From Myxococcales bacterium (lineage in GTDB: Bacteria > Myxococcota > Myxococcia > Myxococcales > UBA5297): a DNA stretch of 64,000 nt. Position numbers and translations under genes: made by a program. The notes below the pieces were generated by a model. The model was not told the DNA's origin. It saw only the letters and a program-made list of their open reading frames with translations, and made no database searches. The stretch spans positions 3,869 to 67,868 of the forward strand of contig JAVBMV010000005.1 in the NCBI GenBank assembly GCA_031552145.1, given 5' to 3'. Below, in pieces: positions 1-64,000 of this stretch (its first letter is position 1; each line of letters opens with the position of its first letter).

Positions 1-736
1 TGACGAGGTCATTCATGGCCACCTCGGCGCCGTTGATGCGCAGGGAGCCCTTCATCGCGAGCAGCGCCGCGTTCTGCTGCTCGGGAATTGGGATGAGGAG
101 CTTGCCGCCCGCGTTGAGTCGAATGTCGAAGAGGTCGACGGGCGTGTAGGTCTTCGCGGGCCCCTGAACCCCTTGGAAGGAGCCGGCGATGACGCGCACG
201 CTGCCTTGCCCTTCCGGCAGAGCCACCACGGCGATCTGAGCCGCGGTGATGGGCTGATAGTGGGGCGCATCCATCTCGTGTTTCGCCGGCAGGTTCACCC
301 AGAGCTGCGCCATGTGGAAGGGGCCGCCCCGCTTTGCCCAGGAGGCCTCGTGATACTCCTTGTGGAGGATGCCCGACGCCGCGGTCATCCACTGCACATC
401 GCCCGGGCCGATGACGCCGCCGGCCCCCGTGCTGTCATGGTGGGCGACGTTTCCCTGCCAGGAGATGGTGACCGTCTCGAAGCCTCTGTGGGGGTGCACG
501 CCAACGCCCCGCGGCTGCTCCGTGGGCGGGTATTGGTAGGTGGGGTGGTAGTCGAGCAGCAGGAAGGGGTCGAGCTTCTTCGCGGCCCCCTGGATTCCCT
601 CGAAGTAGCCGGCCACTCGGAAGCCGTCGCCCACCCAGTGGAGCGCTGGCGCTCCATAGATCCCCTCGATTCTCCGCAGGCGTGCCCCTGGGGCAGTCGA
701 GGCGCCGGAGCGCTCCATCGTCGTCGTGTCGGTCAT
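1..736 (-). CDS. Pirin family protein (partial; 3' end lies beyond the left window edge)
   Basis: My own minus-strand translation from ATG 736..734 gives MTDTTTMERSGAS...HWVGDGFRVAGYF...FLLLDYHP...PRGVGVHPHRGFETVTISWQGNVAHHDSTG...VQWMTAASGILHKEYH. It stays open to nt 2. The HPHRGFETVT cupin metal motif is typical of pirins. It is missing from the ORF track because it is edge-truncated. Track ORFs 9..392(-), 173..859(+) and 385..657(-) are other-frame shadows. Confidence 0.85.
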   Translation of the reverse strand, partial: MTDTTTMERSGASTAPGARLRRIEGIYGAPALHWVGDGFRVAGYFEGIQGAAKKLDPFLLLDYHPTYQYPPTEQPRGVGVHPHRGFETVTISWQGNVAHHDSTGAGGVIGPGDVQWMTAASGILHKEYHEASWAKRGGPFHMAQLWVNLPAKHEMDAPHYQPITAAQIAVVALPEGQGSVRVIAGSFQGVQGPAKTYTPVDLFDIRLNAGGKLLIPIPEQQNAALLAMKGSLRINGAEVAMNDLV

Positions 737-834
737 GTGAGCCTCCTCGTGGTTCGCTCGTTCCGTCGCACCCTTACGATGCGGCCAGCGACCCAAAGAT
801 GCGGCAGAGGTGCGCGCGGGGTAGAGTCCGCGCC

Positions 835-2040
835 ATGCGATATCTCCTGCCCGCGCTGATCATGACGACGTTGCTCGCCGCCATCCATACCTATCTCTGG
901 CATCGGCTCTTCAAAGCGCCTGCCTGGGGATGGCACTGGTCCCTGATTGGAGCGATCGTCCTCTCGCTATTGGCGCTCTCCGTGGTCGCGGCCATGGTGC
1001 TCCAGTTCGCGGAGGGCTTCCCCGAGGGCGCCGCGCGCCTCGTCGCGACCGTCGCCTTCGTCTGGATGGGCGCGCTCCTCCTCTTCGCCGTCTCGGTGGG
1101 GGCGGCCGACCTGCTGCGCTGGTTGGTCCATCTGTGCCTCGGCGAGAGGGCGGGCTCGCCGATCATGTGGACGCGCGGCGCGGCGCTGGTCGGCGCGCTC
1201 TCGGCCAGCGCGCTCTCGATTGTGGCGCTCATCGGGGCGAGTTCGCCGGCCCTCAAACGAATCGATATTCCCGTCACGGGACTTCCGGCGTCGCTCAGGG
1301 GTTTCACCATCCTTCAGCTCTCCGACCTCCATGTCTCGTCGATTACGCGACGCGAATGGGTCAGCGCCGTCGTGGAGAGAGCGAACGCGCTGAACCCAGA
1401 CATCGTCGCGATTACGGGCGACCTGGTGGATGGCTCCGTGGAGAAGCTGGCCCACGATGTGGCGCCTTTGGCCGGGCTCAAGTCCAGGTTGGGTGTCTAT
1501 TTCACCACGGGAAACCACGAATACTATTCGGGGGCGGGGGAATGGCTGCGCCACCTGCCGACGCTCGGGATCAGGACGCTGCAGAACGAACTCGTGGAGC
1601 TCGAGGGGTTGCCGATCGACCTCGTCGGTATTCCGGATGCGACCGGGGCCTCCACCTCCTTCACCGATGCCGGCCCCGGGCCCGATCTGGCCAAGGCCAT
1701 GGCGCGGCACCAGCAGGGGAGGGTGGCGGTGCTAATGGCGCATCAGCCCACGCAGTGTCGGGGAGAGGCCATGCGCGAGGTCGATCTGGCCCTCTCCGGG
1801 CATACACATGGCGGCCAGATCTGGCCCTTCATGTATCTGGTGAAGTTGCAGCAGCCCTTCGTCTCTGGCCTCTATCGACTCGCCAATCGGAGCTGGCTCT
1901 ATGTCTCCAATGGCACGGGGACCTGGGGGCCGCCCATGCGCCTGGGGGCGCCGAGTGAGCTGACGCTGCTGACGCTAGTGGAAGGCGGGGACGGGACCGG
2001 TACAGAGGGTGAGGGGCTCACCCGCGCCCCCGGTCGCTGA
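835..2040 (+). CDS. Membrane-anchored metallophosphoesterase (calcineurin-like, YkuE/YaeI-like)
   Basis: A hydrophobic N-terminus (MRYLLPALIMTTLLAAIHTYLW..., several TM-like stretches) is followed by phosphoesterase motifs LSDLHVS, ITGDLVDG, GNHEYY and SGHTHGGQ. I chose the start at ATG 835 rather than the track start 682. Confidence 0.85.
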   Translation: MRYLLPALIMTTLLAAIHTYLWHRLFKAPAWGWHWSLIGAIVLSLLALSVVAAMVLQFAEGFPEGAARLVATVAFVWMGALLLFAVSVGAADLLRWLVHLCLGERAGSPIMWTRGAALVGALSASALSIVALIGASSPALKRIDIPVTGLPASLRGFTILQLSDLHVSSITRREWVSAVVERANALNPDIVAITGDLVDGSVEKLAHDVAPLAGLKSRLGVYFTTGNHEYYSGAGEWLRHLPTLGIRTLQNELVELEGLPIDLVGIPDATGASTSFTDAGPGPDLAKAMARHQQGRVAVLMAHQPTQCRGEAMREVDLALSGHTHGGQIWPFMYLVKLQQPFVSGLYRLANRSWLYVSNGTGTWGPPMRLGAPSELTLLTLVEGGDGTGTEGEGLTRAPGR

Positions 2041-2251
2041 GGCCAATGGGGCAATGTGTCGATTTTAGAGTCTTGCAATTGACGCTCGCCGTGCGGCGTT
2101 AGAACGTCAGCCCTCGGGCATCATCGACCAAGGGCGCAGCAAGCAGCGCCCTACATCCGCGCATGCGCATTTGGCGTTGTGTTGCGCTACTCCTGCCGGC
2201 CGCGCCGTTGGGTCCGGGACCCTAAAACATACAAAAAAGGCGAGCAGTAGT

Positions 2252-3352
2252 TTACCCCCTCTTCCGATAGCTCAAAACCGCCCAGCCATTGAAGAAGAGC
2301 GCGAACCCGGCCAGCGCCGCCAGGTGCGCGCCGAGTTCATTCGGCCCGCTCCCCTTCAGATAGACCTGCCGCATGACGAGGATGAAGTACTTCAACGGGC
2401 TGATGTCGCTGAGCCGCTGCGCCCAGTAGGGCATGCTCGCCACGGGCGTGTAGAGGCCGCTCATGAAGATGAGGGAGAGCACGAAGAAGAACATCATGAA
2501 CATGGCCTGCTGCACGGTCCGGGCATAGTTGGAGATGACGAGCCCCAGGCCCGAGATGGCCAGCAGATAGATGCCCGCGAAGAGGTAGAGGGTGGCGACG
2601 CTGCCCGCGGGCGCGAGGCCATGGAAGAGCCTCGCTGCCGCCATGGCGACGGTAAGGGCGACGAACCCCACGACCCAATAGGGGATGAGCTTCGAGAGGA
2701 TGAAGGTGCTTCGCTTCAGGGGCGTGACATTCAGCTGCTCGATGGTCCCTTTTTCCTTCTCGCTCACGATGTTGAGCGCGGGCAAAAAGCCGCAGAGCAT
2801 GGTGAGCATCATCACCATGATGGCGGGGATCATGAAGACGCGATAGACGAGGTGCGGGTTGTAGAGATACCGGGGGAGGATCTCCAGCTTGGGAGGGGAG
2901 GCAATGCCGCGCTCCTGCGCCAGCTCGGCGGCGAAGGAGAGGACGATTCCGCTCAGGTAGTTCGAGCCGAGACCGCCGCGCGTCCCATTTACGGTGTTGG
3001 CCGCGATGAGCAGCGGAGCGCTCCCCTCGGAGAGGAGCTGCCGCTCGAACTTGGCCGGGATCTCCAGGATCAGGTCGGCCCTGTCGGCCTCGATGCTCTC
3101 CAGCGCCTCCGAGTAGGTCGCGGCGCTCTCCGCGAGACGGAAGTAGCCCGAGGCGACAGCCTTCTCGATGAGCCTACGGGAGGTGGTGCTGTGGTCCAGA
3201 TCCACGACGGCGAGGCTCAGATTCCGAATGTCGAAGTTGGCCACCAGCGGAAAGATGGAGAGGGTAACGAAGGGAAAGAGCAGGATGAACTTGGGTAGAA
3301 ACTTGTTCCGCAGGAGCTGCTTGAACTCTTTCTCGAGAAGGCATCCGAGCAT
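2252..3352 (-). CDS. ABC-2 type transporter permease (YbhR-like)
   Basis: The polytopic protein starts MLGCLLEKEFKQLLRNKFLPKF (typical ABC-2 N-terminus). It has a large extracytoplasmic loop and then 5 TM segments. The ATG at 3352 lies 2 nt after the stop (3355) of the upstream permease gene. Confidence 0.85.
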   Translation of the reverse strand: MLGCLLEKEFKQLLRNKFLPKFILLFPFVTLSIFPLVANFDIRNLSLAVVDLDHSTTSRRLIEKAVASGYFRLAESAATYSEALESIEADRADLILEIPAKFERQLLSEGSAPLLIAANTVNGTRGGLGSNYLSGIVLSFAAELAQERGIASPPKLEILPRYLYNPHLVYRVFMIPAIMVMMLTMLCGFLPALNIVSEKEKGTIEQLNVTPLKRSTFILSKLIPYWVVGFVALTVAMAAARLFHGLAPAGSVATLYLFAGIYLLAISGLGLVISNYARTVQQAMFMMFFFVLSLIFMSGLYTPVASMPYWAQRLSDISPLKYFILVMRQVYLKGSGPNELGAHLAALAGFALFFNGWAVLSYRKRG

Positions 3353-3354
3353 GG

Positions 3355-4407
3355 TCACTCCAGGCGCACCTTCTGCTTCTTCAGCGCGACGGCCATCAGG
3401 AAGAGCCCCATCGCTCCCAAGACGGCGAGCTCCTGGACGACGGCCGAGAAGCCCAGCCCCTTCAGCATGATCTTCTTCACGGCCGGGATGAACCACTTGG
3501 CGGGCACGAGCTGGGCCAGTAGCCGCAGCGGGAGGGGCATGTTTTCGATCGGGAACATCATGCCCGAGAGCATCACCACCGGCATCATCAGCGCCATGCC
3601 CGAGATGAGCAGCGCCACCACCTGCGAGCCCACCACCGTCGAGATGAGCAGCCCGAGCGCCAGCGAGAGAAAGATGTAGATCGCGCAGAGCATGAGGAGG
3701 CAGGGGAGGCTCCCCGCGATGGGGACGCCCAGCACGTAGACGGAGAGCAGCAGGATCAGCGCCAGATCGAGCACCGAGAGGAGAAAGTAGGGGACCGTCT
3801 TCGCGAGGATGATCTTGATGGGGCGCAGCGGGGAGACGAGGAGCAGCTCCATGGTGCCGAGCTCCTTCTCGCGCGCGATGGAGATGGAGGTCATCATGGC
3901 GCAGACGAGCATCAGGACCATGCCCATCACCCCGGGGACGAAGTTGTAGGCCCCCTTCATCCCGGGGTTGTAGAGCAGCTTCAGCTCGGTCCGGATGGGC
4001 GGCACCGTCCCTTCGCCACTCGAGATGATGGCGCTGGCATACTGGACCAGCGTCTGGGCGGTGTTGGGATCGGAGCCGTCGGCGACGAGCTCCAGCGCAC
4101 TCTCTCCAAAGAGCAGTGCGAGGCTGATCTCGCCGCTCTCGAAGGCGGGCTCGAGCTCCGAGGGAGCCTTCAGGTTTCGCGCGAAGATGAAATAGGGGTT
4201 GCTCGCGAGGCGCTCCGCGAGCTGGCGCGTCTGTTGCGTGTTGATGGGGTCGTAGATGGCGAAGCGGCTGTTCTTCACCTCGGTGGTCAGCGCAAAGCCA
4301 AACATCACCAGCATCACCACCGGCAGGCAGAAGACGATGAGCAACGTCATCGGATCGCGGACGATGTGCCAGAACTCTTTCTTGATGAAGGAGAGGAGCT
4401 GATTCAT
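3355..4407 (-). CDS. ABC-2 type transporter permease (YbhS-like)
   Basis: It starts MNQLLSFIKKEFWHIVRDPMTLLIVF and has the same topology as its neighbour. The start ATG 4407 overlaps the stop of the upstream ATPase gene (ATGA, 4404..4407). Confidence 0.85.
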   Translation of the reverse strand: MNQLLSFIKKEFWHIVRDPMTLLIVFCLPVVMLVMFGFALTTEVKNSRFAIYDPINTQQTRQLAERLASNPYFIFARNLKAPSELEPAFESGEISLALLFGESALELVADGSDPNTAQTLVQYASAIISSGEGTVPPIRTELKLLYNPGMKGAYNFVPGVMGMVLMLVCAMMTSISIAREKELGTMELLLVSPLRPIKIILAKTVPYFLLSVLDLALILLLSVYVLGVPIAGSLPCLLMLCAIYIFLSLALGLLISTVVGSQVVALLISGMALMMPVVMLSGMMFPIENMPLPLRLLAQLVPAKWFIPAVKKIMLKGLGFSAVVQELAVLGAMGLFLMAVALKKQKVRLE

Positions 4408-5123
4408 GGCCGCGCGAACCTGAGAAAGAGGTCGTGCATGGAGCCCACCTCGTACTGTGCCTTCAGGGCGCGCGGCGTGCCGAGCGCGGCGATCTTTCCG
4501 TCGACCATGATGCTGACGCGGTCGCAATACTCCGCCTCGTCCATGTAGTGCGTCGTGACGAAGACGGTGATCCCGCGGTCGGCCGCGCCGTAGATCTGCT
4601 CCCAGAACTGGCGGCGAGTGAGCGGATCGACCCCTCCGGTCGGCTCGTCGAGGAAGACGATGAGCGGCTCGTGGAGGATGGCCACGGCGAAGGCCAGTTT
4701 CTGCTTCCAGCCGAGCGGCAGCTCGCGCACGCGGGTGCGCCGTTCGCCCTGGAGCCCGATCCGCGACAGCAGCGCGTCGGTTTTGCGCGAGAGCTCTCGA
4801 GCGGGGACCGAGTAGATCCCGGCGTAGAGGCGGATGTTTTCCCAGACCTCTAGGTCTTCGTAGAGCGCGAACTTCTGGCTCATGTAGCCGATGGCGGCCT
4901 TCACGCGCTCCGCCTCACGCGCGACGTCGAGCCCCGCGACGAAGGCGCGCCCGGCAGTGGGCTTGGAGAGGCCGCAGAGCATGCGCATCGCCGTCGACTT
5001 GCCGGCGCCATTCGCGCCGAGGAAGCCGAAGATCTCGCCGCGCACCACCTCGAAGGAGATGGCGTCCACGGCGGTGAAGCGCCCGAAGCGCTTGGTGAGC
5101 CCTTCGGCGGCGATGGCGCTCAT
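4404..5123 (-). CDS. ABC transporter ATP-binding protein (second half of a split YbhF-like ATPase)
   Basis: Walker A GANGAGKST, Walker B IVFLDEPT and a degenerate signature LPLGWKQKL. There is a 4-nt ATGA overlap with the upstream ATPase gene at 5120..5123. Confidence 0.9.
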   Translation of the reverse strand: MSAIAAEGLTKRFGRFTAVDAISFEVVRGEIFGFLGANGAGKSTAMRMLCGLSKPTAGRAFVAGLDVAREAERVKAAIGYMSQKFALYEDLEVWENIRLYAGIYSVPARELSRKTDALLSRIGLQGERRTRVRELPLGWKQKLAFAVAILHEPLIVFLDEPTGGVDPLTRRQFWEQIYGAADRGITVFVTTHYMDEAEYCDRVSIMVDGKIAALGTPRALKAQYEVGSMHDLFLRFARP

Positions 5124-6010
5124 GAGGCGAGCTCCATGAAGCAGTCCTCGATGCTCGGCTCGATGGCGTGGATCTCGACGTCGGTATGGCCCCGCTCGAC
5201 CAGATAGGCGGCGAGCGCCTCGGGCGAGAGCGCCGTGGTCACGTGGTGCGTGTCGCCGAAGGCGAAGCTGCTGAGCACCTCTGGGTGGCTTCTCAGGTCG
5301 CCCAGCGCGCGCGACATCTTCGCCGCGCGCACCGCGAGGAGCGGACGCCCGAACCTCTGCACGATCGCCTCGGGGCGATCGACCTGGAGGAACCGCCCTC
5401 GCTGGATGAGCGCGACGCGATCGCAGAGCGTCGCCTCGTCCATGTAGGGAGTGGAGACCAGGATGGTGAGCCCCTCGCGCCTGAGCCGCAGGAGCATCTC
5501 CCAGAACTCGCGGCGCGAGACGGGATCGACGCCGGTGGTGGGCTCGTCCAGGAAGAGCAGCCTGGGCCTATGGATGAGCGCGCAACAGAGGGCCAGCTTC
5601 TGCTTCATTCCGCCGGAGAGGGCACCCGCGCGGCGCTGCTTGAAGGGCTCGATCTGTCGGTAGATGTCGTCGACCAGGGCGCGGTTCTCCTCGACGGAGA
5701 CGCCGAAGACGGAGGCGAAGAAGGTGAGGTTCTCCTCCACCGAGAGGTCCTGGTAGAGCGAGAAGCGCCCCGGCATGTAGCCCACGCGCGCCCGGATGGC
5801 GCGGAAGTCGCGTACCAGGTCGAGCCCGTCGAGCGTCGCTCCGCCACTATCGGGCAGGAGCAGTGTGGCGAGGATGCGGAAGAGGGTGCTCTTCCCCGCC
5901 CCATCGGGTCCGATGAGGCCGAAGAGCTCTCCCTCGGCCACCTCGAACGAGAGCCCGTCGATCGCCTGGACGCTCTTGTAGCGCTTGGCCAACTCCCGGG
6001 CGGCGAGCAT
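5120..6010 (-). CDS. ABC transporter ATP-binding protein (first half of a split YbhF-like ATPase)
   Basis: Walker A GPDGAGKST, signature LSGGMKQKL and Walker B LLFLDEPT. The start lies 2 nt downstream of the HlyD-family gene stop. Confidence 0.9.
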   Translation of the reverse strand: MLAARELAKRYKSVQAIDGLSFEVAEGELFGLIGPDGAGKSTLFRILATLLLPDSGGATLDGLDLVRDFRAIRARVGYMPGRFSLYQDLSVEENLTFFASVFGVSVEENRALVDDIYRQIEPFKQRRAGALSGGMKQKLALCCALIHRPRLLFLDEPTTGVDPVSRREFWEMLLRLRREGLTILVSTPYMDEATLCDRVALIQRGRFLQVDRPEAIVQRFGRPLLAVRAAKMSRALGDLRSHPEVLSSFAFGDTHHVTTALSPEALAAYLVERGHTDVEIHAIEPSIEDCFMELAS

Positions 6011-6012
6011 CG

Positions 6013-6927
6013 TCAGCGTGCCTCGTCCGAGGTGGGGGCGGCGGGGATGAGGCCATACATGCCCAGCTTGAGGTAGCCGTCATTCTTCACCGCTATCTTT
6101 ACGGCGTAGACGAGGTTGGCCCGCTCATCCTGCGTCTGGATCGAGCGCGGTGTGAACTCGGCCCTGTCGGCGATCCAAGCGATGGTGCCGCGATAGGGGC
6201 GGTTCTCGGCCGTACCGAAGTCGGCCTCGACCGGGACCTCCTGCCCCAGGCGGAGCTGCTGGAGCTGCTCCGAGGTGATGTAGGCGCGCAGGAAGAGCCT
6301 CTCCATGTCGGCGAGCTTGTAGAGCGGCCGCCCGAGGGTCGCCACCTCTCCCGCCTCCGCATATTTGGCGAGGATCGTCCCGCTGATGGGGGAGGTAATC
6401 GAGCAGCGCGCGAGCTGATCGTCGAGCTGTTCCAGCCGGTGGGAGAGGGAGCGTCCCTCCTCGTCGAGCCCCTGGTTCGCGCTCTTGTGCGTCGAGCTCG
6501 CTGCCGCGAGCTGCCGCTCGAGCAGCCGGACCTGCGCGTCGATGTCATCCACCTGCTTGCTCGTGGCCGCGCCGTTGGCCATGAGCTGCGCGACGCGCGC
6601 CTGCTCGTGCTTCGCGGCGGCGAGCTGTTGCCGGATCACCGCGAGCTGCAGGGGGATGTCGATCTTGCGGACGCGGAGCGCCTCGGCGCTCGCGGCGAGC
6701 TGCGCGCGCTGCAGCGAGAGCTGGCGGCAGTCGATCTCGCCCAGCACCTCGCCGGCCGAGACCCGATCTCCTTCCTCATGGGCGAGCGAGAGCAGCTTGC
6801 CGGGCACCTCCGAGGAGAGGAGCACCTCGGTCGCCTCGAAGACGCCCGTCGCGACGAAGGGGCGCTCCTTCGTGCTGCAAGCAAAGAGCGGCAGCGCCGT
6901 CAGGAGGAGCAGGGACTTGGCCTTCAT
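6013..6927 (-). CDS. HlyD-family periplasmic adaptor lipoprotein (YbhG-like)
   Basis: Signal peptide with lipobox (MKAKSLLLLTALPLFAC). It has a biotinyl/lipoyl-like hairpin plus a long coiled-coil segment (LSLQRAQLAASAEALRVRK...QLAAAKHEQ) and a C-terminal beta-barrel region. It is the first gene of the 5-gene efflux operon. Confidence 0.85.
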   Translation of the reverse strand: MKAKSLLLLTALPLFACSTKERPFVATGVFEATEVLLSSEVPGKLLSLAHEEGDRVSAGEVLGEIDCRQLSLQRAQLAASAEALRVRKIDIPLQLAVIRQQLAAAKHEQARVAQLMANGAATSKQVDDIDAQVRLLERQLAAASSTHKSANQGLDEEGRSLSHRLEQLDDQLARCSITSPISGTILAKYAEAGEVATLGRPLYKLADMERLFLRAYITSEQLQQLRLGQEVPVEADFGTAENRPYRGTIAWIADRAEFTPRSIQTQDERANLVYAVKIAVKNDGYLKLGMYGLIPAAPTSDEAR

Positions 6928-6965
6928 GGCTTCCCTCGGGAGAGGAGTGGGCGGCAGCGGGTTGC

Positions 6966-6994
6966 CTTACCGGAGAAGGTAAGTTAGTACTTAC
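6966..6994. promoter_or_regulatory. Putative TetR operator: three GTAAG/CTTAC half-sites forming two overlapping palindromes
   Basis: CTTACC(6966-6971)-n6-GGTAAG(6978-6983) and GTAAGT(6979-6984)-tagt-ACTTAC(6989-6994). It sits in an AT-rich patch of the 106-bp divergent region between the HlyD-family gene and the TetR gene. Confidence 0.5.
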
Positions 6995-7033
6995 TGTAGC
7001 TGGCTCGCTGCGGGAGTCAAGCGGGAGTCGAAC

Positions 7034-7639
7034 ATGGGCGGAAAGAGCTCGACCAGGGAGCGCATCTTGGCGGCGGCGCTGGAGCGCTTCGCCGAGAAGG
7101 GGTTCGCCTCTACCTCGACAGCGGAGATCGCGGCGGCGGCGGAGGTGGCCGAGAAGACGCTCTTCGCTCACTTTGGCACCAAGCGAGCGCTCTTCAACGC
7201 GACGCTCAGCCCAGCGGTGCTCGTGCTGGTGGAGCCGCGGATCTTCTCGGGCGTTCTGGAGGCGGCGCGCTCCGGCACCTCGCTGCGCCAGCTGCTCGAG
7301 TCGCTCATCACCGATCGCCTCGGTGTGCTGAGGAGGCACCCCAAGGCCGTAAAGTTGGTGCTGCAAGAGCTGATCCTCATGCCCGAGCTGCGCGAGCGCT
7401 TCGCCAAGACCGCGCGCGAGCAGGTCTTCCCCACCGTCCTGGGCGCGCTCGCCGAGCTGCAGGCGCGCGGTGAGGTGAGGAGCGACTTGCCCCTGCCGGT
7501 CGTGCTGCGCACGATCGTTTCGACCATCGCCGGATACCTCCTCGGGCGCGACCTCTTCGGGGTAGGGGGCAGGAGCAGGGCGGTGGAGAAGCGCGACGTC
7601 GCGCAGCTGGTCGATCTGCTGATGCGTGCGCTCCAGTGA
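7034..7639 (+). CDS. TetR/AcrR family transcriptional regulator (CecR/YbiH-like position)
   Basis: N-terminal HTH RILAAALERFAEKGFASTSTAEIAAAAEVAEKTLFAHFGTKRALF. It is divergent from the efflux operon. Confidence 0.9.
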   Translation: MGGKSSTRERILAAALERFAEKGFASTSTAEIAAAAEVAEKTLFAHFGTKRALFNATLSPAVLVLVEPRIFSGVLEAARSGTSLRQLLESLITDRLGVLRRHPKAVKLVLQELILMPELRERFAKTAREQVFPTVLGALAELQARGEVRSDLPLPVVLRTIVSTIAGYLLGRDLFGVGGRSRAVEKRDVAQLVDLLMRALQ

Positions 7640-7800
7640 GCCTCCGGGTTGCATCGAAGTGCGCGGCGCCCTATCTTCCTTGCCGCGCGGCGCCCCGGCG
7701 CCGCGACCTCATGACCCTCTAGAACCCACAAGAGATCCTCTCGTTTCCCTCGGCGCGCCGCATCGCATCGGTGTGCCCTCTCTCTTCGTTCGGAGCGGTA

Positions 7801-9297
7801 ATGCCTTCCGCCACACTGCGCTTTTCGCGCCTCTCCTTCGCCTTTCGCGAGGCGGCGCCCATACTCACTGAAGTCTCATTTCACCTCGTCGACGGCTGGA
7901 CTGGCCTGGTCGGCGAGAACGGCGCGGGCAAGAGCACCTTGCTGCGGCTCATCACTGGTGAGCTGGTGCCCGACTCGGGCTCCCTCGAGCGACTGCCGGC
8001 CACCGCCTCCGTGGCGCTCTGCCAGCAGGAGCTGCCCGAGCCGACCGCCGAGCTTCACCGGCTCGATGAGCGCCAGGATGGCGAGGCCGAGCGCGCGAAG
8101 GGAATGCTCGGACTGCACGCGCTGCCGCTCTCGCGCTGGAGCAGCCTCTCGCCGGGAGAGCGCAAGCGCTGGCAGCTCGCCGCGACGCTCGCGCTGGAGC
8201 CCGCGATCCTGCTGCTCGACGAGCCGACCAATCATGTGGATCGGGAGACGAAGGAGCTGCTGCTCTCCGCGCTGCGCCGCTTCCGCGGCTTGGGGGTCGT
8301 CGTCTCGCACGACCGAGCCTTTCTGGAGGCGCTCACCTCGCGGACCCTGAGGCTCGCGCGGGGAGGCGCGCGCCTCTACGACGCTTCCTATGGAGCGGCC
8401 AAGGAGCAGTGGGAGCAGGAGCTCAGGGGCGCCTGGCAGGAGCGAAGCGCGGCGCAGCAGGAGGCGCGGCGCGCCGCCGAGAAGCTCGCCGAGGCGAGGA
8501 GGGTGCGCGAGTCGGCGGAGCGTTCCATGAGCGGCAAGAAGCGGGATCCCAAGGATCGCGACGCGCGCACCCTTGTCGCCAAGACCCGCCGGAGTTGGGC
8601 GGAGGCGCGCATGGGCGGCAATGTGCATCGAGATAGGGCCGCCGCCGAGCGGGCGGAGCGGGCGATCCCGGAGGTGCCGGAGCAGCTTGAGGCGGGCGGC
8701 TCGATCTTCATGGACTACCTGCGCGCCCCGAAACCGCTGCTGCTCTCGCTCGAGTGCGAGCGCCTCATGGCGGGAGAGACGCAGGTGCTGGAGCAGGTAA
8801 GGGCCTACGTCAAGCGAGAGGCGCGCATCCGGCTCGAGGGGGTCAACGGCGCGGGCAAGACGACGCTGCTGCGGGCGATGCTGAGCGCCTCGACGCTGCC
8901 AGAGGAGCGGATCCTCTACCTGCCACAGGAGCTGGAGCCCGAGGCCGGGGCCGAACTCTTGGCCGAGATCAGGGCGTTGGAGCCCCTCTCTCGCGGGAGA
9001 GTGCTCAGCCTCCTCGCGCGCCTGGGCAGCGATCCGGCGCGGGTCATGGCCTCGAGCGCGCCCTCTCCCGGTGAAGCACGCAAACTGGCGCTGGCGCTCG
9101 GGCTGGGGCGCCACTCTTGGCTGCTTTTGCTCGACGAGCCGACCAACCACCTCGATCTACCGACGGTCGAGAGATTGGAGCGGGCGCTGGAGGAGTACCC
9201 GGGGGCGCTCCTCTTCGTCAGCCACGACGAGGCCTTCGGCGCGCGCGCCGCCCAGACGACGTGGCGCATCGAAGAGGGGCGCCTGCGCGAGGTCTAG
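7801..9297 (+). CDS. ABC-F family ATPase (two NBDs, no TM domain)
   Basis: Two Walker A sites (GENGAGKST, GVNGAGKTT) and two Walker B sites (LLLDEPTNHVD, LLLDEPTNHLD). They are separated by a charged R/E/A-rich linker. ATG 7801 is preceded by GGAG; the track start 7771 is a GTG further upstream. Confidence 0.85.
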   Translation: MPSATLRFSRLSFAFREAAPILTEVSFHLVDGWTGLVGENGAGKSTLLRLITGELVPDSGSLERLPATASVALCQQELPEPTAELHRLDERQDGEAERAKGMLGLHALPLSRWSSLSPGERKRWQLAATLALEPAILLLDEPTNHVDRETKELLLSALRRFRGLGVVVSHDRAFLEALTSRTLRLARGGARLYDASYGAAKEQWEQELRGAWQERSAAQQEARRAAEKLAEARRVRESAERSMSGKKRDPKDRDARTLVAKTRRSWAEARMGGNVHRDRAAAERAERAIPEVPEQLEAGGSIFMDYLRAPKPLLLSLECERLMAGETQVLEQVRAYVKREARIRLEGVNGAGKTTLLRAMLSASTLPEERILYLPQELEPEAGAELLAEIRALEPLSRGRVLSLLARLGSDPARVMASSAPSPGEARKLALALGLGRHSWLLLLDEPTNHLDLPTVERLERALEEYPGALLFVSHDEAFGARAAQTTWRIEEGRLREV

Positions 9298-9309
9298 GGC
9301 GGGCGCGGC

Positions 9310-11757
9310 TCAGCCTCCAATCGCCAGCGTGATGACCACGCGTCCGCCGGAACCCGAGATGGCCCGCGCGCTCAGCTTCAGTCCCTTGAGCTGGCGCGCG
9401 ATCTTCCGCGCCCACGCGAGCTTCGGATCAGTTGGAGCCTCAACCTTCGAGACTTTGCCCTTGCCGTCGATGACGAGGGTCAGCTCCGTCGCGCCGCTCG
9501 CCTTGGCGTCGGCGCAGAGCGCGGAGTGCTTCGTCTTCAAGAAGGTGGCGAGCTCGTCCAAAAGGACTTGGGTGTTGGCTCCAGCCGAGCCTTTCGATGA
9601 GAGCTCGACGCGTCCACAGGTCGCTTTCTCGGGTCTCCACGGAGGGGACTCGGAGGGCAGGAGGTCGAGCGTGGTGGCGGGGCCTGGAAGCGTCTTTTGT
9701 CTCGACATCGAGTAGTAGCCAGAAGCTCTGCCGACGGCGCTCTCCGGAACCCCTTGAGGCAGCGGCAGCGGCTGCGCGACCAACGCCCCCTCTCCGCCTT
9801 TGTTGACCACCTCCGAATCGACCGCGACGAAGGAGGTCTGGCTGGTGAGCAGCTTCCACTTGAGCCCCATGCGCGCGATCGCCTCCTCCAGCTCGGGGCT
9901 CTGGCGGGTGGCGCGCGCATCCTCCAGCTGTTCAATCCACTTGCGTGCCCAGAGCTTGACGAGCGCCTCGTTCTTCTTCGAGGGCGTAAGGGTGGAGAGG
10001 TCGAAGACCTTCTTGAAGGGGCCGCCGGAGTCCCCTGTCACTGTGATGCTCCCCTTGAGCGGGCCCGAGTATCTCCCGAAGACCAGGAGCGGCCTGCGCG
10101 CGAAGAGATCGGGGAGCTTCTCCGGCGCGACCTCGGAGGTGGCCAGCCCTTTGACCTCCATGGAGATGTTGGTCAGGACGGGCTGCTCGATGAAGGCGCG
10201 CAGCTTGGTGGCTTCGGCGGGGGCGCTCTCCTTCGATAAGACGACGAAGCTTGCGCCGGCGCCCGCGCGCGCCATTCCTTCGATCAGGGCGCGGTTCACC
10301 GAGCTGCCGATCCCAAAGGAGAAGAGGTTCGCTTCGCCCAGCCGCTCGCGGACAAACTTGAAGGACTGCGACTCCACGCCGACGTAGCCGTCGGTGATCA
10401 CGATTACCGAGCGCGAGGTCTTCTCGTCCGCCTTCGGGATGGAATAGGCGTTGGTCAGGCCGCCCATCAGCTCGGTGCCGCCGCCGCCCTGCTGCCCATC
10501 GATGAGCGCCGCCGCCTTGGCCAGGTTGGCCTCCGTGGCGGGGACGGAGCCCTTGGGCCACGCGACGTGAGAGGCGCCTGAGAAGAGCACGACGTTGAAG
10601 GTGTCGGTCGCGCGGAGCGAGCCGAGCGAGGCGCGCATCAGCTCCTTCGCCGTGTCGAGCGGAAAGCCTCGCATCGAGCCGGAGACGTCGAGGAGATAGA
10701 TGTACTCGCGGCGCGGGATCTGCGCCGCTGTCGGGCGAGGCGGCGGCTCCATCATCAGCGCGAAGAAGCCGCCGTCGGTCGGGTCCTCGTAGAGGAGCAG
10801 GCCCGCCTCGATCGCCTTGTCGGCGAGCCTGTAGCGCAGGATGAAGTCCCGGTCACCTCCGCCCGCGTCGGGAAGCGTCACGTCGGCGCTGCTGGTCGAG
10901 GCGTACTTCACCTCGATGGGGTGCGAGGGCGAGGCGAGCTCCTTGAGCGCCATCCCCATCTCCAGATGCACCTTCACGTCGAAGGAGTAGGGGACCGGCG
11001 TGCCCGACTTGAGATAGGGGTTGCCCGTCCACTTGCTCTCGCCGGCATCCATGCCGCCGGTGTAGCGGGGCCCCACCACCGCGGGGATCACCAGCTCGTA
11101 GGTCCCCTCCTCGGGCTCCAGCAGCTCCGAGTAGGTGAGCTCGACGGCGATCTGGTCGCCCGGCATCAGGTTGGCGACGTTCATCGTGAAGACATTGGGG
11201 CGCTGCTGCTCCAGCAGAGAGGCGCGCTTCCCCTCCTTCTTCGCGGCCTCGTATTCCTGTCGCGCCTCGGCGCGCCGCGCCAGCTTCGCCTCCACCACGC
11301 GCTCGCCGATGGTCATGCGCATGGCATGGACGGCGGCGCGGGTCGAGGCGGGGAAGACATAGAGCGCCTCGATGGGCGCCTTGCCCTGGTTGGAGAAGAG
11401 CTGCTTGAGCTGAACCTTAGCGACGACCCCCGCCACCTCGACCTTCGCGGAGAGCTCCTTGAGCGGCAGCGATTCGGTCGAGCCCTCCTCCCCATCGGCG
11501 CCGAGAGAGATCAGATAGGGGACTGCCGCGCGGGTCTCGGTGGAGGAGGCTCCCGCATAGTTGAACGCCTGTCCGCCAGCTGTTCGGCTCTCCGCGGCGC
11601 GCAGGGCGGCGGAGGGGCTCGTCTCCTGCTCCGCGCCGTTGGGTGTGCCCTTGGGTTGGGCGGAGGCGGTGGCGGCCTCGCGCGTCAGGAGCGAGAACGC
11701 TCCAAGCAATGAGAGGAAGAGGATCCGATTCGGCCAAACCGAGGATGTGAGTCTCAT
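9310..11757 (-). CDS. Secreted VIT domain + von Willebrand factor A domain protein
   Basis: Signal peptide (MRLTSSVWPNRILFLSLLGAFSLL). A VIT-like segment follows (VEVAGVVAKVQLKQLFSNQGKAPIEALYVFPASTRAAVHAMRMTIGERVVEA...). The vWA MIDAS motif is LLDVSGSMRG. An uncharacterised tail of about 190 aa follows. AAGGAG lies 7 nt upstream of ATG 11757. Confidence 0.8.
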   Translation of the reverse strand: MRLTSSVWPNRILFLSLLGAFSLLTREAATASAQPKGTPNGAEQETSPSAALRAAESRTAGGQAFNYAGASSTETRAAVPYLISLGADGEEGSTESLPLKELSAKVEVAGVVAKVQLKQLFSNQGKAPIEALYVFPASTRAAVHAMRMTIGERVVEAKLARRAEARQEYEAAKKEGKRASLLEQQRPNVFTMNVANLMPGDQIAVELTYSELLEPEEGTYELVIPAVVGPRYTGGMDAGESKWTGNPYLKSGTPVPYSFDVKVHLEMGMALKELASPSHPIEVKYASTSSADVTLPDAGGGDRDFILRYRLADKAIEAGLLLYEDPTDGGFFALMMEPPPRPTAAQIPRREYIYLLDVSGSMRGFPLDTAKELMRASLGSLRATDTFNVVLFSGASHVAWPKGSVPATEANLAKAAALIDGQQGGGGTELMGGLTNAYSIPKADEKTSRSVIVITDGYVGVESQSFKFVRERLGEANLFSFGIGSSVNRALIEGMARAGAGASFVVLSKESAPAEATKLRAFIEQPVLTNISMEVKGLATSEVAPEKLPDLFARRPLLVFGRYSGPLKGSITVTGDSGGPFKKVFDLSTLTPSKKNEALVKLWARKWIEQLEDARATRQSPELEEAIARMGLKWKLLTSQTSFVAVDSEVVNKGGEGALVAQPLPLPQGVPESAVGRASGYYSMSRQKTLPGPATTLDLLPSESPPWRPEKATCGRVELSSKGSAGANTQVLLDELATFLKTKHSALCADAKASGATELTLVIDGKGKVSKVEAPTDPKLAWARKIARQLKGLKLSARAISGSGGRVVITLAIGG

Positions 11758-11936
11758 CACGTTGCTCCTTGGGCGCCTTGAGAGAGCCGCCTCTCTCTAC
11801 TGACAGCCGATCGCGCCAAAAAGTTCATTTTCGACGGCGAAAGGCGCTTTGGCCCTGGCGGCGGCCCCCTCCTTGAAGGGGCGGGGCGCCTGGCTATACT
11901 CCCACCATTTCCACCCCTACAGGAGATTCCCAGGCC

Positions 11937-13610
11937 ATGGATTGGCTGATCGAGTTGTTTCGGTCGGGCGGAGCGAGCCACTCGGTCGCTCACTCGATCA
12001 TCGCGCTTACCTGTGTCGCCGCGGGCGGTCTGCTGCTCGGCTCCATCCGCTTCTTCGGGATTGGGCTCGGGGCGGCGGGCGTGCTCTTCGTGGGGATCAT
12101 CCTCGCCCACCTCGGCCTCACGCTCGATCATGGGGTCCTCGAGTTCGTTCGCGAGTTTGGGCTCATCCTCTTCGTCTATGCGGTGGGCCTCCAGGTGGGG
12201 CCGGGCTTCATCGCCTCGTTGAGGAAGCAAGGACTTCGGCTCAACCTGATCGCCACGGGCATCGTGCTCACCGGCTGCCTCATCACCATCGCCATCTTCA
12301 AATTCGGCGACGTGCCGCTTCCGGCGGCTGTCGGTCTCTTCTCGGGCGCGACGACCAACACGCCCAGCCTCGCGGCCGCGCAGCAGGCAATCCGTGACAC
12401 GATGAGCATCGACGAAGCGACGCTCGCCGCCACGGGCTACGCCATTGCCTATCCCTTCGGCGTCATCGGCATCATTCTGGCGATGCTGGCGCTGCGCCGG
12501 ATCTTCAAGATCAACGTCGAAGAAGAGGTGAACACCTACCTGCGCTCGGAGGAGCAGAAGCGCCCCAAACTCACCTCGACGAACCTGGAGGTGACCAACG
12601 CCAACCTCGAGGGGTGCGAGCTCTCCAACCTGCCCGTCCTCTGCGAGGGCAATGTGGTCATCTCGCGCGTGATGCATGGCGGGCAGGTGGCGGTCGCCTC
12701 GCCCGCCACCAAGCTGCACGTCGGCGACACTGTCCTGGCGGTGGGTGCCGATGCGCAGGTGGAGCGCCTGCGGCTCGTCATCGGGCAGAAATCGGACGCC
12801 GACCTGATGAAGGTGAAGAGCAAGGTGACGGTGCGGGCGCTCGTGGTGACCAAGAGCGAGGTGATTGGGCAGTCGCTGGACGAGCTGAACCTGACGGGTC
12901 GTTTCGGCGTGACCATCACCCGCATCACGCGCTCCGAGATCGAGCTGCCCGTCAACTCGCTCGTGCGGCTGCAGTTCAGCGATATCGTCCTGGCCGTCGG
13001 CGAGGCTGGCGATCTGGACCGGGTCTCCCGGATGCTCGGAAACTCGCCGAAGATGCTGCAGCACCCGGCGCTCATCCCGGTCTTCGTCGGGATCCTGCTC
13101 GGCGTCATCGCCGGCTCTATTCCCTTCAAGTTCCCCGGCGTCCCCGTGCCGGTGAAGCTGGGCCTCGCGGGCGGCCCCTTGCTGGTCGCGATCATCCTGA
13201 GCCGAGTGGGGCGCGTCGGCTCGCTGGTCTGGTATCTGCCCGCGAGCGCCAACTACATGATCCGCGAAATGGGGATCGCGCTCTTCCTGGCCTGCGTTGG
13301 AATCAGGGCGGGAGGCACCTTCTTCCAGACCGTCGCCTCGGGCGATGGGCTCAAGTGGATGGGTTGCGCGGCGCTCATCACCTTCATCCCCATCTTCCTG
13401 GCGGGCCTCCTGATGCGCCTGAAGTTCAGGGAGAACTACCTGCCCATCTGCGGCGTCATGTCGGGCTCGATGACCGACCCGCCCGCGCTCGCCTTCGCGA
13501 CGGGCCTCACTGGCTCCGAAGGGCCGGCGATTGCCTACGCCAGCGTCTACCCGATGACCATGTTCCTGCGCGTGCTGACGGCGCAGCTGATGGTGCTGCT
13601 GCTCTTGTAG
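11937..13610 (+). CDS. YidE/YbjL-type (AAE family) transporter with central RCK_C/TrkA_C-like domains
   Basis: The N-terminus MDWLIELFRSGGASHSVAHSIIALTCVAAGGLLLGSIRFFGIGLGAAGVLFVGIIL is typical of the duplicated YidE/YbjL fold. Two membrane halves flank two soluble beta-rich segments. Confidence 0.8.
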   Translation: MDWLIELFRSGGASHSVAHSIIALTCVAAGGLLLGSIRFFGIGLGAAGVLFVGIILAHLGLTLDHGVLEFVREFGLILFVYAVGLQVGPGFIASLRKQGLRLNLIATGIVLTGCLITIAIFKFGDVPLPAAVGLFSGATTNTPSLAAAQQAIRDTMSIDEATLAATGYAIAYPFGVIGIILAMLALRRIFKINVEEEVNTYLRSEEQKRPKLTSTNLEVTNANLEGCELSNLPVLCEGNVVISRVMHGGQVAVASPATKLHVGDTVLAVGADAQVERLRLVIGQKSDADLMKVKSKVTVRALVVTKSEVIGQSLDELNLTGRFGVTITRITRSEIELPVNSLVRLQFSDIVLAVGEAGDLDRVSRMLGNSPKMLQHPALIPVFVGILLGVIAGSIPFKFPGVPVPVKLGLAGGPLLVAIILSRVGRVGSLVWYLPASANYMIREMGIALFLACVGIRAGGTFFQTVASGDGLKWMGCAALITFIPIFLAGLLMRLKFRENYLPICGVMSGSMTDPPALAFATGLTGSEGPAIAYASVYPMTMFLRVLTAQLMVLLLL

Positions 13611-13712
13611 CGTCAACGCAGGGCGGGCGAGGCGGTGCCTCTCTGGCCCCGACCCGAGCAAGCGAAGGCGAGATGTCGTAAGCTATCGGACCTATCCGCA
13701 CTGGAGGTCGAT

Positions 13713-16700
13713 ATGGCTTGCGTCAGGCTGCGCTCACTCTTCTTTGCCCTCGCCCTGGGGTTGGCGGCATGCGCCGACCCCAATCCGCCGGGCAACACTC
13801 CCGATGCTGGCGATATCGACTCGGGCGATGTTGGAGATATCGGCGCCGATGCCTGCGTGGCCAACTGCGAAGGCAAGCAGGGCGGCGAGAGCGACGGCTG
13901 CGGAGGGGAGTGTCCCTGCGTGCCAGAGAACGATTTCGAGTTCTGCGAGCGATTGGGGGCTACCTGCGGCACGCTGAAGGCGCCCGACACCTGTGAAGAG
14001 GAGCGAGAGGTCTCGTGCGGTGAATGTGATGCGCGGCAGAGATGTGACGAAGCGCATCGCTGTGTCTGTGCGCCCTATACGGACGATCAGCTCTGCGCGG
14101 CCGCGCTAAAAGAGTGTGGCGCCCTCGGTGAAGTGGATGACGGCTGCGGAAATGCCGTAGAGGTTCTCTCCTGCGGCACCTGTCCGAAGCACACGTTCTG
14201 CGGCCCCGATGGTGCCTGCGAGCCCTGCGTGCCAGAGAACGATCTCGAGTTCTGCGTTCGCCATGGCGTGGAGTGCGGGTCGTTAGAGACCCTAGACAAC
14301 TGCGAGTACGCGCGCAAAGTGGCGGAATGCGGCACCGAAACCGGGTGCGGCGCGATGATGCTCTGTACTCCGCACGGAAAGTGCCTAGGCGCCCACAGAC
14401 CGAAAAATGATGCCTGCGGCGATCCGGACGATGAGAACATCGAGCCCGAAGAGCTCCTTTTCGATGAGACGACGGGCTACGCCTACGCCTATGGCGCAAT
14501 GGATAAGGCCAACGCATACAAGAAGCCGACGGCGCCTGGCGAAAAAGAGGCGGAGAGCCTAGGCACCGTGATCTCATGCATCGAAGGGACCCGAAACAAA
14601 TCTCGAGACGTGGTCTATACCTTTTCGCTGGCCGAGCCGACGACCATCTCGGTAAGCCTGGCCACCGCGTGGGAGGCGGCCGCTCTGGAGCTGCGATCGG
14701 CCTGTGGCGTGGTGGCCGACAGCACCATTTCTTGCAAAGTGGACCTTTCGAAGGGCTCCATTGCGCTGCCGCCGCAGAACCTGGGGGCGGGCCAATATTG
14801 GCTGTGGGTCGCTTCGCCGGGCAGGCACCACACCGACCCCAATCCTGCCCCGGGCCTGTTTGCACTGACCGTGCTGGCGGTGCCGATAGCGGAAGTGGCG
14901 GAGAATGACAAATGCGACTCGTTGGAGCCCTTGCTTCTTGTCTCGGGGGTTATCCGCGTCAGCGCAGATTTGCGAAAGGCGACTGGACAGCTGGCGGGGG
15001 GGTGTGGGAGTGCGCAGATATTGCATCCGGAGGTGGTCTATTTGTTGGACCTTCCTCTGGCGGGCTCCCTCAAGGCCACGGCGAGGCCCAATGCGACGGA
15101 TGGAAATGGCGTTGAGCCCTATCTCTATCTGCGCCGGGCGTGCGAGAAGCTCTCGAGCGAGGTTCTCTGCACCCCTTACGCGGACGGCAGGGCCGAGTTG
15201 CACGCCCCGCGCCTCGCGGCGGGGGCCTGGTACCTGGTGGTCGATGCGACGACAGACGCCATGGGCCTGGTGGATCTCGAGGTAGAGCTCGCCGATCCAC
15301 TGCCAAGGCCCGAGGGCGACATTTGCTCGGATGAGCTCGTGCCGCTCACCTTCCAGCGAGGCGACCGGATCACCGTCAAGGGCGATCTCTTCGCGGCGGG
15401 CGATGACAGCGACACGCCTTGCCCAGGGACCGGCGCCAGCCCAGAGTTCGTCCATGTCTTCGAGCTCACCGAGCCCGCCTATGTCGGCATCGTCCTGCAG
15501 GGCGATGAGACGACCAAGGGTTATCTGCCGGCACTTCATACGCGGCCGAGCTGCGCGGCTATCCATGGCACCCACTGCGGGGACTCGGAAGCCTATGCCC
15601 GTAGAGCCGTGCTCAATGCTGGGCTGTTGGAAGCCCCTTTTAGCGAGGGGCGGCACTATATCTTCGTAGAGGGGCTAAACCAGAACGTTGGGAAATATGA
15701 GATGGTGATCACGAAGTATCCGGTCGAGCGCAACGATACCTGCGAAACGGCGGTCCCGCTCTCCAACTTCGACGAGGAGGACAAGCTGGTCGCTTACGGT
15801 TCGCTCAGGGAAAGCTTTGCGAGACAGATGCTCTCCTGTGCTCCCGTCGACATGCTCCCCGGACTGGCTGCTGTATACGAGATTGCTCCCCCCCGTGACG
15901 CGACGCTGCGAGGGAAGATCACGTCGAGCCCAGGTCAGACGCTCGCGCTCATCGCCGAGGTGCGAAGAGATTGCGATGATGTGACCACCGCGATCAGAGG
16001 GACCTGTACGCCTCCTGTGGATCTCATCTCTCCCGCCGAGTTCGTTGTTCGGCATGTCAGCTCGTCAAGCAAATATTACCTGTGGATCCGTTCCAGAGCC
16101 TTATATTCGGATGTCTTCAGCGAGGTGGTGGTGCCGGGCGACTTCACTATAGAGCTTCAGCTGTTCGATCCCGTGACGCCCTCCAACGACCTCTGCGAGG
16201 GAGCCTCCGAGCTGATCTTCGATAACGATGTGGCACGGGTGACGAAGACCGAGGATGGAGAGCCGCTCGACACGCGCTTTGCCTCGGATGACTACGCGGG
16301 CAGCTGTGGCACACCCACCCTGATTCAGAATGGTCCGGATCTGGTCTGGTACTTCGATGTGACGGCGCCGATCGCCATTCAGGTGAAGGTCTCGAAGACC
16401 GGCGCCAAAGCTGCAGGACCGCTCGCCTTCTCGTTGCGGCGAAGTTGCGCTGCCTCGACCCCGACAGACGAGGTGCTCTGCGCCTATTCGACGGGCGGCG
16501 ATTTTGTCTCGACGACCCACTCCATTCTCGACGACCCCGGGCGCTACTTCCTCGTCGTGGATGAGCTTGGCACAGAGGACGCTCCAGCGTTGGGGGGACA
16601 GTTCGAGTTGGAGGTGACCAGGCGGCAAACTCTTCAAGGCGACTCCTGTGCCATTGCAGCCGATCTGGGAGATGTCACGGGGCTCGAGAAACAGCTCTCG

Positions 16701-19700
16701 GGTGACACGCGGCTGGCGTATCGTGATATGCAAAACGACAGCAGCTGCCGAAATAGCGAGGCGGCGAAAGACCTGGTGTATGCCTTCACCCTGACCGAGG
16801 TGCAGACCGTTGAGCTGACCGTAACGCCGACGACTCCATCGTATAACCCGGTTGTATCGATACGTTCATCCTGCGGTGCCGCGGAGACGCTCGTGCCAGG
16901 CGCCTGTGCTCGCAACGAGACGATCCCCGGAGTGCGTCGGTTCCTCTTTGGTCGCATGGAGGCGGGAACCTACTATATTTGGATCTCAGGCTATTCTTTG
17001 GGCGGGGGCGTATTGGCGGATGGTGCCTTCGCGTTAGAACTCAAAGCGAGCTCGCCGCCTAGTGTTCCTCTCAACTCAGGATGTGGGCAACCCCAGTTGC
17101 TGGCGCTCAGTCATGTGACGGACGGTATCGGGAAGTACGCTACTGTCTCCGCCGACACTACCTACTCGCGGAATTTGGATGAAGGAGGGGGCCCCTGTCC
17201 AGGCGCGAGCGGGCCTGACCTAACCTTCAAGTTCACCATCGATTCCTTCCCGGAGGGTGAGAAGGGCTTGGTACTGGCAACCGTAATCCCTGCCGATGGC
17301 TCGTCGCTCATCCCAGCTGTTTCGATAAGGCGGCTGTCCGATTGTGACTCGGCCTTGGCGCAGGAGGCCTGTGGCTTCGCAAAACTAGTGAACCCTGTCG
17401 CCGCCTCCGCTAAGGTTGGCAATGGAGAGTATGTCGTGGTTGTCGATGGGGTGCAGGGCAGCGCGGGCGCCTTCACGCTCGACATCTTGGCGCGCCCCCC
17501 TCTGTGGGGCGACACCTGCGATCAGGCGGAGACGCTCGAGTTCGGAGCGCCCATCGATGGGGTGGCTACGGCGACGATGCTCATCGAAGACCTGGCCCAG
17601 GCTGGCGACGACGCGCAGACTCTCTTCCCTGCGACGATCTGCTCTATGGCGGGGCGCGATGTGGTCTATGTGCTTGACCTGCGCGCCGGCGGAAGAAAGG
17701 TGGAGATCACCGTCAAAGGCGCGGCTGGAAACAGTGTGTATCGCCCAGCGTTTTCAGTGCGGCAGGTCTGTGGCGATATCTTCTCGGAGATTGGGTGCAA
17801 GGGTCTGGGCGGTACGACCGAGAGCGCGACCTTCAACTGGCTGAGCCCCGGGCTCTACTATATTTGGGTTGATGCCTACACTGCGTCATCGGCGCGAGGT
17901 AGGGTCGAAGTGACCGTCAAGACGACAGATGTGGCGAATGCACCAACTAACTACTCTTGTGAGACGGCTCTAGATATCTCACAGGAGGCCAGGACGCACA
18001 CGCCTATCGAGGGCACGACCGAGGCTTCGACAAACAATATACGCGGCACCTGCGAAAATTCTGCGCTCACGCAGAACCTATCCGAGCTGGTCTACAAATA
18101 TACCGCAGAGAGCACGACGGGGCTGGAGATGCTGCTCTCTTCGGAAAATACCTATTCTCACGTCTTGGTGGTCCGTAGCGTCTGTGAGAGCGGGGCTGCC
18201 GCACATGAACTCGCCTGCATGAAGACGGCGGCCGCCAGTTTCTTGATGACGACGTGGTCCGCCAATGCCTACGTGCCGCGCATCGACGCGGGGCAGACGA
18301 TCTATATAATCATCGACACGACGATGTCGCTGGGGCAGGCCAGGCCCGGGCCATTCAGACTCGAGGTCCACGAGCGACCCGCGGCCGAGAATGATACGTG
18401 TGAGGCGGCGGAGGAGCTGATGTTCGAGGAAGATATTGCGACGGCCCAAGGCGACACGCGCTACGCGAGCAATACGACGCACGCCTATGCGAACAATACC
18501 ATGAGCGGGCCTATGACCTCGGCGGGCCTCTACGGTAGTACCAACTCCGGATTCTATTGTCCTGAGCTGTTCTATAAGTTCAGCATCGAGGCGGGGAAGG
18601 CCTATTCGGTGAAGGCTACGGTAGTTCCTGCGGACCCAGTCGATGGCCTGAAGACAGTTCTCTATGTGCGCCCATCGTGTGCGCCCGACTTCGTCTCGGT
18701 CAGCCCGTATGTAGTCCTTCCGCCTGTTGGCTATGGGTTGGCTCAGGTGGCTCACACGTCGGATACGTCGGCGGCCTTCTCGTTGCTGATGCCGCGGCTC
18801 GACGCGGGAACGTACTATGTCGTTGTGGACTCGTATGGCAGTGACGTGGACTGTCGTTCGGGGGCGTTCGAGCTTTCCGTCGAGCGAACCGAGATTCTGC
18901 CAGAAGACGTCCCGCCCAACGCTCTATGTGGCGAAGCGACCGCGACGCTGCTGGACTTTGCCGACGCTACGGTCGATGGGACCGCGCGGACGAAGGAGTG
19001 GCCTCTTGCCGATACACGCAGGGCAGGAGATTCGATGCAGGGTAGCTGTGGAATACTCCACGGGGGAGATCTTTTTTATAAGCTAAGCCTTGCCTCGGAG
19101 CGGCGTGTGACCGCGACGGTCACCCGGAGCCCGAACACCGCGGAGCAGGGGGGCTATACGCCCGCCCTCTATCTCAGAAAAAACTGTGCGCAGGGTTTCG
19201 AGAATGAGGTGGCCTGTTCGGTTGCCAGTGAGGGCGTTGGAGGCAAGTCGGGCATCGCGATGCTGGTCCAGCCGGTGCTCGGGCCTGGCACCTGGTACCT
19301 GGTTGTAGATGGCAATCAATACAGCGGCGGTACGTTCGTCTTGTCGGTAGCCTTGGATACGCCCGCGCCCGTGGCGCCGACCAACGACTCTTGCTTCTCC
19401 CCCATGCCGATCCTCGTGGATGTAGAGAGCGAGGTGATCACGGCGACGACCGGGGTTGCTGGGGGCGCGGCGCTGGCAAATAACGATGCCGTCGCTTCTT
19501 GCGTCGATCAGGCAGTGAGCAGCGCACCGGGGTACTCCGCGCAAGACCTTGTCTACTCGATAGCCATCGATCGCCCGCGCAGACTCACCGCGCAGATTCT
19601 CGAGAGCAACGGAATCAGGCCTGCGCTCTTCTTGCGGAAGGAATGCGGGCTCGGCGGTTTTTCGAACGAGGTGTTCTGTTCGCGCGCGGATGCCCCCGGT

Positions 19701-20279
19701 GGTGTCGTGGCGCCCATTAGTGCCGTTCTGCCCGAGGGGCTCTGGTATCTTTGGGTCGATGGATATGCGGCCACTGCGGGTACCTTTACGTTGGGAGTCG
19801 AACTCACGGAGATCGCCGCGCAATTGCCACCGGCGAATGACAACTGTCAGGGGGAAGTGCCGCCGCTTTCAGCCAATGTACCCGTGACTGGCGACACAAC
19901 TTTCGCCGAGGCCGACTATGGCTGGCGAAAGGCGATGCCCTGCGGATTTGGCGGGGGTGTCGTGTTGCGCGTGCCGCGCGGAAAAGACGTGGTCTATTCC
20001 TACACTCCGACGAAAGACGGCCTCTTTCTGCTCCACCTCACGCCACATGGCTCCACGCCCAATGATCGCCCAGAGGTTTGGGTGACGAAGACGCTCTGCG
20101 GCGAAGAGAGCGCCTGCGTGGCCATGGCGAGAACCTCGCCGGGAGGTGGAAAGTTGTCGCAGCTGCCCGTCTGGGGCGAGGCCGGAGTCACCTATTATTT
20201 GATCGTGGGCTCCGCGACCGGGGCAACGCCTCAATGGAGCGGAAAGTTCACGCTCGAGGTGCGCGTTACGGAGCCTTGA
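13713..20279 (+). CDS. Giant lipoprotein A (2,188 aa): 3 Cys-rich repeats + 13 PPC-like disulfide modules; function unknown
   Basis: GGAGG lies 6 nt upstream of ATG 13713. Signal peptide with lipobox MACVRLRSLFFALALGLAAC. It is a single uninterrupted ORF, and every ~140-175 aa it repeats ND/GDxC ... DxVYxF ... R..C ... YY/WYxxVD ... GxFxLxV. See findings. Confidence 0.85.
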   Translation: MACVRLRSLFFALALGLAACADPNPPGNTPDAGDIDSGDVGDIGADACVANCEGKQGGESDGCGGECPCVPENDFEFCERLGATCGTLKAPDTCEEEREVSCGECDARQRCDEAHRCVCAPYTDDQLCAAALKECGALGEVDDGCGNAVEVLSCGTCPKHTFCGPDGACEPCVPENDLEFCVRHGVECGSLETLDNCEYARKVAECGTETGCGAMMLCTPHGKCLGAHRPKNDACGDPDDENIEPEELLFDETTGYAYAYGAMDKANAYKKPTAPGEKEAESLGTVISCIEGTRNKSRDVVYTFSLAEPTTISVSLATAWEAAALELRSACGVVADSTISCKVDLSKGSIALPPQNLGAGQYWLWVASPGRHHTDPNPAPGLFALTVLAVPIAEVAENDKCDSLEPLLLVSGVIRVSADLRKATGQLAGGCGSAQILHPEVVYLLDLPLAGSLKATARPNATDGNGVEPYLYLRRACEKLSSEVLCTPYADGRAELHAPRLAAGAWYLVVDATTDAMGLVDLEVELADPLPRPEGDICSDELVPLTFQRGDRITVKGDLFAAGDDSDTPCPGTGASPEFVHVFELTEPAYVGIVLQGDETTKGYLPALHTRPSCAAIHGTHCGDSEAYARRAVLNAGLLEAPFSEGRHYIFVEGLNQNVGKYEMVITKYPVERNDTCETAVPLSNFDEEDKLVAYGSLRESFARQMLSCAPVDMLPGLAAVYEIAPPRDATLRGKITSSPGQTLALIAEVRRDCDDVTTAIRGTCTPPVDLISPAEFVVRHVSSSSKYYLWIRSRALYSDVFSEVVVPGDFTIELQLFDPVTPSNDLCEGASELIFDNDVARVTKTEDGEPLDTRFASDDYAGSCGTPTLIQNGPDLVWYFDVTAPIAIQVKVSKTGAKAAGPLAFSLRRSCAASTPTDEVLCAYSTGGDFVSTTHSILDDPGRYFLVVDELGTEDAPALGGQFELEVTRRQTLQGDSCAIAADLGDVTGLEKQLSGDTRLAYRDMQNDSSCRNSEAAKDLVYAFTLTEVQTVELTVTPTTPSYNPVVSIRSSCGAAETLVPGACARNETIPGVRRFLFGRMEAGTYYIWISGYSLGGGVLADGAFALELKASSPPSVPLNSGCGQPQLLALSHVTDGIGKYATVSADTTYSRNLDEGGGPCPGASGPDLTFKFTIDSFPEGEKGLVLATVIPADGSSLIPAVSIRRLSDCDSALAQEACGFAKLVNPVAASAKVGNGEYVVVVDGVQGSAGAFTLDILARPPLWGDTCDQAETLEFGAPIDGVATATMLIEDLAQAGDDAQTLFPATICSMAGRDVVYVLDLRAGGRKVEITVKGAAGNSVYRPAFSVRQVCGDIFSEIGCKGLGGTTESATFNWLSPGLYYIWVDAYTASSARGRVEVTVKTTDVANAPTNYSCETALDISQEARTHTPIEGTTEASTNNIRGTCENSALTQNLSELVYKYTAESTTGLEMLLSSENTYSHVLVVRSVCESGAAAHELACMKTAAASFLMTTWSANAYVPRIDAGQTIYIIIDTTMSLGQARPGPFRLEVHERPAAENDTCEAAEELMFEEDIATAQGDTRYASNTTHAYANNTMSGPMTSAGLYGSTNSGFYCPELFYKFSIEAGKAYSVKATVVPADPVDGLKTVLYVRPSCAPDFVSVSPYVVLPPVGYGLAQVAHTSDTSAAFSLLMPRLDAGTYYVVVDSYGSDVDCRSGAFELSVERTEILPEDVPPNALCGEATATLLDFADATVDGTARTKEWPLADTRRAGDSMQGSCGILHGGDLFYKLSLASERRVTATVTRSPNTAEQGGYTPALYLRKNCAQGFENEVACSVASEGVGGKSGIAMLVQPVLGPGTWYLVVDGNQYSGGTFVLSVALDTPAPVAPTNDSCFSPMPILVDVESEVITATTGVAGGAALANNDAVASCVDQAVSSAPGYSAQDLVYSIAIDRPRRLTAQILESNGIRPALFLRKECGLGGFSNEVFCSRADAPGGVVAPISAVLPEGLWYLWVDGYAATAGTFTLGVELTEIAAQLPPANDNCQGEVPPLSANVPVTGDTTFAEADYGWRKAMPCGFGGGVVLRVPRGKDVVYSYTPTKDGLFLLHLTPHGSTPNDRPEVWVTKTLCGEESACVAMARTSPGGGKLSQLPVWGEAGVTYYLIVGSATGATPQWSGKFTLEVRVTEP

Positions 20280-20371
20280 AGCAATAAGGAGAGCCTCTCG
20301 CGGTGCTCTTTTTGAAATGCCGACATGGAGATGTCAATGTGTATTGGTTTTGCTAGAAGTCGGAGGCGAGG

Positions 20372-23300
20372 ATGAAATATGGCGTATTTTGTTGTCTTCT
20401 GTTGGTCCTTTCCCTGGGATTGGCGGCGTGCGGTGACCCCAATCCGCCGGGCAACATCGCCGATGTTGGCGGTACAGACTCGGGCGATGTTGGGGACGCC
20501 GGCCAAGATGCCTGCGTATCCAACTGTGAGGGCAAGCAGGGTGGCGAGAGCGACGGCTGCGGAGGGACGTGTTCCTGCGTCCCAGAGAGCGACAAGGCGT
20601 TCTGCGAGCGGCTTAGGGCTACCTGCGGCACGTTGAAGGCGCCCGACAACTGCGAAGAGGAGCGAGAGGCTTCGTGTGGCCGCTGCGATGAGCGCCAGAG
20701 ATGTGACGAGGTGGCGCACCGTTGCGTCTGCGAGCCCTATACGGAAAGGGAGCTCTGCGCGGCCGCGCTGATAGAGTGTGGGGCGCTCGGTGAGGTGGAT
20801 GACGGCTGCGGAAACACCGTGGAGGTCTTTTCTTGCGGCACCTGCCCGAAGCACACCTTCTGCGGCCCCGATGGCGCCTGTGCGCCCTGCGTGCCAGAGA
20901 GTGATCTCGAGTTCTGCGCTCGCCATGGCGTGGAGTGCGGAACGCTCTCTGAGCTCGACAATTGCGAGTATGAGCGAACCGTGACGGAGTGCCGGACAGG
21001 GAGCGCGTGCGGCGAGATGATGCTCTGTACGCCGCGCGGCAAGTGTCCCGCCGCCTATAGACCGAAGAACGATGCCTGCAGCGATCCGGTCGATGCGAAC
21101 ATTGGACCCGAAGAGCTCGTCTTCGATGAGACGACGGGCTACGCCTATGCCTATGGCGTCATGGACGAGGCGCTTGCCTACAAGATGCCGACCGAGCCGG
21201 GCGACAAGGATGCGGAGAGCCTCGGCACCCTGATTTCGTGCAATGAGGGAATTCGTAGAAGCTCCCGCGATGTGGTCTACACCTTCTCGCTCACCGAGCC
21301 GATGACCATCTCGGTGAGCCTGGCGACTGCGTGGGCGGCGGCCGCGCTGGAGCTGCGTTCGGTGTGTGGTGTGGCGCTCGACAGCGCCATCGCCTGCAAT
21401 TTGGACATGGATCACGGCAGCATCTCGCTGGCGCCGCAAAACCTGGGGGCGGGCCAGTATTGGCTCTGGGTCGCCACCCCCACGAACCGCCTCAATGAGC
21501 CCAATCTTGCCCTAGGGCTCTTCACGCTCTCCGTTCAGGCAGTGCCGATCGCGGAGGTGGCCGAAAACGACGAATGCGGTGTGGCGGAGCCGTTGGCCCT
21601 GGCCTCCGGACCGACCCTGTTCGGCGCCGACCTGCGCATGGCGACGGGGCAGCTGGTTGGAGGGTGCGCGGGTACGCAGGTGCTGCATCCCGAGTTGGTC
21701 TATTTGCTGGATTTGCAGCAAACACATTCGCTGAAGGCCACGGTCAGGGCCAACGCGGTCGATGGAAATGGCGTGGTGCCCTATCTCTATCTGCGCAGCT
21801 CCTGCGAGGAGGTAGCGAGTGAGCTCTTCTGCAACACGAACGTAGATGGCAGGGCGGAGCTGCACGTCCCGCGCCTGGGCGAGGGCCTCTGGTATCTGGT
21901 GGTCGACGCCATGACCGATGCCATCGGACTGGTGGACCTCGAGGTGGAGCTCGCCGAGCCGCTCCCAAGACCCGAGGGCGATCTCTGCTCGGAGGCGCTG
22001 GTGCCTCTCACCTTTGAGGAGGGCTCACGGATCACGGTCGAGGGCGACCTCTTCGCGGCAGGGGACGACAGCGAGACGCTCTGCCCGGGGAGCGGCGCTG
22101 GCCCAGAGATCGTCCACGCCTTCGAGCTCGCCGAGCCCGCCTATGTCGGCGTGGTGCTGCTGGGAGACGACAGCACCAAGGGCTATCTGCCCGCATTTCA
22201 TATCAGGCCGGATTGTACGGCCATTCAAGGGACTCTCTGCGGAGTGACCGAGTCCTATTACCGCCGCGCCGGTTTGAATGCTGGACTCATGCAGAGCCCG
22301 CTCGGCGCGGGGATCCATTACCTGGTCGTGGAGGGGCTGAATCAGAACGTCGGAAAATACAAGCTGGAGATCACGAAGTATCCCGTGGAGCGCCACGACC
22401 AATGCAGCGCGGCTATCCCGCTCACCGATTTTGGCGATAATGACACGCTGGTAGCCTATGGCTCGCTCCGGGAGAACGACGCCAGGTACCGGTTCTCCTG
22501 CGCCACGTGGGATATGGCTCCGGGGCTGGCTGCCGTCTACGAGATAAAGCCCCCGCGAGATGCGACGCTCAGAGGAAAGATCACGCCCAGCCCTGGGCAG
22601 GCGCTCGCCCTCATCGCCGAGGTGCGCAGAGAATGCGACGAGATGAACTCCGCCATTCGAGGGACATGCAAGTCCCCATACAGCTTTATCTCTCCTGCCG
22701 AGTTCATGGTGCAACGCGTCAATCCGCTTGACAAATATTACCTGTGGGTACGTTCCAGGGCTTACTCTCTGGAAGGTGTCGGCGATGTCGTGACGCCCGG
22801 TGACTTCACCATCGAGCTCGAGCTGATCGATCCGGTGGCGCCCTCCAACGATCTCTGCGTCGGGGCCTCTGAGCTCGTCTTCGACCACGGCGTAGCGCTC
22901 GTGACCACGACCGAGGAGGGCGAGAAGTTAGACACGCGCTTTGCTTCTGACGACTACTCGGGAACCTGTGGCACCGCGACGATGACTCAGAGTGGTCCAG
23001 ATTTGGTTTGGTATTTCGATGTGACCGAGCCCATCGCCATCGATATCAAGCTCACGAGGGCCGACGATAGCGCGATGGGGCACCTCGCATTCTCGTTGCG
23101 GCGCAGCTGCGCCGCCCCCACGCCCACCGATGAAGTGCTCTGCGCCTATTCGAAAAACGGCGGGGGCGCGGAGGTCTCTGCGACCCACTCCTATCTCGCC
23201 GAGGAGGGGCGGTATTATCTCGTCGTGGATGAGCTCGGCTCGGCGAGCGCTCCGGCGTTGGGAGGCCTGATCGCGATTGAGGTGACCAAGCGCTCACCGC

Positions 23301-26300
23301 TCCCCGGCGACTCCTGTGCCAATAAGGGCGACCTAGGAGATATCACCGGCCTCGAAAAGCGGATCTCGGGTGACACCCGGCTGGCCCATCGCGATGCACT
23401 CTATGACAGCAGTTGCGTCTCCTCGGACGCGGCCAGGGATATGGTCTATGCCTTCACGCTAACCTCTGCTCAGACCGTCGAGCTGACGGTGACACCGACG
23501 AATCCCACCTTCAATCCCGTCGTCTCGGTTCACTCCGCTTGCGAGAGCCACGGAGCCCGCCTGCCGGGCGGCTGTGCCCGCCATGAGACGGTGCCGGGGG
23601 TGCGCCAGCTCTTCTTCGGACGCCTGGAGGGAGGGACTTATTATGTGTGGGTCACGGGCTATGCGAAGGGCTCGGGCGTCCTGGCAGATGGGGCGTTCGA
23701 GCTCAAGGTGAAGGCGAGCGAGCCGCCGACTATCCCCGCGAACTCGGGCTGTGACCATCCGCAGTCGTTGACGCTGCAGGACGAGGTGGCCGGCACCGGC
23801 AAGTATGGCTCGCTCTCCGGCGACACCACCTACTCGCGAAATCTGGATTCGGGGGGAGGCTCCTGCGCGGGCGCGAGCGGGCCAGAGCTTACCTACAGGT
23901 TCATCGTCGATTCTTTCCCGTCGAGCGCCGAAGGGATGCTCATCGCGACCGTCACCCCCGCGCCCGGCTCTACGCTCATCCCCTCCGTTTCGGTTCGGTC
24001 GCTCGCCAACTGCGGGGCGCCAGCGGCGCAGAAGGGCTGCAGCGCCTCAAAGCTGGTCAATCCGACCGCTGCTTCCGTCAAGGCTGGCAATGGCGAATAT
24101 GTCGTGGTCGTCGATGGCGCCGAGGGCAGCGCTGGCGCTTTCACGCTGGAGGTGCTGGTGCGGCCGCCCCTCCCGGGCGACACCTGCGACCAAGTGGAGC
24201 GGCTCGAGTTCACGGCGCCGGTGGATGGGGTGGCCGTTGCGACCGCGACGATTGAGAACTTGGCCCAAGCGGGCGATGACGCGACCACGCTCTCCCCCTC
24301 GACGATCTGCACCATGGCGGGACGCGATATTGTCTATTTGCTGGATCTGAGCAGCGGCGGCAGAAAGGTAGATGTCACGGTCAGGGCTGGCGCCGAAAAT
24401 GCCGTTTATCGCCCTGCGTTCTCATTGAGGAAGTCCTGCGACGACATCTTCTCTGAGATTGGGTGCAAGAGTCTCAACACGGCGGGTGGAAGCGTGAGCG
24501 CGACTTTCAACTGGCTGAGTCCGGGGCGCTACTATCTGTGGGTCGACGCCTTTTCTGCCAATGCCTCCCAGGGGGCGGTCGAGGTAATTGTCACGACCAC
24601 CGCCCTGCAGGGTGCGCCCACGAACTATTCATGCCAGACGGCGCTCGATATCTCGGAGGCGGTGCGGGCACATACGCCGATCGAGGGCAACACCGCGGTC
24701 GCGGCGAACAACTTCCGCGGCACCTGTGAGATCGCTGCATTGACGCAGAACCTCTCCGAGCTGGTCTACAAATACACGGCGCAGACCGCGAAGGGACTGG
24801 AGATCGTGCTTACTTCCAACAGGTCGTATGCCCATGTCCTGGTCGTGCGAAACGTCTGCGAGAGCGAGGCAGCTGTCAACGAGTTGGCCTGTATCAAGAC
24901 GGCGAGCACGAAACATACGAGTTTGGAGAATCCATACTGGGCTGCCCGGTACTATGTACCGCGCGTCGATGCCGAACAGACGGTTTATATTATCGTCGAT
25001 ACAACGCAAATGAGCAACGATGCGAAGGTTGGGCCATTCAAGCTCGAGATCGAAGAGCGCCCCGTCGCGGCACATGATACATGCGAGGAGGCGGCGCCGC
25101 TGATATTCGAGGGGAACGTGGCGACGGCACAGGGCAACACCAGCTATGCGAGCAACACGACCCACGCCTATGCGAACGGCTCCATGAATGGCCCCATGAC
25201 CCTGGCGGGCACCTATGGTGTCGCCAGCTCCGGTTTCTACGGCCCAGAGCTCTTTTATAAGTTCACCATCGATCAGGGGAAGGCCTTCTCGGTAAATGTG
25301 ACCGTGCGCCCCACGGATACGGGTGATGGCTTGAAGACAGTCCTTTACGTGCGCCCTTCGTGTGCGTCCGATTTCATCTCGGCGAACCCCTCCACTGTGC
25401 TTCCTCCCATTGGTTATGGGTTGACACAGGCGAGCAGCACAACCGACAGCACAGCGGCCTTCTCGTTGCTGGTGCCGCGGCTCGATGCCGGCACCTATTA
25501 TGTGGTCGTCGACTCGTACGGAGGCGAAACGGACTTCGGGCCCGGTGCGTTCGAGCTCACTGTGGAGCGGACCGAGATTCTCCCCGGCTCCGTTCCGGCC
25601 AATGCGCTCTGCGGCGAGTCGACCGCGATGCTGCTCGACTTTACGGGCGCCACAGTCGAGGGAAGCGCGCAGACAAAATCCTGGCCCCAGGCAGACACGC
25701 GCCTCGCGGGGGATTCGATGCAGGGGAGCTGCGGGGTGCTCCATGGCGGCGACCTCTTTTATAAGCTAGACCTCAGCTCGGAGAGGCGAGTGACCGCGAC
25801 GGTGACCCGAGATCCGCTCACCTCGGTGCAGAACTCCTTCACGCCCGCAATCTACCTCAGGAGAAACTGTGAGCCGGGCCTCGAGAATGAGCTGGCCTGT
25901 TCGATGGCCCGCGAAGGAACCGGCGACAAGACAGGTATCGCGACGCTCGTTCATCCCAAGCTGGGGCCCGGTCTCTGGTACCTGGTGGTCGACGGCAATC
26001 AGTACAGCAGCGGCACCTTTGTCCTGACGGTGACTCTGGATGAACAAGCGCCCCAGGCGCCGACCAATGACTCGTGCTTCGCTCCTACGCCGCTGCTCGT
26101 GAACGTAGAGAGTGAGCAGGTGACCGCGACGACCGCGGTGGGGGGCGCGCCGCTGGCGAACAACGACGCCCTCGCTTCGTGCAATTACGAGGCGGCCAGC
26201 AACGCTCCTGGCTATACGGCCCAGGATCTCGTCTATTCGATCGCCCTCGACCGACCGCGCAGGCTCACCGCTCAGATTGTCGAGAGCATCGGAATTAGGC

Positions 26301-26959
26301 CCGCGATCTTCTTGCGCAAGGAGTGCGCGGTCGGCGGCTTCGCGAACGAGTTGTTCTGTTCGCGCGCGACCGCGGCTGGGGGCGTCGTCGCGCCCGTCAG
26401 CGCGGTATTGCCAGAGGGGCTCTGGTATCTGTGGGTCGACGGATATGCCGCCACCGCGGGCTCGTTCACGCTGGGGGTCGAGCTCTCCGAGATCGGGTCG
26501 CAATTGCCGCCGCTGAATGACAACTGCCAGGGGACGGTGCCGCAGCTTACGGCCAAGGTGCCCGTCGTGGGTGATACGACGAATGCCGTGGCGGACTATG
26601 GCTGGCGAAAGGCGATGCGGTGCGGGTTCCCCGTCGGCGTCTCGGCGCGCGTGCCGCGCGGGAAGGATGTCGTCTATTCCTACACCCCCACGCTGGATGG
26701 AGACTTCGCGCTCGTCTTGACGCCCTGGACCACCGCGTCCAGCGATCGGCCAGAGATATGGGTGACGAAGGGGCTCTGCGGCGAAGAGAGCGCTTGTGTG
26801 GCGATCGCGAGGAGCGCCCCAACCGGAGGAAAAGTGGCGCGACTGCCGGTGTGGGGAGAGGCGGGCGTCACCTATTATGTGATCGTGGGCTCCTCGACCG
26901 CTGCGACGCCTCCATGGAGCGGACAGTTCACGCTCGAGGTTCGCCCCACGGCGCCCTGA
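20372..26959 (+). CDS. Giant lipoprotein B (2,195 aa), collinear paralog of lipoprotein A
   Basis: GGAGG lies upstream of ATG 20372. Signal peptide with lipobox MKYGVFCCLLLVLSLGLAAC. It aligns by eye with protein A from the lipobox to the final residues (…SGQFTLEVRPTAP versus …SGKFTLEVRVTEP), with the same module order. Confidence 0.85.
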   Translation: MKYGVFCCLLLVLSLGLAACGDPNPPGNIADVGGTDSGDVGDAGQDACVSNCEGKQGGESDGCGGTCSCVPESDKAFCERLRATCGTLKAPDNCEEEREASCGRCDERQRCDEVAHRCVCEPYTERELCAAALIECGALGEVDDGCGNTVEVFSCGTCPKHTFCGPDGACAPCVPESDLEFCARHGVECGTLSELDNCEYERTVTECRTGSACGEMMLCTPRGKCPAAYRPKNDACSDPVDANIGPEELVFDETTGYAYAYGVMDEALAYKMPTEPGDKDAESLGTLISCNEGIRRSSRDVVYTFSLTEPMTISVSLATAWAAAALELRSVCGVALDSAIACNLDMDHGSISLAPQNLGAGQYWLWVATPTNRLNEPNLALGLFTLSVQAVPIAEVAENDECGVAEPLALASGPTLFGADLRMATGQLVGGCAGTQVLHPELVYLLDLQQTHSLKATVRANAVDGNGVVPYLYLRSSCEEVASELFCNTNVDGRAELHVPRLGEGLWYLVVDAMTDAIGLVDLEVELAEPLPRPEGDLCSEALVPLTFEEGSRITVEGDLFAAGDDSETLCPGSGAGPEIVHAFELAEPAYVGVVLLGDDSTKGYLPAFHIRPDCTAIQGTLCGVTESYYRRAGLNAGLMQSPLGAGIHYLVVEGLNQNVGKYKLEITKYPVERHDQCSAAIPLTDFGDNDTLVAYGSLRENDARYRFSCATWDMAPGLAAVYEIKPPRDATLRGKITPSPGQALALIAEVRRECDEMNSAIRGTCKSPYSFISPAEFMVQRVNPLDKYYLWVRSRAYSLEGVGDVVTPGDFTIELELIDPVAPSNDLCVGASELVFDHGVALVTTTEEGEKLDTRFASDDYSGTCGTATMTQSGPDLVWYFDVTEPIAIDIKLTRADDSAMGHLAFSLRRSCAAPTPTDEVLCAYSKNGGGAEVSATHSYLAEEGRYYLVVDELGSASAPALGGLIAIEVTKRSPLPGDSCANKGDLGDITGLEKRISGDTRLAHRDALYDSSCVSSDAARDMVYAFTLTSAQTVELTVTPTNPTFNPVVSVHSACESHGARLPGGCARHETVPGVRQLFFGRLEGGTYYVWVTGYAKGSGVLADGAFELKVKASEPPTIPANSGCDHPQSLTLQDEVAGTGKYGSLSGDTTYSRNLDSGGGSCAGASGPELTYRFIVDSFPSSAEGMLIATVTPAPGSTLIPSVSVRSLANCGAPAAQKGCSASKLVNPTAASVKAGNGEYVVVVDGAEGSAGAFTLEVLVRPPLPGDTCDQVERLEFTAPVDGVAVATATIENLAQAGDDATTLSPSTICTMAGRDIVYLLDLSSGGRKVDVTVRAGAENAVYRPAFSLRKSCDDIFSEIGCKSLNTAGGSVSATFNWLSPGRYYLWVDAFSANASQGAVEVIVTTTALQGAPTNYSCQTALDISEAVRAHTPIEGNTAVAANNFRGTCEIAALTQNLSELVYKYTAQTAKGLEIVLTSNRSYAHVLVVRNVCESEAAVNELACIKTASTKHTSLENPYWAARYYVPRVDAEQTVYIIVDTTQMSNDAKVGPFKLEIEERPVAAHDTCEEAAPLIFEGNVATAQGNTSYASNTTHAYANGSMNGPMTLAGTYGVASSGFYGPELFYKFTIDQGKAFSVNVTVRPTDTGDGLKTVLYVRPSCASDFISANPSTVLPPIGYGLTQASSTTDSTAAFSLLVPRLDAGTYYVVVDSYGGETDFGPGAFELTVERTEILPGSVPANALCGESTAMLLDFTGATVEGSAQTKSWPQADTRLAGDSMQGSCGVLHGGDLFYKLDLSSERRVTATVTRDPLTSVQNSFTPAIYLRRNCEPGLENELACSMAREGTGDKTGIATLVHPKLGPGLWYLVVDGNQYSSGTFVLTVTLDEQAPQAPTNDSCFAPTPLLVNVESEQVTATTAVGGAPLANNDALASCNYEAASNAPGYTAQDLVYSIALDRPRRLTAQIVESIGIRPAIFLRKECAVGGFANELFCSRATAAGGVVAPVSAVLPEGLWYLWVDGYAATAGSFTLGVELSEIGSQLPPLNDNCQGTVPQLTAKVPVVGDTTNAVADYGWRKAMRCGFPVGVSARVPRGKDVVYSYTPTLDGDFALVLTPWTTASSDRPEIWVTKGLCGEESACVAIARSAPTGGKVARLPVWGEAGVTYYVIVGSSTAATPPWSGQFTLEVRPTAP

Positions 26960-26967
26960 GATAGTTC

Positions 26968-27003
26968 AAGGGCGGGCCGGCTCCATTCGCCCGGCCCGCC
27001 CTT
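26968..27003. terminator. Perfect 13-bp GC-rich hairpin between convergent genes
   Basis: AAGGGCGGGCCGG-ctccattcg-CCGGCCCGCCCTT lies between the stop of lipoprotein B (26959) and the stop of the Kelch gene (27031). There is no flanking T-run on either strand, so it is a hairpin-only (possibly bidirectional) terminator or an RNA-stability element. Confidence 0.5.
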
Positions 27004-27030
27004 GTAATGAGTTGCGCGCGCTCTCCTTGG

Positions 27031-29070
27031 CTATGGGCGCCGCGCGCGCAGCCTCGTGAGCCAGAGCCCCACGGTCGCAAAGCCAGCGGCGAGCCACTGC
27101 TCTCCTCCGGAGGCGCTGCAGCCGCCCGAAGTGCCCTTCTTCTTGTCGGGTTTGGTGAGCTCAGCGGTGCCGATCGACCAGAGGTCATTCTCGAAGTAGC
27201 CGCCCGACTCGCCCGAGAAGAGGACAATCTCGCCGGTGCCCCAGGCGGCCATGGTGTGGAACATCCTCGCCGAGGGCGCACCCGCCGTGGCGGTGAGTTC
27301 GGTCCAGGCGCCATCCGCCCAGAGCCATGTATCTCCAAGGCCTTGCCCCTCTTGCGTGCCGCCTCCGAAGAGCAGGAGCCTTCCCTCGCCCAGCGGGGCG
27401 ATGGCGCCATTGCGCCGCGCTGATGGCGATATCTCGAGGCCGGTCACCTCGTGCCAGGCGCCATCCTCCCAGAGCCAGGTGTCGCCCAGGACCTGCGCAT
27501 CCTCTCCGGTGCCGCCGAAGAGGAGCGCCTTTCCGGCACCGAGCGGGGCGAGCACGTGATTGTAGCGCGCCGGAGGACTGGAGGGGCTCTGTGTCTGCTG
27601 CGCCCAGGCGCCCTTCTCCCAGAGCCAGGTGTCGCCTATCGCGGCGGTGTCGAAGCCGCCAAAGAGCAGCACGTTCCCCTCACCGAGCGCCGCCATGGCG
27701 TGGTAGTAGCGCGCCGAAGGGTGGGCGGTGAGGCCGGTCACCTCGCGCCATGCGCCCTCTTTCCAGATGAGCGTGTCGCCTAGCTTGACGCGCTTCTCGC
27801 CGTCGTTGCCGCCGAAGAGCAACATCTGCCTGCCGCCCAGGGGCGCGATGGCGGGACGGAAACGATGCACTCCATTGGGCGCCTCGGCGGTCGCGAAGTG
27901 CCAGCCCTCATCGTCGAGAAGCCAAGTGGCGCCAGTGATGTCGCCATCGCCGCCGAGGAGCATCGTCTCGCCCGGGACGAGCTGCGCCATGGTGTGGCCG
28001 AAGCGCGGCGAAGGGGAGACCGTTGGGCCATCCTCCAGGGTCCAGTCGCCGCCGGCCCAACTCCAGGTCTCATTCGAGATGCTCTCGGCCGTGGTACCTC
28101 CGAAGAGCAGAAGGCCCTCCGTGCCGCGCGGTGCGAGTGCGTGTGCCGCGCGAGCAGAGGGCGCGCGGGCGGGCGCAAGCTGTTCCCAGGCCGAGCCGCT
28201 CCATCGCCACATGTCGCCCAGGATCTCTTCATTGGTCCCGGTTCCATTGCGGCCTCCGAAGAGGATTGGTTTCCCTCCAGGGCTAGCCATTGTGAAGAAG
28301 GCGCGCCCGGCAGGCGCGGCGGAGAGTCCCTCGGCGACGCGCCAGGTGGTGCCATCCCAGAGCCATGTGTCGGTGGCGTAGGTGCCATCGGTGCCCCGTC
28401 CGCCGAAGAGGAGAAGCTGGTTCCCCGAAGCAGCTATCCCCGCGCTCGCCCTGGGCGAGGGGAGCGTCTCGCCCGCGTCTAGCTGAGTCCAGTTGGTGCC
28501 GTCCCACTCCCATAGATCGTTGTAGTACGTACGATCGTTATTTCCGCCGAAAAGGAGCACCTTCGAGCCGAAGGTGGCCATGGCGTGGCCAGTGCGCTGT
28601 GATGGGGAGTTGGCGGGGCTCTTCTGCACCCAGTTGGCGCCGTCCCACTCCCAAGTGTCGGCCAGGTCGGAGCCATTATTGGCGCGCCCACCAAAGAGAA
28701 CCGCCTTGGCGCCGAGGCCGGCCATGGCATGCCACGAGCGTCGCGGCGGGCGCGTGGCCGGGTTCGCGAGCGACCAGCGCTCGCCATTCCATACCCAGGT
28801 CTCGTCGAAGAGGAGGCTGTGGTAGTCGGCTCCGCCAAAGAGCACGGTCTGGTCGCCGTAGGTAGCCGCCGCGCTGTAGACCTTGAAAGAAGGCTGGTTT
28901 TCGAGGCGGGTCCACGTCAGATCCTCCGGGGCCTCGAGCGGCTGCGTGGCGCGCGCGCTACTCTGCTCGTCAGCGGGCGCTTCGTCGAAGGGTTGGCAAG
29001 CGCCAGCGAGCAGAGAGACGGCGAGCAAAAGAGGGGCGACGAGCATCTTCAGCGGGATAGGTTCGGCCAT
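27031..29070 (-). CDS. 12-blade Kelch-repeat lipoprotein with MYXO-CTERM-like C-terminal sorting tail
   Basis: AGGAG lies 7 nt upstream of ATG 29070. Lipobox MAEPIPLKMLVAPLLLAVSLLAGAC. The unit (L/V)LFGG...DTW.W.G..W occurs 12 times. The C-terminus GGCSASGGEQWLAAGFATVGLWLTRLRARRP has a Gly/Cys/Ser patch, a hydrophobic helix and a basic end. Confidence 0.85.
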   Translation of the reverse strand: MAEPIPLKMLVAPLLLAVSLLAGACQPFDEAPADEQSSARATQPLEAPEDLTWTRLENQPSFKVYSAAATYGDQTVLFGGADYHSLLFDETWVWNGERWSLANPATRPPRRSWHAMAGLGAKAVLFGGRANNGSDLADTWEWDGANWVQKSPANSPSQRTGHAMATFGSKVLLFGGNNDRTYYNDLWEWDGTNWTQLDAGETLPSPRASAGIAASGNQLLLFGGRGTDGTYATDTWLWDGTTWRVAEGLSAAPAGRAFFTMASPGGKPILFGGRNGTGTNEEILGDMWRWSGSAWEQLAPARAPSARAAHALAPRGTEGLLLFGGTTAESISNETWSWAGGDWTLEDGPTVSPSPRFGHTMAQLVPGETMLLGGDGDITGATWLLDDEGWHFATAEAPNGVHRFRPAIAPLGGRQMLLFGGNDGEKRVKLGDTLIWKEGAWREVTGLTAHPSARYYHAMAALGEGNVLLFGGFDTAAIGDTWLWEKGAWAQQTQSPSSPPARYNHVLAPLGAGKALLFGGTGEDAQVLGDTWLWEDGAWHEVTGLEISPSARRNGAIAPLGEGRLLLFGGGTQEGQGLGDTWLWADGAWTELTATAGAPSARMFHTMAAWGTGEIVLFSGESGGYFENDLWSIGTAELTKPDKKKGTSGGCSASGGEQWLAAGFATVGLWLTRLRARRP

Positions 29071-29241
29071 TGAGCAGCTCCTTGGTTGGGGCCCCAGCGA
29101 AGCCAAAAGAGGCCGCACAAGTCAATATGCAGGGCGCTGCCGTGGGTCTGGCCGCAGGGCCTGCTACCGACTGATGAAATCGCCGGCGTGGATCCAAAGC
29201 CTTATCGCTCGAACCCAGCGCGGCACTCGAGAGGAGGGGGC

Positions 29242-30942
29242 ATGAGCGAGAGGAGTCGATGGACGGGGCTGCTGGTGCTTCTCGGGCTGCTCTTCGCTCA
29301 ATCCGCGTCGGCGACCGACCGCCCCGTGGGCGCGCCCTTCGAGACGCGGTCGGAGGTGCTGGCGCGCCACGGCATGGCGGCGACCTCGCAGCCGCTGGCG
29401 ACGCAGGCGGCTATCGAGATCCTCCGAGCGGGCGGCAGCGCGGTCGACGCGGCTATCGCGGCCAACGCGGTACAGGGGGTAGTCGAGCCCATGGGGTGCG
29501 GCATCGGCGGCGATCTCTTCGCGCTCGTCTGGGACACGAAGGAGGGGAGGCTCGTGGGGCTCAACGCCAGCGGACCGGCGCCGATGGGGTTGAGCCTGGA
29601 GCAGCTTCGGAAAGAGGCGCAAGGGTTCATCCCGCCGCGCGGTCCGCTCTCGGTGAGCGTCCCGGGCGCGGTCGATGGATGGGTCGAGCTCCATTCGCGC
29701 TATGGCCGCTTGCCCATGGCGCGGGTGCTGGAGCCCGCCATCCGCTACGCGCGCGAGGGCTTTCCGGTGAGCGAGGTCATCGCGTGGGCTTGGCGAATAG
29801 AGGCGGAGCGGCTCGCGTCATACGCCGGCTTCGCCGAGATCTTCATGCCGGGCGGACGGGAGCCGGGAAAGGGCGCGCTCTTTAGCAATCCGCGCCTCGC
29901 CGACACCTTGGAGCGCATCGGCGCTGGCGGGCGCGCCGGCTTTTACGAAGGGGAGACGGCAGAGCAGCTCGTGGCGTTTCACAGAGCAAACGGAGGCTAC
30001 CTTTCGACGGAGGATCTGGCCAACTATCACTCGGAGTGGGTTGCGCCCATCTCTACCAACTACCGCGGGTATGACGTCTGGAGCACGCCGCCCAACAGCC
30101 AGGGATTGGCGGCGCTGCAGATGCTGAACATCCTCGAGCGGTTCGACCTGCGCGCCATGGGAGCGGGCTCGGCCGACTTGCTCCACACGCTCATCGAGGC
30201 GAAGAAGCTGGCCTTCGAGGATCGCGCCCGGTGGTATGCGGATCCCGCCTTTGCGGAGGTGCCCATCGAGGCGCTGCTCTCGAAGGAATATGCGGCCAAG
30301 CGCGCGGCGCTGATCGATCCGCTTCATGCGTCGACCCGCCCCGAGCCTGGCAATCCCATCGCGGGAGGCGACACCATCTATCTCTCCGTCGCCGACGAAT
30401 CAGGGATGATGGTCTCGCTCATCCAGAGTAACTTCAGCGGCTTCGGGTCGGGGCTCACCCCGCCGACGCTGGGCTTTCCCCTGCAGAACCGCGCTAGCCT
30501 CTTCAGCCTCGATTCTACGAGCCCCAACGTCTACGCGCCGGGCAAGCGTCCTTTTCATACGATCATGCCCGGCTTCGTTACGAAGGAAGGGAAGCCCCTG
30601 GTGAGCCTGGGGGTGATGGGCGGCGACATGCAGCCGCAGGGGTTGGTTCAGGTGCTCGTGAACCTGATCGACTTCGGGATGGATCTCCAGGAGGCGGGCG
30701 ACGCGCCCCGTTTCTATCACTCGGGGAGCGCGGAGCCGACCGGGCGCCCGATGGTGGAGGGGGGAGGGCTGCTCTCGCTGGAGAGAGGCTATGGAGCGCT
30801 GCGCGAGGAGCTGGCGAAGCGAGGGCATAAACTGAATGCCGAACGGGCCAACTACGGCGGCTATCAGGCCGTCGAGAAGCAGGGCGAGATCTGGGTGGGC
30901 GCCTCGGAGTCGCGCAAGGATGGAGCGGCGGCGGGGTATTGA
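29242..30942 (+). CDS. ggt: Gamma-glutamyltransferase
   Basis: GAGGAGGGGG RBS upstream of ATG 29242. Signal peptide MSERSRWTGLLVLLGLLFAQSASA. The autoprocessing/nucleophile region is GGDTIYLSVADESG. The GVMGGDMQPQG motif is present and the C-terminus ends ...DGAAAGY. Confidence 0.9.
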   Translation: MSERSRWTGLLVLLGLLFAQSASATDRPVGAPFETRSEVLARHGMAATSQPLATQAAIEILRAGGSAVDAAIAANAVQGVVEPMGCGIGGDLFALVWDTKEGRLVGLNASGPAPMGLSLEQLRKEAQGFIPPRGPLSVSVPGAVDGWVELHSRYGRLPMARVLEPAIRYAREGFPVSEVIAWAWRIEAERLASYAGFAEIFMPGGREPGKGALFSNPRLADTLERIGAGGRAGFYEGETAEQLVAFHRANGGYLSTEDLANYHSEWVAPISTNYRGYDVWSTPPNSQGLAALQMLNILERFDLRAMGAGSADLLHTLIEAKKLAFEDRARWYADPAFAEVPIEALLSKEYAAKRAALIDPLHASTRPEPGNPIAGGDTIYLSVADESGMMVSLIQSNFSGFGSGLTPPTLGFPLQNRASLFSLDSTSPNVYAPGKRPFHTIMPGFVTKEGKPLVSLGVMGGDMQPQGLVQVLVNLIDFGMDLQEAGDAPRFYHSGSAEPTGRPMVEGGGLLSLERGYGALREELAKRGHKLNAERANYGGYQAVEKQGEIWVGASESRKDGAAAGY

Positions 30943-31450
30943 GCCGTTCAACGCCGCAGCTCCCGCCATGCGCCGGACCGGAGGCACGCGCTCGAAAACG
31001 AGCGAATGGGGATTGGTCGCGTCTATGTCTTGCGACAGGACGAGACAAGCGAAGGAGTTGGCGCCCCCGGGGTTCAAGGCTTCTATACCTTGAGCATGGC
31101 TGTCGCAGAGGCGCAGCATGTGTCGAGTGTGATAGACCGGAAATTGCCGCGCTATGCCATGCCTGTTGCTCTGATTGGGCGCTTGGCGGTTGATAAACGC
31201 TGCCAAGGCAGGCGGCTCGGAGAAATGCTACTAAATGCTACTAGTCGATGCCCTCCGCCGCGTCGCCGATGCGAGCACGATCTTAGGGTGTGTCGGGGTC
31301 GTCGTTGATGCAAAAGACGAGGGCGCAGAGGCTTTTTACGCGAAGTATGACTTTGTTACGTTGGAGCAGGCCTCAGCGCCCGCTTGGCCGCGCCGCATGT
31401 TTTTGCCAATTGCCTCGGCCAGGATGGCATTTGGTGCAGAGGGAACGTGA
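30943..31450 (+). pseudogene. GNAT-family (TacT-like) acetyltransferase toxin remnant: 5'-truncated and frameshifted by a 10-bp tandem duplication
   Basis: Frame 1 reads ...RHALENERMGIGRVYVLRQDE...GFYTLSMAVAEAQHV...KLPRYAMPVALIGRLAVDKRCQGRRLGEMLL. The perfect duplication aaatgctact/aaatgctact (31223-31242) then shifts the frame. The continuation (M)LLVDALRRVADASTILGCVGVVVDAKDEGAEAFYAKYDF... runs to the stop at 31450. The open frame begins immediately after the ggt stop, with no start codon upstream of the conserved region and no antitoxin gene. Confidence 0.7.
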
Positions 31451-31630
31451 TATGCACGAAGGGCTGATGAGCGCTGCGAAGGTGGCTATCTAGCCCTGGC
31501 CCTGCTCTTTGCGCCGTGACCGAGCCGCTCAGTTTTCGTTGCAGATTTCCGCCGCACTTCGTTCCGTCTAGTTCTGTCGCGATTCCACCTGGGGGGCACA
31601 TAGAACGGCTCCTTCGGGCCTCCCGACCGC

Positions 31631-32782
31631 TCATCGCCTCCCTCGGGTTCGGGATGGCTTCTTCTTGGGGGAGCTTCCTGCCACAGCAGGCGCTCCCAGC
31701 TCTCGCTCGATCTGTTCCGTGCTGGGGAGGCTGCTCTTGAGCTGCTTCGGCAGAGACTGGACGAGCTGGTACTCGGCGACACCGATGGGATTCTTGGCGG
31801 CGAGGAGCGCATACTCGACCACCATCCGGTTCTTCGTCTTGCAGAGGAGGAGGCCGATGGTGGGGTTGTCGAGGTCGTTGCGGATCTGGGCGTCAACGGC
31901 GCTCAGATAGAAGCCGAGTTGGCCGGTGTGGTCAGGCTTGAACTCGGTCGCCTTCAACTCGACCACGACGTAGCAGCGGAGGCCCAAGTGGTAGAAGAGC
32001 AGGTCGATGTGGAAGTCGTCGCCTCCGACCTCGACATGGACCTGCCTCCCGACGAAGGCGAAGCCAGCACCGAGTTCCAAGAGAAACGTGGTGATCTGGC
32101 TGGTCAACGCTGTCTCGATGGCCCGCTCGTCGGCTTCGGTTCCGACCCCGAGGAAATCGAAGTGGTAGGGGTCTTTCAAGGCGGCGGTCGCCTGCGTGGC
32201 ATGGGGTTCGGGGAGATGGCGGTCGAAGTTGGTCGCCGCCTTCCCGGTGCGTTCGAGGAGTTGGCTCTCGATTTGGTGCATGAGCACGGACCGGGACCAG
32301 CCATGCTCCAAGGCTTGGGCGGCGTAGAAGCGCCGCGCCTTCGCTGTCTTCACCTTCGTCAGGAGGACGATGTTCGCGCCCCAGCTCAATTGTCCAACAG
32401 GTTGTTGGAGAATTGCTTCGTCAGGCCACGCCTCGGCGAACGCCCTCATGTACATGAGGTTGGCGCGGGAGAACCCATGCATCTCTGGGAATGCGGTTCG
32501 TAGATCGTGGCCGAGCTTGTCGATGACGCCGGAGCCCCACTTCTGGGTCTTCTGCTTCTCCAAGATGCTGTTGCCGATCTCCCAGTAGAGCTGGACGAGC
32601 TCGGTGTTGACGGCGACAGCGGCGCGTCTTCTTCCCTCTGAGATCCTCGACTTCAGCTCCGATAGCCACGAGGTGTAGCCCTCATGAGCCTCGGTCAGCG
32701 CGGCCACCGCCCGTCGCGGCGGGGCGGCCGGTGGCCGAGACTTTACCGGGACAAGGGAGCGTGTCTTCTTGGTCGGGCTCAT
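31631..32782 (-). CDS. PDDEXK nuclease domain protein, YhcG/DUF1016 family
   Basis: LVQLYWEIGNSILEKQKTQKWGSGVIDKLGHDLRTAFPEMHGFSRANLMYMRAFAEAWP...FYAAQALEHGWSRSVLMHQIESQLLERTG, followed by the C-terminal nuclease core (IDLLFYH...YVVVELK). Confidence 0.8.
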   Translation of the reverse strand: MSPTKKTRSLVPVKSRPPAAPPRRAVAALTEAHEGYTSWLSELKSRISEGRRRAAVAVNTELVQLYWEIGNSILEKQKTQKWGSGVIDKLGHDLRTAFPEMHGFSRANLMYMRAFAEAWPDEAILQQPVGQLSWGANIVLLTKVKTAKARRFYAAQALEHGWSRSVLMHQIESQLLERTGKAATNFDRHLPEPHATQATAALKDPYHFDFLGVGTEADERAIETALTSQITTFLLELGAGFAFVGRQVHVEVGGDDFHIDLLFYHLGLRCYVVVELKATEFKPDHTGQLGFYLSAVDAQIRNDLDNPTIGLLLCKTKNRMVVEYALLAAKNPIGVAEYQLVQSLPKQLKSSLPSTEQIERELGAPAVAGSSPKKKPSRTRGRR

Positions 32783-32849
32783 GGGCTAGTGGAGTCTACC
32801 CGCTGCCCCTGACACGAGGCCAGCCGAAGGGACTTGATGATCGAGCTGC

Positions 32850-33599
32850 TCAGCCTGGTCTCTTGAGCCAATAGGCCACATAGCCGACGTAGTAATACCC
32901 CTCGATGCAGGCTTCGATCTCGCGCCGCGCCATCGCGATGGCGTCGCGCAGGGCGGGCTCCTCGGCCGCCTGCGGCTCCAGGGCGTCGCAGCGCGCGCGA
33001 AGTGGCCTGTAGTACTCGTCCCACCAGGCGGAGCGCGAGAGGCCGAAGCTGTCGACGACCTGGAAGCCGGCGTCCTGAGCGGCGACCGTGTTGGGCCCGA
33101 GAGACTCCATGCCAGGGTACTCACGGCCCCAGAACTCGAGCAGGTTGGCGGGGGCGGCCTTGTTGAGCCAGGTCGCCTCAGTGACGACGGCCTGTCCCGA
33201 GGGCGTCAGGAGAGGGCGCCAGGTCGCAAGCGCTCCGCCGAAGCCGAGGTGATAGGCGGCACCCTCGCACCAGAGGAGGTCGAACGTTTCCCAAGAGGGA
33301 TCGACCTTCGAGAAGTCGCCCACGCGCGCCTCGAGGTTGGTCAGGCCCTGGCGCTTCGCTTCGGCGGTGACCTTCTCGATGAAGGGGGCGTGGAGATCGA
33401 TGGCGAGCACCGTCGCTTCCGGGAAGTGTCTGGCGAGGCAGAGCGAGGCCCTGCCGATGCCGCAGCCCAGATCGATGATGCGGGCGCCGGGGCGTAGAGG
33501 AGCGACGCACCTGGCCCAGTTCAGCGTCTCGCGATCGGAGCCGGGGGCATGCCGGGGAAGGTCCTCGAAGAGGAGCCAGAAGGCGGTCTCGGGGGTCAT
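32850..33599 (-). CDS. Class I SAM-dependent methyltransferase
   Basis: SAM motif I is RIIDLGCGIGRASL. I chose the start at ATG 33599 (MTPETAFWLLFEDLPRH) rather than the track start 33641. Confidence 0.8.
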   Translation of the reverse strand: MTPETAFWLLFEDLPRHAPGSDRETLNWARCVAPLRPGARIIDLGCGIGRASLCLARHFPEATVLAIDLHAPFIEKVTAEAKRQGLTNLEARVGDFSKVDPSWETFDLLWCEGAAYHLGFGGALATWRPLLTPSGQAVVTEATWLNKAAPANLLEFWGREYPGMESLGPNTVAAQDAGFQVVDSFGLSRSAWWDEYYRPLRARCDALEPQAAEEPALRDAIAMARREIEACIEGYYYVGYVAYWLKRPG

Positions 33600-33661
33600 T
33601 CTCAGGATTATGCCACGGCAAGACCGGTGCCGTCGGCGCACCTTCGGGATTGAATCAAATA

Positions 33662-34021
33662 TGGAGGCGGCGGGAATCGAACCCGCGTCCGAAAGCCTTC
33701 CATCCTCGCTCCTACGTGCGTTTCCCGCATTCGTTTTCGTTGGGCCTCCTACGGGAGGGAATGCCCAGCGAATTTCCCCGCTATTTCTCGCAAGCGCCCC
33801 ACGGGGGAGGACGCTCGCCAGCCCGCTTTATGGCGCCCTAACCTCGCCCCCGCAGGCGGGGGAGCGAGAGGACGCGCGCTTCAACGGCTCTTAGGCCGCG
33901 AGCGCGAGCTCAACGTTGTCGTTGGCTGTTGTGATTTCCCAGGACAGTTTTACGAGGTGACCCGAGATCCTCGGCACGCAACTCATGACTTCAGAACCTT
34001 CGTCGAAACCAGTTCGCCCCC
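33662..34021 (-). ncRNA. ssrA: tmRNA (transfer-messenger RNA), tag peptide ANDNVELALAA
   Basis: The minus strand reads 5'-GGGGGCGAACUGGUUUCGACGAAGG...GGACGCGGGUUCGAUUCCCGCCGCCUCCA-3'. The acceptor stem GGGGGCG/CGCCUCC includes a G3:U70 pair. The tag ORF GCC AAC GAC AAC GUU GAG CUC GCG CUC GCG GCC UAA lies at 33926..33891. The terminal CCA is not encoded. Confidence 0.9.
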
Positions 34022-34054
34022 TTCTATTCTTGGACGGCCAGAGACCGCTCTTGT

Positions 34055-34083
34055 TTTGTAAGCCTCTGGCCCCCCGCAGTCAA
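34055..34083 (-). promoter_or_regulatory. Candidate sigma70-type promoter of ssrA
   Basis: The minus strand reads TTGACT (34083-34078), a 17-nt spacer, then TACAAA (34060-34055). This is about 33 nt upstream of the mature tmRNA 5' end. Confidence 0.4.
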
Positions 34084-34161
34084 CGGGCGCGGGGCGGCGT
34101 CGCGCGAGACGGCACCGCCGACCGGCGCGACACCGCCCGAGAGCTCTCGCCCCGAAAGAGC

Positions 34162-34590
34162 CTACTGGTTCTTCGTGGGCCAGTTGGAGCCCGGGGAATC
34201 GGAGGGGCTCGTGGGGTAGGCGGGGTTGCTCTTCTGCATTTCGCTGCCGGTGTTGGCGGAGACGATGGAGATGGAATGGAGCTCGTTCTTGTCCTTCTTC
34301 AACTCGAAGTTGGCGCGAACGTGCTGCCCCTCCTGAAGGTCGCGCGCCGAGGTGACGCCCTGGAATTGCGTCTGGCGGTTCACGACGAAGGGAATGGCGG
34401 CGCCGTTGTACTCAATGGTGATCTTGTCGCGCGCCGCCTGGAGCACCTTGCCGGTGAGCTGCTGGTTCGCAGCCTGGCTGTGGGTGCCCTGCTTGGCGCC
34501 GGCATCCATCTTCTCCTTTTCGTCGGCCGCCAGGGCGGGCGTGGAGAGGAGCATCGCTAGGGCCGCAAGAGCGGCACAGGATTTCATCAT
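34162..34590 (-). CDS. Hypothetical secreted protein (142 aa)
   Basis: GGAGG lies 8 nt upstream of ATG 34590. Signal peptide MMKSCAALAALAMLLSTPALAADE. I recognise no family. Confidence 0.6.
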   Translation of the reverse strand: MMKSCAALAALAMLLSTPALAADEKEKMDAGAKQGTHSQAANQQLTGKVLQAARDKITIEYNGAAIPFVVNRQTQFQGVTSARDLQEGQHVRANFELKKDKNELHSISIVSANTGSEMQKSNPAYPTSPSDSPGSNWPTKNQ

Positions 34591-34779
34591 TGCCGTTACC
34601 TCCATTCCCGCTGCCCGTTTGGGCACGGGCGCTCGTGTGTTGGCCGAAGCTATGGATGCACCGATAGAGGGAGGAAGTAGCGACGATTGGGGAGCGCCCG
34701 CATGGGGAGCCCAAAACGGCGTTCGCCGGACCCCTCGAGAGGCCCGGCGAACAGAGAAGAGAGGAGGATGGAGCGCTAC

Positions 34780-36351
34780 TTACTGGACGAAGGAGGCCGT
34801 CTCTTCCATCCAAGCCTGGGCGATGGAGCGCTCGCGCGCGGTCTTGAGCAGGGTGGTGTTGATCTGCTCGCGCAGCGCCGCGAGCTGCTCGACCGGCTGC
34901 TTCAGCTCCTTCATCTTGATGAGCGCCTGGGCGTAGTTGTTGCAGCCCTCGCCCCAGTCCTTCTTGGAGAAGAAGATCTCGCCGATCTTGACGTAGGCCT
35001 CGGGCAACCGCTCCTGGACGGAGAGCGCCTCGGTGAGGGCCGCGTGCGCCTTCTCCGCATCCTTCTTCACGTCGAAGAGCAGCGCGCCCTTGGCGTAGAG
35101 TGCCTTGCCGTTGAAGTTATTGAAGTCGACCGCCTTGGCGAAGTAATCGAGCGCCTCGTCGTAGCGCGCCATGGCCTGTAGCTGGAGGCCGTAGGTGAGG
35201 AAGAAGCGGTCGTCCTCCTTGACGATTCCGCGCAGGCCGTCGAGCAGGGCGAGCGCCTTGGCGTCGTCGCCAGCCTGATGCATCGCGGTGGCGCCGCCGT
35301 AGTAGAACTCGATCACGTACTTGTCGAGCTTGAGCGCCGCATCGATCTCGGAGGCGGCAGCGGCGGCATCCTTCGACGCGGCCTTGACGCGGCCGTTCAC
35401 GAAGTGGGCCCAGGCCAGGTTGGGGGCGCCCTCGAGCGCCTTGCCGATAGCGGTCGTCGCCTCGGGAAGCTTGCCCGCGGCGAGCATCAGCTCCGCCACG
35501 CCCACGAAACCCATCGCGCGGACGACCGGAGCGACCTGGTCGTCGGGGCGCTGAACTACGTCGGAGAGCGTCCCGAGAGCATCCTCGAGCCGCTGCCCGC
35601 GGGCGATGTCGGCGCGGGAGCGGCCGATGAGCGAGCGCGCGTGCTCGGAGTAGGCCTCGATGCCCTTGGTGTAGAAGTTGCGCGCGTTGAGATAGTCGCC
35701 CTCTTCGAAGTAGAGATCGGCGGTGTCGCAGGCGAAGCGGGGGTTGCGCCACTCTGTATCGGCGGCGCGCTTGAAGGCCACCTTGGCCTCGCCCAGCTTG
35801 CCCTGGGCCCGGAAGGCGCGCCCGATGCCATTGACGACGTGGGAGCTGGCGGCGACGTCGGCCACCTTCTGCGCGTAGGCCTCGGCCTCGGCATACTTCT
35901 TATTGCCGATCATCTCGAGGATGATCGCGCCGAAGCGCTCGTTCAGATTGTCGTTGAGCGCGGCCGCCTTGGCCGTCCATTGGTGCGCGTTCGCCTCGTC
36001 CTTCGTCATGGCGAGGTCGACCCAGCGGATGGCGTAGAGCTCGGCGAGCGAGGAGATGGTGAAGGGATAGCTGTCGTCGAGCGCGATCATCTCGAGGAGC
36101 AGTTTCTCGGCCTCGGCGTAGGCGCCCGGGGTATCCTTGTAGAGGAGATCCTTGGCCTCTTTCCCGAGCTTGCGCACCTGCTTGCCGGTGTCGACGTGGC
36201 TCTTGTAGGCCCAGAGGGCGACGCCGAGGATGGCGGCGACGATGAGCACGTCGCGGATGAAGCCGCCGAAGGACTCACGCTTGCGCCAATCGCCGCCCGC
36301 GGCCTGCTTGTTCTTGCCCGTCGCCTCTGTGTTCTTGGTGTTGGTTGCCAC
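34780..36351 (-). CDS. Membrane-anchored TPR repeat protein
   Basis: An N-terminal TM helix (FIRDVLIVAAILGVALWAY) is followed by many TPR-like A/Y/L-patterned helical pairs. Confidence 0.75.
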   Translation of the reverse strand: MATNTKNTEATGKNKQAAGGDWRKRESFGGFIRDVLIVAAILGVALWAYKSHVDTGKQVRKLGKEAKDLLYKDTPGAYAEAEKLLLEMIALDDSYPFTISSLAELYAIRWVDLAMTKDEANAHQWTAKAAALNDNLNERFGAIILEMIGNKKYAEAEAYAQKVADVAASSHVVNGIGRAFRAQGKLGEAKVAFKRAADTEWRNPRFACDTADLYFEEGDYLNARNFYTKGIEAYSEHARSLIGRSRADIARGQRLEDALGTLSDVVQRPDDQVAPVVRAMGFVGVAELMLAAGKLPEATTAIGKALEGAPNLAWAHFVNGRVKAASKDAAAAASEIDAALKLDKYVIEFYYGGATAMHQAGDDAKALALLDGLRGIVKEDDRFFLTYGLQLQAMARYDEALDYFAKAVDFNNFNGKALYAKGALLFDVKKDAEKAHAALTEALSVQERLPEAYVKIGEIFFSKKDWGEGCNNYAQALIKMKELKQPVEQLAALREQINTTLLKTARERSIAQAWMEETASFVQ

Positions 36352-36644
36352 GTTGGACTCTCCTGGCGCCTGAACCCAGTTGATTCGTTACGTTCGAGAT
36401 GGCGCCCTGCCCACGGCAAAGGGGCGCCGCCCACTCTGTGGAGGAGAGGGCAAACTATCCGACAAGAAGGGAGACGGAGATAGCACCGGCCCTTCCGGAG
36501 TGTCAAGCGCGGTAGGAGAGGGTGGCAGAGAGGAGCGCCCCGCCAGAAAGGGCCAATGGCAAGTGCGGTCGATAGGCACTCTGGGAGGCGCTCGGCTGCT
36601 GCCCTGGGTGCGATTTGCGCCCAGAGCGGCGCCCACGCTCCCGC

Positions 36645-37121
36645 CTATAGGCCTCTAACGAAACGCCAGACGTTCTCTTCACGGACGAAGGCGAACTCGG
36701 CGGTGTCGGCTTGGCGCGACCAGGTGGGGATCTCCGAGACGCCCGGCATCTGATAGTTCATCTCGTAGAAGTACTGTGCCTTCGCGGTCTTGCCGGTGAT
36801 CTGGATCGCCTTTAGCCTGATGTCGGCGCGCACGCGGGAGGCCTGCCTGGCCCACTCGGTCAGCTTCTGCTGCAGGTCGGTGTAGTCGGCGTCGTCCGCT
36901 GGCTCGGGGGTGCCCGAGTTCTCGAAGTAGCTGGGGCTGACCAGACGCATGATCGACTCGACGTTCCGTTCCTCCAACCCCTTCTTGTAGGCGGCGACGA
37001 CATCAATGATCTCCCTATTCTCGTCGGAGTCCTCGATCTCCGTTCCCGGGATGAGCGAGGGTGAGCAGGCCGCCGCGGCGAAGAGTAGGGTGAAGAGTGC
37101 GAGTAAGGGGCGCTTGCGCAT
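36645..37121 (-). CDS. Hypothetical lipoprotein (possibly NTF2/SnoaL-like fold)
   Basis: Lipobox MRKRPLLALFTLLFAAAAC. The small alpha+beta composition ends ...AEFAFVREENVWRFVRGL. The fold assignment is a guess. Confidence 0.6.
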   Translation of the reverse strand: MRKRPLLALFTLLFAAAACSPSLIPGTEIEDSDENREIIDVVAAYKKGLEERNVESIMRLVSPSYFENSGTPEPADDADYTDLQQKLTEWARQASRVRADIRLKAIQITGKTAKAQYFYEMNYQMPGVSEIPTWSRQADTAEFAFVREENVWRFVRGL

Positions 37122-37294
37122 GTGGGCTCCTGCGGGATGGATGGGCGAGATGTCTCGCGGCGTGGGCGCAATGTCAACCTTCCCATGCTCGGGCTATTCC
37201 GGCTAGGGGCCCGGTTGCGCGGGCCGCGGTGCGGCGTTAGTCGAGGCCTTCTGCCCCTGCACCACGCATAGAGGGCGCTATTGAGGAGCATGCC

Positions 37295-37699
37295 ATGCCA
37301 AGCGAAGCGCTGCACGAGCCACTCGATCGGATCAGCCAAGCCACTGCCGACAACCACCGGGCGATCCAGTCGCTGCGGGAGGAGCTCGAGGCCGTCGACT
37401 GGTATCAGCAGAGGATCGATGTGACGCCCGATCCGGAGCTGAGGGAGATCCTGGAGCACAACAGGGATGAGGAGAAGGAGCACGCCGCGATGCTGGTCGA
37501 ATGGCTGCGCCGGCGCGACAAAGCGTTCGACCAGGCCTTGCGCTCCTATCTGAATACCGAGGGCTCGCTGGTGGAGTTGGAGAGGCGCGTCGAGGGAAAG
37601 GCTCTCGAGGGAAAGACTCTGGAGGGAGAGGGCGAGGCAGCTCATGCGGGACCGGAGGCGCCGCGCTTCTCCATCGGCGGGTTGAGGGGCGCCGGCTGA
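37295..37699 (+). CDS. Encapsulated ferritin-like cargo protein (EncFtn family) with C-terminal encapsulin targeting-peptide-like tail
   Basis: HEPLDRISQATADNHRAIQSLREELEAVDWYQQRIDVTPDPELREILEHNRDEEKEHAAMLVEWLRRRD matches, from memory, the EncFtn core (ELEAVDWY, HNRDEEKEHAAM with ExxH). It is followed by a flexible G/E/A linker and the terminal RFSIGGLRGAG. Confidence 0.75.
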   Translation: MPSEALHEPLDRISQATADNHRAIQSLREELEAVDWYQQRIDVTPDPELREILEHNRDEEKEHAAMLVEWLRRRDKAFDQALRSYLNTEGSLVELERRVEGKALEGKTLEGEGEAAHAGPEAPRFSIGGLRGAG

Positions 37700-37705
37700 G
37701 GCGCC

Positions 37706-37915
37706 TCAGCACTTGGCGACGGCGAGGCGGAAGCTCAGCGGGGTGCTGTGCCACTCGACGCGGTGGAGCGTGAAGTGGTTCGCGCAGTAGTGGGAGCCGT
37801 GGCTGGTGCAGCAGGCGGTCGCGGTCGCCTCACAGCCCAGCGCCTCGCACCGCTTCTCGAGGCGCCACTTGACGTACTCCGCGACGGTCATCTCTTTGAG
37901 CGCTCCATCTTCCAT
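37706..37915 (-). CDS. Small Cys/His-rich hypothetical protein (69 aa)
   Basis: MEDGALKEMTVAEYVKWRLEKRCEALGCEATATACCTSHGSHYCANHFTLHRVEWHSTPLSFRLAVAKC. Third-position GC is strongly biased, as in neighbouring genes. It is convergent with the EncFtn gene across a 6-nt gap. Confidence 0.5.
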   Translation of the reverse strand: MEDGALKEMTVAEYVKWRLEKRCEALGCEATATACCTSHGSHYCANHFTLHRVEWHSTPLSFRLAVAKC

Positions 37916-38077
37916 CGTTCACCCCGGCCGGGAGAGAAGAAGAAGTTGCCATGATAACCCAAGTTCGATGCAAAGAGAATGCGCACCGATTGGGGGATGG
38001 CGGTTGGCTCGCTATCATCGCCGCGGCAACGCACTCACCCCTGCTCCCGATGGCACGCTCGGGAAGGAGCTCTCGAA

Positions 38078-39121
38078 ATGTTTGACGTGAAGGCAATTGG
38101 TGTCACCTCCGCGAAGTCGCCCCTCGAGCCGATGCGCATCTCGCGCAGGGAGGTCGGCGAGCAAGACATCCTGATCGACATCGCCTATTGCGGGATCTGC
38201 CACTCCGACCTCCACCAGGTGCGCGACGAGTGGGGGGGCTCGCTCTTCCCGATGGTGCCGGGGCACGAGATCGCCGGGCGGGTCTCCAAGGTGGGTAAGG
38301 GTGTGACGCGCTTCAAGGTCGGGGATAACGCCGGTGTGGGCTGCATGGTCGACTCGTGCCGCACCTGTCGCCCCTGCGAGCGGGGGCTGGAGCAGTTCTG
38401 CCGTGCTGGCGCCGCCATGACCTACAACGGCACGGAGATGGATCGCGCCACGCCCACGCAGGGAGGCTATTCCACGCAGATCGTGGTGAACGAGCGCTTC
38501 GCGCTGCGTATCGGTGCCGGGGCGAACTTGGCCGGCACCGCGCCCCTGCTCTGTGCTGGGATCACCACTTGGTCGCCGCTGCGCCACTGGAAGGTCGGCG
38601 CGGGGAGCAAGGTGGGCGTGGTGGGGCTGGGAGGGTTGGGCCACATGGCCGTGAAGCTGGCTGCGTCGATGGGCGCGGAGGTGACGCTGCTCTCGACCTC
38701 GCGCGCCAAGGAAGCGGATGCCAAGCGGCTGGGCGCCGCCCATTTCGTGCTGACGACCGAGCGCGCGGCGATGCGCCCTCTGAGCGACCACTTCGATCTG
38801 CTCATCGACACCATCTCGGCGCCGCACGATTACAACACCTACCTGGAGCTGCTCGACGTCGACGGGGTGATGGTGCTCCTGGGCGTTCCGCCGGCACCGA
38901 CGCCCGTGCACGCCTTCTCGCTCATCACGGGGCGCAAGACGCTGGCCGGCTCGCTGATTGGCGGAATCGCCGAGACGCAGGAGATGCTCGACTACTGTGC
39001 CGAGAAGGGGATCGTAGCCGACGTCGAGGTGATCCCCTCATCCGCCTGCAACGAGGCCTACGAGCGGATGCTGAAGGGTGACGTGCGGTACCGATTCGCG
39101 ATCGACGCCAAGACGCTCTAG
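38078..39121 (+). CDS. NAD(P)-dependent zinc alcohol dehydrogenase (YahK/cinnamyl-ADH-like)
   Basis: GAAGGAG RBS upstream of ATG 38078. Motifs GICHSDLH and GHEIAGRV, the structural-Zn segment CRTCRPCERGLEQFC, and the Rossmann motif GLGGLGHMAV. Confidence 0.9.
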   Translation: MFDVKAIGVTSAKSPLEPMRISRREVGEQDILIDIAYCGICHSDLHQVRDEWGGSLFPMVPGHEIAGRVSKVGKGVTRFKVGDNAGVGCMVDSCRTCRPCERGLEQFCRAGAAMTYNGTEMDRATPTQGGYSTQIVVNERFALRIGAGANLAGTAPLLCAGITTWSPLRHWKVGAGSKVGVVGLGGLGHMAVKLAASMGAEVTLLSTSRAKEADAKRLGAAHFVLTTERAAMRPLSDHFDLLIDTISAPHDYNTYLELLDVDGVMVLLGVPPAPTPVHAFSLITGRKTLAGSLIGGIAETQEMLDYCAEKGIVADVEVIPSSACNEAYERMLKGDVRYRFAIDAKTL

Positions 39122-39123
39122 CG

Positions 39124-39876
39124 TTGGCGTATGGGGGGCGCATGGAGCTGGGCGAGAGTGGGAGCGAGGCAGCTTGGGAGGAGCGGGAGCGGCGTTGGGA
39201 GGCGCACGAGGCGATGGTGGCCCATGAGCTGCGCAACCCGCTCCAGAGCATCTCGCTGCAGCTGGAGATGGCGATGCGTCGGGTGGGCAGCGCGGAGAGC
39301 GTGCCGCTCGCTCGGCGCACCATCGAGCGGATGCTGGAGGAGTGCAGAAAGCTGAACCGGCTGGTTGCGGATCTGCTCGACGCGGCTCGTCTCTCGGAGC
39401 GCCCCCTGGATCTGGAGCTGCGCTCCGTGGAGGTCGCGCAGCTGGTGGAGGGGGCTGTGGAGGGCAGCGCCGGAGCACTGGAGGGGCGCGAGCTGAGGGT
39501 CTCGGCACCCGCGGAATTGCCTCCGGTGAGGGGCGATCTACTGCGGCTGGAGCAGGTGCTGCTCAACCTGCTCGAGAATGCCGCCAAGTATTCGGCGCCC
39601 GAGAGCCCTATCGATTTGGTGGCCTCGGCGAGCGGCGGTGGGCTTCTTCTGGAGGTGCACGATCGTGGCGAAGGGATTGCGCCCGCCGAGCTACCCAGGC
39701 TCTTCGAGCGCTACTACCAGACGAAGCGCCCCCAGGAGCGGCGCAAAGGTTTGGGATTGGGGCTCTACATCGCCAAGGGGCTCGTCGAGGCGCATGGTGG
39801 GAAGCTCTGGGCCGAGAGCGAGCGGGGGCGTGGCAGCAGCTTTTTCGTCTGGCTCCCGGCCGACATCAGTCACTAG
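39124..39876 (+). CDS. Sensor-less histidine kinase core (HisKA + HATPase_c only)
   Basis: H-box AHELRNPLQSI, N-box LLNLLENAAKYS, G1 HDRGEGI and G2 GLGLGLYIAKG. The start is uncertain: TTG 39124 (3 nt after the ADH stop) or ATG 39142. Confidence 0.8.
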   Translation: MAYGGRMELGESGSEAAWEERERRWEAHEAMVAHELRNPLQSISLQLEMAMRRVGSAESVPLARRTIERMLEECRKLNRLVADLLDAARLSERPLDLELRSVEVAQLVEGAVEGSAGALEGRELRVSAPAELPPVRGDLLRLEQVLLNLLENAAKYSAPESPIDLVASASGGGLLLEVHDRGEGIAPAELPRLFERYYQTKRPQERRKGLGLGLYIAKGLVEAHGGKLWAESERGRGSSFFVWLPADISH

Positions 39877-39913
39877 TCACTGAGTCGCTTGGGCACGGCG
39901 CTCGCCATCCTCC

Positions 39914-41095
39914 CTAATGCTTGGGTGGCGGCGCTCCCGCCCGGGCGAGCAGAGAGACTTGGCAGGTTGGCTCTAGCGCGAGGCCGTCGCCCTGCTGTCT
40001 CGCGCTGGTGAGCGCGATCAGGTCGCCGCGCGCGAGCCGCTCGAAGGCTTGGTTCTCCTTCGTCAGATGCTTCTGCTGGAGAGAGAGCCCCACGCGCCCT
40101 CGGGGACCGCACCCCATGTAGCGCAGTCGTCCCTTGGAGGCGAGCGGCTCGGAGACGATGCGGAACTGCTCGGGGGTGTCGGGAGTGATGGCTCCGTCGA
40201 GGGCGCGCTCTTCGGAGGCGCCTCGCGCGCTCCCTCCCTTGACGATGAGATAGGACATTTTGAGCGCCTCTTTGTGCAGGCCCGCCGCGCGCGCGATGGT
40301 CTGGACCAGGGCGGGGGGCTCCCACTCCCGCTCCGCGTGGCACCAGTCGCTGGGTGCGGTCAGCGCGGGGCAGGGGCCGCCGAAGAGGCAGGGCGCGTGG
40401 AGCGCGTGGCCCGAGGCGACGAGGCGATCGCGCACTTGAAGGAGCGCGCGCGAAGTGTCGCGCAGCGCGGGTTCGACGATCACGAGTGTGCCCTCGGGCG
40501 AGAGCGACTGCAGGACGCGCTCGAGGAAGCCGACGCGCCGCTCGGTGCGGTCGGGCGCCGCCGGCCAGAGCTCATTGAGAAGGTGGCTCATGGTGATGAG
40601 CTCGAAGCGCCCCTCTGGGAGCGGAGCGCCGCCAGTCGCGCTCCATTGCCGCATGGAGAGCGCCTGTCCTGCTTCGATCGCCAGCTCGCGGGCGAGCGCG
40701 AGCGCGGCGGGGCTGCGATCGGCCGCGGTCACCTCCGCGACGCCGGCGTCGATGGCGGCGAAGGCGCCGGGGCCGGGCCCCGAGCCCAGATCGAGCGCCC
40801 TGCGCAGGCGCCCTGGAGGGAGCTCGCCGAGCAGGGAACGCGCCTGGGCGTAGGAGACCGGCCAATAGAAGAGGAGGTAGCCCGCGACGAGCGCGGGATC
40901 GTCCATGTAGCGCGCACCGGCCAGCTCGCGCTCGCGCGTTAGCCCGCGCGAGAGCGCGCGGACAGCGGAGGCTGCTTGCCGAAGCTCCTCGGGCCTGAGG
41001 GAACGCTCGGGGCCGGCGCCGAGTTTGTTGACCCGCCGATAGACCTCGAGAAGGCGGGGAATCCACTCATCCAATCTGGGCAGGGTCCGTGTCAT
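39914..41095 (-). CDS. Rsm22-like class I methyltransferase family protein
   Basis: MTRTLPRLDEWIPRLLEVYRRV...YMDDPALVAGYLLFYWPVSYAQ...ALDLGSGPGPGAFAA. The track ORF (to 41578) extends upstream over the divergent FHA gene, so the start was trimmed to ATG 41095. Confidence 0.7.
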   Translation of the reverse strand: MTRTLPRLDEWIPRLLEVYRRVNKLGAGPERSLRPEELRQAASAVRALSRGLTRERELAGARYMDDPALVAGYLLFYWPVSYAQARSLLGELPPGRLRRALDLGSGPGPGAFAAIDAGVAEVTAADRSPAALALARELAIEAGQALSMRQWSATGGAPLPEGRFELITMSHLLNELWPAAPDRTERRVGFLERVLQSLSPEGTLVIVEPALRDTSRALLQVRDRLVASGHALHAPCLFGGPCPALTAPSDWCHAEREWEPPALVQTIARAAGLHKEALKMSYLIVKGGSARGASEERALDGAITPDTPEQFRIVSEPLASKGRLRYMGCGPRGRVGLSLQQKHLTKENQAFERLARGDLIALTSARQQGDGLALEPTCQVSLLARAGAPPPKH

Positions 41096-41171
41096 CGCGT
41101 GCGGGAAGTTAGCAGTTCGAGGCAGAAAGGCGGAGCCTGATATATGGTGCAGATCTACATGGCAAGGCCGG

Positions 41172-42086
41172 GTGAACATGAATGCAATGAAGACGATCGT
41201 GCAGCGGTTACCCACCTTCTCGAAGAAGAAGGAGCCCAGCGCCTGCCTTCTGGCGATCGCCGGCGCGGCGCGGCCGGGAGAGTGGTTCAAGCTCGAGCGC
41301 CAGGAGACCGTGATCGGCCGGGCGGACGATGCCGACATCGTCGTGGATGACGAGACCATCTCGCGCCGCCACGCGCGCCTGGAGCTACGGCAGGATGGGA
41401 GCTGGCACCTGGTTGACCTGGGCTCGACCAACGGCACCTTCATGAATGGCAACAAGGTGGGCGACTCCACGCTCTCCGACGGTGACCAGATCCAACTCGG
41501 GCCCTCGGTGGTTTTGCGGTTCGGCTTCCAGGACTCGCTGGACGAGGCGCTGCAGCGCAATCTCCAGGAGGCGGCCACGCGCGATCTGCTGACCCGGGCC
41601 TATACGCGCGGCTTTCTCCTCGACGCCGTCGAGAAGGAGATAGCTTTCGGACAGCGCCACCAGATCGACTCGTCGCTGCTGCTCTTCGCCATCGACAGTT
41701 ACGTGGAGCTGAAGGAGCGCCTCTCCGCGCAAGAGTTCGACGGCGTCCTCATTCGCCTCGCGGCGTCGCTGATGACCGCGGTGCGCACCGAGGATATCGT
41801 CGCGCGCTGTGGCGCCGACTGCTTCGGTGTGCTGCTGCGCGGCGCCGCCCGCTCAGAGGCGTTCGAGGTGGCCGAGCGGCTGCGCGTGATGGTCGATACG
41901 ACCAACTTCAGGGACGGCGGTGAGGGGCTGCGGATCAGCGTCACGGGTGTTCTTCGCTCCCTGAGTCCGAAGGGCGGAGAGGTGCTTGGGGGAGAGGCAA
42001 TGCTCGCGCTGCTCCAGGAGCGCCTCGTTCGGACGGAGGGAGAGCGCGGTAACAAGATCCTCGACCCTCCCGACGACGGTGCTTGA
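41172..42086 (+). CDS. FHA domain protein fused to a degenerate GGDEF domain
   Basis: FHA segment: VIGRADDADIVVDDETISRRHARLELRQDGSWHLVDLGSTNGTFMNG. GGDEF-like segment: RDLLTRAYTRGFL...LLLFAIDSYVELKE...IVARCGADCFGVLL, where the active-site GG(D/E)EF is replaced by GADCF. Confidence 0.8.
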   Translation: MNMNAMKTIVQRLPTFSKKKEPSACLLAIAGAARPGEWFKLERQETVIGRADDADIVVDDETISRRHARLELRQDGSWHLVDLGSTNGTFMNGNKVGDSTLSDGDQIQLGPSVVLRFGFQDSLDEALQRNLQEAATRDLLTRAYTRGFLLDAVEKEIAFGQRHQIDSSLLLFAIDSYVELKERLSAQEFDGVLIRLAASLMTAVRTEDIVARCGADCFGVLLRGAARSEAFEVAERLRVMVDTTNFRDGGEGLRISVTGVLRSLSPKGGEVLGGEAMLALLQERLVRTEGERGNKILDPPDDGA

Positions 42087-42199
42087 GCGCCCCCTTGACG
42101 TGGAGACGCTGCTGCTGTTGGCTCATAGTTCCAACCTGACTTGAACCCCTTTCTCCTCGTTCCCAGGTGCGGGCGGCGATGGAGCTTCCGGAGGCGCAC

Positions 42200-43072
42200 A
42201 TGATCTACCTTCTCGCCATTCTGACCGTCATCGCGATGGGCGTGGCCATCGCCATTGGTCTGCAGCTGGGAGGCGCGCGCGACGCCGCCGCCAAGGCGCG
42301 CGAAGAGGCTCAAGGGACGAAGACGCGCCTCCAGGCGGTGGAGGCCGAGTCGCGCAGGCAAGGCGAGGTTGCCGAGGCGAAGCGCCGCGAAATCGATGAG
42401 CTCAAAGAGCAGCTGCGCGACGCGAAGCGCCGTCGGCACGAGGAGCGCGAATCCGAGAAGTTCCAGCGCGACGCCCAGCGTATGCGCGAAGAGATCGAGC
42501 ACGAGATGGAGAAGCGGCTTGCGCGCGCGCGCGAGGAGACCGAGGAGGCGCGCGCGGTGCTGCGCAAGCAGACCGCGGAGATGGACGCGCTGCGCTCTCG
42601 TCGCGCGACGCCAGCGCCCTTCCAGGCGCCGAACCCCGCCGAGCCGCAGGAGGTGCGGCGGCGCGAGGCGAAGCCCGAAGAGGTCGCGCGACTCGAAGCT
42701 GCCGAGAAGGCGCTCGCCGAGAGCCGCGAGAAGTACAGGGAACTGGATGCCGAGCTGAAGCGCATGCGCGGCCGCGCCGAGACCGACAGGCGCGTCTTCC
42801 TGGTTCAGAAGGGCGAGATCGATCTGAGCAAGGACAAGTTCCGGGCGCTCGAGGCGCGTCACAACCAGCTGACGCGCGAGCGCGATGAACTGCGCCGCTC
42901 GCTCTACGAGCTGGAGAAGAGCATGAAGGGGCTCCTGCCTACCGCTCCCGGGGGCGAGGCCGAAACTTCGACCGCGGCGCCCGAGGAGACTTCGGCGCCG
43001 AAGCCAGAGATTGCCGAGGCGCCTTCGGCGGCCGAGCCGCGCCCCGAGGGGAGCGCTCCGGTCAGGGAGTAG
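42200..43072 (+). CDS. Single-pass membrane coiled-coil protein (R/E/K/A-rich)
   Basis: GGAGG lies 6 nt upstream of ATG 42200. TM helix MIYLLAILTVIAMGVAIAIGLQL. About 230 aa of charged heptad-like sequence follow, then a P/E/A-rich tail. Confidence 0.65.
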   Translation: MIYLLAILTVIAMGVAIAIGLQLGGARDAAAKAREEAQGTKTRLQAVEAESRRQGEVAEAKRREIDELKEQLRDAKRRRHEERESEKFQRDAQRMREEIEHEMEKRLARAREETEEARAVLRKQTAEMDALRSRRATPAPFQAPNPAEPQEVRRREAKPEEVARLEAAEKALAESREKYRELDAELKRMRGRAETDRRVFLVQKGEIDLSKDKFRALEARHNQLTRERDELRRSLYELEKSMKGLLPTAPGGEAETSTAAPEETSAPKPEIAEAPSAAEPRPEGSAPVRE

Positions 43073-43994
43073 TTTCTGCCGAGTGCGGGCGCTCCGCGCG
43101 CCCGCACTTGAACTGAAACTGGCAGCGCGCGCACTTGGCGCGCTCATCCGTCATGGGGAAGGCGCCGACGTCGGCCAGATTCTTCGTGGGGTCGCGCAGC
43201 AGCGCTCTCATGGCGCCGACGCTTTGGGTGAAGAGATCGCGGAATCCCTGTAGCGCCTCTTCCGAGACGGTCACCTCGTGCTCTTCGGGAGCGGAGAGGT
43301 AGACGATCCGGGCGTCGACGCGTTGGGTAGGGACGCCCCATTTTGCCGCCGCGAAGAGGGTGTAGCCCAGGATCTGGCTGCGATCGCTCTGGCGCGCACC
43401 GCCCGTCTTCCAGTCGACCAGGATGGTTCGCCCTGCTTGGCTGAAGGCGAAGTCGGGCGCGGCGTAGACGCGCACACCGTCGAGCTCGAAGGAGTCGACG
43501 GTGTCGATGGGAAGCCAGTCCGACGGCCCGAGCGCGCGCGCTGTCTCGAGCCAGTGCGACGCATGGAAGTTGCGAATGCAGAGCTCGGCGTTCTGCCAGT
43601 TCTGGCGCCAAGCCTCGTCAGAGATGCTGAGCGAGAGCTCGTGCTCGACGAGCCCGAGCGCGCGCTTGGGGCTGCGCCGATACTCGCCCGCCTTGCTCTC
43701 CTTGAAGCCAAGCCTCATGCGCGCCAATGCGCGGTTCACGAGGCGCTCGACGGAGATCTCGCGCCCCGCGCGCACCTCGCCGAGGGCGAAGGCGAGCTGA
43801 TCGTGGACCTGCACGCCGGCCCACTGCTGGCGCGTCGAGAGATTTTTGAGGATGTAGAGTTCCCGCGCCTCCGCGGGCGCATCGTGGAGCCACCCGCCCC
43901 ACGAGCCGTAATAGTGGTACCAGTAAAGGCGGCGGCACTCTTCGAACTTGTCGTGGCGCGACTTGGACCAGGAGAACTCGGGCTCGGTTCGCAT
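43062..43994 (-). CDS. PD-(D/E)XK nuclease family protein with Cas4/AddB-like Cys cluster
   Basis: N-terminal Cys (FEECRRLYWYHYYGSWGGW). Nuclease core APDFAF...ILVDWKTGG. C-terminal CARCQFQFKC, giving a C...CxxCx5C pattern as in Fe-S RecB-like nucleases. The 3' end overlaps the convergent coiled-coil gene by 11 nt. Confidence 0.7.
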   Translation of the reverse strand: MRTEPEFSWSKSRHDKFEECRRLYWYHYYGSWGGWLHDAPAEARELYILKNLSTRQQWAGVQVHDQLAFALGEVRAGREISVERLVNRALARMRLGFKESKAGEYRRSPKRALGLVEHELSLSISDEAWRQNWQNAELCIRNFHASHWLETARALGPSDWLPIDTVDSFELDGVRVYAAPDFAFSQAGRTILVDWKTGGARQSDRSQILGYTLFAAAKWGVPTQRVDARIVYLSAPEEHEVTVSEEALQGFRDLFTQSVGAMRALLRDPTKNLADVGAFPMTDERAKCARCQFQFKCGRAERPHSAETTP

Positions 43995-44045
43995 GGGCGT
44001 ATCTTAGTGCGCATCCCTGTCTTGGCGACAGGGTAGGATCGCCGA

Positions 44046-44798
44046 ATGAACCTCCTGCTGTTGACCGAGGGTGAGCTGCGCCCCGATGGCACCGCCGAAT
44101 TGACCGGACGGCGGGCGCGCCATGTGCGCGAGGTGCACCGGGCAGAGGTGGGACGGGTGCTGAGGGTGGGCCTGCTGGGTGGCCTCGTAGGTACGGGGGA
44201 GGTGACGGCCCTCTCGAGGGAGTCGGTCGCGCTGCGGGTGACACTCTCGGAGCCGCCGCCGCCGAGGCCGGGGATCGACCTGCTCCTGGCGATGCCGAGA
44301 CCGAAGGTGCTCAAACGGCTCTTCGAGTGCGTGGCCTCACTCGGTGTGGGTCGCCTGGCGCTGCTCAACGCCGCCAGGGTGGAGAAGAGCTACTTTGACA
44401 CGCCGGCGCTCGAGCCGGTGGCGATCCGCGAGCACCTGCTGCTCGGCTTGGAGCAGGGGCGCGACACGCAGCTGCCGGAGGTCTCGGTGCACGCGCGTTT
44501 CCGCCCATTCGTCGAAGATGAGCTGGCGGCGCTCTTTCCTTCGAGAGAGCGCTGGGTGGCCGACCCGGGCGCCGATCGCGGGTTCTGCTGCGCGGGCGAG
44601 GAGGAGGGCAAGGGGGCGGCGCGCGCGGGCTGCGTGGTGGCCATCGGACCCGAGGGGGGATGGGTGCCCTTTGAGTTGGACTTGCTGGCGAGCGTCGGCT
44701 TTCGGTCCTTCTCCTTGGGTTCTCGAATCCTGAGAGTCGAAACGGCGGTTCCTTTTGTTATTGGCCAGCTGGTGCTGGCAAGGAGCGCCCTTCGGTGA
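44046..44798 (+). CDS. rsmE: 16S rRNA (uracil1498-N3)-methyltransferase
   Basis: MNLLLLTEGELRPDGTAELTGRRARHVREVHRAEVGRVLRVGLLGG...IDLLLAMPRPKVLKRL...VAIGPEGGW is the RsmE PUA-like plus SPOUT pattern. Confidence 0.8.
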   Translation: MNLLLLTEGELRPDGTAELTGRRARHVREVHRAEVGRVLRVGLLGGLVGTGEVTALSRESVALRVTLSEPPPPRPGIDLLLAMPRPKVLKRLFECVASLGVGRLALLNAARVEKSYFDTPALEPVAIREHLLLGLEQGRDTQLPEVSVHARFRPFVEDELAALFPSRERWVADPGADRGFCCAGEEEGKGAARAGCVVAIGPEGGWVPFELDLLASVGFRSFSLGSRILRVETAVPFVIGQLVLARSALR

Positions 44799-44831
44799 CA
44801 TCCGAGGGCGCCAACAAGGAGAGAAAGAGCT

Positions 44832-45638
44832 ATGGCGTTCGAGCTGAGCGGAAAGGTGGTTTTGGTCACAGGGGCATCCAGCGGCATCGGAGAGGCTGCG
44901 GTGCGGGCCTTTTGCGCCGAAGGGTGCAAGGTGGTGGCCGCGGCCAGGAGGCTGGAGCGCCTCGAGCAGCTGGCGGGCGAGCTCTCCGCGCGAGGAGAGA
45001 CGGTGCTTGCGGTTCGCTGCGACGTGCGCTCTGACGAGGAGGTGCGCGGCGCCTTCGAGATGGCGCGGGAACGTTTCGGCGGCGTCGACATCCTGGTGAA
45101 CAACGCGGGCCTCGGACTCTATGGCCCGGTGGAGGATGTCGCTCCCTCGAAGCTGCACGAGAACTTCGAGACCAACGTCTACGGCGTGCTCCGCTGCATC
45201 CGCGCGGCGGTGCCGATGATGCGGGCGCGCAAGGGGGGGCAGATCATCAACGTCAGCTCCGTCCTGGGCCATCGGGCGCTCCCCGGGATGGGGGGGTACT
45301 GTGCCTCCAAGTTCGCGCTGAACGGACTCACTGAGTCGCTGCGCGTCGAGCTTGCGCCCGCCGGCATCGACGTGCTGCTCTTTTCGCCCGGCATCACCAA
45401 GACGGAGTTCAGGCAGAACGCGTTGAGCGCCTCGAACGAGCGCGAGTCGCTGCCGCCCTTCGAGGCGATGAGCGCGGCGGCGGTGGCGCGGGAGCTGGTT
45501 GCCGCGAGCCGGCGGCGGCGGCGCCTCACCATCCTGACGCGGGCGGGGCGCACCATGGTGGCGATGAATCGCTTCGCGCCCGCGCTCTTCGATCGCTTCG
45601 CGGGGCGCATGGTGGGGCCGACCGCGAAGGGCAAGTAG
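44832..45638 (+). CDS. SDR family oxidoreductase
   Basis: Motifs VLVTGASSGIGEA, NNAG and the catalytic YCASKFAL (YxxxK). Confidence 0.85.
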   Translation: MAFELSGKVVLVTGASSGIGEAAVRAFCAEGCKVVAAARRLERLEQLAGELSARGETVLAVRCDVRSDEEVRGAFEMARERFGGVDILVNNAGLGLYGPVEDVAPSKLHENFETNVYGVLRCIRAAVPMMRARKGGQIINVSSVLGHRALPGMGGYCASKFALNGLTESLRVELAPAGIDVLLFSPGITKTEFRQNALSASNERESLPPFEAMSAAAVARELVAASRRRRRLTILTRAGRTMVAMNRFAPALFDRFAGRMVGPTAKGK

Positions 45639-45664
45639 GCCTGTACATCCTGTGGTCGCCGGGC

Positions 45665-46237
45665 TCAGAGCAGCGTGAGCCCGGCCTCGCGCAGCATCTT
45701 GCAGAGCGCGAGCATCGGGAGGCCGATGATGGCGTGGTGGTCGCCCTCGATCTTGTCGAAGAGGAGCAGCCCCCGCGCCTCGACGCGGTAGCAACCGACG
45801 CACCCCTCCCACTCGTTGGTGTCGAGGTAGGCCGCGATCTCGCGCGCGGAGAGCGCGCGCATCGTCATGCGGACCGACTCGACGTGCGCGGAGAGCGCTC
45901 CCTCGGCGCCGCGCCAGAGCGTCACCGCGGAGTGGAGGTAGTGCGTGCGGCCGGAGAGGCGCGCCAGTTGCGCCCGCGCCTCTTCCCGCGTCTCGGCTTT
46001 GCGGAGCAGCGCGCCCTCGAGCTCGGCGGTCTGATCGGCGGCGACGACCCATCTGTCGGGAGCGCGCTTCGCGACGGCGCGCGCCTTCTCGCGCGCGAGG
46101 TGGAGGGCGAGGTCGCGCGGCGAGAGGCCGGGCAGCGCGCGCTCGTCGATCTGGGGAGAACGCGCCTCGAAGGGGATACCGACCTGCCGGAGCAGTGCCT
46201 GGCGGAAGGGCGAGGTGGAGGCGAGCAGGAGTGTCAT
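45665..46237 (-). CDS. maf: Maf-like nucleoside triphosphate pyrophosphatase
   Basis: MTLLLASTSPFRQALLRQVGIPFEARSPQIDE...VVAADQT...YRVEARGLLLFDKIEGDHHAIIGLP. Confidence 0.85.
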   Translation of the reverse strand: MTLLLASTSPFRQALLRQVGIPFEARSPQIDERALPGLSPRDLALHLAREKARAVAKRAPDRWVVAADQTAELEGALLRKAETREEARAQLARLSGRTHYLHSAVTLWRGAEGALSAHVESVRMTMRALSAREIAAYLDTNEWEGCVGCYRVEARGLLLFDKIEGDHHAIIGLPMLALCKMLREAGLTLL

Positions 46238-46360
46238 AGGCCCATGCTATAACGGCGCGCCAAAGGGGCGCTTCGCCGCTGGGCGTGCCCTCGCCCGGGC
46301 GCTGGTTCTCCGACCCGTTTTTTGGCTCTCCGAAGCAGAGCGCACAAGGTTCTAAGCACC

Positions 46361-48817
46361 ATGTTCTCCCGAAACGATGACAAGAAGCCCTCTCCCGATC
46401 AGGGGTTGCGCACCCTGCCGCTGCTCCCTCTGCGCGACATCGTGGTCTTTCCGCACATGGTCGTGCCGCTCTTCGTCGGGCGCGATAAGTCGATCGCCGC
46501 GCTGGAGCAGGCGATGGAGGGGTCGAAAGAGGTCTTTCTCGCCTCGCAGAAGCGGGCGAGGACGAATGACCCGACGCCCGACGACATCTTCGCGGTAGGG
46601 ACGCTCGGCACGGTGGTGCAGCTGCTGCGCCTTCCCGACGGCACGGTGAAGGTGCTCATCGAGGGGCTCAGGAGAGGTCGCATCGCCTCCTTCGGGCCCA
46701 GCGAGCGCTGCCTGACGGTCGAGGTGGAGGAGCTTGCCCATCCGGTCGAGCAGTCGGTCGAGCTGCAGGCGCTGGTGCGCTCCGTCCACGCGGTCTTCGA
46801 GGCCTACATCAAGCTCAACAAGCGCATCCCTCCCGAGCTGCTCGCCTCGGTCTCCAGCATCGATGAGCCCGGCCGCCTCTCCGACACTATCGCCGCGCAC
46901 CTGGCGCTCAAGCTGACCGACAAGCAGGCGATCCTCGAGATGGAGAGCGCCCATCAGCGTCTTGAGAAGCTCTACGAGCTGATGCAGGGCGAGATCGAGA
47001 TCCTGCAGGTCGAGAAGAAGATCCGATCGCGCGTCAAGAAGCAGATGGAGAAGACGCAGAAGGAATACTACCTCAACGAGCAGATGCAGGCGATCCAGAA
47101 GGAGCTCGGCGAACGGGACGAGTTCAAGAACGAGATCCAGGAGCTCGAGGAGAAGATCAAGAACAAGAAGATGTCGAAGGAGGCCGCGAGTCGGATCAAG
47201 AAGGAGCTGAAGAAGCTCAAGATGATGAGCCCGATGAGCGCCGAAGCGACGGTGGTGCGCAACTACATCGACTGGATCCTCTCTCTGCCTTGGAGCGATG
47301 TGACGCGCGACAAGCTCGATCTGGTCGAGGCGGAGAAGGTGCTGAACGAGGATCACTTCGGCTTGAAGAAACCGAAGGAGCGCATTCTGGAATACCTGGC
47401 GATCCAGGCGCTGGTCGAGCGGATCAAAGGCCCGATCCTCTGTTTCGTTGGACCTCCTGGTGTCGGCAAGACCTCGCTGGGGCGTTCCATCGCGCGCGCG
47501 ACGGGCAGAAACTTCGTGCGCCTCTCGCTCGGCGGGGTGCGCGACGAGGCCGAGATCCGCGGCCACAGGCGCACCTATATCGGCGCGATGCCGGGCAAGA
47601 TCGTGCAGTCATTGCGGAAGGCGGGCTCCTCGAACCCCGTCTTTCTCCTCGACGAGATCGACAAGATGTCGACCGACTTCCGCGGCGATCCCTCGTCGGC
47701 GCTGCTGGAGGTGCTCGATCCGGAGCAGAACAGCACCTTCAACGATCACTACCTCGACCTCGATTACGACCTCTCCAAGGTGCTCTTCCTCTGCACGGCC
47801 AACACGCTGCATGGGATCCCCGCGCCGCTCCAGGATCGCATGGAGATCATCCGACTGGCGGGCTACACAGAACAGGAGAAGCTCTTCATCGCGCGCCGTT
47901 ATCTGATCCCGAAGAAGCTGGAGGAGAACGGCCTCGCCGACGCGAAGGTGGAGATCAGCGACGGCGCGGTGCGCTCCATCGTCCAGCACTACACGCGCGA
48001 GTCCGGGGTTCGGAGCCTGGAGCGCGAGCTGGCGGCGATCTGCAGAAAGGTGGCGCGCGATGTGCTGCGCGATGGGCCGAGTGGAAAAGAGAAGGCGCGC
48101 CGCGTCGGCGCCAAGGGCCTCTCGAAGTACCTGGGCGTGCGCCGCTTCAAGTTCGGGCAGGTGGAGAAGGAGGATCAGATCGGCCTCGTCACGGGGCTCG
48201 CCTGGACCGAGATGGGGGGCGAGCTGCTCGTCACCGAGGCGACGGTAATGCCCGGCAAGGGGAAGCTCATCATCACAGGAAAGCTGGGCGAGGTGATGCA
48301 GGAGTCGGCGCAGGCTGCGCTCAGCTATGTGCGGACGCGCGCGGAGCGCTTCGGCATCGATAGAAAATCCTTCGAGTCATACGACCTGCACGTCCATGTT
48401 CCCGAGGGGGCGATCCCAAAGGATGGCCCCTCGGCGGGCATCACGATGGCCACGACGCTGATCAGCGCGCTGACGCGGATCCCGGTGAGGCGCGATGTCG
48501 CCATGACGGGCGAGATCACCCTGCGCGGCAGGGTGTTGGCGATCGGTGGGCTCAAGGAGAAGGCGCTGGCGGCGCACCGGGGCGGGATCAAGACCATCAT
48601 CATCCCCAAGGAGAACCGAAAGGATATCCGGGAGATCCCGAAGAAGGTCCGCGACGCCCTGGAGATCGTGCCCGTCGAGCATATGGATCAGGTGCTTCGC
48701 AGGGCCCTGGTCCTGGAGGATGCCGAGGCTTTCTTCAGGCGGGCGGAAGAGGTCGCGAAGCGCGAGCTGGAGCGCGATCGCGCGGCCCTGGCACCGGAGC
48801 GTTCGGCGCTGATTTGA
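46361..48817 (+). CDS. lon: ATP-dependent Lon protease
   Basis: LON N-domain [23 protein letters not shown], Walker [12 protein letters not shown] and catalytic serine region [20 protein letters not shown] chose the start at ATG 46361. Confidence 0.95.
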
Positions 48818-48915
48818 AGAGAGCTTGAGTCCTGAATCGAACGGTGCAACCCTTTTTGGGTCGTGCATCGAAGAGAGGACCAGGCCGGAGCGCGGCCGGA
48901 GAAAAGGAGAGAGTC

Positions 48916-49215
48916 ATGGCACTCAGAGAGAATCCAGTTGTGAAGCGGGTGGTGGAGCTTGGCGAGGAGCAGGCCGGAAAGATGGCGCAGCAGCTCTTCG
49001 CGAATGAGGCTTTCACCAATGCGGTACAGAAGGTGGTGGCCAACTCGCTGAAGGCCAAGGGGGTGCTCGACAAGAACCTCAAGGTCGCTCTCTCGGCGAT
49101 GAACCTTCCCTCCTCCTCGGATCTGGAGGGGGTGAGGCAGAAGCTCTCCGAGCTGGAGGAGACGATGCGCAGGCTCGAGGAGAGCGTCGCGCGCCTCTCG
49201 CAGCGGGCTAAGTAG
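48916..49215 (+). CDS. Small coiled-coil protein (phasin/PHA-granule-associated-like C-terminal motif)
   Basis: AAAGGAGAGAG RBS upstream of ATG 48916. Sequence ...AMNLPSSSDLEGVRQKLSELEETMRRLEESVARL. The family assignment is tentative. Confidence 0.55.
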   Translation: MALRENPVVKRVVELGEEQAGKMAQQLFANEAFTNAVQKVVANSLKAKGVLDKNLKVALSAMNLPSSSDLEGVRQKLSELEETMRRLEESVARLSQRAK

Positions 49216-49261
49216 TTGTCGGGGTAGCCTTGGGGCAGAGGCGCCGCTCGCGAGCTGTTCC

Positions 49262-49954
49262 TTGTTCGTGAGCGCGCTCTTTTCAGATCGGCGCGGCGCC
49301 GGGAGGAGGCTCGCCGGGCTCGCGGTCGCGCGCTGGGGCGGGGTCCTGCCCGACCTGGTGCTGGCGCTGCCAAGGGGCGGCGTTCCCGTTGCCTTCGAGC
49401 TAGCGATGGCGCTCGAACGCCCGCTTGGGCTGCTCTTCGTCCGCAAGGTGGGAATGCCTGGGAACGAAGAGCTGGCGCTGGGGGCCCTCGCCTCCGCGAG
49501 CGGCAGATTGACCCCGACGCTGATCCTGAACACCACCCTGCTGACCCAGCTTCCGCTCTCGCCGTCGCTGCTCGACGCTGCGATCGAGCGGGCGCGCTGC
49601 GAACTGGCGCGCGCAATGGAGCGCTTCGCGAGCGCGTCGCCGCGGGTCGAGTTGGAGGGGGCCAGCGTGCTCGTGGTCGACGACGGCCTCGCGACGGGCG
49701 CGACGATGGCGGCCGCGGTCGTAGCAGCGCGGGAACGTGGCGCTAAAGAGGTGAGGGTCGCCGTGCCCGTCGCCGCGCGCGAGTCGGCGAGCAGAGTGGA
49801 GGCGCTCTGTGACGGCCTGCTCTGTCCCGAGCTGCCCGCGCTCTTCTCATCGGTTGGGGAGCATTACGACGAATTTCCCCAGACCAGCGATCAAGAGGTC
49901 TGCGCGCTCCTGGGGTTAGCGAATGGCAGAGCGCCTCATGCCGAGCCCATGTAG
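49262..49954 (+). CDS. Phosphoribosyltransferase family protein
   Basis: The PRPP-binding loop is VLVVDDGLATGATM, with LALPRGGVPVAFELA upstream. The track start is a non-ATG codon, so the start is uncertain. Confidence 0.75.
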   Translation: MFVSALFSDRRGAGRRLAGLAVARWGGVLPDLVLALPRGGVPVAFELAMALERPLGLLFVRKVGMPGNEELALGALASASGRLTPTLILNTTLLTQLPLSPSLLDAAIERARCELARAMERFASASPRVELEGASVLVVDDGLATGATMAAAVVAARERGAKEVRVAVPVAARESASRVEALCDGLLCPELPALFSSVGEHYDEFPQTSDQEVCALLGLANGRAPHAEPM

Positions 49955-50110
49955 CCGCTCGCCGCGCCCTCCCGCCCCTAGGCCGTGCGCGCGCCCCAAC
50001 ACCGTCTGCACCCAGCGCCGTGTGCGCACCCGTTTGCGAAGGGCTTGGCAAGCGGCTACGTTCGCGAGAGGCGCCCGGGCGGCGCCCTTCCTCGATAGTG
50101 GGAGCGAGCG

Positions 50111-51718
50111 ATGCCCCGACACTTCAACACGGCAGGCCCGAACGACCCAAAGGATCACTACAACGTCGACTCGTTCGAGCGGATCGACTGGCCAGAGATT
50201 CTGAATCTGATCGATGGCAAGAAGTTCTTCGTCATGCACGCCCCCCGGCAGAGCGGGAAGACGACGCTGCTGCGCGCGATCGTCGAACGACTGAACGGGG
50301 ACGGGAAGTACCAGGCGCTCTACGTCAACGTCGAGAATGCGCAGATGGCGCGCAGCGACGTGGGTCGAGGAATTCGGACAATCGTCGAGCTCATCGGGAC
50401 GCGGGCGGGCCTCTTTCTCCCGGAGAGCTGGCTCGCATCGAACTGGAGGAGCGCGGTCGCCAAGGCCGAGCCCGAGAACGCGCTCACCCTGTTGCTAGGA
50501 GAATGGGCCGCCCATTCACCCGCGCCCATCGTTCTAATGGTGGACGAGATCGACTCGCTCATTGGAGACACGCTCGTCTCGGTTCTTCGGCAACTGAGGA
50601 CGGGTTACTTGGACCGGCCCGCCGCCTTCCCGCAGGCGGTAATTCTCTGCGGCGTTCGCGATGTGCGCGACTACCGGATTCACACGTCGGACGGGGAGAT
50701 CGTCACCGGCGGGAGCTGCTTCAACGTGAAGTCCGAGTCGTTGACGCTGGGGAGCTTCTCGGAGGCGGAGGTGAGAGGGCTCTATGGGCAGCATACAGCC
50801 GAGACAACGCAGGTCTTCGAGGAGGCCATCTTTCCCAGAGTGATGGCGTTGACCGGAGGCCAGCCCTGGCTGGTCAACGCGCTCGCGCGGGAGCTTACGG
50901 AGAAGATGCCCGCGCTGAAGGATCGCTCCCGGGCGATCTCGCTCGAGGATCTGGAAGAGGCGAAGGAGCGACTCATCCTAAGGAGGGACACACATCTCGA
51001 TCAGCTCGCGGACAAGCTGCGGGAGCCCAGGGTGCGGCGAGTGATCGAGCCAATGCTCCAGGGCGAGGAGGCGGCGGGTGTCGCGTCCGAGGAAGATCTG
51101 ACCTATGTCGCAGATCTCGGCTTGATCAAGCTGAGAAGTCCCAGGAAGGTAGAGATCGCCAACGAGATCTATCGAGAGATCATCCCTCGCGCGCTGAACT
51201 ATGTGATGCAAGTAGACCTGCGCGGAGCATTGCCCGACTCTCCCTTCCGCCACGCCGACGGCCGCCTCGACTTCCGCGGTCTGCTCGCAGGATTCCAGCA
51301 GTTTTACCGAGAGAACTCGGAGGTTTGGAACAAGCGAGCCCTCTACGAAGAGGCGGCGCCGCAGCTCTTGCTGCAGGCCTGGCTACAGCGTGTGGTGAAC
51401 GGAGGAGGGCGAATCGAGCGGGAGTATGCCCTTGGGCGGCGGCGCGCCGATCTCTTCGTGCGCTTCTTCCGGCAGTTGGAGGGAAGGCGTGAAGAGCAGC
51501 GCTTCGTGGTGGAGATGAAGGTGCTGCGCCACTCACTCGCGAAGACCCTCGATGACGGGCTGAAGCAGACGGCGGCGTATGCCGACCGCTGTCAGCCCCA
51601 CGAGTCGCACCTGATCGTGGTCGATCCGGCCCCTGCCAGCGAGAAGAGCTGGGAGGAGAAGGTCTTCGTCGACGAGAAGGTCTATGAGGGCCGCCCGATC
51701 ACGGTGTGGGGGATGTAG
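50111..51718 (+). CDS. AAA-ATPase-like protein with C-terminal PD-(D/E)XK nuclease-like domain
   Basis: MPRHFNTAGPNDPKDHYNVD...KKFFVMHAPRQSGKTTLL (Walker A), LMVDEIDSL (Walker B) and the C-terminal RRRADLFVRF...RFVVEMKV (D...ExK). Confidence 0.75.
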   Translation: MPRHFNTAGPNDPKDHYNVDSFERIDWPEILNLIDGKKFFVMHAPRQSGKTTLLRAIVERLNGDGKYQALYVNVENAQMARSDVGRGIRTIVELIGTRAGLFLPESWLASNWRSAVAKAEPENALTLLLGEWAAHSPAPIVLMVDEIDSLIGDTLVSVLRQLRTGYLDRPAAFPQAVILCGVRDVRDYRIHTSDGEIVTGGSCFNVKSESLTLGSFSEAEVRGLYGQHTAETTQVFEEAIFPRVMALTGGQPWLVNALARELTEKMPALKDRSRAISLEDLEEAKERLILRRDTHLDQLADKLREPRVRRVIEPMLQGEEAAGVASEEDLTYVADLGLIKLRSPRKVEIANEIYREIIPRALNYVMQVDLRGALPDSPFRHADGRLDFRGLLAGFQQFYRENSEVWNKRALYEEAAPQLLLQAWLQRVVNGGGRIEREYALGRRRADLFVRFFRQLEGRREEQRFVVEMKVLRHSLAKTLDDGLKQTAAYADRCQPHESHLIVVDPAPASEKSWEEKVFVDEKVYEGRPITVWGM

Positions 51719-51746
51719 GGCGCCGCTTGCCGAGCTCCTCGCGTTC

Positions 51747-52712
51747 CTACGGTTTCGGGTTCGCCGGCTCGCCGTCGCCGTCTCTGTTGGCCAGCATAAA
51801 GCGCGCGTTGCGCCGCACCGCTTCCCACCCGGCGCGCGCCACGCTCATGCCGCTCGCGCTCTGTGCGAAAGAGTCCTCGTCGCTGATGGCCAACTCCTCG
51901 AGCGTGGCGTGCGCGAAGGGGCGCACCGCAAAGCGCGGATCGTCGCAGTGGTGTTCTGGAAGGTTGTGTGGGCAGGCTCGCTGGCAGAGGTCGCAGCCGT
52001 AGACCGAGGACAGGTGCGGCCGCAGGTCCTCGGGCATGACCTCGTGGACCGCCTCAATGGTCCAATAGGCGAGGCAGCGCCGCGCGTCGAGCGATGCTCC
52101 GTCGAGCGCCGAGGTTGGGCAGGCTTCGACGCAGCGCCTGCAGTCGCCGCAGCGCGAGGGGATGGGCTCGTCGTAATGGTCCACCTCGCGGTCGATGAGC
52201 ATGGCGCCGAGCAGGAGCTTCGCGCCGTGCTTTGGGGAGATGAGGAGCGTCTGCTTTCCCTGCCATCCGAGCCCGGCACGCGCGGCCCACACTTTCTCCA
52301 TGACGAGGCCGCTGTCGCAGCAGGCATAGTCGTCGATGTGGGGAGCAATGGCGCGCAGCGCCCGCCTAAGGCGGCGGAAGCGATCTCTGAAGGTCGCGTG
52401 GTAGTCGCGTGTTCGGGCGAAGGAGGCGAAGGGGGAGGGGAGCTGGTGTTCGCTCGTCGCGTGGCAGATGCCCAGCGCGATTACGGTGCGGCAGCCGGCG
52501 AGGACGCGGCGTGGATCGAGCCGAGCCTGCGCGCTCCTGGCCAGCCACCGCATCTCGCCGTGATTGCCCCGCGCGAGCCAGCCTCGCAGTGCGTCGCCAG
52601 GTATGGGCTCGGGACGCGCGAGCCCCACCTCCGCGAAGCCCGCTTCGCGCGCGGCGCGCTTCACCTCGTCGGCGCGGAGGAGGGCGCTCACCCTCTGTGG
52701 CTGGGATCCCAT
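51747..52712 (-). CDS. queG: Epoxyqueuosine reductase
   Basis: Two ferredoxin-type motifs are present, CGDCRRCVEACPTSAL and CDLCQRACPHN, plus a conserved N-terminal region (GFAEVGLARPEPIP...). The start is either ATG 52712, or GTG 52691 which overlaps the upstream stop as GTGA. Confidence 0.85.
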   Translation of the reverse strand: MGSQPQRVSALLRADEVKRAAREAGFAEVGLARPEPIPGDALRGWLARGNHGEMRWLARSAQARLDPRRVLAGCRTVIALGICHATSEHQLPSPFASFARTRDYHATFRDRFRRLRRALRAIAPHIDDYACCDSGLVMEKVWAARAGLGWQGKQTLLISPKHGAKLLLGAMLIDREVDHYDEPIPSRCGDCRRCVEACPTSALDGASLDARRCLAYWTIEAVHEVMPEDLRPHLSSVYGCDLCQRACPHNLPEHHCDDPRFAVRPFAHATLEELAISDEDSFAQSASGMSVARAGWEAVRRNARFMLANRDGDGEPANPKP

Positions 52713-53242
52713 TGCGGCTCCACGACCTGCGCGCGGTGATTGGCCAGGCGCGCCATGGTGAAGAGCCAGTCGGAGAGCCGGTTGACGTAGATGATCAGCT
52801 CCGACTCGACCGGCTCCTCGAGCGAGAGCGCGACGATGGCGCGCTCGGCGCGCCTGCAGATGGTCCGCGCGAGGTGCAGGGTGGCGCTGCTCTCGCAGCC
52901 GCCGGGGAGTACGAAGTGGCGCAGCGGGGGAAGCTCGTCGACCGCTGCGTCGATTTCGCTCTCCAGCACCGCGATCCAACTGCTCTCGATCGCGGGGAGT
53001 TTGGCGCGGGCGCTCTCGTCGGCCGCGGCGAGCCGGGCGCCCAGGGTGAAGAGCTCCGACTGGATGCGCAGCAGGGGGACGTCGAGCGCCGAGGCGCGCG
53101 CCGCGGCCCGCGCCACACCCATGGCGGCGTTCAGCTCGTCGATGTCGCCGTAGGCCTCGACGCGGGTGGCGCATTTGTCGACGCGCCGCCCGCCGAAGAG
53201 CGAGGTCTTTCCGGCGTCTCCGCCCTTCGTATAGATCTTCAT
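52688..53242 (-). CDS. PduO-type ATP:cob(I)alamin adenosyltransferase
   Basis: The N-terminus MKIYTKGGDAGKTSLFGGRRVDK is characteristic, followed by ...LPGG...ATLHLARTICRRAER. Confidence 0.9.
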   Translation of the reverse strand: MKIYTKGGDAGKTSLFGGRRVDKCATRVEAYGDIDELNAAMGVARAAARASALDVPLLRIQSELFTLGARLAAADESARAKLPAIESSWIAVLESEIDAAVDELPPLRHFVLPGGCESSATLHLARTICRRAERAIVALSLEEPVESELIIYVNRLSDWLFTMARLANHRAQVVEPQWDPSHRG

Positions 53243-53256
53243 CGACCCTCCCTGCG

Positions 53257-54822
53257 CTAGAGCTTGCTCATCTGATCGAGGAACTCGCGGTTCGCCTTGG
53301 TGCCCTTCAGTTTGTCGAGCAGCATGCTGATCGAGTCGATGGGATTGAGCGGGTGGAGCACCTGGCGCAAGATCCAGACCCGGTTGTAGGTGAAGGAGTC
53401 CATCAGCAGCTCCTCCTTGCGCGTGCCCGATTTGTTGATGTCGAGACAGGGGAAGATGCGCTTCTCCATCAGCTTCCGGTCGAGCACAATCTCGGAATTG
53501 CCCGTCCCCTTGAACTCTTCGAAGATGACCTCGTCCATGCGGCTGCCGGTGTCGACGAGCGCGGTGCCGATGATGGTGAGGCTGCCCCCCTCCTCGATGT
53601 TGCGCGCGGCGCCGAAGAAGCGCTTGGGCTTGTGCAGCGCGTTGGAATCGACGCCGCCCGAGAGGATCTTCCCGGAGGGGGGAACGACTGTATTGTAGGC
53701 GCGCGCGAGGCGCGTGATCGAGTCGAGGAGGATCACCACGTCGCGCTTGTGCTCGACGAGTCGCTTCGCCTTCTCGATCACCATCTCGGCGACCTGAACA
53801 TGGCGGGTGGCGGGCTCGTCGAAGGTGGAGCTGACCACCTCGCCCTTCACCGACCGCTCCATATCCGTGACCTCTTCGGGCCGCTCGTCGATGAGCAGCA
53901 CGATCAAGATCACCTCGGGGTGGTTGTGGGTGATGGCGTGGGCGATGTGCTGCAAGAGGACAGTCTTGCCGGCGCGCGGCGGCGCGACGATGAGGCAGCG
54001 CTGCCCCTTCCCGATGGGGGTGAGCAGGTCGATGATGCGCGTGGTCATCTCGCCCGGGTCGTGCTCCAGATCGAGGCGGCGCGTGGGATAGAGCGGAGTG
54101 AGGTTGTCGAAGAGGAGCTTGTTGGCGTTCTCCTCGGGCGCCGCGTGGTTGATCGAGTCGACGCGCAGCATCGCGAAGTAGCGCTCGTTCTCCTTGCCCT
54201 GCGGCTGACGGACCGCGCCGTGCAGCGTATCGCCAGTGCGCAGCGCGAAGCGCCTGATCTGCGAAGGGGAGATGTAAATGTCGTCGGGGCCGGGCAGATA
54301 GCTAAAGTCGGGGCTGCGGAGGAAGCCGTAGTTGTCGGCCAGGATCTCCAGCGTCCCTTCTCCGCGGATCTCGCCGCGCCGCGCCGAGGTGAGCTTCAGA
54401 ATTTCGAAGATCAGATCCTGCTTGCGCATGCCGGAGGCTCCCTCGACATGGAGCTCCTGCGCGAGCGTGGCGAGCTCCGTGATCTTCATGCGCTGCAGGG
54501 AGGAGAGATAGAGGACGGGCTTCTCTTCGCCCGAATCCTCCTCCTGCTCGTCGGAGCCGGTGGGCTCGGCCTCATGCTCTGCCGTCGGCGCGCCCTCCTG
54601 AACCGGCGCGGCCTGCGGGGGCGCTTCCTCCTGCGGCGCGCTGACAGCCTCCAGCTCCTGGATCATCTCGGGAGTCAGGAGTTCCTGTTGCGCGGGTTGG
54701 AGCGTGAGTTTGGGAGTGCGGCGCGAGCGGCCCTGGCGCGCGCGGGGAGACTTGGGCGCGCCTTTGGTGCCGGCGGTGCCGGGGCGCTTTCGCGCTCTGC
54801 GGGGGGCGGAGTTCTTTTCCAT
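53257..54822 (-). CDS. rho: Transcription termination factor Rho with ~100-aa disordered N-terminal extension
   Basis: [33 protein letters not shown] (Rho N-terminal helix bundle), Walker [22 protein letters not shown], and the C-terminus ...[12 protein letters not shown]. It is preceded by a basic then acidic low-complexity stretch. Confidence 0.95.
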
Positions 54823-54993
54823 GGGGTGTTCCGATCGGTTCTGCGGCGCAGACGGAGGAGGGTCGCCGCGCCGAGTGGTTCTCGACCCGGTTCGCCAGCC
54901 AACTCTCTTTATGAAGGCCGAAGGCCGCGCGGATTAGGTCCGCGCAAAGTGGGGGCTAGAAGCGAAGCGAGGGGAGAGTAGAGGCGGCGATGG

Positions 54994-55045
54994 GGCGAGT
55001 CAAGGCGCCCAGAGACAGTGTGTAGGCGAAACGCCTTGACTCGCC
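54994..55045. promoter_or_regulatory. 14-bp perfect inverted repeat, each arm carrying TTGACT, between divergent rho and tRNA-Ala
   Basis: GGCGAGTCAAGGCG (54994-55007), 24 nt, then CGCCTTGACTCGCC (55032-55045). The minus strand reads TTGACT-17 nt-TACTCT (54980-54975), which is upstream of rho. The plus strand reads TTGACT (55036-55041) followed by only a weak -10 (ATACCT/TACCTC), upstream of tRNA-Ala. Confidence 0.4.
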
Positions 55046-55108
55046 AGCGCGCTTCTTGATACCTCAGCGCCACTTCGACGGAGAAACTTCCCGAGAGGTG
55101 CTTCGCGT

Positions 55109-55184
<76 letters not shown>

Positions 55185-55191
55185 CGCAGTA

Positions 55192-55227
55192 GGGAGCCCC
55201 GGAACCACCGGGGCTCTCTTTTTTTTT
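55192..55227 (+). terminator. Rho-independent terminator after tRNA-Ala
   Basis: GAGCCCCGG-aacca-CCGGGGCTC is followed by a run of 9 T. The T-run overlaps the TAA stop (55226-55228) of the convergent WS/DGAT gene. Confidence 0.8.
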
Positions 55228-56680
55228 AGGCGCTCTGCGCGCCGCCCCGGCGCTCCCCATCGTTGGCGGCGTGCTTTGGGGCGCGATGGGCGATGCGCCC
55301 GGTATCGGCGCGCTCGCCGGTCGCCTCTTCGCCCAACATCGCCGCCAGTTCCAGGTGCAGCGCCTCGACGAGCTCGGAAGGATTTTCGATTAGGCCGGCA
55401 TCGCTGGCGACGCCGAACCGGAGCGACCCGGCGAAGCTGAAGATGCTAATCCCGAGCCCCAACCTGCCCGACTGCGGCACCCAGTAGATGAGCGAGCTCA
55501 GCTCCTTGCCGGCGAAGTAGAGGTTTTCGCGCGGTCCCGGCACATTGGTGAAGACCAGTGAGCCCTTCTTGCCGAAGATGTTGATGACCGCTGCCTCAAG
55601 CTGCCTCCCGCCGTGCCCCAGCATTTTGAGGATGCCGAAGACGACGGCCGCCTGCGGGGAGCGCTTGAGCGCGGTGGTGCGCTTGTGTACCTCGCGCAGG
55701 CGCGCGGCGGGCTCGCCGAGGCCTAGGGGCAGCGGCAAGAAGGCGAGGCCGAATCGGTTGCCCAGCTCAGCGTGCTCGCTTCGAGAGCGGAGGTTCACGG
55801 GCATCACCGCGCGCAGATCGAATGGGCTGAGCGCGCCGCGCGCGGCAAGGTAACGCCGCAGCGCCCCCGCGACCGCGTTGGCCAGGAGATCGTTGAGCGT
55901 CACCCCGTGCGCCTTGGCCACGCGTTTGGCCGTTTCGAGTTCGACGCTACGGCTCCAGGCAACGCGCTTCTCGATGCCGAGAGGCCCTTTGAGCGGCGTC
56001 TTGGGATCGCTGGGAAGCAGGACGAGTTTTCCGAGAGAGGCGGTAGAAGCGGCTGCACCCGCGAGCGCCGCCTTGGCCGGCTTGCGCAGCTCCAACGGAG
56101 AGGCGGTCGCCATGCGGGCCCTCGCCGAGGGGAGGAGAGGGACGCGCGCGCGGCGCCTGGCCGGGCGCTCCGGGAGCGTGTCGGGATCGCTATCGGTGAG
56201 AGAGAGGAGCACTTTGATCAGGGCAACGCCGTCAGCGATGCAGTGATGAATTCTGAGGATGACCGCGCTGCCCTCTCCGACATGCTCCACCAGGGTGGCG
56301 TGCCAGAGCGGGCGCGCGCGATCGAGGGGCGTGCTCATGAGCTGGCCGATGAGTGCTTGCAGCGCGCCATCGACCTCTGCGCCCTGGGGAACGTGGAGGC
56401 TGACGCGCTCGACATGCGCGTCGAGGTCGAAGTGAGGGGCGTATTCCCAGCGGGGAGGGGCGAAGAGACCTCCCTCTCGTACGCGCTGCCTGAAGCGATC
56501 GTAGCGGCAGAGCCTGTGGAGCAGCACGCGCTTGAGCCTCGCGAGGTCGAGGGGCTCGTCGAAGCGGAGGACCGCGTTGATGACCATCAGATTGGTCGGC
56601 GATTCCATCTGCAGCCAGGCGTGATCGACGCCATCCATCTGCTCGCTTCTTGGCTCTGGCCTTCTCTGCTCGCGCGTCAT
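55226..56680 (-). CDS. Wax ester synthase/diacylglycerol acyltransferase (WS/DGAT) family protein
   Basis: The active-site motif is HHCIADGVAL. The N-terminus is DHAWLQMESPTNLMVINAVLRF. Confidence 0.85.
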   Translation of the reverse strand: MTREQRRPEPRSEQMDGVDHAWLQMESPTNLMVINAVLRFDEPLDLARLKRVLLHRLCRYDRFRQRVREGGLFAPPRWEYAPHFDLDAHVERVSLHVPQGAEVDGALQALIGQLMSTPLDRARPLWHATLVEHVGEGSAVILRIHHCIADGVALIKVLLSLTDSDPDTLPERPARRRARVPLLPSARARMATASPLELRKPAKAALAGAAASTASLGKLVLLPSDPKTPLKGPLGIEKRVAWSRSVELETAKRVAKAHGVTLNDLLANAVAGALRRYLAARGALSPFDLRAVMPVNLRSRSEHAELGNRFGLAFLPLPLGLGEPAARLREVHKRTTALKRSPQAAVVFGILKMLGHGGRQLEAAVINIFGKKGSLVFTNVPGPRENLYFAGKELSSLIYWVPQSGRLGLGISIFSFAGSLRFGVASDAGLIENPSELVEALHLELAAMLGEEATGERADTGRIAHRAPKHAANDGERRGGAQSA

Positions 56681-56801
56681 GGTGTTCCTTCAATGGCACA
56701 TGTGGGTCGAGTGGCGCAATCGTATGGAGCGCCACGGGAGGCGCGCCGCTCGATCTCCTTTCACCATGCCCTACTGTTTGGGAGTTGCCACGCCACGGTG
56801 G

Positions 56802-59453
56802 CTACTCGCCGAGGCAGCAGAGCGCGCTCTCGGGCCCCAGCGCCGCCAAAGTAAGCCGCTCGGGCGAGAAGAGCTCGCGCGCCACGCGCTTGATCGAGGC
56901 GCCGGTCACCTCCGCCAGATGCGCTTCGTAGTCCAGGTAGTTGGCGGGACCGAGACCGTAGAGGGAGTCGTAGGCGATCAGCGCGGCGCGCGCGCTCTTC
57001 TTTTGCAGCCCGATGGCGTGCGTGCCTAGCAGGTAGCGGCGCGCGCGCTCCAGCTCCTCCTGGCCGAGCTCTTCGCGCGTCACGCGCTCCAGCTGCTCCT
57101 CGATACCCGCGATCGCCTCCTGAAGCTTCTCTGGACTGGTGCCGATGTAGACGCCGACATAGCCGGGATCGATCCCCTCGACCGAGAAGGCGCTGACGCT
57201 GTAGGCGAGGGAGCGGCGATCGCGAAGCTCGAAGAAAAGGCGACCGCCCTGCCCCGAGAGGACACTCGTTAGGAGGTCCAACGAGTAGCGCTCCGGGGAG
57301 CGGAGGGTGAGGCCGGGGAAGCCCATCACCAGGTGGACCTGGGCCTTCTCGAGGGAACGCTTGCCCACGCGGCGCTGGCGCTGGGGTGGCTCCTGTTCGA
57401 CCGCGGGCACTGCCGCTCTGGCGCCAGGGACGCCGCCGAAGAGCCTCTCGGCGCGCGCGAAGGCTGCGTCGGGCTCGACCTTTCCCACGATAGTGAGCGT
57501 GAGCTCCGATGGATCCTGATAGGTGCTCTGCAGCGCGCGGATCTTCGCCGCGTCGAGCGCGGCGACCGAGGCGCGACTCCCGAGAGGGTCGAGTCGATAG
57601 GGATGACGGGTGAAGAGCGTTCGCGAGAAGAGATCGAAGGTGGCGCTGGCCGGGTTGTCATCGCGAGCGTGAAGCTCCTGCAGCAGGAGCTCGCGCTCCC
57701 GGCCTAGATCCTCGTCGGCGAGGGAGGGCGTGAGCAGGCACTCGGCAAAGAGCTCCATGGCCCTATCGAAGTGAAGGGCGCGGAACTCCCCGTGAAGGCC
57801 GAGCGAATTGCGCCCCGCGGAGCCGCCCAGGGAGCCGGCCATCGCGTCGACCTCCTTCGCGAGCGCGGCAGCCGAAAGGCTTGAGGTCGCGCGAGTCATC
57901 AGCCGGCTGAGCAGATAGTTGATGCCGTTGTTCTCGTCGGTCTCGTTGCGCAGCCCTCCCGGATAGGCCGCGCGCACCGCGAAGAGCGGCAACCCCTCCT
58001 CGCGCTTCACCAACACGGTAACGCCATTGGAGAGGCGCGCCGATTCGATCTCTCCCCGGCCCATCGACCGCGCCGCGCGCGAGGGCGCGGCGGCTGGGAT
58101 GGGGCGCTCTTCCGCGCGCTGGGGTGCTCCGCTCACGGGCGCCTCCGCGCTCGCGCTGCCCGCCTCGAAGCCGGACTTGAGCGCCTGAAGCAGCGCCGCG
58201 TCGCTCTGGGAAATTTCGAGCGGCAGCAGCGCCGCGAGGGTGAGGTTCTCGAGCGTCAGATAGCGCTTCGCCGCCCGCGCGAGTTGCTCGGTGGTCGCCG
58301 CGGCGACTGCCGCGAGATAGCGCTCGAGCTGCTCGACTCCTCCCGCCGAGCTCTCGTAGAAGCCGAGCTGCCTCGCGACGCCTTGCACTGTCTCGCGGGC
58401 GTGGAGTTGGTCCGCCTCGACGAGCGCCTTCGCCGTCGCGAGCTCCTCTTCGGCGACGCCCTTGGAGACCAGTCGCGCCAGCTCGAAGCCGAGCGCCTCG
58501 AGCGCTTGCGCGGTCTGCTCCGCCGTCGCCGTGGCGCCCGTGACGAAGAGGCCCGGATCCTTGGGGGTATAGGCGTAGGCGTAGCTCTCGCTGGCCACCT
58601 CGCGCGAGAGCTCGAGCCCCAAGCGTAGGCGGGCGCCCTCACCCTGGCCGAGGACGATGGCGAGCAGGTCTAGCGCGGGAAGCTCGGGGGAGGAGATGGC
58701 GGGGATGTGGAAGGCGACCGTGAGGTGCGCCTCCTTTACTTCCTCTCGCTTGAGCGCCATTCGCGGCTCGAACTGGCGAGGCTCGACCTCGCGCGCCGAC
58801 GGAGGCCTCATGGCGGGGTCGCGTTGGGGGCGCCAGCGCTCGCCGAAGAGCCTCTCGACGCGCGCGAGGGCGTCGGCCATCTGGAAGTCGCCCACGATGC
58901 TCAGGACCGTCTGCTCGGGGCGGTAGTGCTCGCGGAAAAAGGAGAGCATCCGCGCGCGATCGAAAGAACGCACCGATTCGGGGGAGCCGATCACCTGAAG
59001 GCGGTAGGGATGGCGGCGATAGGCGGTCTCGAAGAGCGCGCGCGAGAGGCGCCTCGCCGGGATATCCTCCGAGCGCCTGATCTCCTCGACGACGACCTCG
59101 ATCTCTCGCTCCAGTTCCGCGGGATCGAAGGAGGGGTTCTGGATCGCGTCGGCCAGGATATCGAGCCCATCCTCGAAGAAGGAGGAGGCGAGGACCACGT
59201 GGTAGACGGTCTGGTCGAAGCTGGTCCAGGCGTTGATCTCGCCGCCCCGCGCCTCGACTTGTTTGGCGATTTCGCCCAGCCCCCTGCGCGCCGTTCCCTT
59301 GAAGAGCATGTGCTCATGCAGATGGGCGAGTCCGGCTTCGTCGCTCCTCTCGTCGGCGCTTCCGGCCTCGACCCAAACCTGGATGGCGACGACGGGGGCG
59401 TGGTGTTGCTCTTCGAGGATGACGGTCAGTCCGTTGCCGAGAGTGTGTCGCAC
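56802..59453 (-). CDS. Double M16 (pitrilysin/insulinase) family zinc peptidase
   Basis: The first half carries the HxxEH motif (HLHEHMLFKGT). The second half is an M16-like repeat without it. The maximal ORF reaches 59609 with no ATG. I chose GTG 59453, which is preceded by GAGG, so the start is uncertain. Confidence 0.75.
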   Translation of the reverse strand: MRHTLGNGLTVILEEQHHAPVVAIQVWVEAGSADERSDEAGLAHLHEHMLFKGTARRGLGEIAKQVEARGGEINAWTSFDQTVYHVVLASSFFEDGLDILADAIQNPSFDPAELEREIEVVVEEIRRSEDIPARRLSRALFETAYRRHPYRLQVIGSPESVRSFDRARMLSFFREHYRPEQTVLSIVGDFQMADALARVERLFGERWRPQRDPAMRPPSAREVEPRQFEPRMALKREEVKEAHLTVAFHIPAISSPELPALDLLAIVLGQGEGARLRLGLELSREVASESYAYAYTPKDPGLFVTGATATAEQTAQALEALGFELARLVSKGVAEEELATAKALVEADQLHARETVQGVARQLGFYESSAGGVEQLERYLAAVAAATTEQLARAAKRYLTLENLTLAALLPLEISQSDAALLQALKSGFEAGSASAEAPVSGAPQRAEERPIPAAAPSRAARSMGRGEIESARLSNGVTVLVKREEGLPLFAVRAAYPGGLRNETDENNGINYLLSRLMTRATSSLSAAALAKEVDAMAGSLGGSAGRNSLGLHGEFRALHFDRAMELFAECLLTPSLADEDLGRERELLLQELHARDDNPASATFDLFSRTLFTRHPYRLDPLGSRASVAALDAAKIRALQSTYQDPSELTLTIVGKVEPDAAFARAERLFGGVPGARAAVPAVEQEPPQRQRRVGKRSLEKAQVHLVMGFPGLTLRSPERYSLDLLTSVLSGQGGRLFFELRDRRSLAYSVSAFSVEGIDPGYVGVYIGTSPEKLQEAIAGIEEQLERVTREELGQEELERARRYLLGTHAIGLQKKSARAALIAYDSLYGLGPANYLDYEAHLAEVTGASIKRVARELFSPERLTLAALGPESALCCLGE

Positions 59454-59629
59454 GCGGGCCTCATTTCGGAGGGCGCATCGTCTTGCGGCCGAGCGCCGCG
59501 GGGGGTTCCGTACGATGCGAAGGGGGCGGCGACCCTGCCAGCTGCAGATGGGGGGGTCAAGGCGACCCGAGGCGCGCGCCGTGTTTAGCTTCGACCCGCT
59601 CGCAGCCAAGGCGCTGCGGGGAGGGGTGA

Positions 59630-59872
59630 ATGGCCGTCGAGGAGGGGATTCAGGTGAAGCGGCAGGGACAGGAGGAGGACGAGTACGAGCGCCTCGAGCA
59701 ATATGAGCGCCTCGCTGACCTCTTCGATGAGCAGCCCTCCGAGGATCGTGACGAGGAAGAGGAGGATGAAGAGGAGGAGCGCGCCCGCGCCGATGAGGAA
59801 GACGAGGAGGACGAGCTGCTCGATGACGACGAAGAGCTGGAGGAAGAAGAATATGGCGACGAGGTGGGGTGA
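59630..59872 (+). CDS. Extremely acidic small protein (80 aa, D/E-rich)
   Basis: GGGGAGGGG RBS 5 nt upstream of ATG 59630. The sequence MAVEEGIQVKRQGQEEDEYERLEQYERLADLFDEQPSEDRDEEEEDEEEERARADEEDEEDELLDDDEELEEEEYGDEVG has codon third positions consistent with coding. The opposite-strand ORFs (59585..59920, 59650..59925) are L/F- or S-homopolymer-like shadows. Confidence 0.5.
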   Translation: MAVEEGIQVKRQGQEEDEYERLEQYERLADLFDEQPSEDRDEEEEDEEEERARADEEDEEDELLDDDEELEEEEYGDEVG

Positions 59873-59939
59873 GCGCAAAGCGCGCGGGCGCCGCACCCGG
59901 TGAGGTGACGGCGCCCGCAAGGCACGAAGAGCTCGCTCG

Positions 59940-60608
59940 TTACTTTCGCTGAGCGGGCTTGGCCTGCCCTTCGGTTGGAGACTCGGCGACGGCCTTCTCG
60001 GGGGGCTGCATCGTCAGCTCTACCTCGATGGTGAAGGTGACCTCGTCTCCGACGAGGACGCCGCCGCCATCGAGCGCCTTGTTCCAGACCATCCCGAATT
60101 CTTTTCGGTTGAGCTTACCGGTGGCCGTGGCGCCCATCTTGGTCATGCCCCAGGGGTCTTTCATCTGCGCGGAGGGGCCGCTGATCTCGAAGGTGGCGGG
60201 GCGCTTCACACCATGGAGCGAGAGCTCGCCCTTGGCGAGGAGCCGATCCTTGCCCGCGCGTTCGATCTTGGTCGAGGTGAAGGTCATGGTCGGATACTTC
60301 TGCACATCGAAGAAGTCGGCGCTCCGCAGGTGCTCATCGCGCTTCTCGTCGCGGGTGGAGATAGAGGCGACATCGATCGTTGCCTCTATCTTCGACTTGT
60401 CGAGGTTCTTGGCGTCCCAAATGACCGTTCCCTCGACCTTGTTAAAGTCGCCCTTGACGTTGGAGACCATCAGGTGGCGCACCGAGAAGCCGACGTTCGA
60501 GTGCGCGGGATCGATCTTCCAGGTCTCGGCCGCCTCGGAGAGGCCCGGGGCAAAGAGCCCGAGAGAGAGAGCTGCTGCTGCGAAAACGGCTTTTATTGAA
60601 CGGCGCAT
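59940..60608 (-). CDS. YceI family periplasmic protein
   Basis: Signal peptide MRRSIKAVFAAAALSLGLFAPGLSEA, then WKIDPAHSNVGFSVRHLMVSNVKGDF. Confidence 0.85.
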   Translation of the reverse strand: MRRSIKAVFAAAALSLGLFAPGLSEAAETWKIDPAHSNVGFSVRHLMVSNVKGDFNKVEGTVIWDAKNLDKSKIEATIDVASISTRDEKRDEHLRSADFFDVQKYPTMTFTSTKIERAGKDRLLAKGELSLHGVKRPATFEISGPSAQMKDPWGMTKMGATATGKLNRKEFGMVWNKALDGGGVLVGDEVTFTIEVELTMQPPEKAVAESPTEGQAKPAQRK

Positions 60609-60713
60609 GATTGTCTCCTGAATGCAGCGCCCCTCGCCGACCAAAGCGCTGGGGCGAGGGGGAGGGCGCTGCGTTGTTTTGGAGTTCGATGCGGTGCCGC
60701 CGAAATGGTCGCA

Positions 60714-61460
60714 CTACATGTACATGCCGCCGTTGATATGCAGGACTTGCCCTGTGATGTAGTCGCCGCCCCGACCCGCGAGGAAGGCGACGCCCTCGCC
60801 GACCGCCTCGCGTTCGCCAAAGCGCCCGAGCGGAATCTTCTCGAGGAGCTGGCGCTTGGCCTCCTCGGGCACGCCCGCCACCATCGGTGAGTCCATGAAG
60901 CCGGGGCAGATGGCGTTGACCGTGATGTTGGCGCGCGCGACCTCGCGCGCCAGCGAGCGGGTGAGGCCGAGGAGCCCGGCCTTGGCGGCGGCATAGTTCG
61001 TCTGTCCGAGATTGCCCATGGCGCCGACGATGGAGCTGATGTTGACGACCCGTCCCCAGCGCCGTTCGCGCATCGAGTCGATGGAGGCGCGCGCCATTAG
61101 CCACGCTCCCTTGAGGCTGGTGTCGACGACCGTGTCCCAATCCTCCTCGGTCTGCTTCCAGAGCATCCGATCCCGGACGACCCCCGCGTTGTTCACGAGG
61201 AGCGAGATGGGGCCGAGCGCGCGGTTCACTTCGGCGACCATACGCACGACATCTTCGGCGACGCGCACGTCTCCTTGGACGACGCAGCACTCCCCACCCG
61301 CGCCCCGGATCTGGTCGGCGAGTCGACTCGCCTCCTCCCCGCGCGTGCGGAAGTGGAGGGCGAGTCTCCAGCCATCCTCCAGCAGACGCAGCGCGATCGC
61401 GTGCCCGAGCGCCCCGTTCGCGCCCGTGATGAGCGCGACCTTACCCGTCGAATCAGCCAT
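60714..61460 (-). CDS. SDR family reductase (3-oxoacyl-ACP/acetoacetyl-CoA reductase-like)
   Basis: Motifs ALITGANGALGHA, NNAG, NYAAAKAGL (YxxxK) and the C-terminus ...HINGGMYM. Confidence 0.85.
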   Translation of the reverse strand: MADSTGKVALITGANGALGHAIALRLLEDGWRLALHFRTRGEEASRLADQIRGAGGECCVVQGDVRVAEDVVRMVAEVNRALGPISLLVNNAGVVRDRMLWKQTEEDWDTVVDTSLKGAWLMARASIDSMRERRWGRVVNISSIVGAMGNLGQTNYAAAKAGLLGLTRSLAREVARANITVNAICPGFMDSPMVAGVPEEAKRQLLEKIPLGRFGEREAVGEGVAFLAGRGGDYITGQVLHINGGMYM

Positions 61461-61477
61461 GGTATCCCTCCCTCAAT

Positions 61478-62704
61478 CTAGACCCAGGACTGCAGTTCCA
61501 GTGGGCCGCCGCGATCGGTCGCGCCGCGCTCTGTCCAATCGGAGAGAGGCGCCTGGATGGCGATGCCCATCTTTCCGATATGGGCGTTGGCGGCCATCCG
61601 TGCGTGCGCCTCGGGGATCTGCTCGAACGCCAGGACCTCGTCGACGATGGGCCGAATGGTGCCATCGGCGACGAGCCTGTTGGCGCGCTCGGCCTCGTAG
61701 GCGTTGGCGAAGTGGGAGCCGATGATCGACTTCTGCCGCGTCCAGAGGTGGCGCACATCGAAGCCGAGGTCATAGCCTGTCGTCGCGCCGCAGATGACGA
61801 TTCGCCCGAACCGACCGGCGAGGAGGACGCTGGCCGCGAAGGTCTCGCGCCCCACATGTTCGAAGACCACGTCGGGATCGCGTCCGCCCGTCAGCTCGCG
61901 GATCGCCTTGCCCAGCGCGCGCGTCGCCGCGAGGCGCTGCCTTTCATCCTGCGCGGCGAGGTCGAAGTTGCGCCGGTCGATGATCCATTCTGCGCCGCAC
62001 TGCTTGACGAGCGCCGCCTTGCGCTCGCTGGAGACGACGGCGATCGGGCGCGCGCCCATGGCGCGGCAGAGCTGTACCGCGAAGAGCCCCAGCCCTCCTG
62101 CCGCGCCCCAGACGAGCACGACCTCGCCGGGGCGCAGTTGCGCGCGATCGACGAGCATGCGGTAGGCGGTGAACCAGGTGAGCCCATAGCAGGCCGACTC
62201 GAACCAGGAGAGGTTGGCGGGCTTGGGCAGGAGCTGTTGTGACTGCACCTTGCAGAACTGCGCGAAGGAGCCCCAGCTCGTCTCGTAGCCCCAGATCTTC
62301 TGCTCCCGGCAGGCCATCGGATCGAAGCCGTTGCACTCCGGACATTGGCCGCAGCTCTGGTTGCAATGGAGCACTACCTGATCGCCGATGCGCCACCGCT
62401 TTACGTTGGAGCCGACCCGCCAGACGATCCCCGAGGCGTCGCTGCCGGCGATGTGGTGCGGTTCGGGGTGCATCTTGAAGACGGAGACGGGGCGCCCGCG
62501 CGAGGCCCAGACGCCGTTGAAGTTGACGCCTGCGGCCATCACCATCACCAGCGCTTCGTCGGGCCCTAGCTGTGGCAGATCGACCAGCTCGGGCCTCATC
62601 GCGTTCTGCGGCTCTCCCTCGCGCTCCGGGCGGATCACCATCGCGTGCATCTTCTCGGGCAGCGCTCCCAGCTCAGGGACCTTGCCAAGCTCCAATACCT
62701 TCAT
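61478..62704 (-). CDS. ccr: Crotonyl-CoA carboxylase/reductase family enzyme
   Basis: GGGGGAGAG RBS upstream of ATG 62704. [33 protein letters not shown]...[12 protein letters not shown]...[15 protein letters not shown]...VVLHCNQ...[14 protein letters not shown]...[11 protein letters not shown] aligns along its whole length with the Ccr sequences I remember. Confidence 0.8.
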
Positions 62705-63152
62705 GTTGCTCTCCCCCTTGGGTGGTACGTCGTTCAATCGATTCGAGCGCGAGCGCACGCAGCGCCGCGACCAGCTCGGAGAGCTCCGTCTCGGGGCCGA
62801 AGATCGCGCGGACCCCAAGGGCGCGCAGCGACGCGTGCTCCTCCTGGGGAACGATGCCGCCGAGCACGAGTGGGAGCTCCAGATTCTGCTCGGCCAACCC
62901 ATCGAGAAGTCTTCGGCAGAGTGTCTCGTGGGCGCCCGAGAGGACCGAGACGCCGATCAGATCGACATCCTCCTGGAGCGCGGTCGCCACGATCGCCGGG
63001 ATGGTGGCGCGTAGCCCCGTGTAGACCACCTCGAAGCCCGCGTCGCGCAGCGCGCTCGCCACCACCAGCGCGCCGCGATCGTGGCCGTCGAGCCCGGCCT
63101 TGGCGACCAGAACGCGCGGAATACGCGGAATACGCGGAGTATGCGCACCCAT
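62673..63152 (-). CDS. B12-binding small subunit of a split acyl-CoA mutase (IcmB-like)
   Basis: [35 protein letters not shown]...[10 protein letters not shown] carries the DxHxxG cobalamin-binding motif. Its 3' end overlaps the ccr start by 32 nt. Confidence 0.85.
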
Positions 63153-63154
63153 CG

Positions 63155-64000
63155 TCACCTCCACCCCGGCGGCGAATAGTGCCCAAAGCAGCGCCCCAGC
63201 GCCGCGGCGATCTCGCCCACCGTCGCCCGTACCCGCACCGCCTCTCGGAGCGCGGGCATAAGGTTCTGCTCTCCCGCCGCTGCCCGCTCCAGCGCGTCGA
63301 GCGCGCGCGCCGCCGCCGCGTTGCTGCGCTCTGCCCGCAGGGCGCGCAGCTGGCGCACCCGCTCGTCGATCTGGGCGTGCGCCAGCGCGCGCTCCGCCTG
63401 GGTAAGGGCAGCGGGCGTGCTCTCGGACACGAGTTGCGCGTTGTCCCGGTGATCGCCGGTTCCGACGCCGACCACCCTCACCTCGCCGCTCTCGAGCGCG
63501 CGCTGGTACTCGTAGGCGCGGCGCGCGATCTCACGCTGCACGTAGCCGCTCTCGAGCGCGCGGACCATGCCCCCCTGTGCGCCGATCTGCTCCATCACCT
63601 GCAGGATCTTCGCCTCCATGGCGTCGGTGAGCGCCTCGACGAAGTAGCTGCCGCCCAGAGGGTCGCTCGTGGCGGCCACCTCGGTCTCGAAGGCGACGAT
63701 CTGCTGCACGCGCAGAGCGGTGCGGGCCGAGAGCTCTGTAGGGATGGCGTAGGCCTCGTCGAAGGCGGCGGTGAAGACCGACTGCAGCCCGGCACAGGCG
63801 ACGGCGAAGCACTCGAGCGTGGTGCGCGCGATGTTGTTGAGTGGCTCCGAGCGCGTGAGCGAGTGGCCGCCGCAGACACAGGCCGCGCGCAACTTCATGC
63901 TCTCGGGCGAAGTGGCCCCGAAGCGATCGCGCATCAGTGTGGCCCAGAGCCTGCGCGCGGCGCGATACTTGGCCACCTCTTCAAAGAAGTTGGTGTAGGT
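63155..64000 (-). CDS. Methylmalonyl-CoA mutase family large (substrate-binding) subunit, partial (5' end beyond right window edge)
   Basis: The frame is open to nt 64000. [28 protein letters not shown]...[12 protein letters not shown]...[21 protein letters not shown]...DEAYAIPTE... is typical of the MCM TIM-barrel C-terminal half. Confidence 0.85.

Follow-up and report, generated by a model that had tools for sequence, protein, structure and literature searches.

Why does a gene that looks like the cargo of an encapsulin stand in a stretch of genome where no encapsulin shell gene accompanies it? The window analyzed here, which covers 64 kb of a contig of 422,613 bp, contains such a gene. The first-pass annotation had described a 134-aa ORF with the motifs of an encapsulated ferritin (EncFtn) and the terminal residues PRFSIGGLRGAG, and had proposed that its shell is either encoded elsewhere or lost. 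The ORF, its motifs and its terminus were matched exactly at positions 37295..37699 of the plus strand (ATG start, 134 codons plus stop). A Shine-Dalgarno sequence, GAGGAG, could be read off the sequence 6 nt 5′ of the ATG (37283..37288, +), and a scan around the gene for promoter consensus sequences returned none. The GC3 of the gene, 0.83, resembles that of its neighbors in a window with a mean GC content of 65.8%.

Profile searches bore out the assignment to the EncFtn family. The protein matched PF22277 (EncFtn-like) with 130.3 bits (E = 2.3e-38, cutoff 27) and TIGR04535 ('encapsulin-associated ferritin-like protein') with 134 bits (cutoff 125), and its closest solved structures are the EncFtn proteins of R. 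rubrum (PDB ID: 5DA5, E = 1e-31) and H. ochraceum (PDB ID: 7OE2, E = 4e-30). The Pfam envelope delimits an EncFtn-like two-helix core domain at residues 6 to 89 (37310..37561, +). This core was recovered in an AlphaFold (AF2) model built on 20 homologs, with helices at residues 15 to 43 and 47 to 74 and pLDDT values of 94 to 98 for residues 20 to 70. Foldseek returned 5da5, 5n5f and 3k6c as the best matches for the model (TMt 0.87–0.92; rmsd 1.6–1.8 Å for the R. rubrum and H. ochraceum structures), the core superposing on 5da5 with a target-normalized TM score of 0.88, an rmsd of 1.6 Å and 61% identity.

The residues expected to handle iron are in place. E30, E60 and H63 correspond to R. rubrum E32, E62 and H65, of which E62 and H65 are described as ferroxidase residues (PMC11202242), and they occupy columns that are invariant across the 20 homologs, as do the entry-site residues E29, E32, W36 and Y37. 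These positions fall in two stretches: EELEAVDWY (residues 29–37; 37379..37405, +), which carries the entry-site and ferroxidase-center glutamates together with the Trp and Tyr and is identical in R. rubrum EncFtn when aligned to the PDB entry, and HNRDEEKEHAAM (residues 55–66; 37457..37492, +), which holds the ExxH ferroxidase-center motif with E60 and H63 and is invariant in 20/20 homologs. Given the 61% identity to R. rubrum EncFtn, we infer that the protein forms decamers and has ferroxidase activity. Like its R. rubrum and H. ochraceum counterparts, the two-helix subunit would assemble into a decameric ring whose dimer interfaces would form di-iron ferroxidase centers from E30, E60 and H63; such a ring would oxidize Fe(II) and by itself would be unable to store the product. 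The protein also departs from the family at three near-invariant columns (M28R, A43V and F87N), and its nearest EncFtn homolog is only ∼60% identical. The proteins of the window were singletons in a collection of 15 billion proteins and were otherwise seen only in sequencing run SRR23967707.

A shell gene was sought throughout the window. Among about 45 Pfam-scanned genes, covering essentially the whole 64 kb, none matched PF04454 or a capsid family. When the six-frame translation of the 64 kb was searched by tblastn and HMM, the queries being M. xanthus EncA (sequence identical to 4PT2), two T=1 shells and a shell profile of 35 sequences, the best shell E values were just 0.4 to 1. The earlier statement that the 64 kb contain no shell ORF is upheld by these searches, and a family-1 shell is absent from the 37 kb upstream and the 26 kb downstream of the EncFtn gene. 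Only two ORFs of shell size had no obvious family: the one at 42167–43069 proved to be coiled-coil-like, and the one in the gap at 51.7 to 52.7 kb is QueG on the minus strand. The Pfam scans and the unassigned ORFs of the window likewise offered no alternative shell-like gene.

The immediate surroundings of the gene leave no space for one. All three flanking genes named in the first-pass annotation were located: a 158-aa lipoprotein gene at 36645–37121 on the minus strand, divergent from EncFtn; a 69-aa Cys/His-rich ORF at 37706–37915, also on the minus strand and convergent with EncFtn, the two stops lying 6 nt apart; and a Zn-dependent alcohol dehydrogenase (ADH) gene at 38078–39121 on the plus strand, which forms the downstream flank. 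With a divergent lipoprotein gene on one side and a convergent gene so close on the other, a coupled shell gene would not fit; the EncFtn gene is monocistronic, which precludes translational coupling to a shell. A perfect 16-nt palindrome, GCTGAGGCGCCTCAGC (37695..37710), takes in both the EncFtn stop codon and that of the convergent gene and is possibly a hairpin shared by both; since a consensus scan detected no canonical intrinsic terminator near the EncFtn gene, a terminator role for it is conjecture. An independent Logan assembly (2237 bp, 100% identical) contains the same succession of EncFtn, convergent small gene and ADH, so a shell gene was not lost here by misassembly.

The neighbors themselves were also considered. 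A functional link between them and EncFtn was rejected, as the 69-aa Cys/His protein, the lipoprotein and a TPR protein of the window do not recur beside EncFtn in the other EncFtn loci compared. The 69-aa protein has only three small relatives among 1.84 billion representative proteins, with which it shares an invariant array, C-x4-C-x7-C-x2-H-x2-H-x-C-x2-H-x3-H-x4-H; it is probably a member of a tiny, uncharacterized zinc-binding family. Further upstream, two tandem giant paralogs on the plus strand (13635–20279 and 20372–26959; 2214 and 2195 aa, with 70% full-length identity) have lipoprotein-type N termini (LGLAAC) and 3.7% Cys, with GBD_T9SS_assoc and PPC as their sole recognizable domains, and their GC content of 0.60 to 0.63 is below that of their surroundings. 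The named matches of the ADH all belong to Anaeromyxobacter or Anaeromyxobacteraceae (Myxococcota, Myxococcia), at about 70 to 73% identity, and this one gene, together with a gene content that gives a broadly myxobacterial impression, suggests that the DNA comes from a thinly sampled Myxococcota lineage related to Anaeromyxobacter. In the Anaeromyxobacteraceae ADH loci the gene order is SecDF-ADH-RecJ, which is unrelated to that of the window, and EncFtn is absent there.

The arrangement that would be expected of such a gene was taken from EncFtn loci of 80 named genomes (L004–L083), each with flanks of up to 10 kb, in which shells were detected with a profile built for the purpose. Shell-linked EncFtn genes make up 33 of the 80 loci, and encode tailed proteins of 120 to 158 aa that all end in h-x-(I/V/L)-G-(S/G/D)-L-(K/R)-x. 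In all 33, the shell gene starts between −13 and +32 bp of the EncFtn stop, most commonly with a 4-bp overlap, which agrees with the expectation, voiced in the first-pass annotation, of a shell gene immediately downstream. No shell gene lies within 10 kb in the remaining 47 loci, and about 43 of the proteins that these encode have 94 to 115 aa and neither linker nor tail. Such proteins, mostly from Pseudomonadota, often terminate in a His-rich stub and make up one clade of a neighbor-joining tree. These short tail-less proteins have been termed 's-FLP' and the tailed ones 'FLP-TP' (PMC11202242).

In the same tree, the core of the window protein does not group with the s-FLPs; its long branch emerges at the base of a shell-linked group, and by sequence, fold, tail and phylogeny the protein is an FLP-TP. 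We regard it as extremely unlikely that we have misread a non-encapsulated s-FLP of the NE0167 kind, or a protein of the EncB/EncC family. The core is indeed 58 to 61% identical to NE0167 (PDB ID: 3k6c) too, but the s-FLPs are short and tail-less and keep to their own clade, whereas the window protein has 134 aa and a tail. Matches to the EncB/EncC side are weak: EncB_fam (NF058679) scored 78.9 bits, below its cutoff of 90, NF058678 reached 26 bits against a cutoff of 210, and M. xanthus EncC and EncB in the PDB gave E values of 4e-7 and 3e-4, respectively.

The protein also differs from the s-FLPs in its C terminus. The model is disordered (pLDDT <50) from residue 107 to the end. Residues 96 to 124 (37580..37666, +) constitute a flexible linker rich in G, E, A and K, of low pLDDT, unalignable and variable in length across homologs, which contains the small tandem repeat EGKALEGKTLEGEGE within residues 100–114. 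It is followed by the putative targeting peptide FSIGGLRG (residues 125–132; 37667..37690, +) and then by AG and the stop. The tail had been called targeting-peptide-like in the first-pass annotation, and a PSSM built from the 33 shell-linked tails gave it 15.4 bits; those tails themselves score 15.9 to 28.4 bits, save one that was mis-called, which puts the window tail just below the bottom edge of their range, and all 47 shell-less proteins score ≤ −0.1 bits. G128 and L130 are near-invariant in the homolog alignment, and the IGGL(K/R)G variant recurs in three shell-linked loci (L009, L047 and L061). The tail is more than a coincidence: EncFtn alone among the 565 six-frame ORFs of ≥60 aa in the window carries the strict targeting-peptide motif in its last 30 residues; no further targeting-peptide-like C terminus was found among these ORFs.

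The peptide shared by M. xanthus EncB, EncC and EncD, LTVGSLR, offers a guide to how such a tail would bind: its Leu, Val and Leu make hydrophobic contacts with the shell and its Arg forms salt bridges (PMC11126975). The F, I, L and R of the window tail map onto these L/V/L/R contacts, so that all four are kept in kind. A first-position Phe is atypical, being absent from all 33 T=1-linked tails, and binding to a family-1 shell is predicted from sequence. One could therefore suppose that a family-1 shell is not the target of the tail, which would instead bind another HK97-type shell or a different partner, or would simply form the end of the linker and have no binding role. The match to the family-1 consensus at 5/8 positions and to the published contact pattern speaks against this; moreover, family-2 systems use N-terminal domains and not such peptides (PMC8346489), and the window contains no alternative shell-like gene. 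We consider this explanation very unlikely.

Loss of the shell has to be taken more seriously. According to this explanation a family-1 shell was lost, or the gene was transferred alone; the protein would then act as a free decameric ferroxidase, like an s-FLP, with the tail as an undecayed remnant. That the fold functions where no shell gene is adjacent is evident from the 47 of 80 genomes that have an EncFtn-like gene and no shell within ±10 kb. Four of these genes, from Acidimicrobiales MAGs (L015, L025, L039 and L075, with EncFtn at about 10001–10400 in each), are long, nested within shell-linked clades and without a shell within 10 kb, which indicates that such a transition does happen. 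Two of the four have tails without the basic residue (LHIGRLEE and LGIGHLEP), a third is a 199-aa extended ORF with no tail-like motif, and only L025 keeps an intact tail (LGIGDLR); the four may capture stages in the decay of targeting peptides that follows loss or relocation of the shell. The window protein, too, sits on a long branch with near-invariant columns substituted, is distant from its closest homolog, stands in a neighborhood without synteny to Anaeromyxobacteraceae and has a tail score just under the shell-linked range. Its tail, however, retains the four contact positions and the Gly, unlike those of most of the comparable orphans, and the protein falls outside the clade of the free s-FLPs. 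A shell-free EncFtn oxidizes iron but yields an insoluble precipitate (PMC11202242), and a family-1 FLP system occurs in a member of the genus that is nearest by the ADH matches. On balance, loss of the shell appears rather unlikely.

We therefore favor, with moderate confidence, the explanation that the window EncFtn is a distal cargo of a family-1 shell encoded elsewhere, and we infer both its encapsulation and the presence of such a shell elsewhere in the genome. The evidence leans this way because all four contacts are intact, while most of the Acidimicrobiales orphan tails are damaged, and because Anaeromyxobacter sp. PSR-1 was found to have a family-1 FLP system in a 2021 census (PMC8346489 supplement). 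The two-way proposal of the first-pass annotation, a shell elsewhere or a shell lost, accordingly stands, with the intact tail and the Anaeromyxobacter system tipping it toward the former. Counting against a distal cargo are the lack of a shell gene in the 64 kb, the marginal tail score, the Phe in first position, the long branch and the M28R, A43V and F87N substitutions; the long branch and these substitutions could reflect relaxed constraint.

The gene product is a classical EncFtn of the FLP-TP class. In the mechanism that we propose, its disordered linker of about 30 residues would present FSIGGLRG at the C terminus, and as the shell assembles this peptide would dock in the pocket on the luminal side of a family-1 encapsulin shell protein. 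EncFtn would in this manner enter, as 'secondary' (distal) cargo, a family-1 shell whose gene lies in another part of the same Myxococcota genome, and the same shell may carry its own operon-encoded ferritin-like cargo (compare M. xanthus EncA with EncB, EncC and EncD).

Some hint of the type of shell comes from two myxobacterial EncA-type operons, in L088 (9600–12277) and L090 (165–2784). Their EncB tails, TFTVGSLKR and AWTVGPLKP, have the shape aromatic-(S/T)-(V/I)-G-x-L-(K/R), like the tail in the window, and this aromatic start, recalling the window Phe, hints, in a sample of two sequences, at a cognate shell of the myxobacterial EncA type. In both operons the order EncB, EncA and sigma-54 activator (response regulator) is conserved. 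A search with EncA gave 900 relatives, and among the matches listed two EncA-type shells (P0350 and P0355) had the provenance pattern of the window's proteins, singletons with sources ncbi plus lgn; both were rejected as the cognate shell, as they derive from runs SRR10580905 and SRR28674928 and not from SRR23967707.

Two further scenarios would be of greater interest, and we think it unlikely that either holds. In one, the genome is shell-less and a fully intact tail is nevertheless maintained, which would imply a shell-independent role for it such as anchoring the ferroxidase to some other partner or to a surface. In the other, a classical, distally encoded EncFtn is co-loaded into an EncA-type T=3 shell beside ferritins of the EncB/EncC type; the result would be a so far undescribed iron compartment with mixed cargo.

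Distal cargo of the Flp type is already documented, particularly in Myxococcota, and the window gene adds one more of a known type, so that it is of modest interest unless the genome turns out to be shell-less. If the shell does lie elsewhere, classical EncFtn would join the distal cargo known in Myxococcota, and the locus would be a further example of encapsulin systems spread over a genome, whose cargo operon-based censuses miss. More useful than the locus itself may be the simple rule that emerges for sorting EncFtn-like proteins: a linker, a tail and a shell gene about 4 bp downstream mark the encapsulated ones, and a short, tail-less sequence in a clade of its own marks the free ones. The handful of exceptions with decaying tails could be used to study what becomes of targeting peptides after loss of the shell.

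Among known systems, the EncFtn proteins of R. rubrum (Rru_A0973, 5DA5; 61% identity) and H. ochraceum (5N5F/7OE2; 53% identity), which are T=1 family-1 FLP-TP cargo, are closest to the window protein. Both share its predicted two-helix fold, have identical ferroxidase and entry-site residues and, like it, carry a disordered linker and a C-terminal targeting peptide. They differ in that their genes lie directly upstream of the shell gene, whereas in the window a convergent gene comes next and there is no shell, and in that the window tail begins with Phe and not with Leu, Val or Ala. The s-FLP NE0167 (3K6C) resembles the window EncFtn in its core fold, its metal ligands and the lack of an adjacent shell gene; the s-FLPs depart from it in their length of 94 to 115 aa, their missing linker and tail, their frequently His-rich end and their separate clade.

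In the organization of the gene, the nearest parallels are distal cargo proteins. Giessen & Silver used 'secondary cargo' for proteins that have a targeting peptide and are encoded outside the core operon, and listed 76 by core consensus, 27 of them of the Flp type (bioRxiv 10.1101/085266). That category was defined within genomes with a known shell, whereas for the window EncFtn a shell in the genome is presumed; the two are alike in their terminal targeting peptide and in a gene placed outside any core operon. M. xanthus, which belongs to the same phylum going by the ADH neighbor, provides the example cited in the first-pass annotation for cargo encoded away from encA, and the locus tags lie far apart (EncD, MXAN_2410; EncA, MXAN_3556; PMC11126975). 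The window protein differs from these cargo proteins in family, being a classical EncFtn (TIGR04535) and not a member of the EncB/EncC family. It shares with EncD (and EncC) a stand-alone gene and a C terminus of the form h-(S/T)-(V/I)-G-x-L-R.
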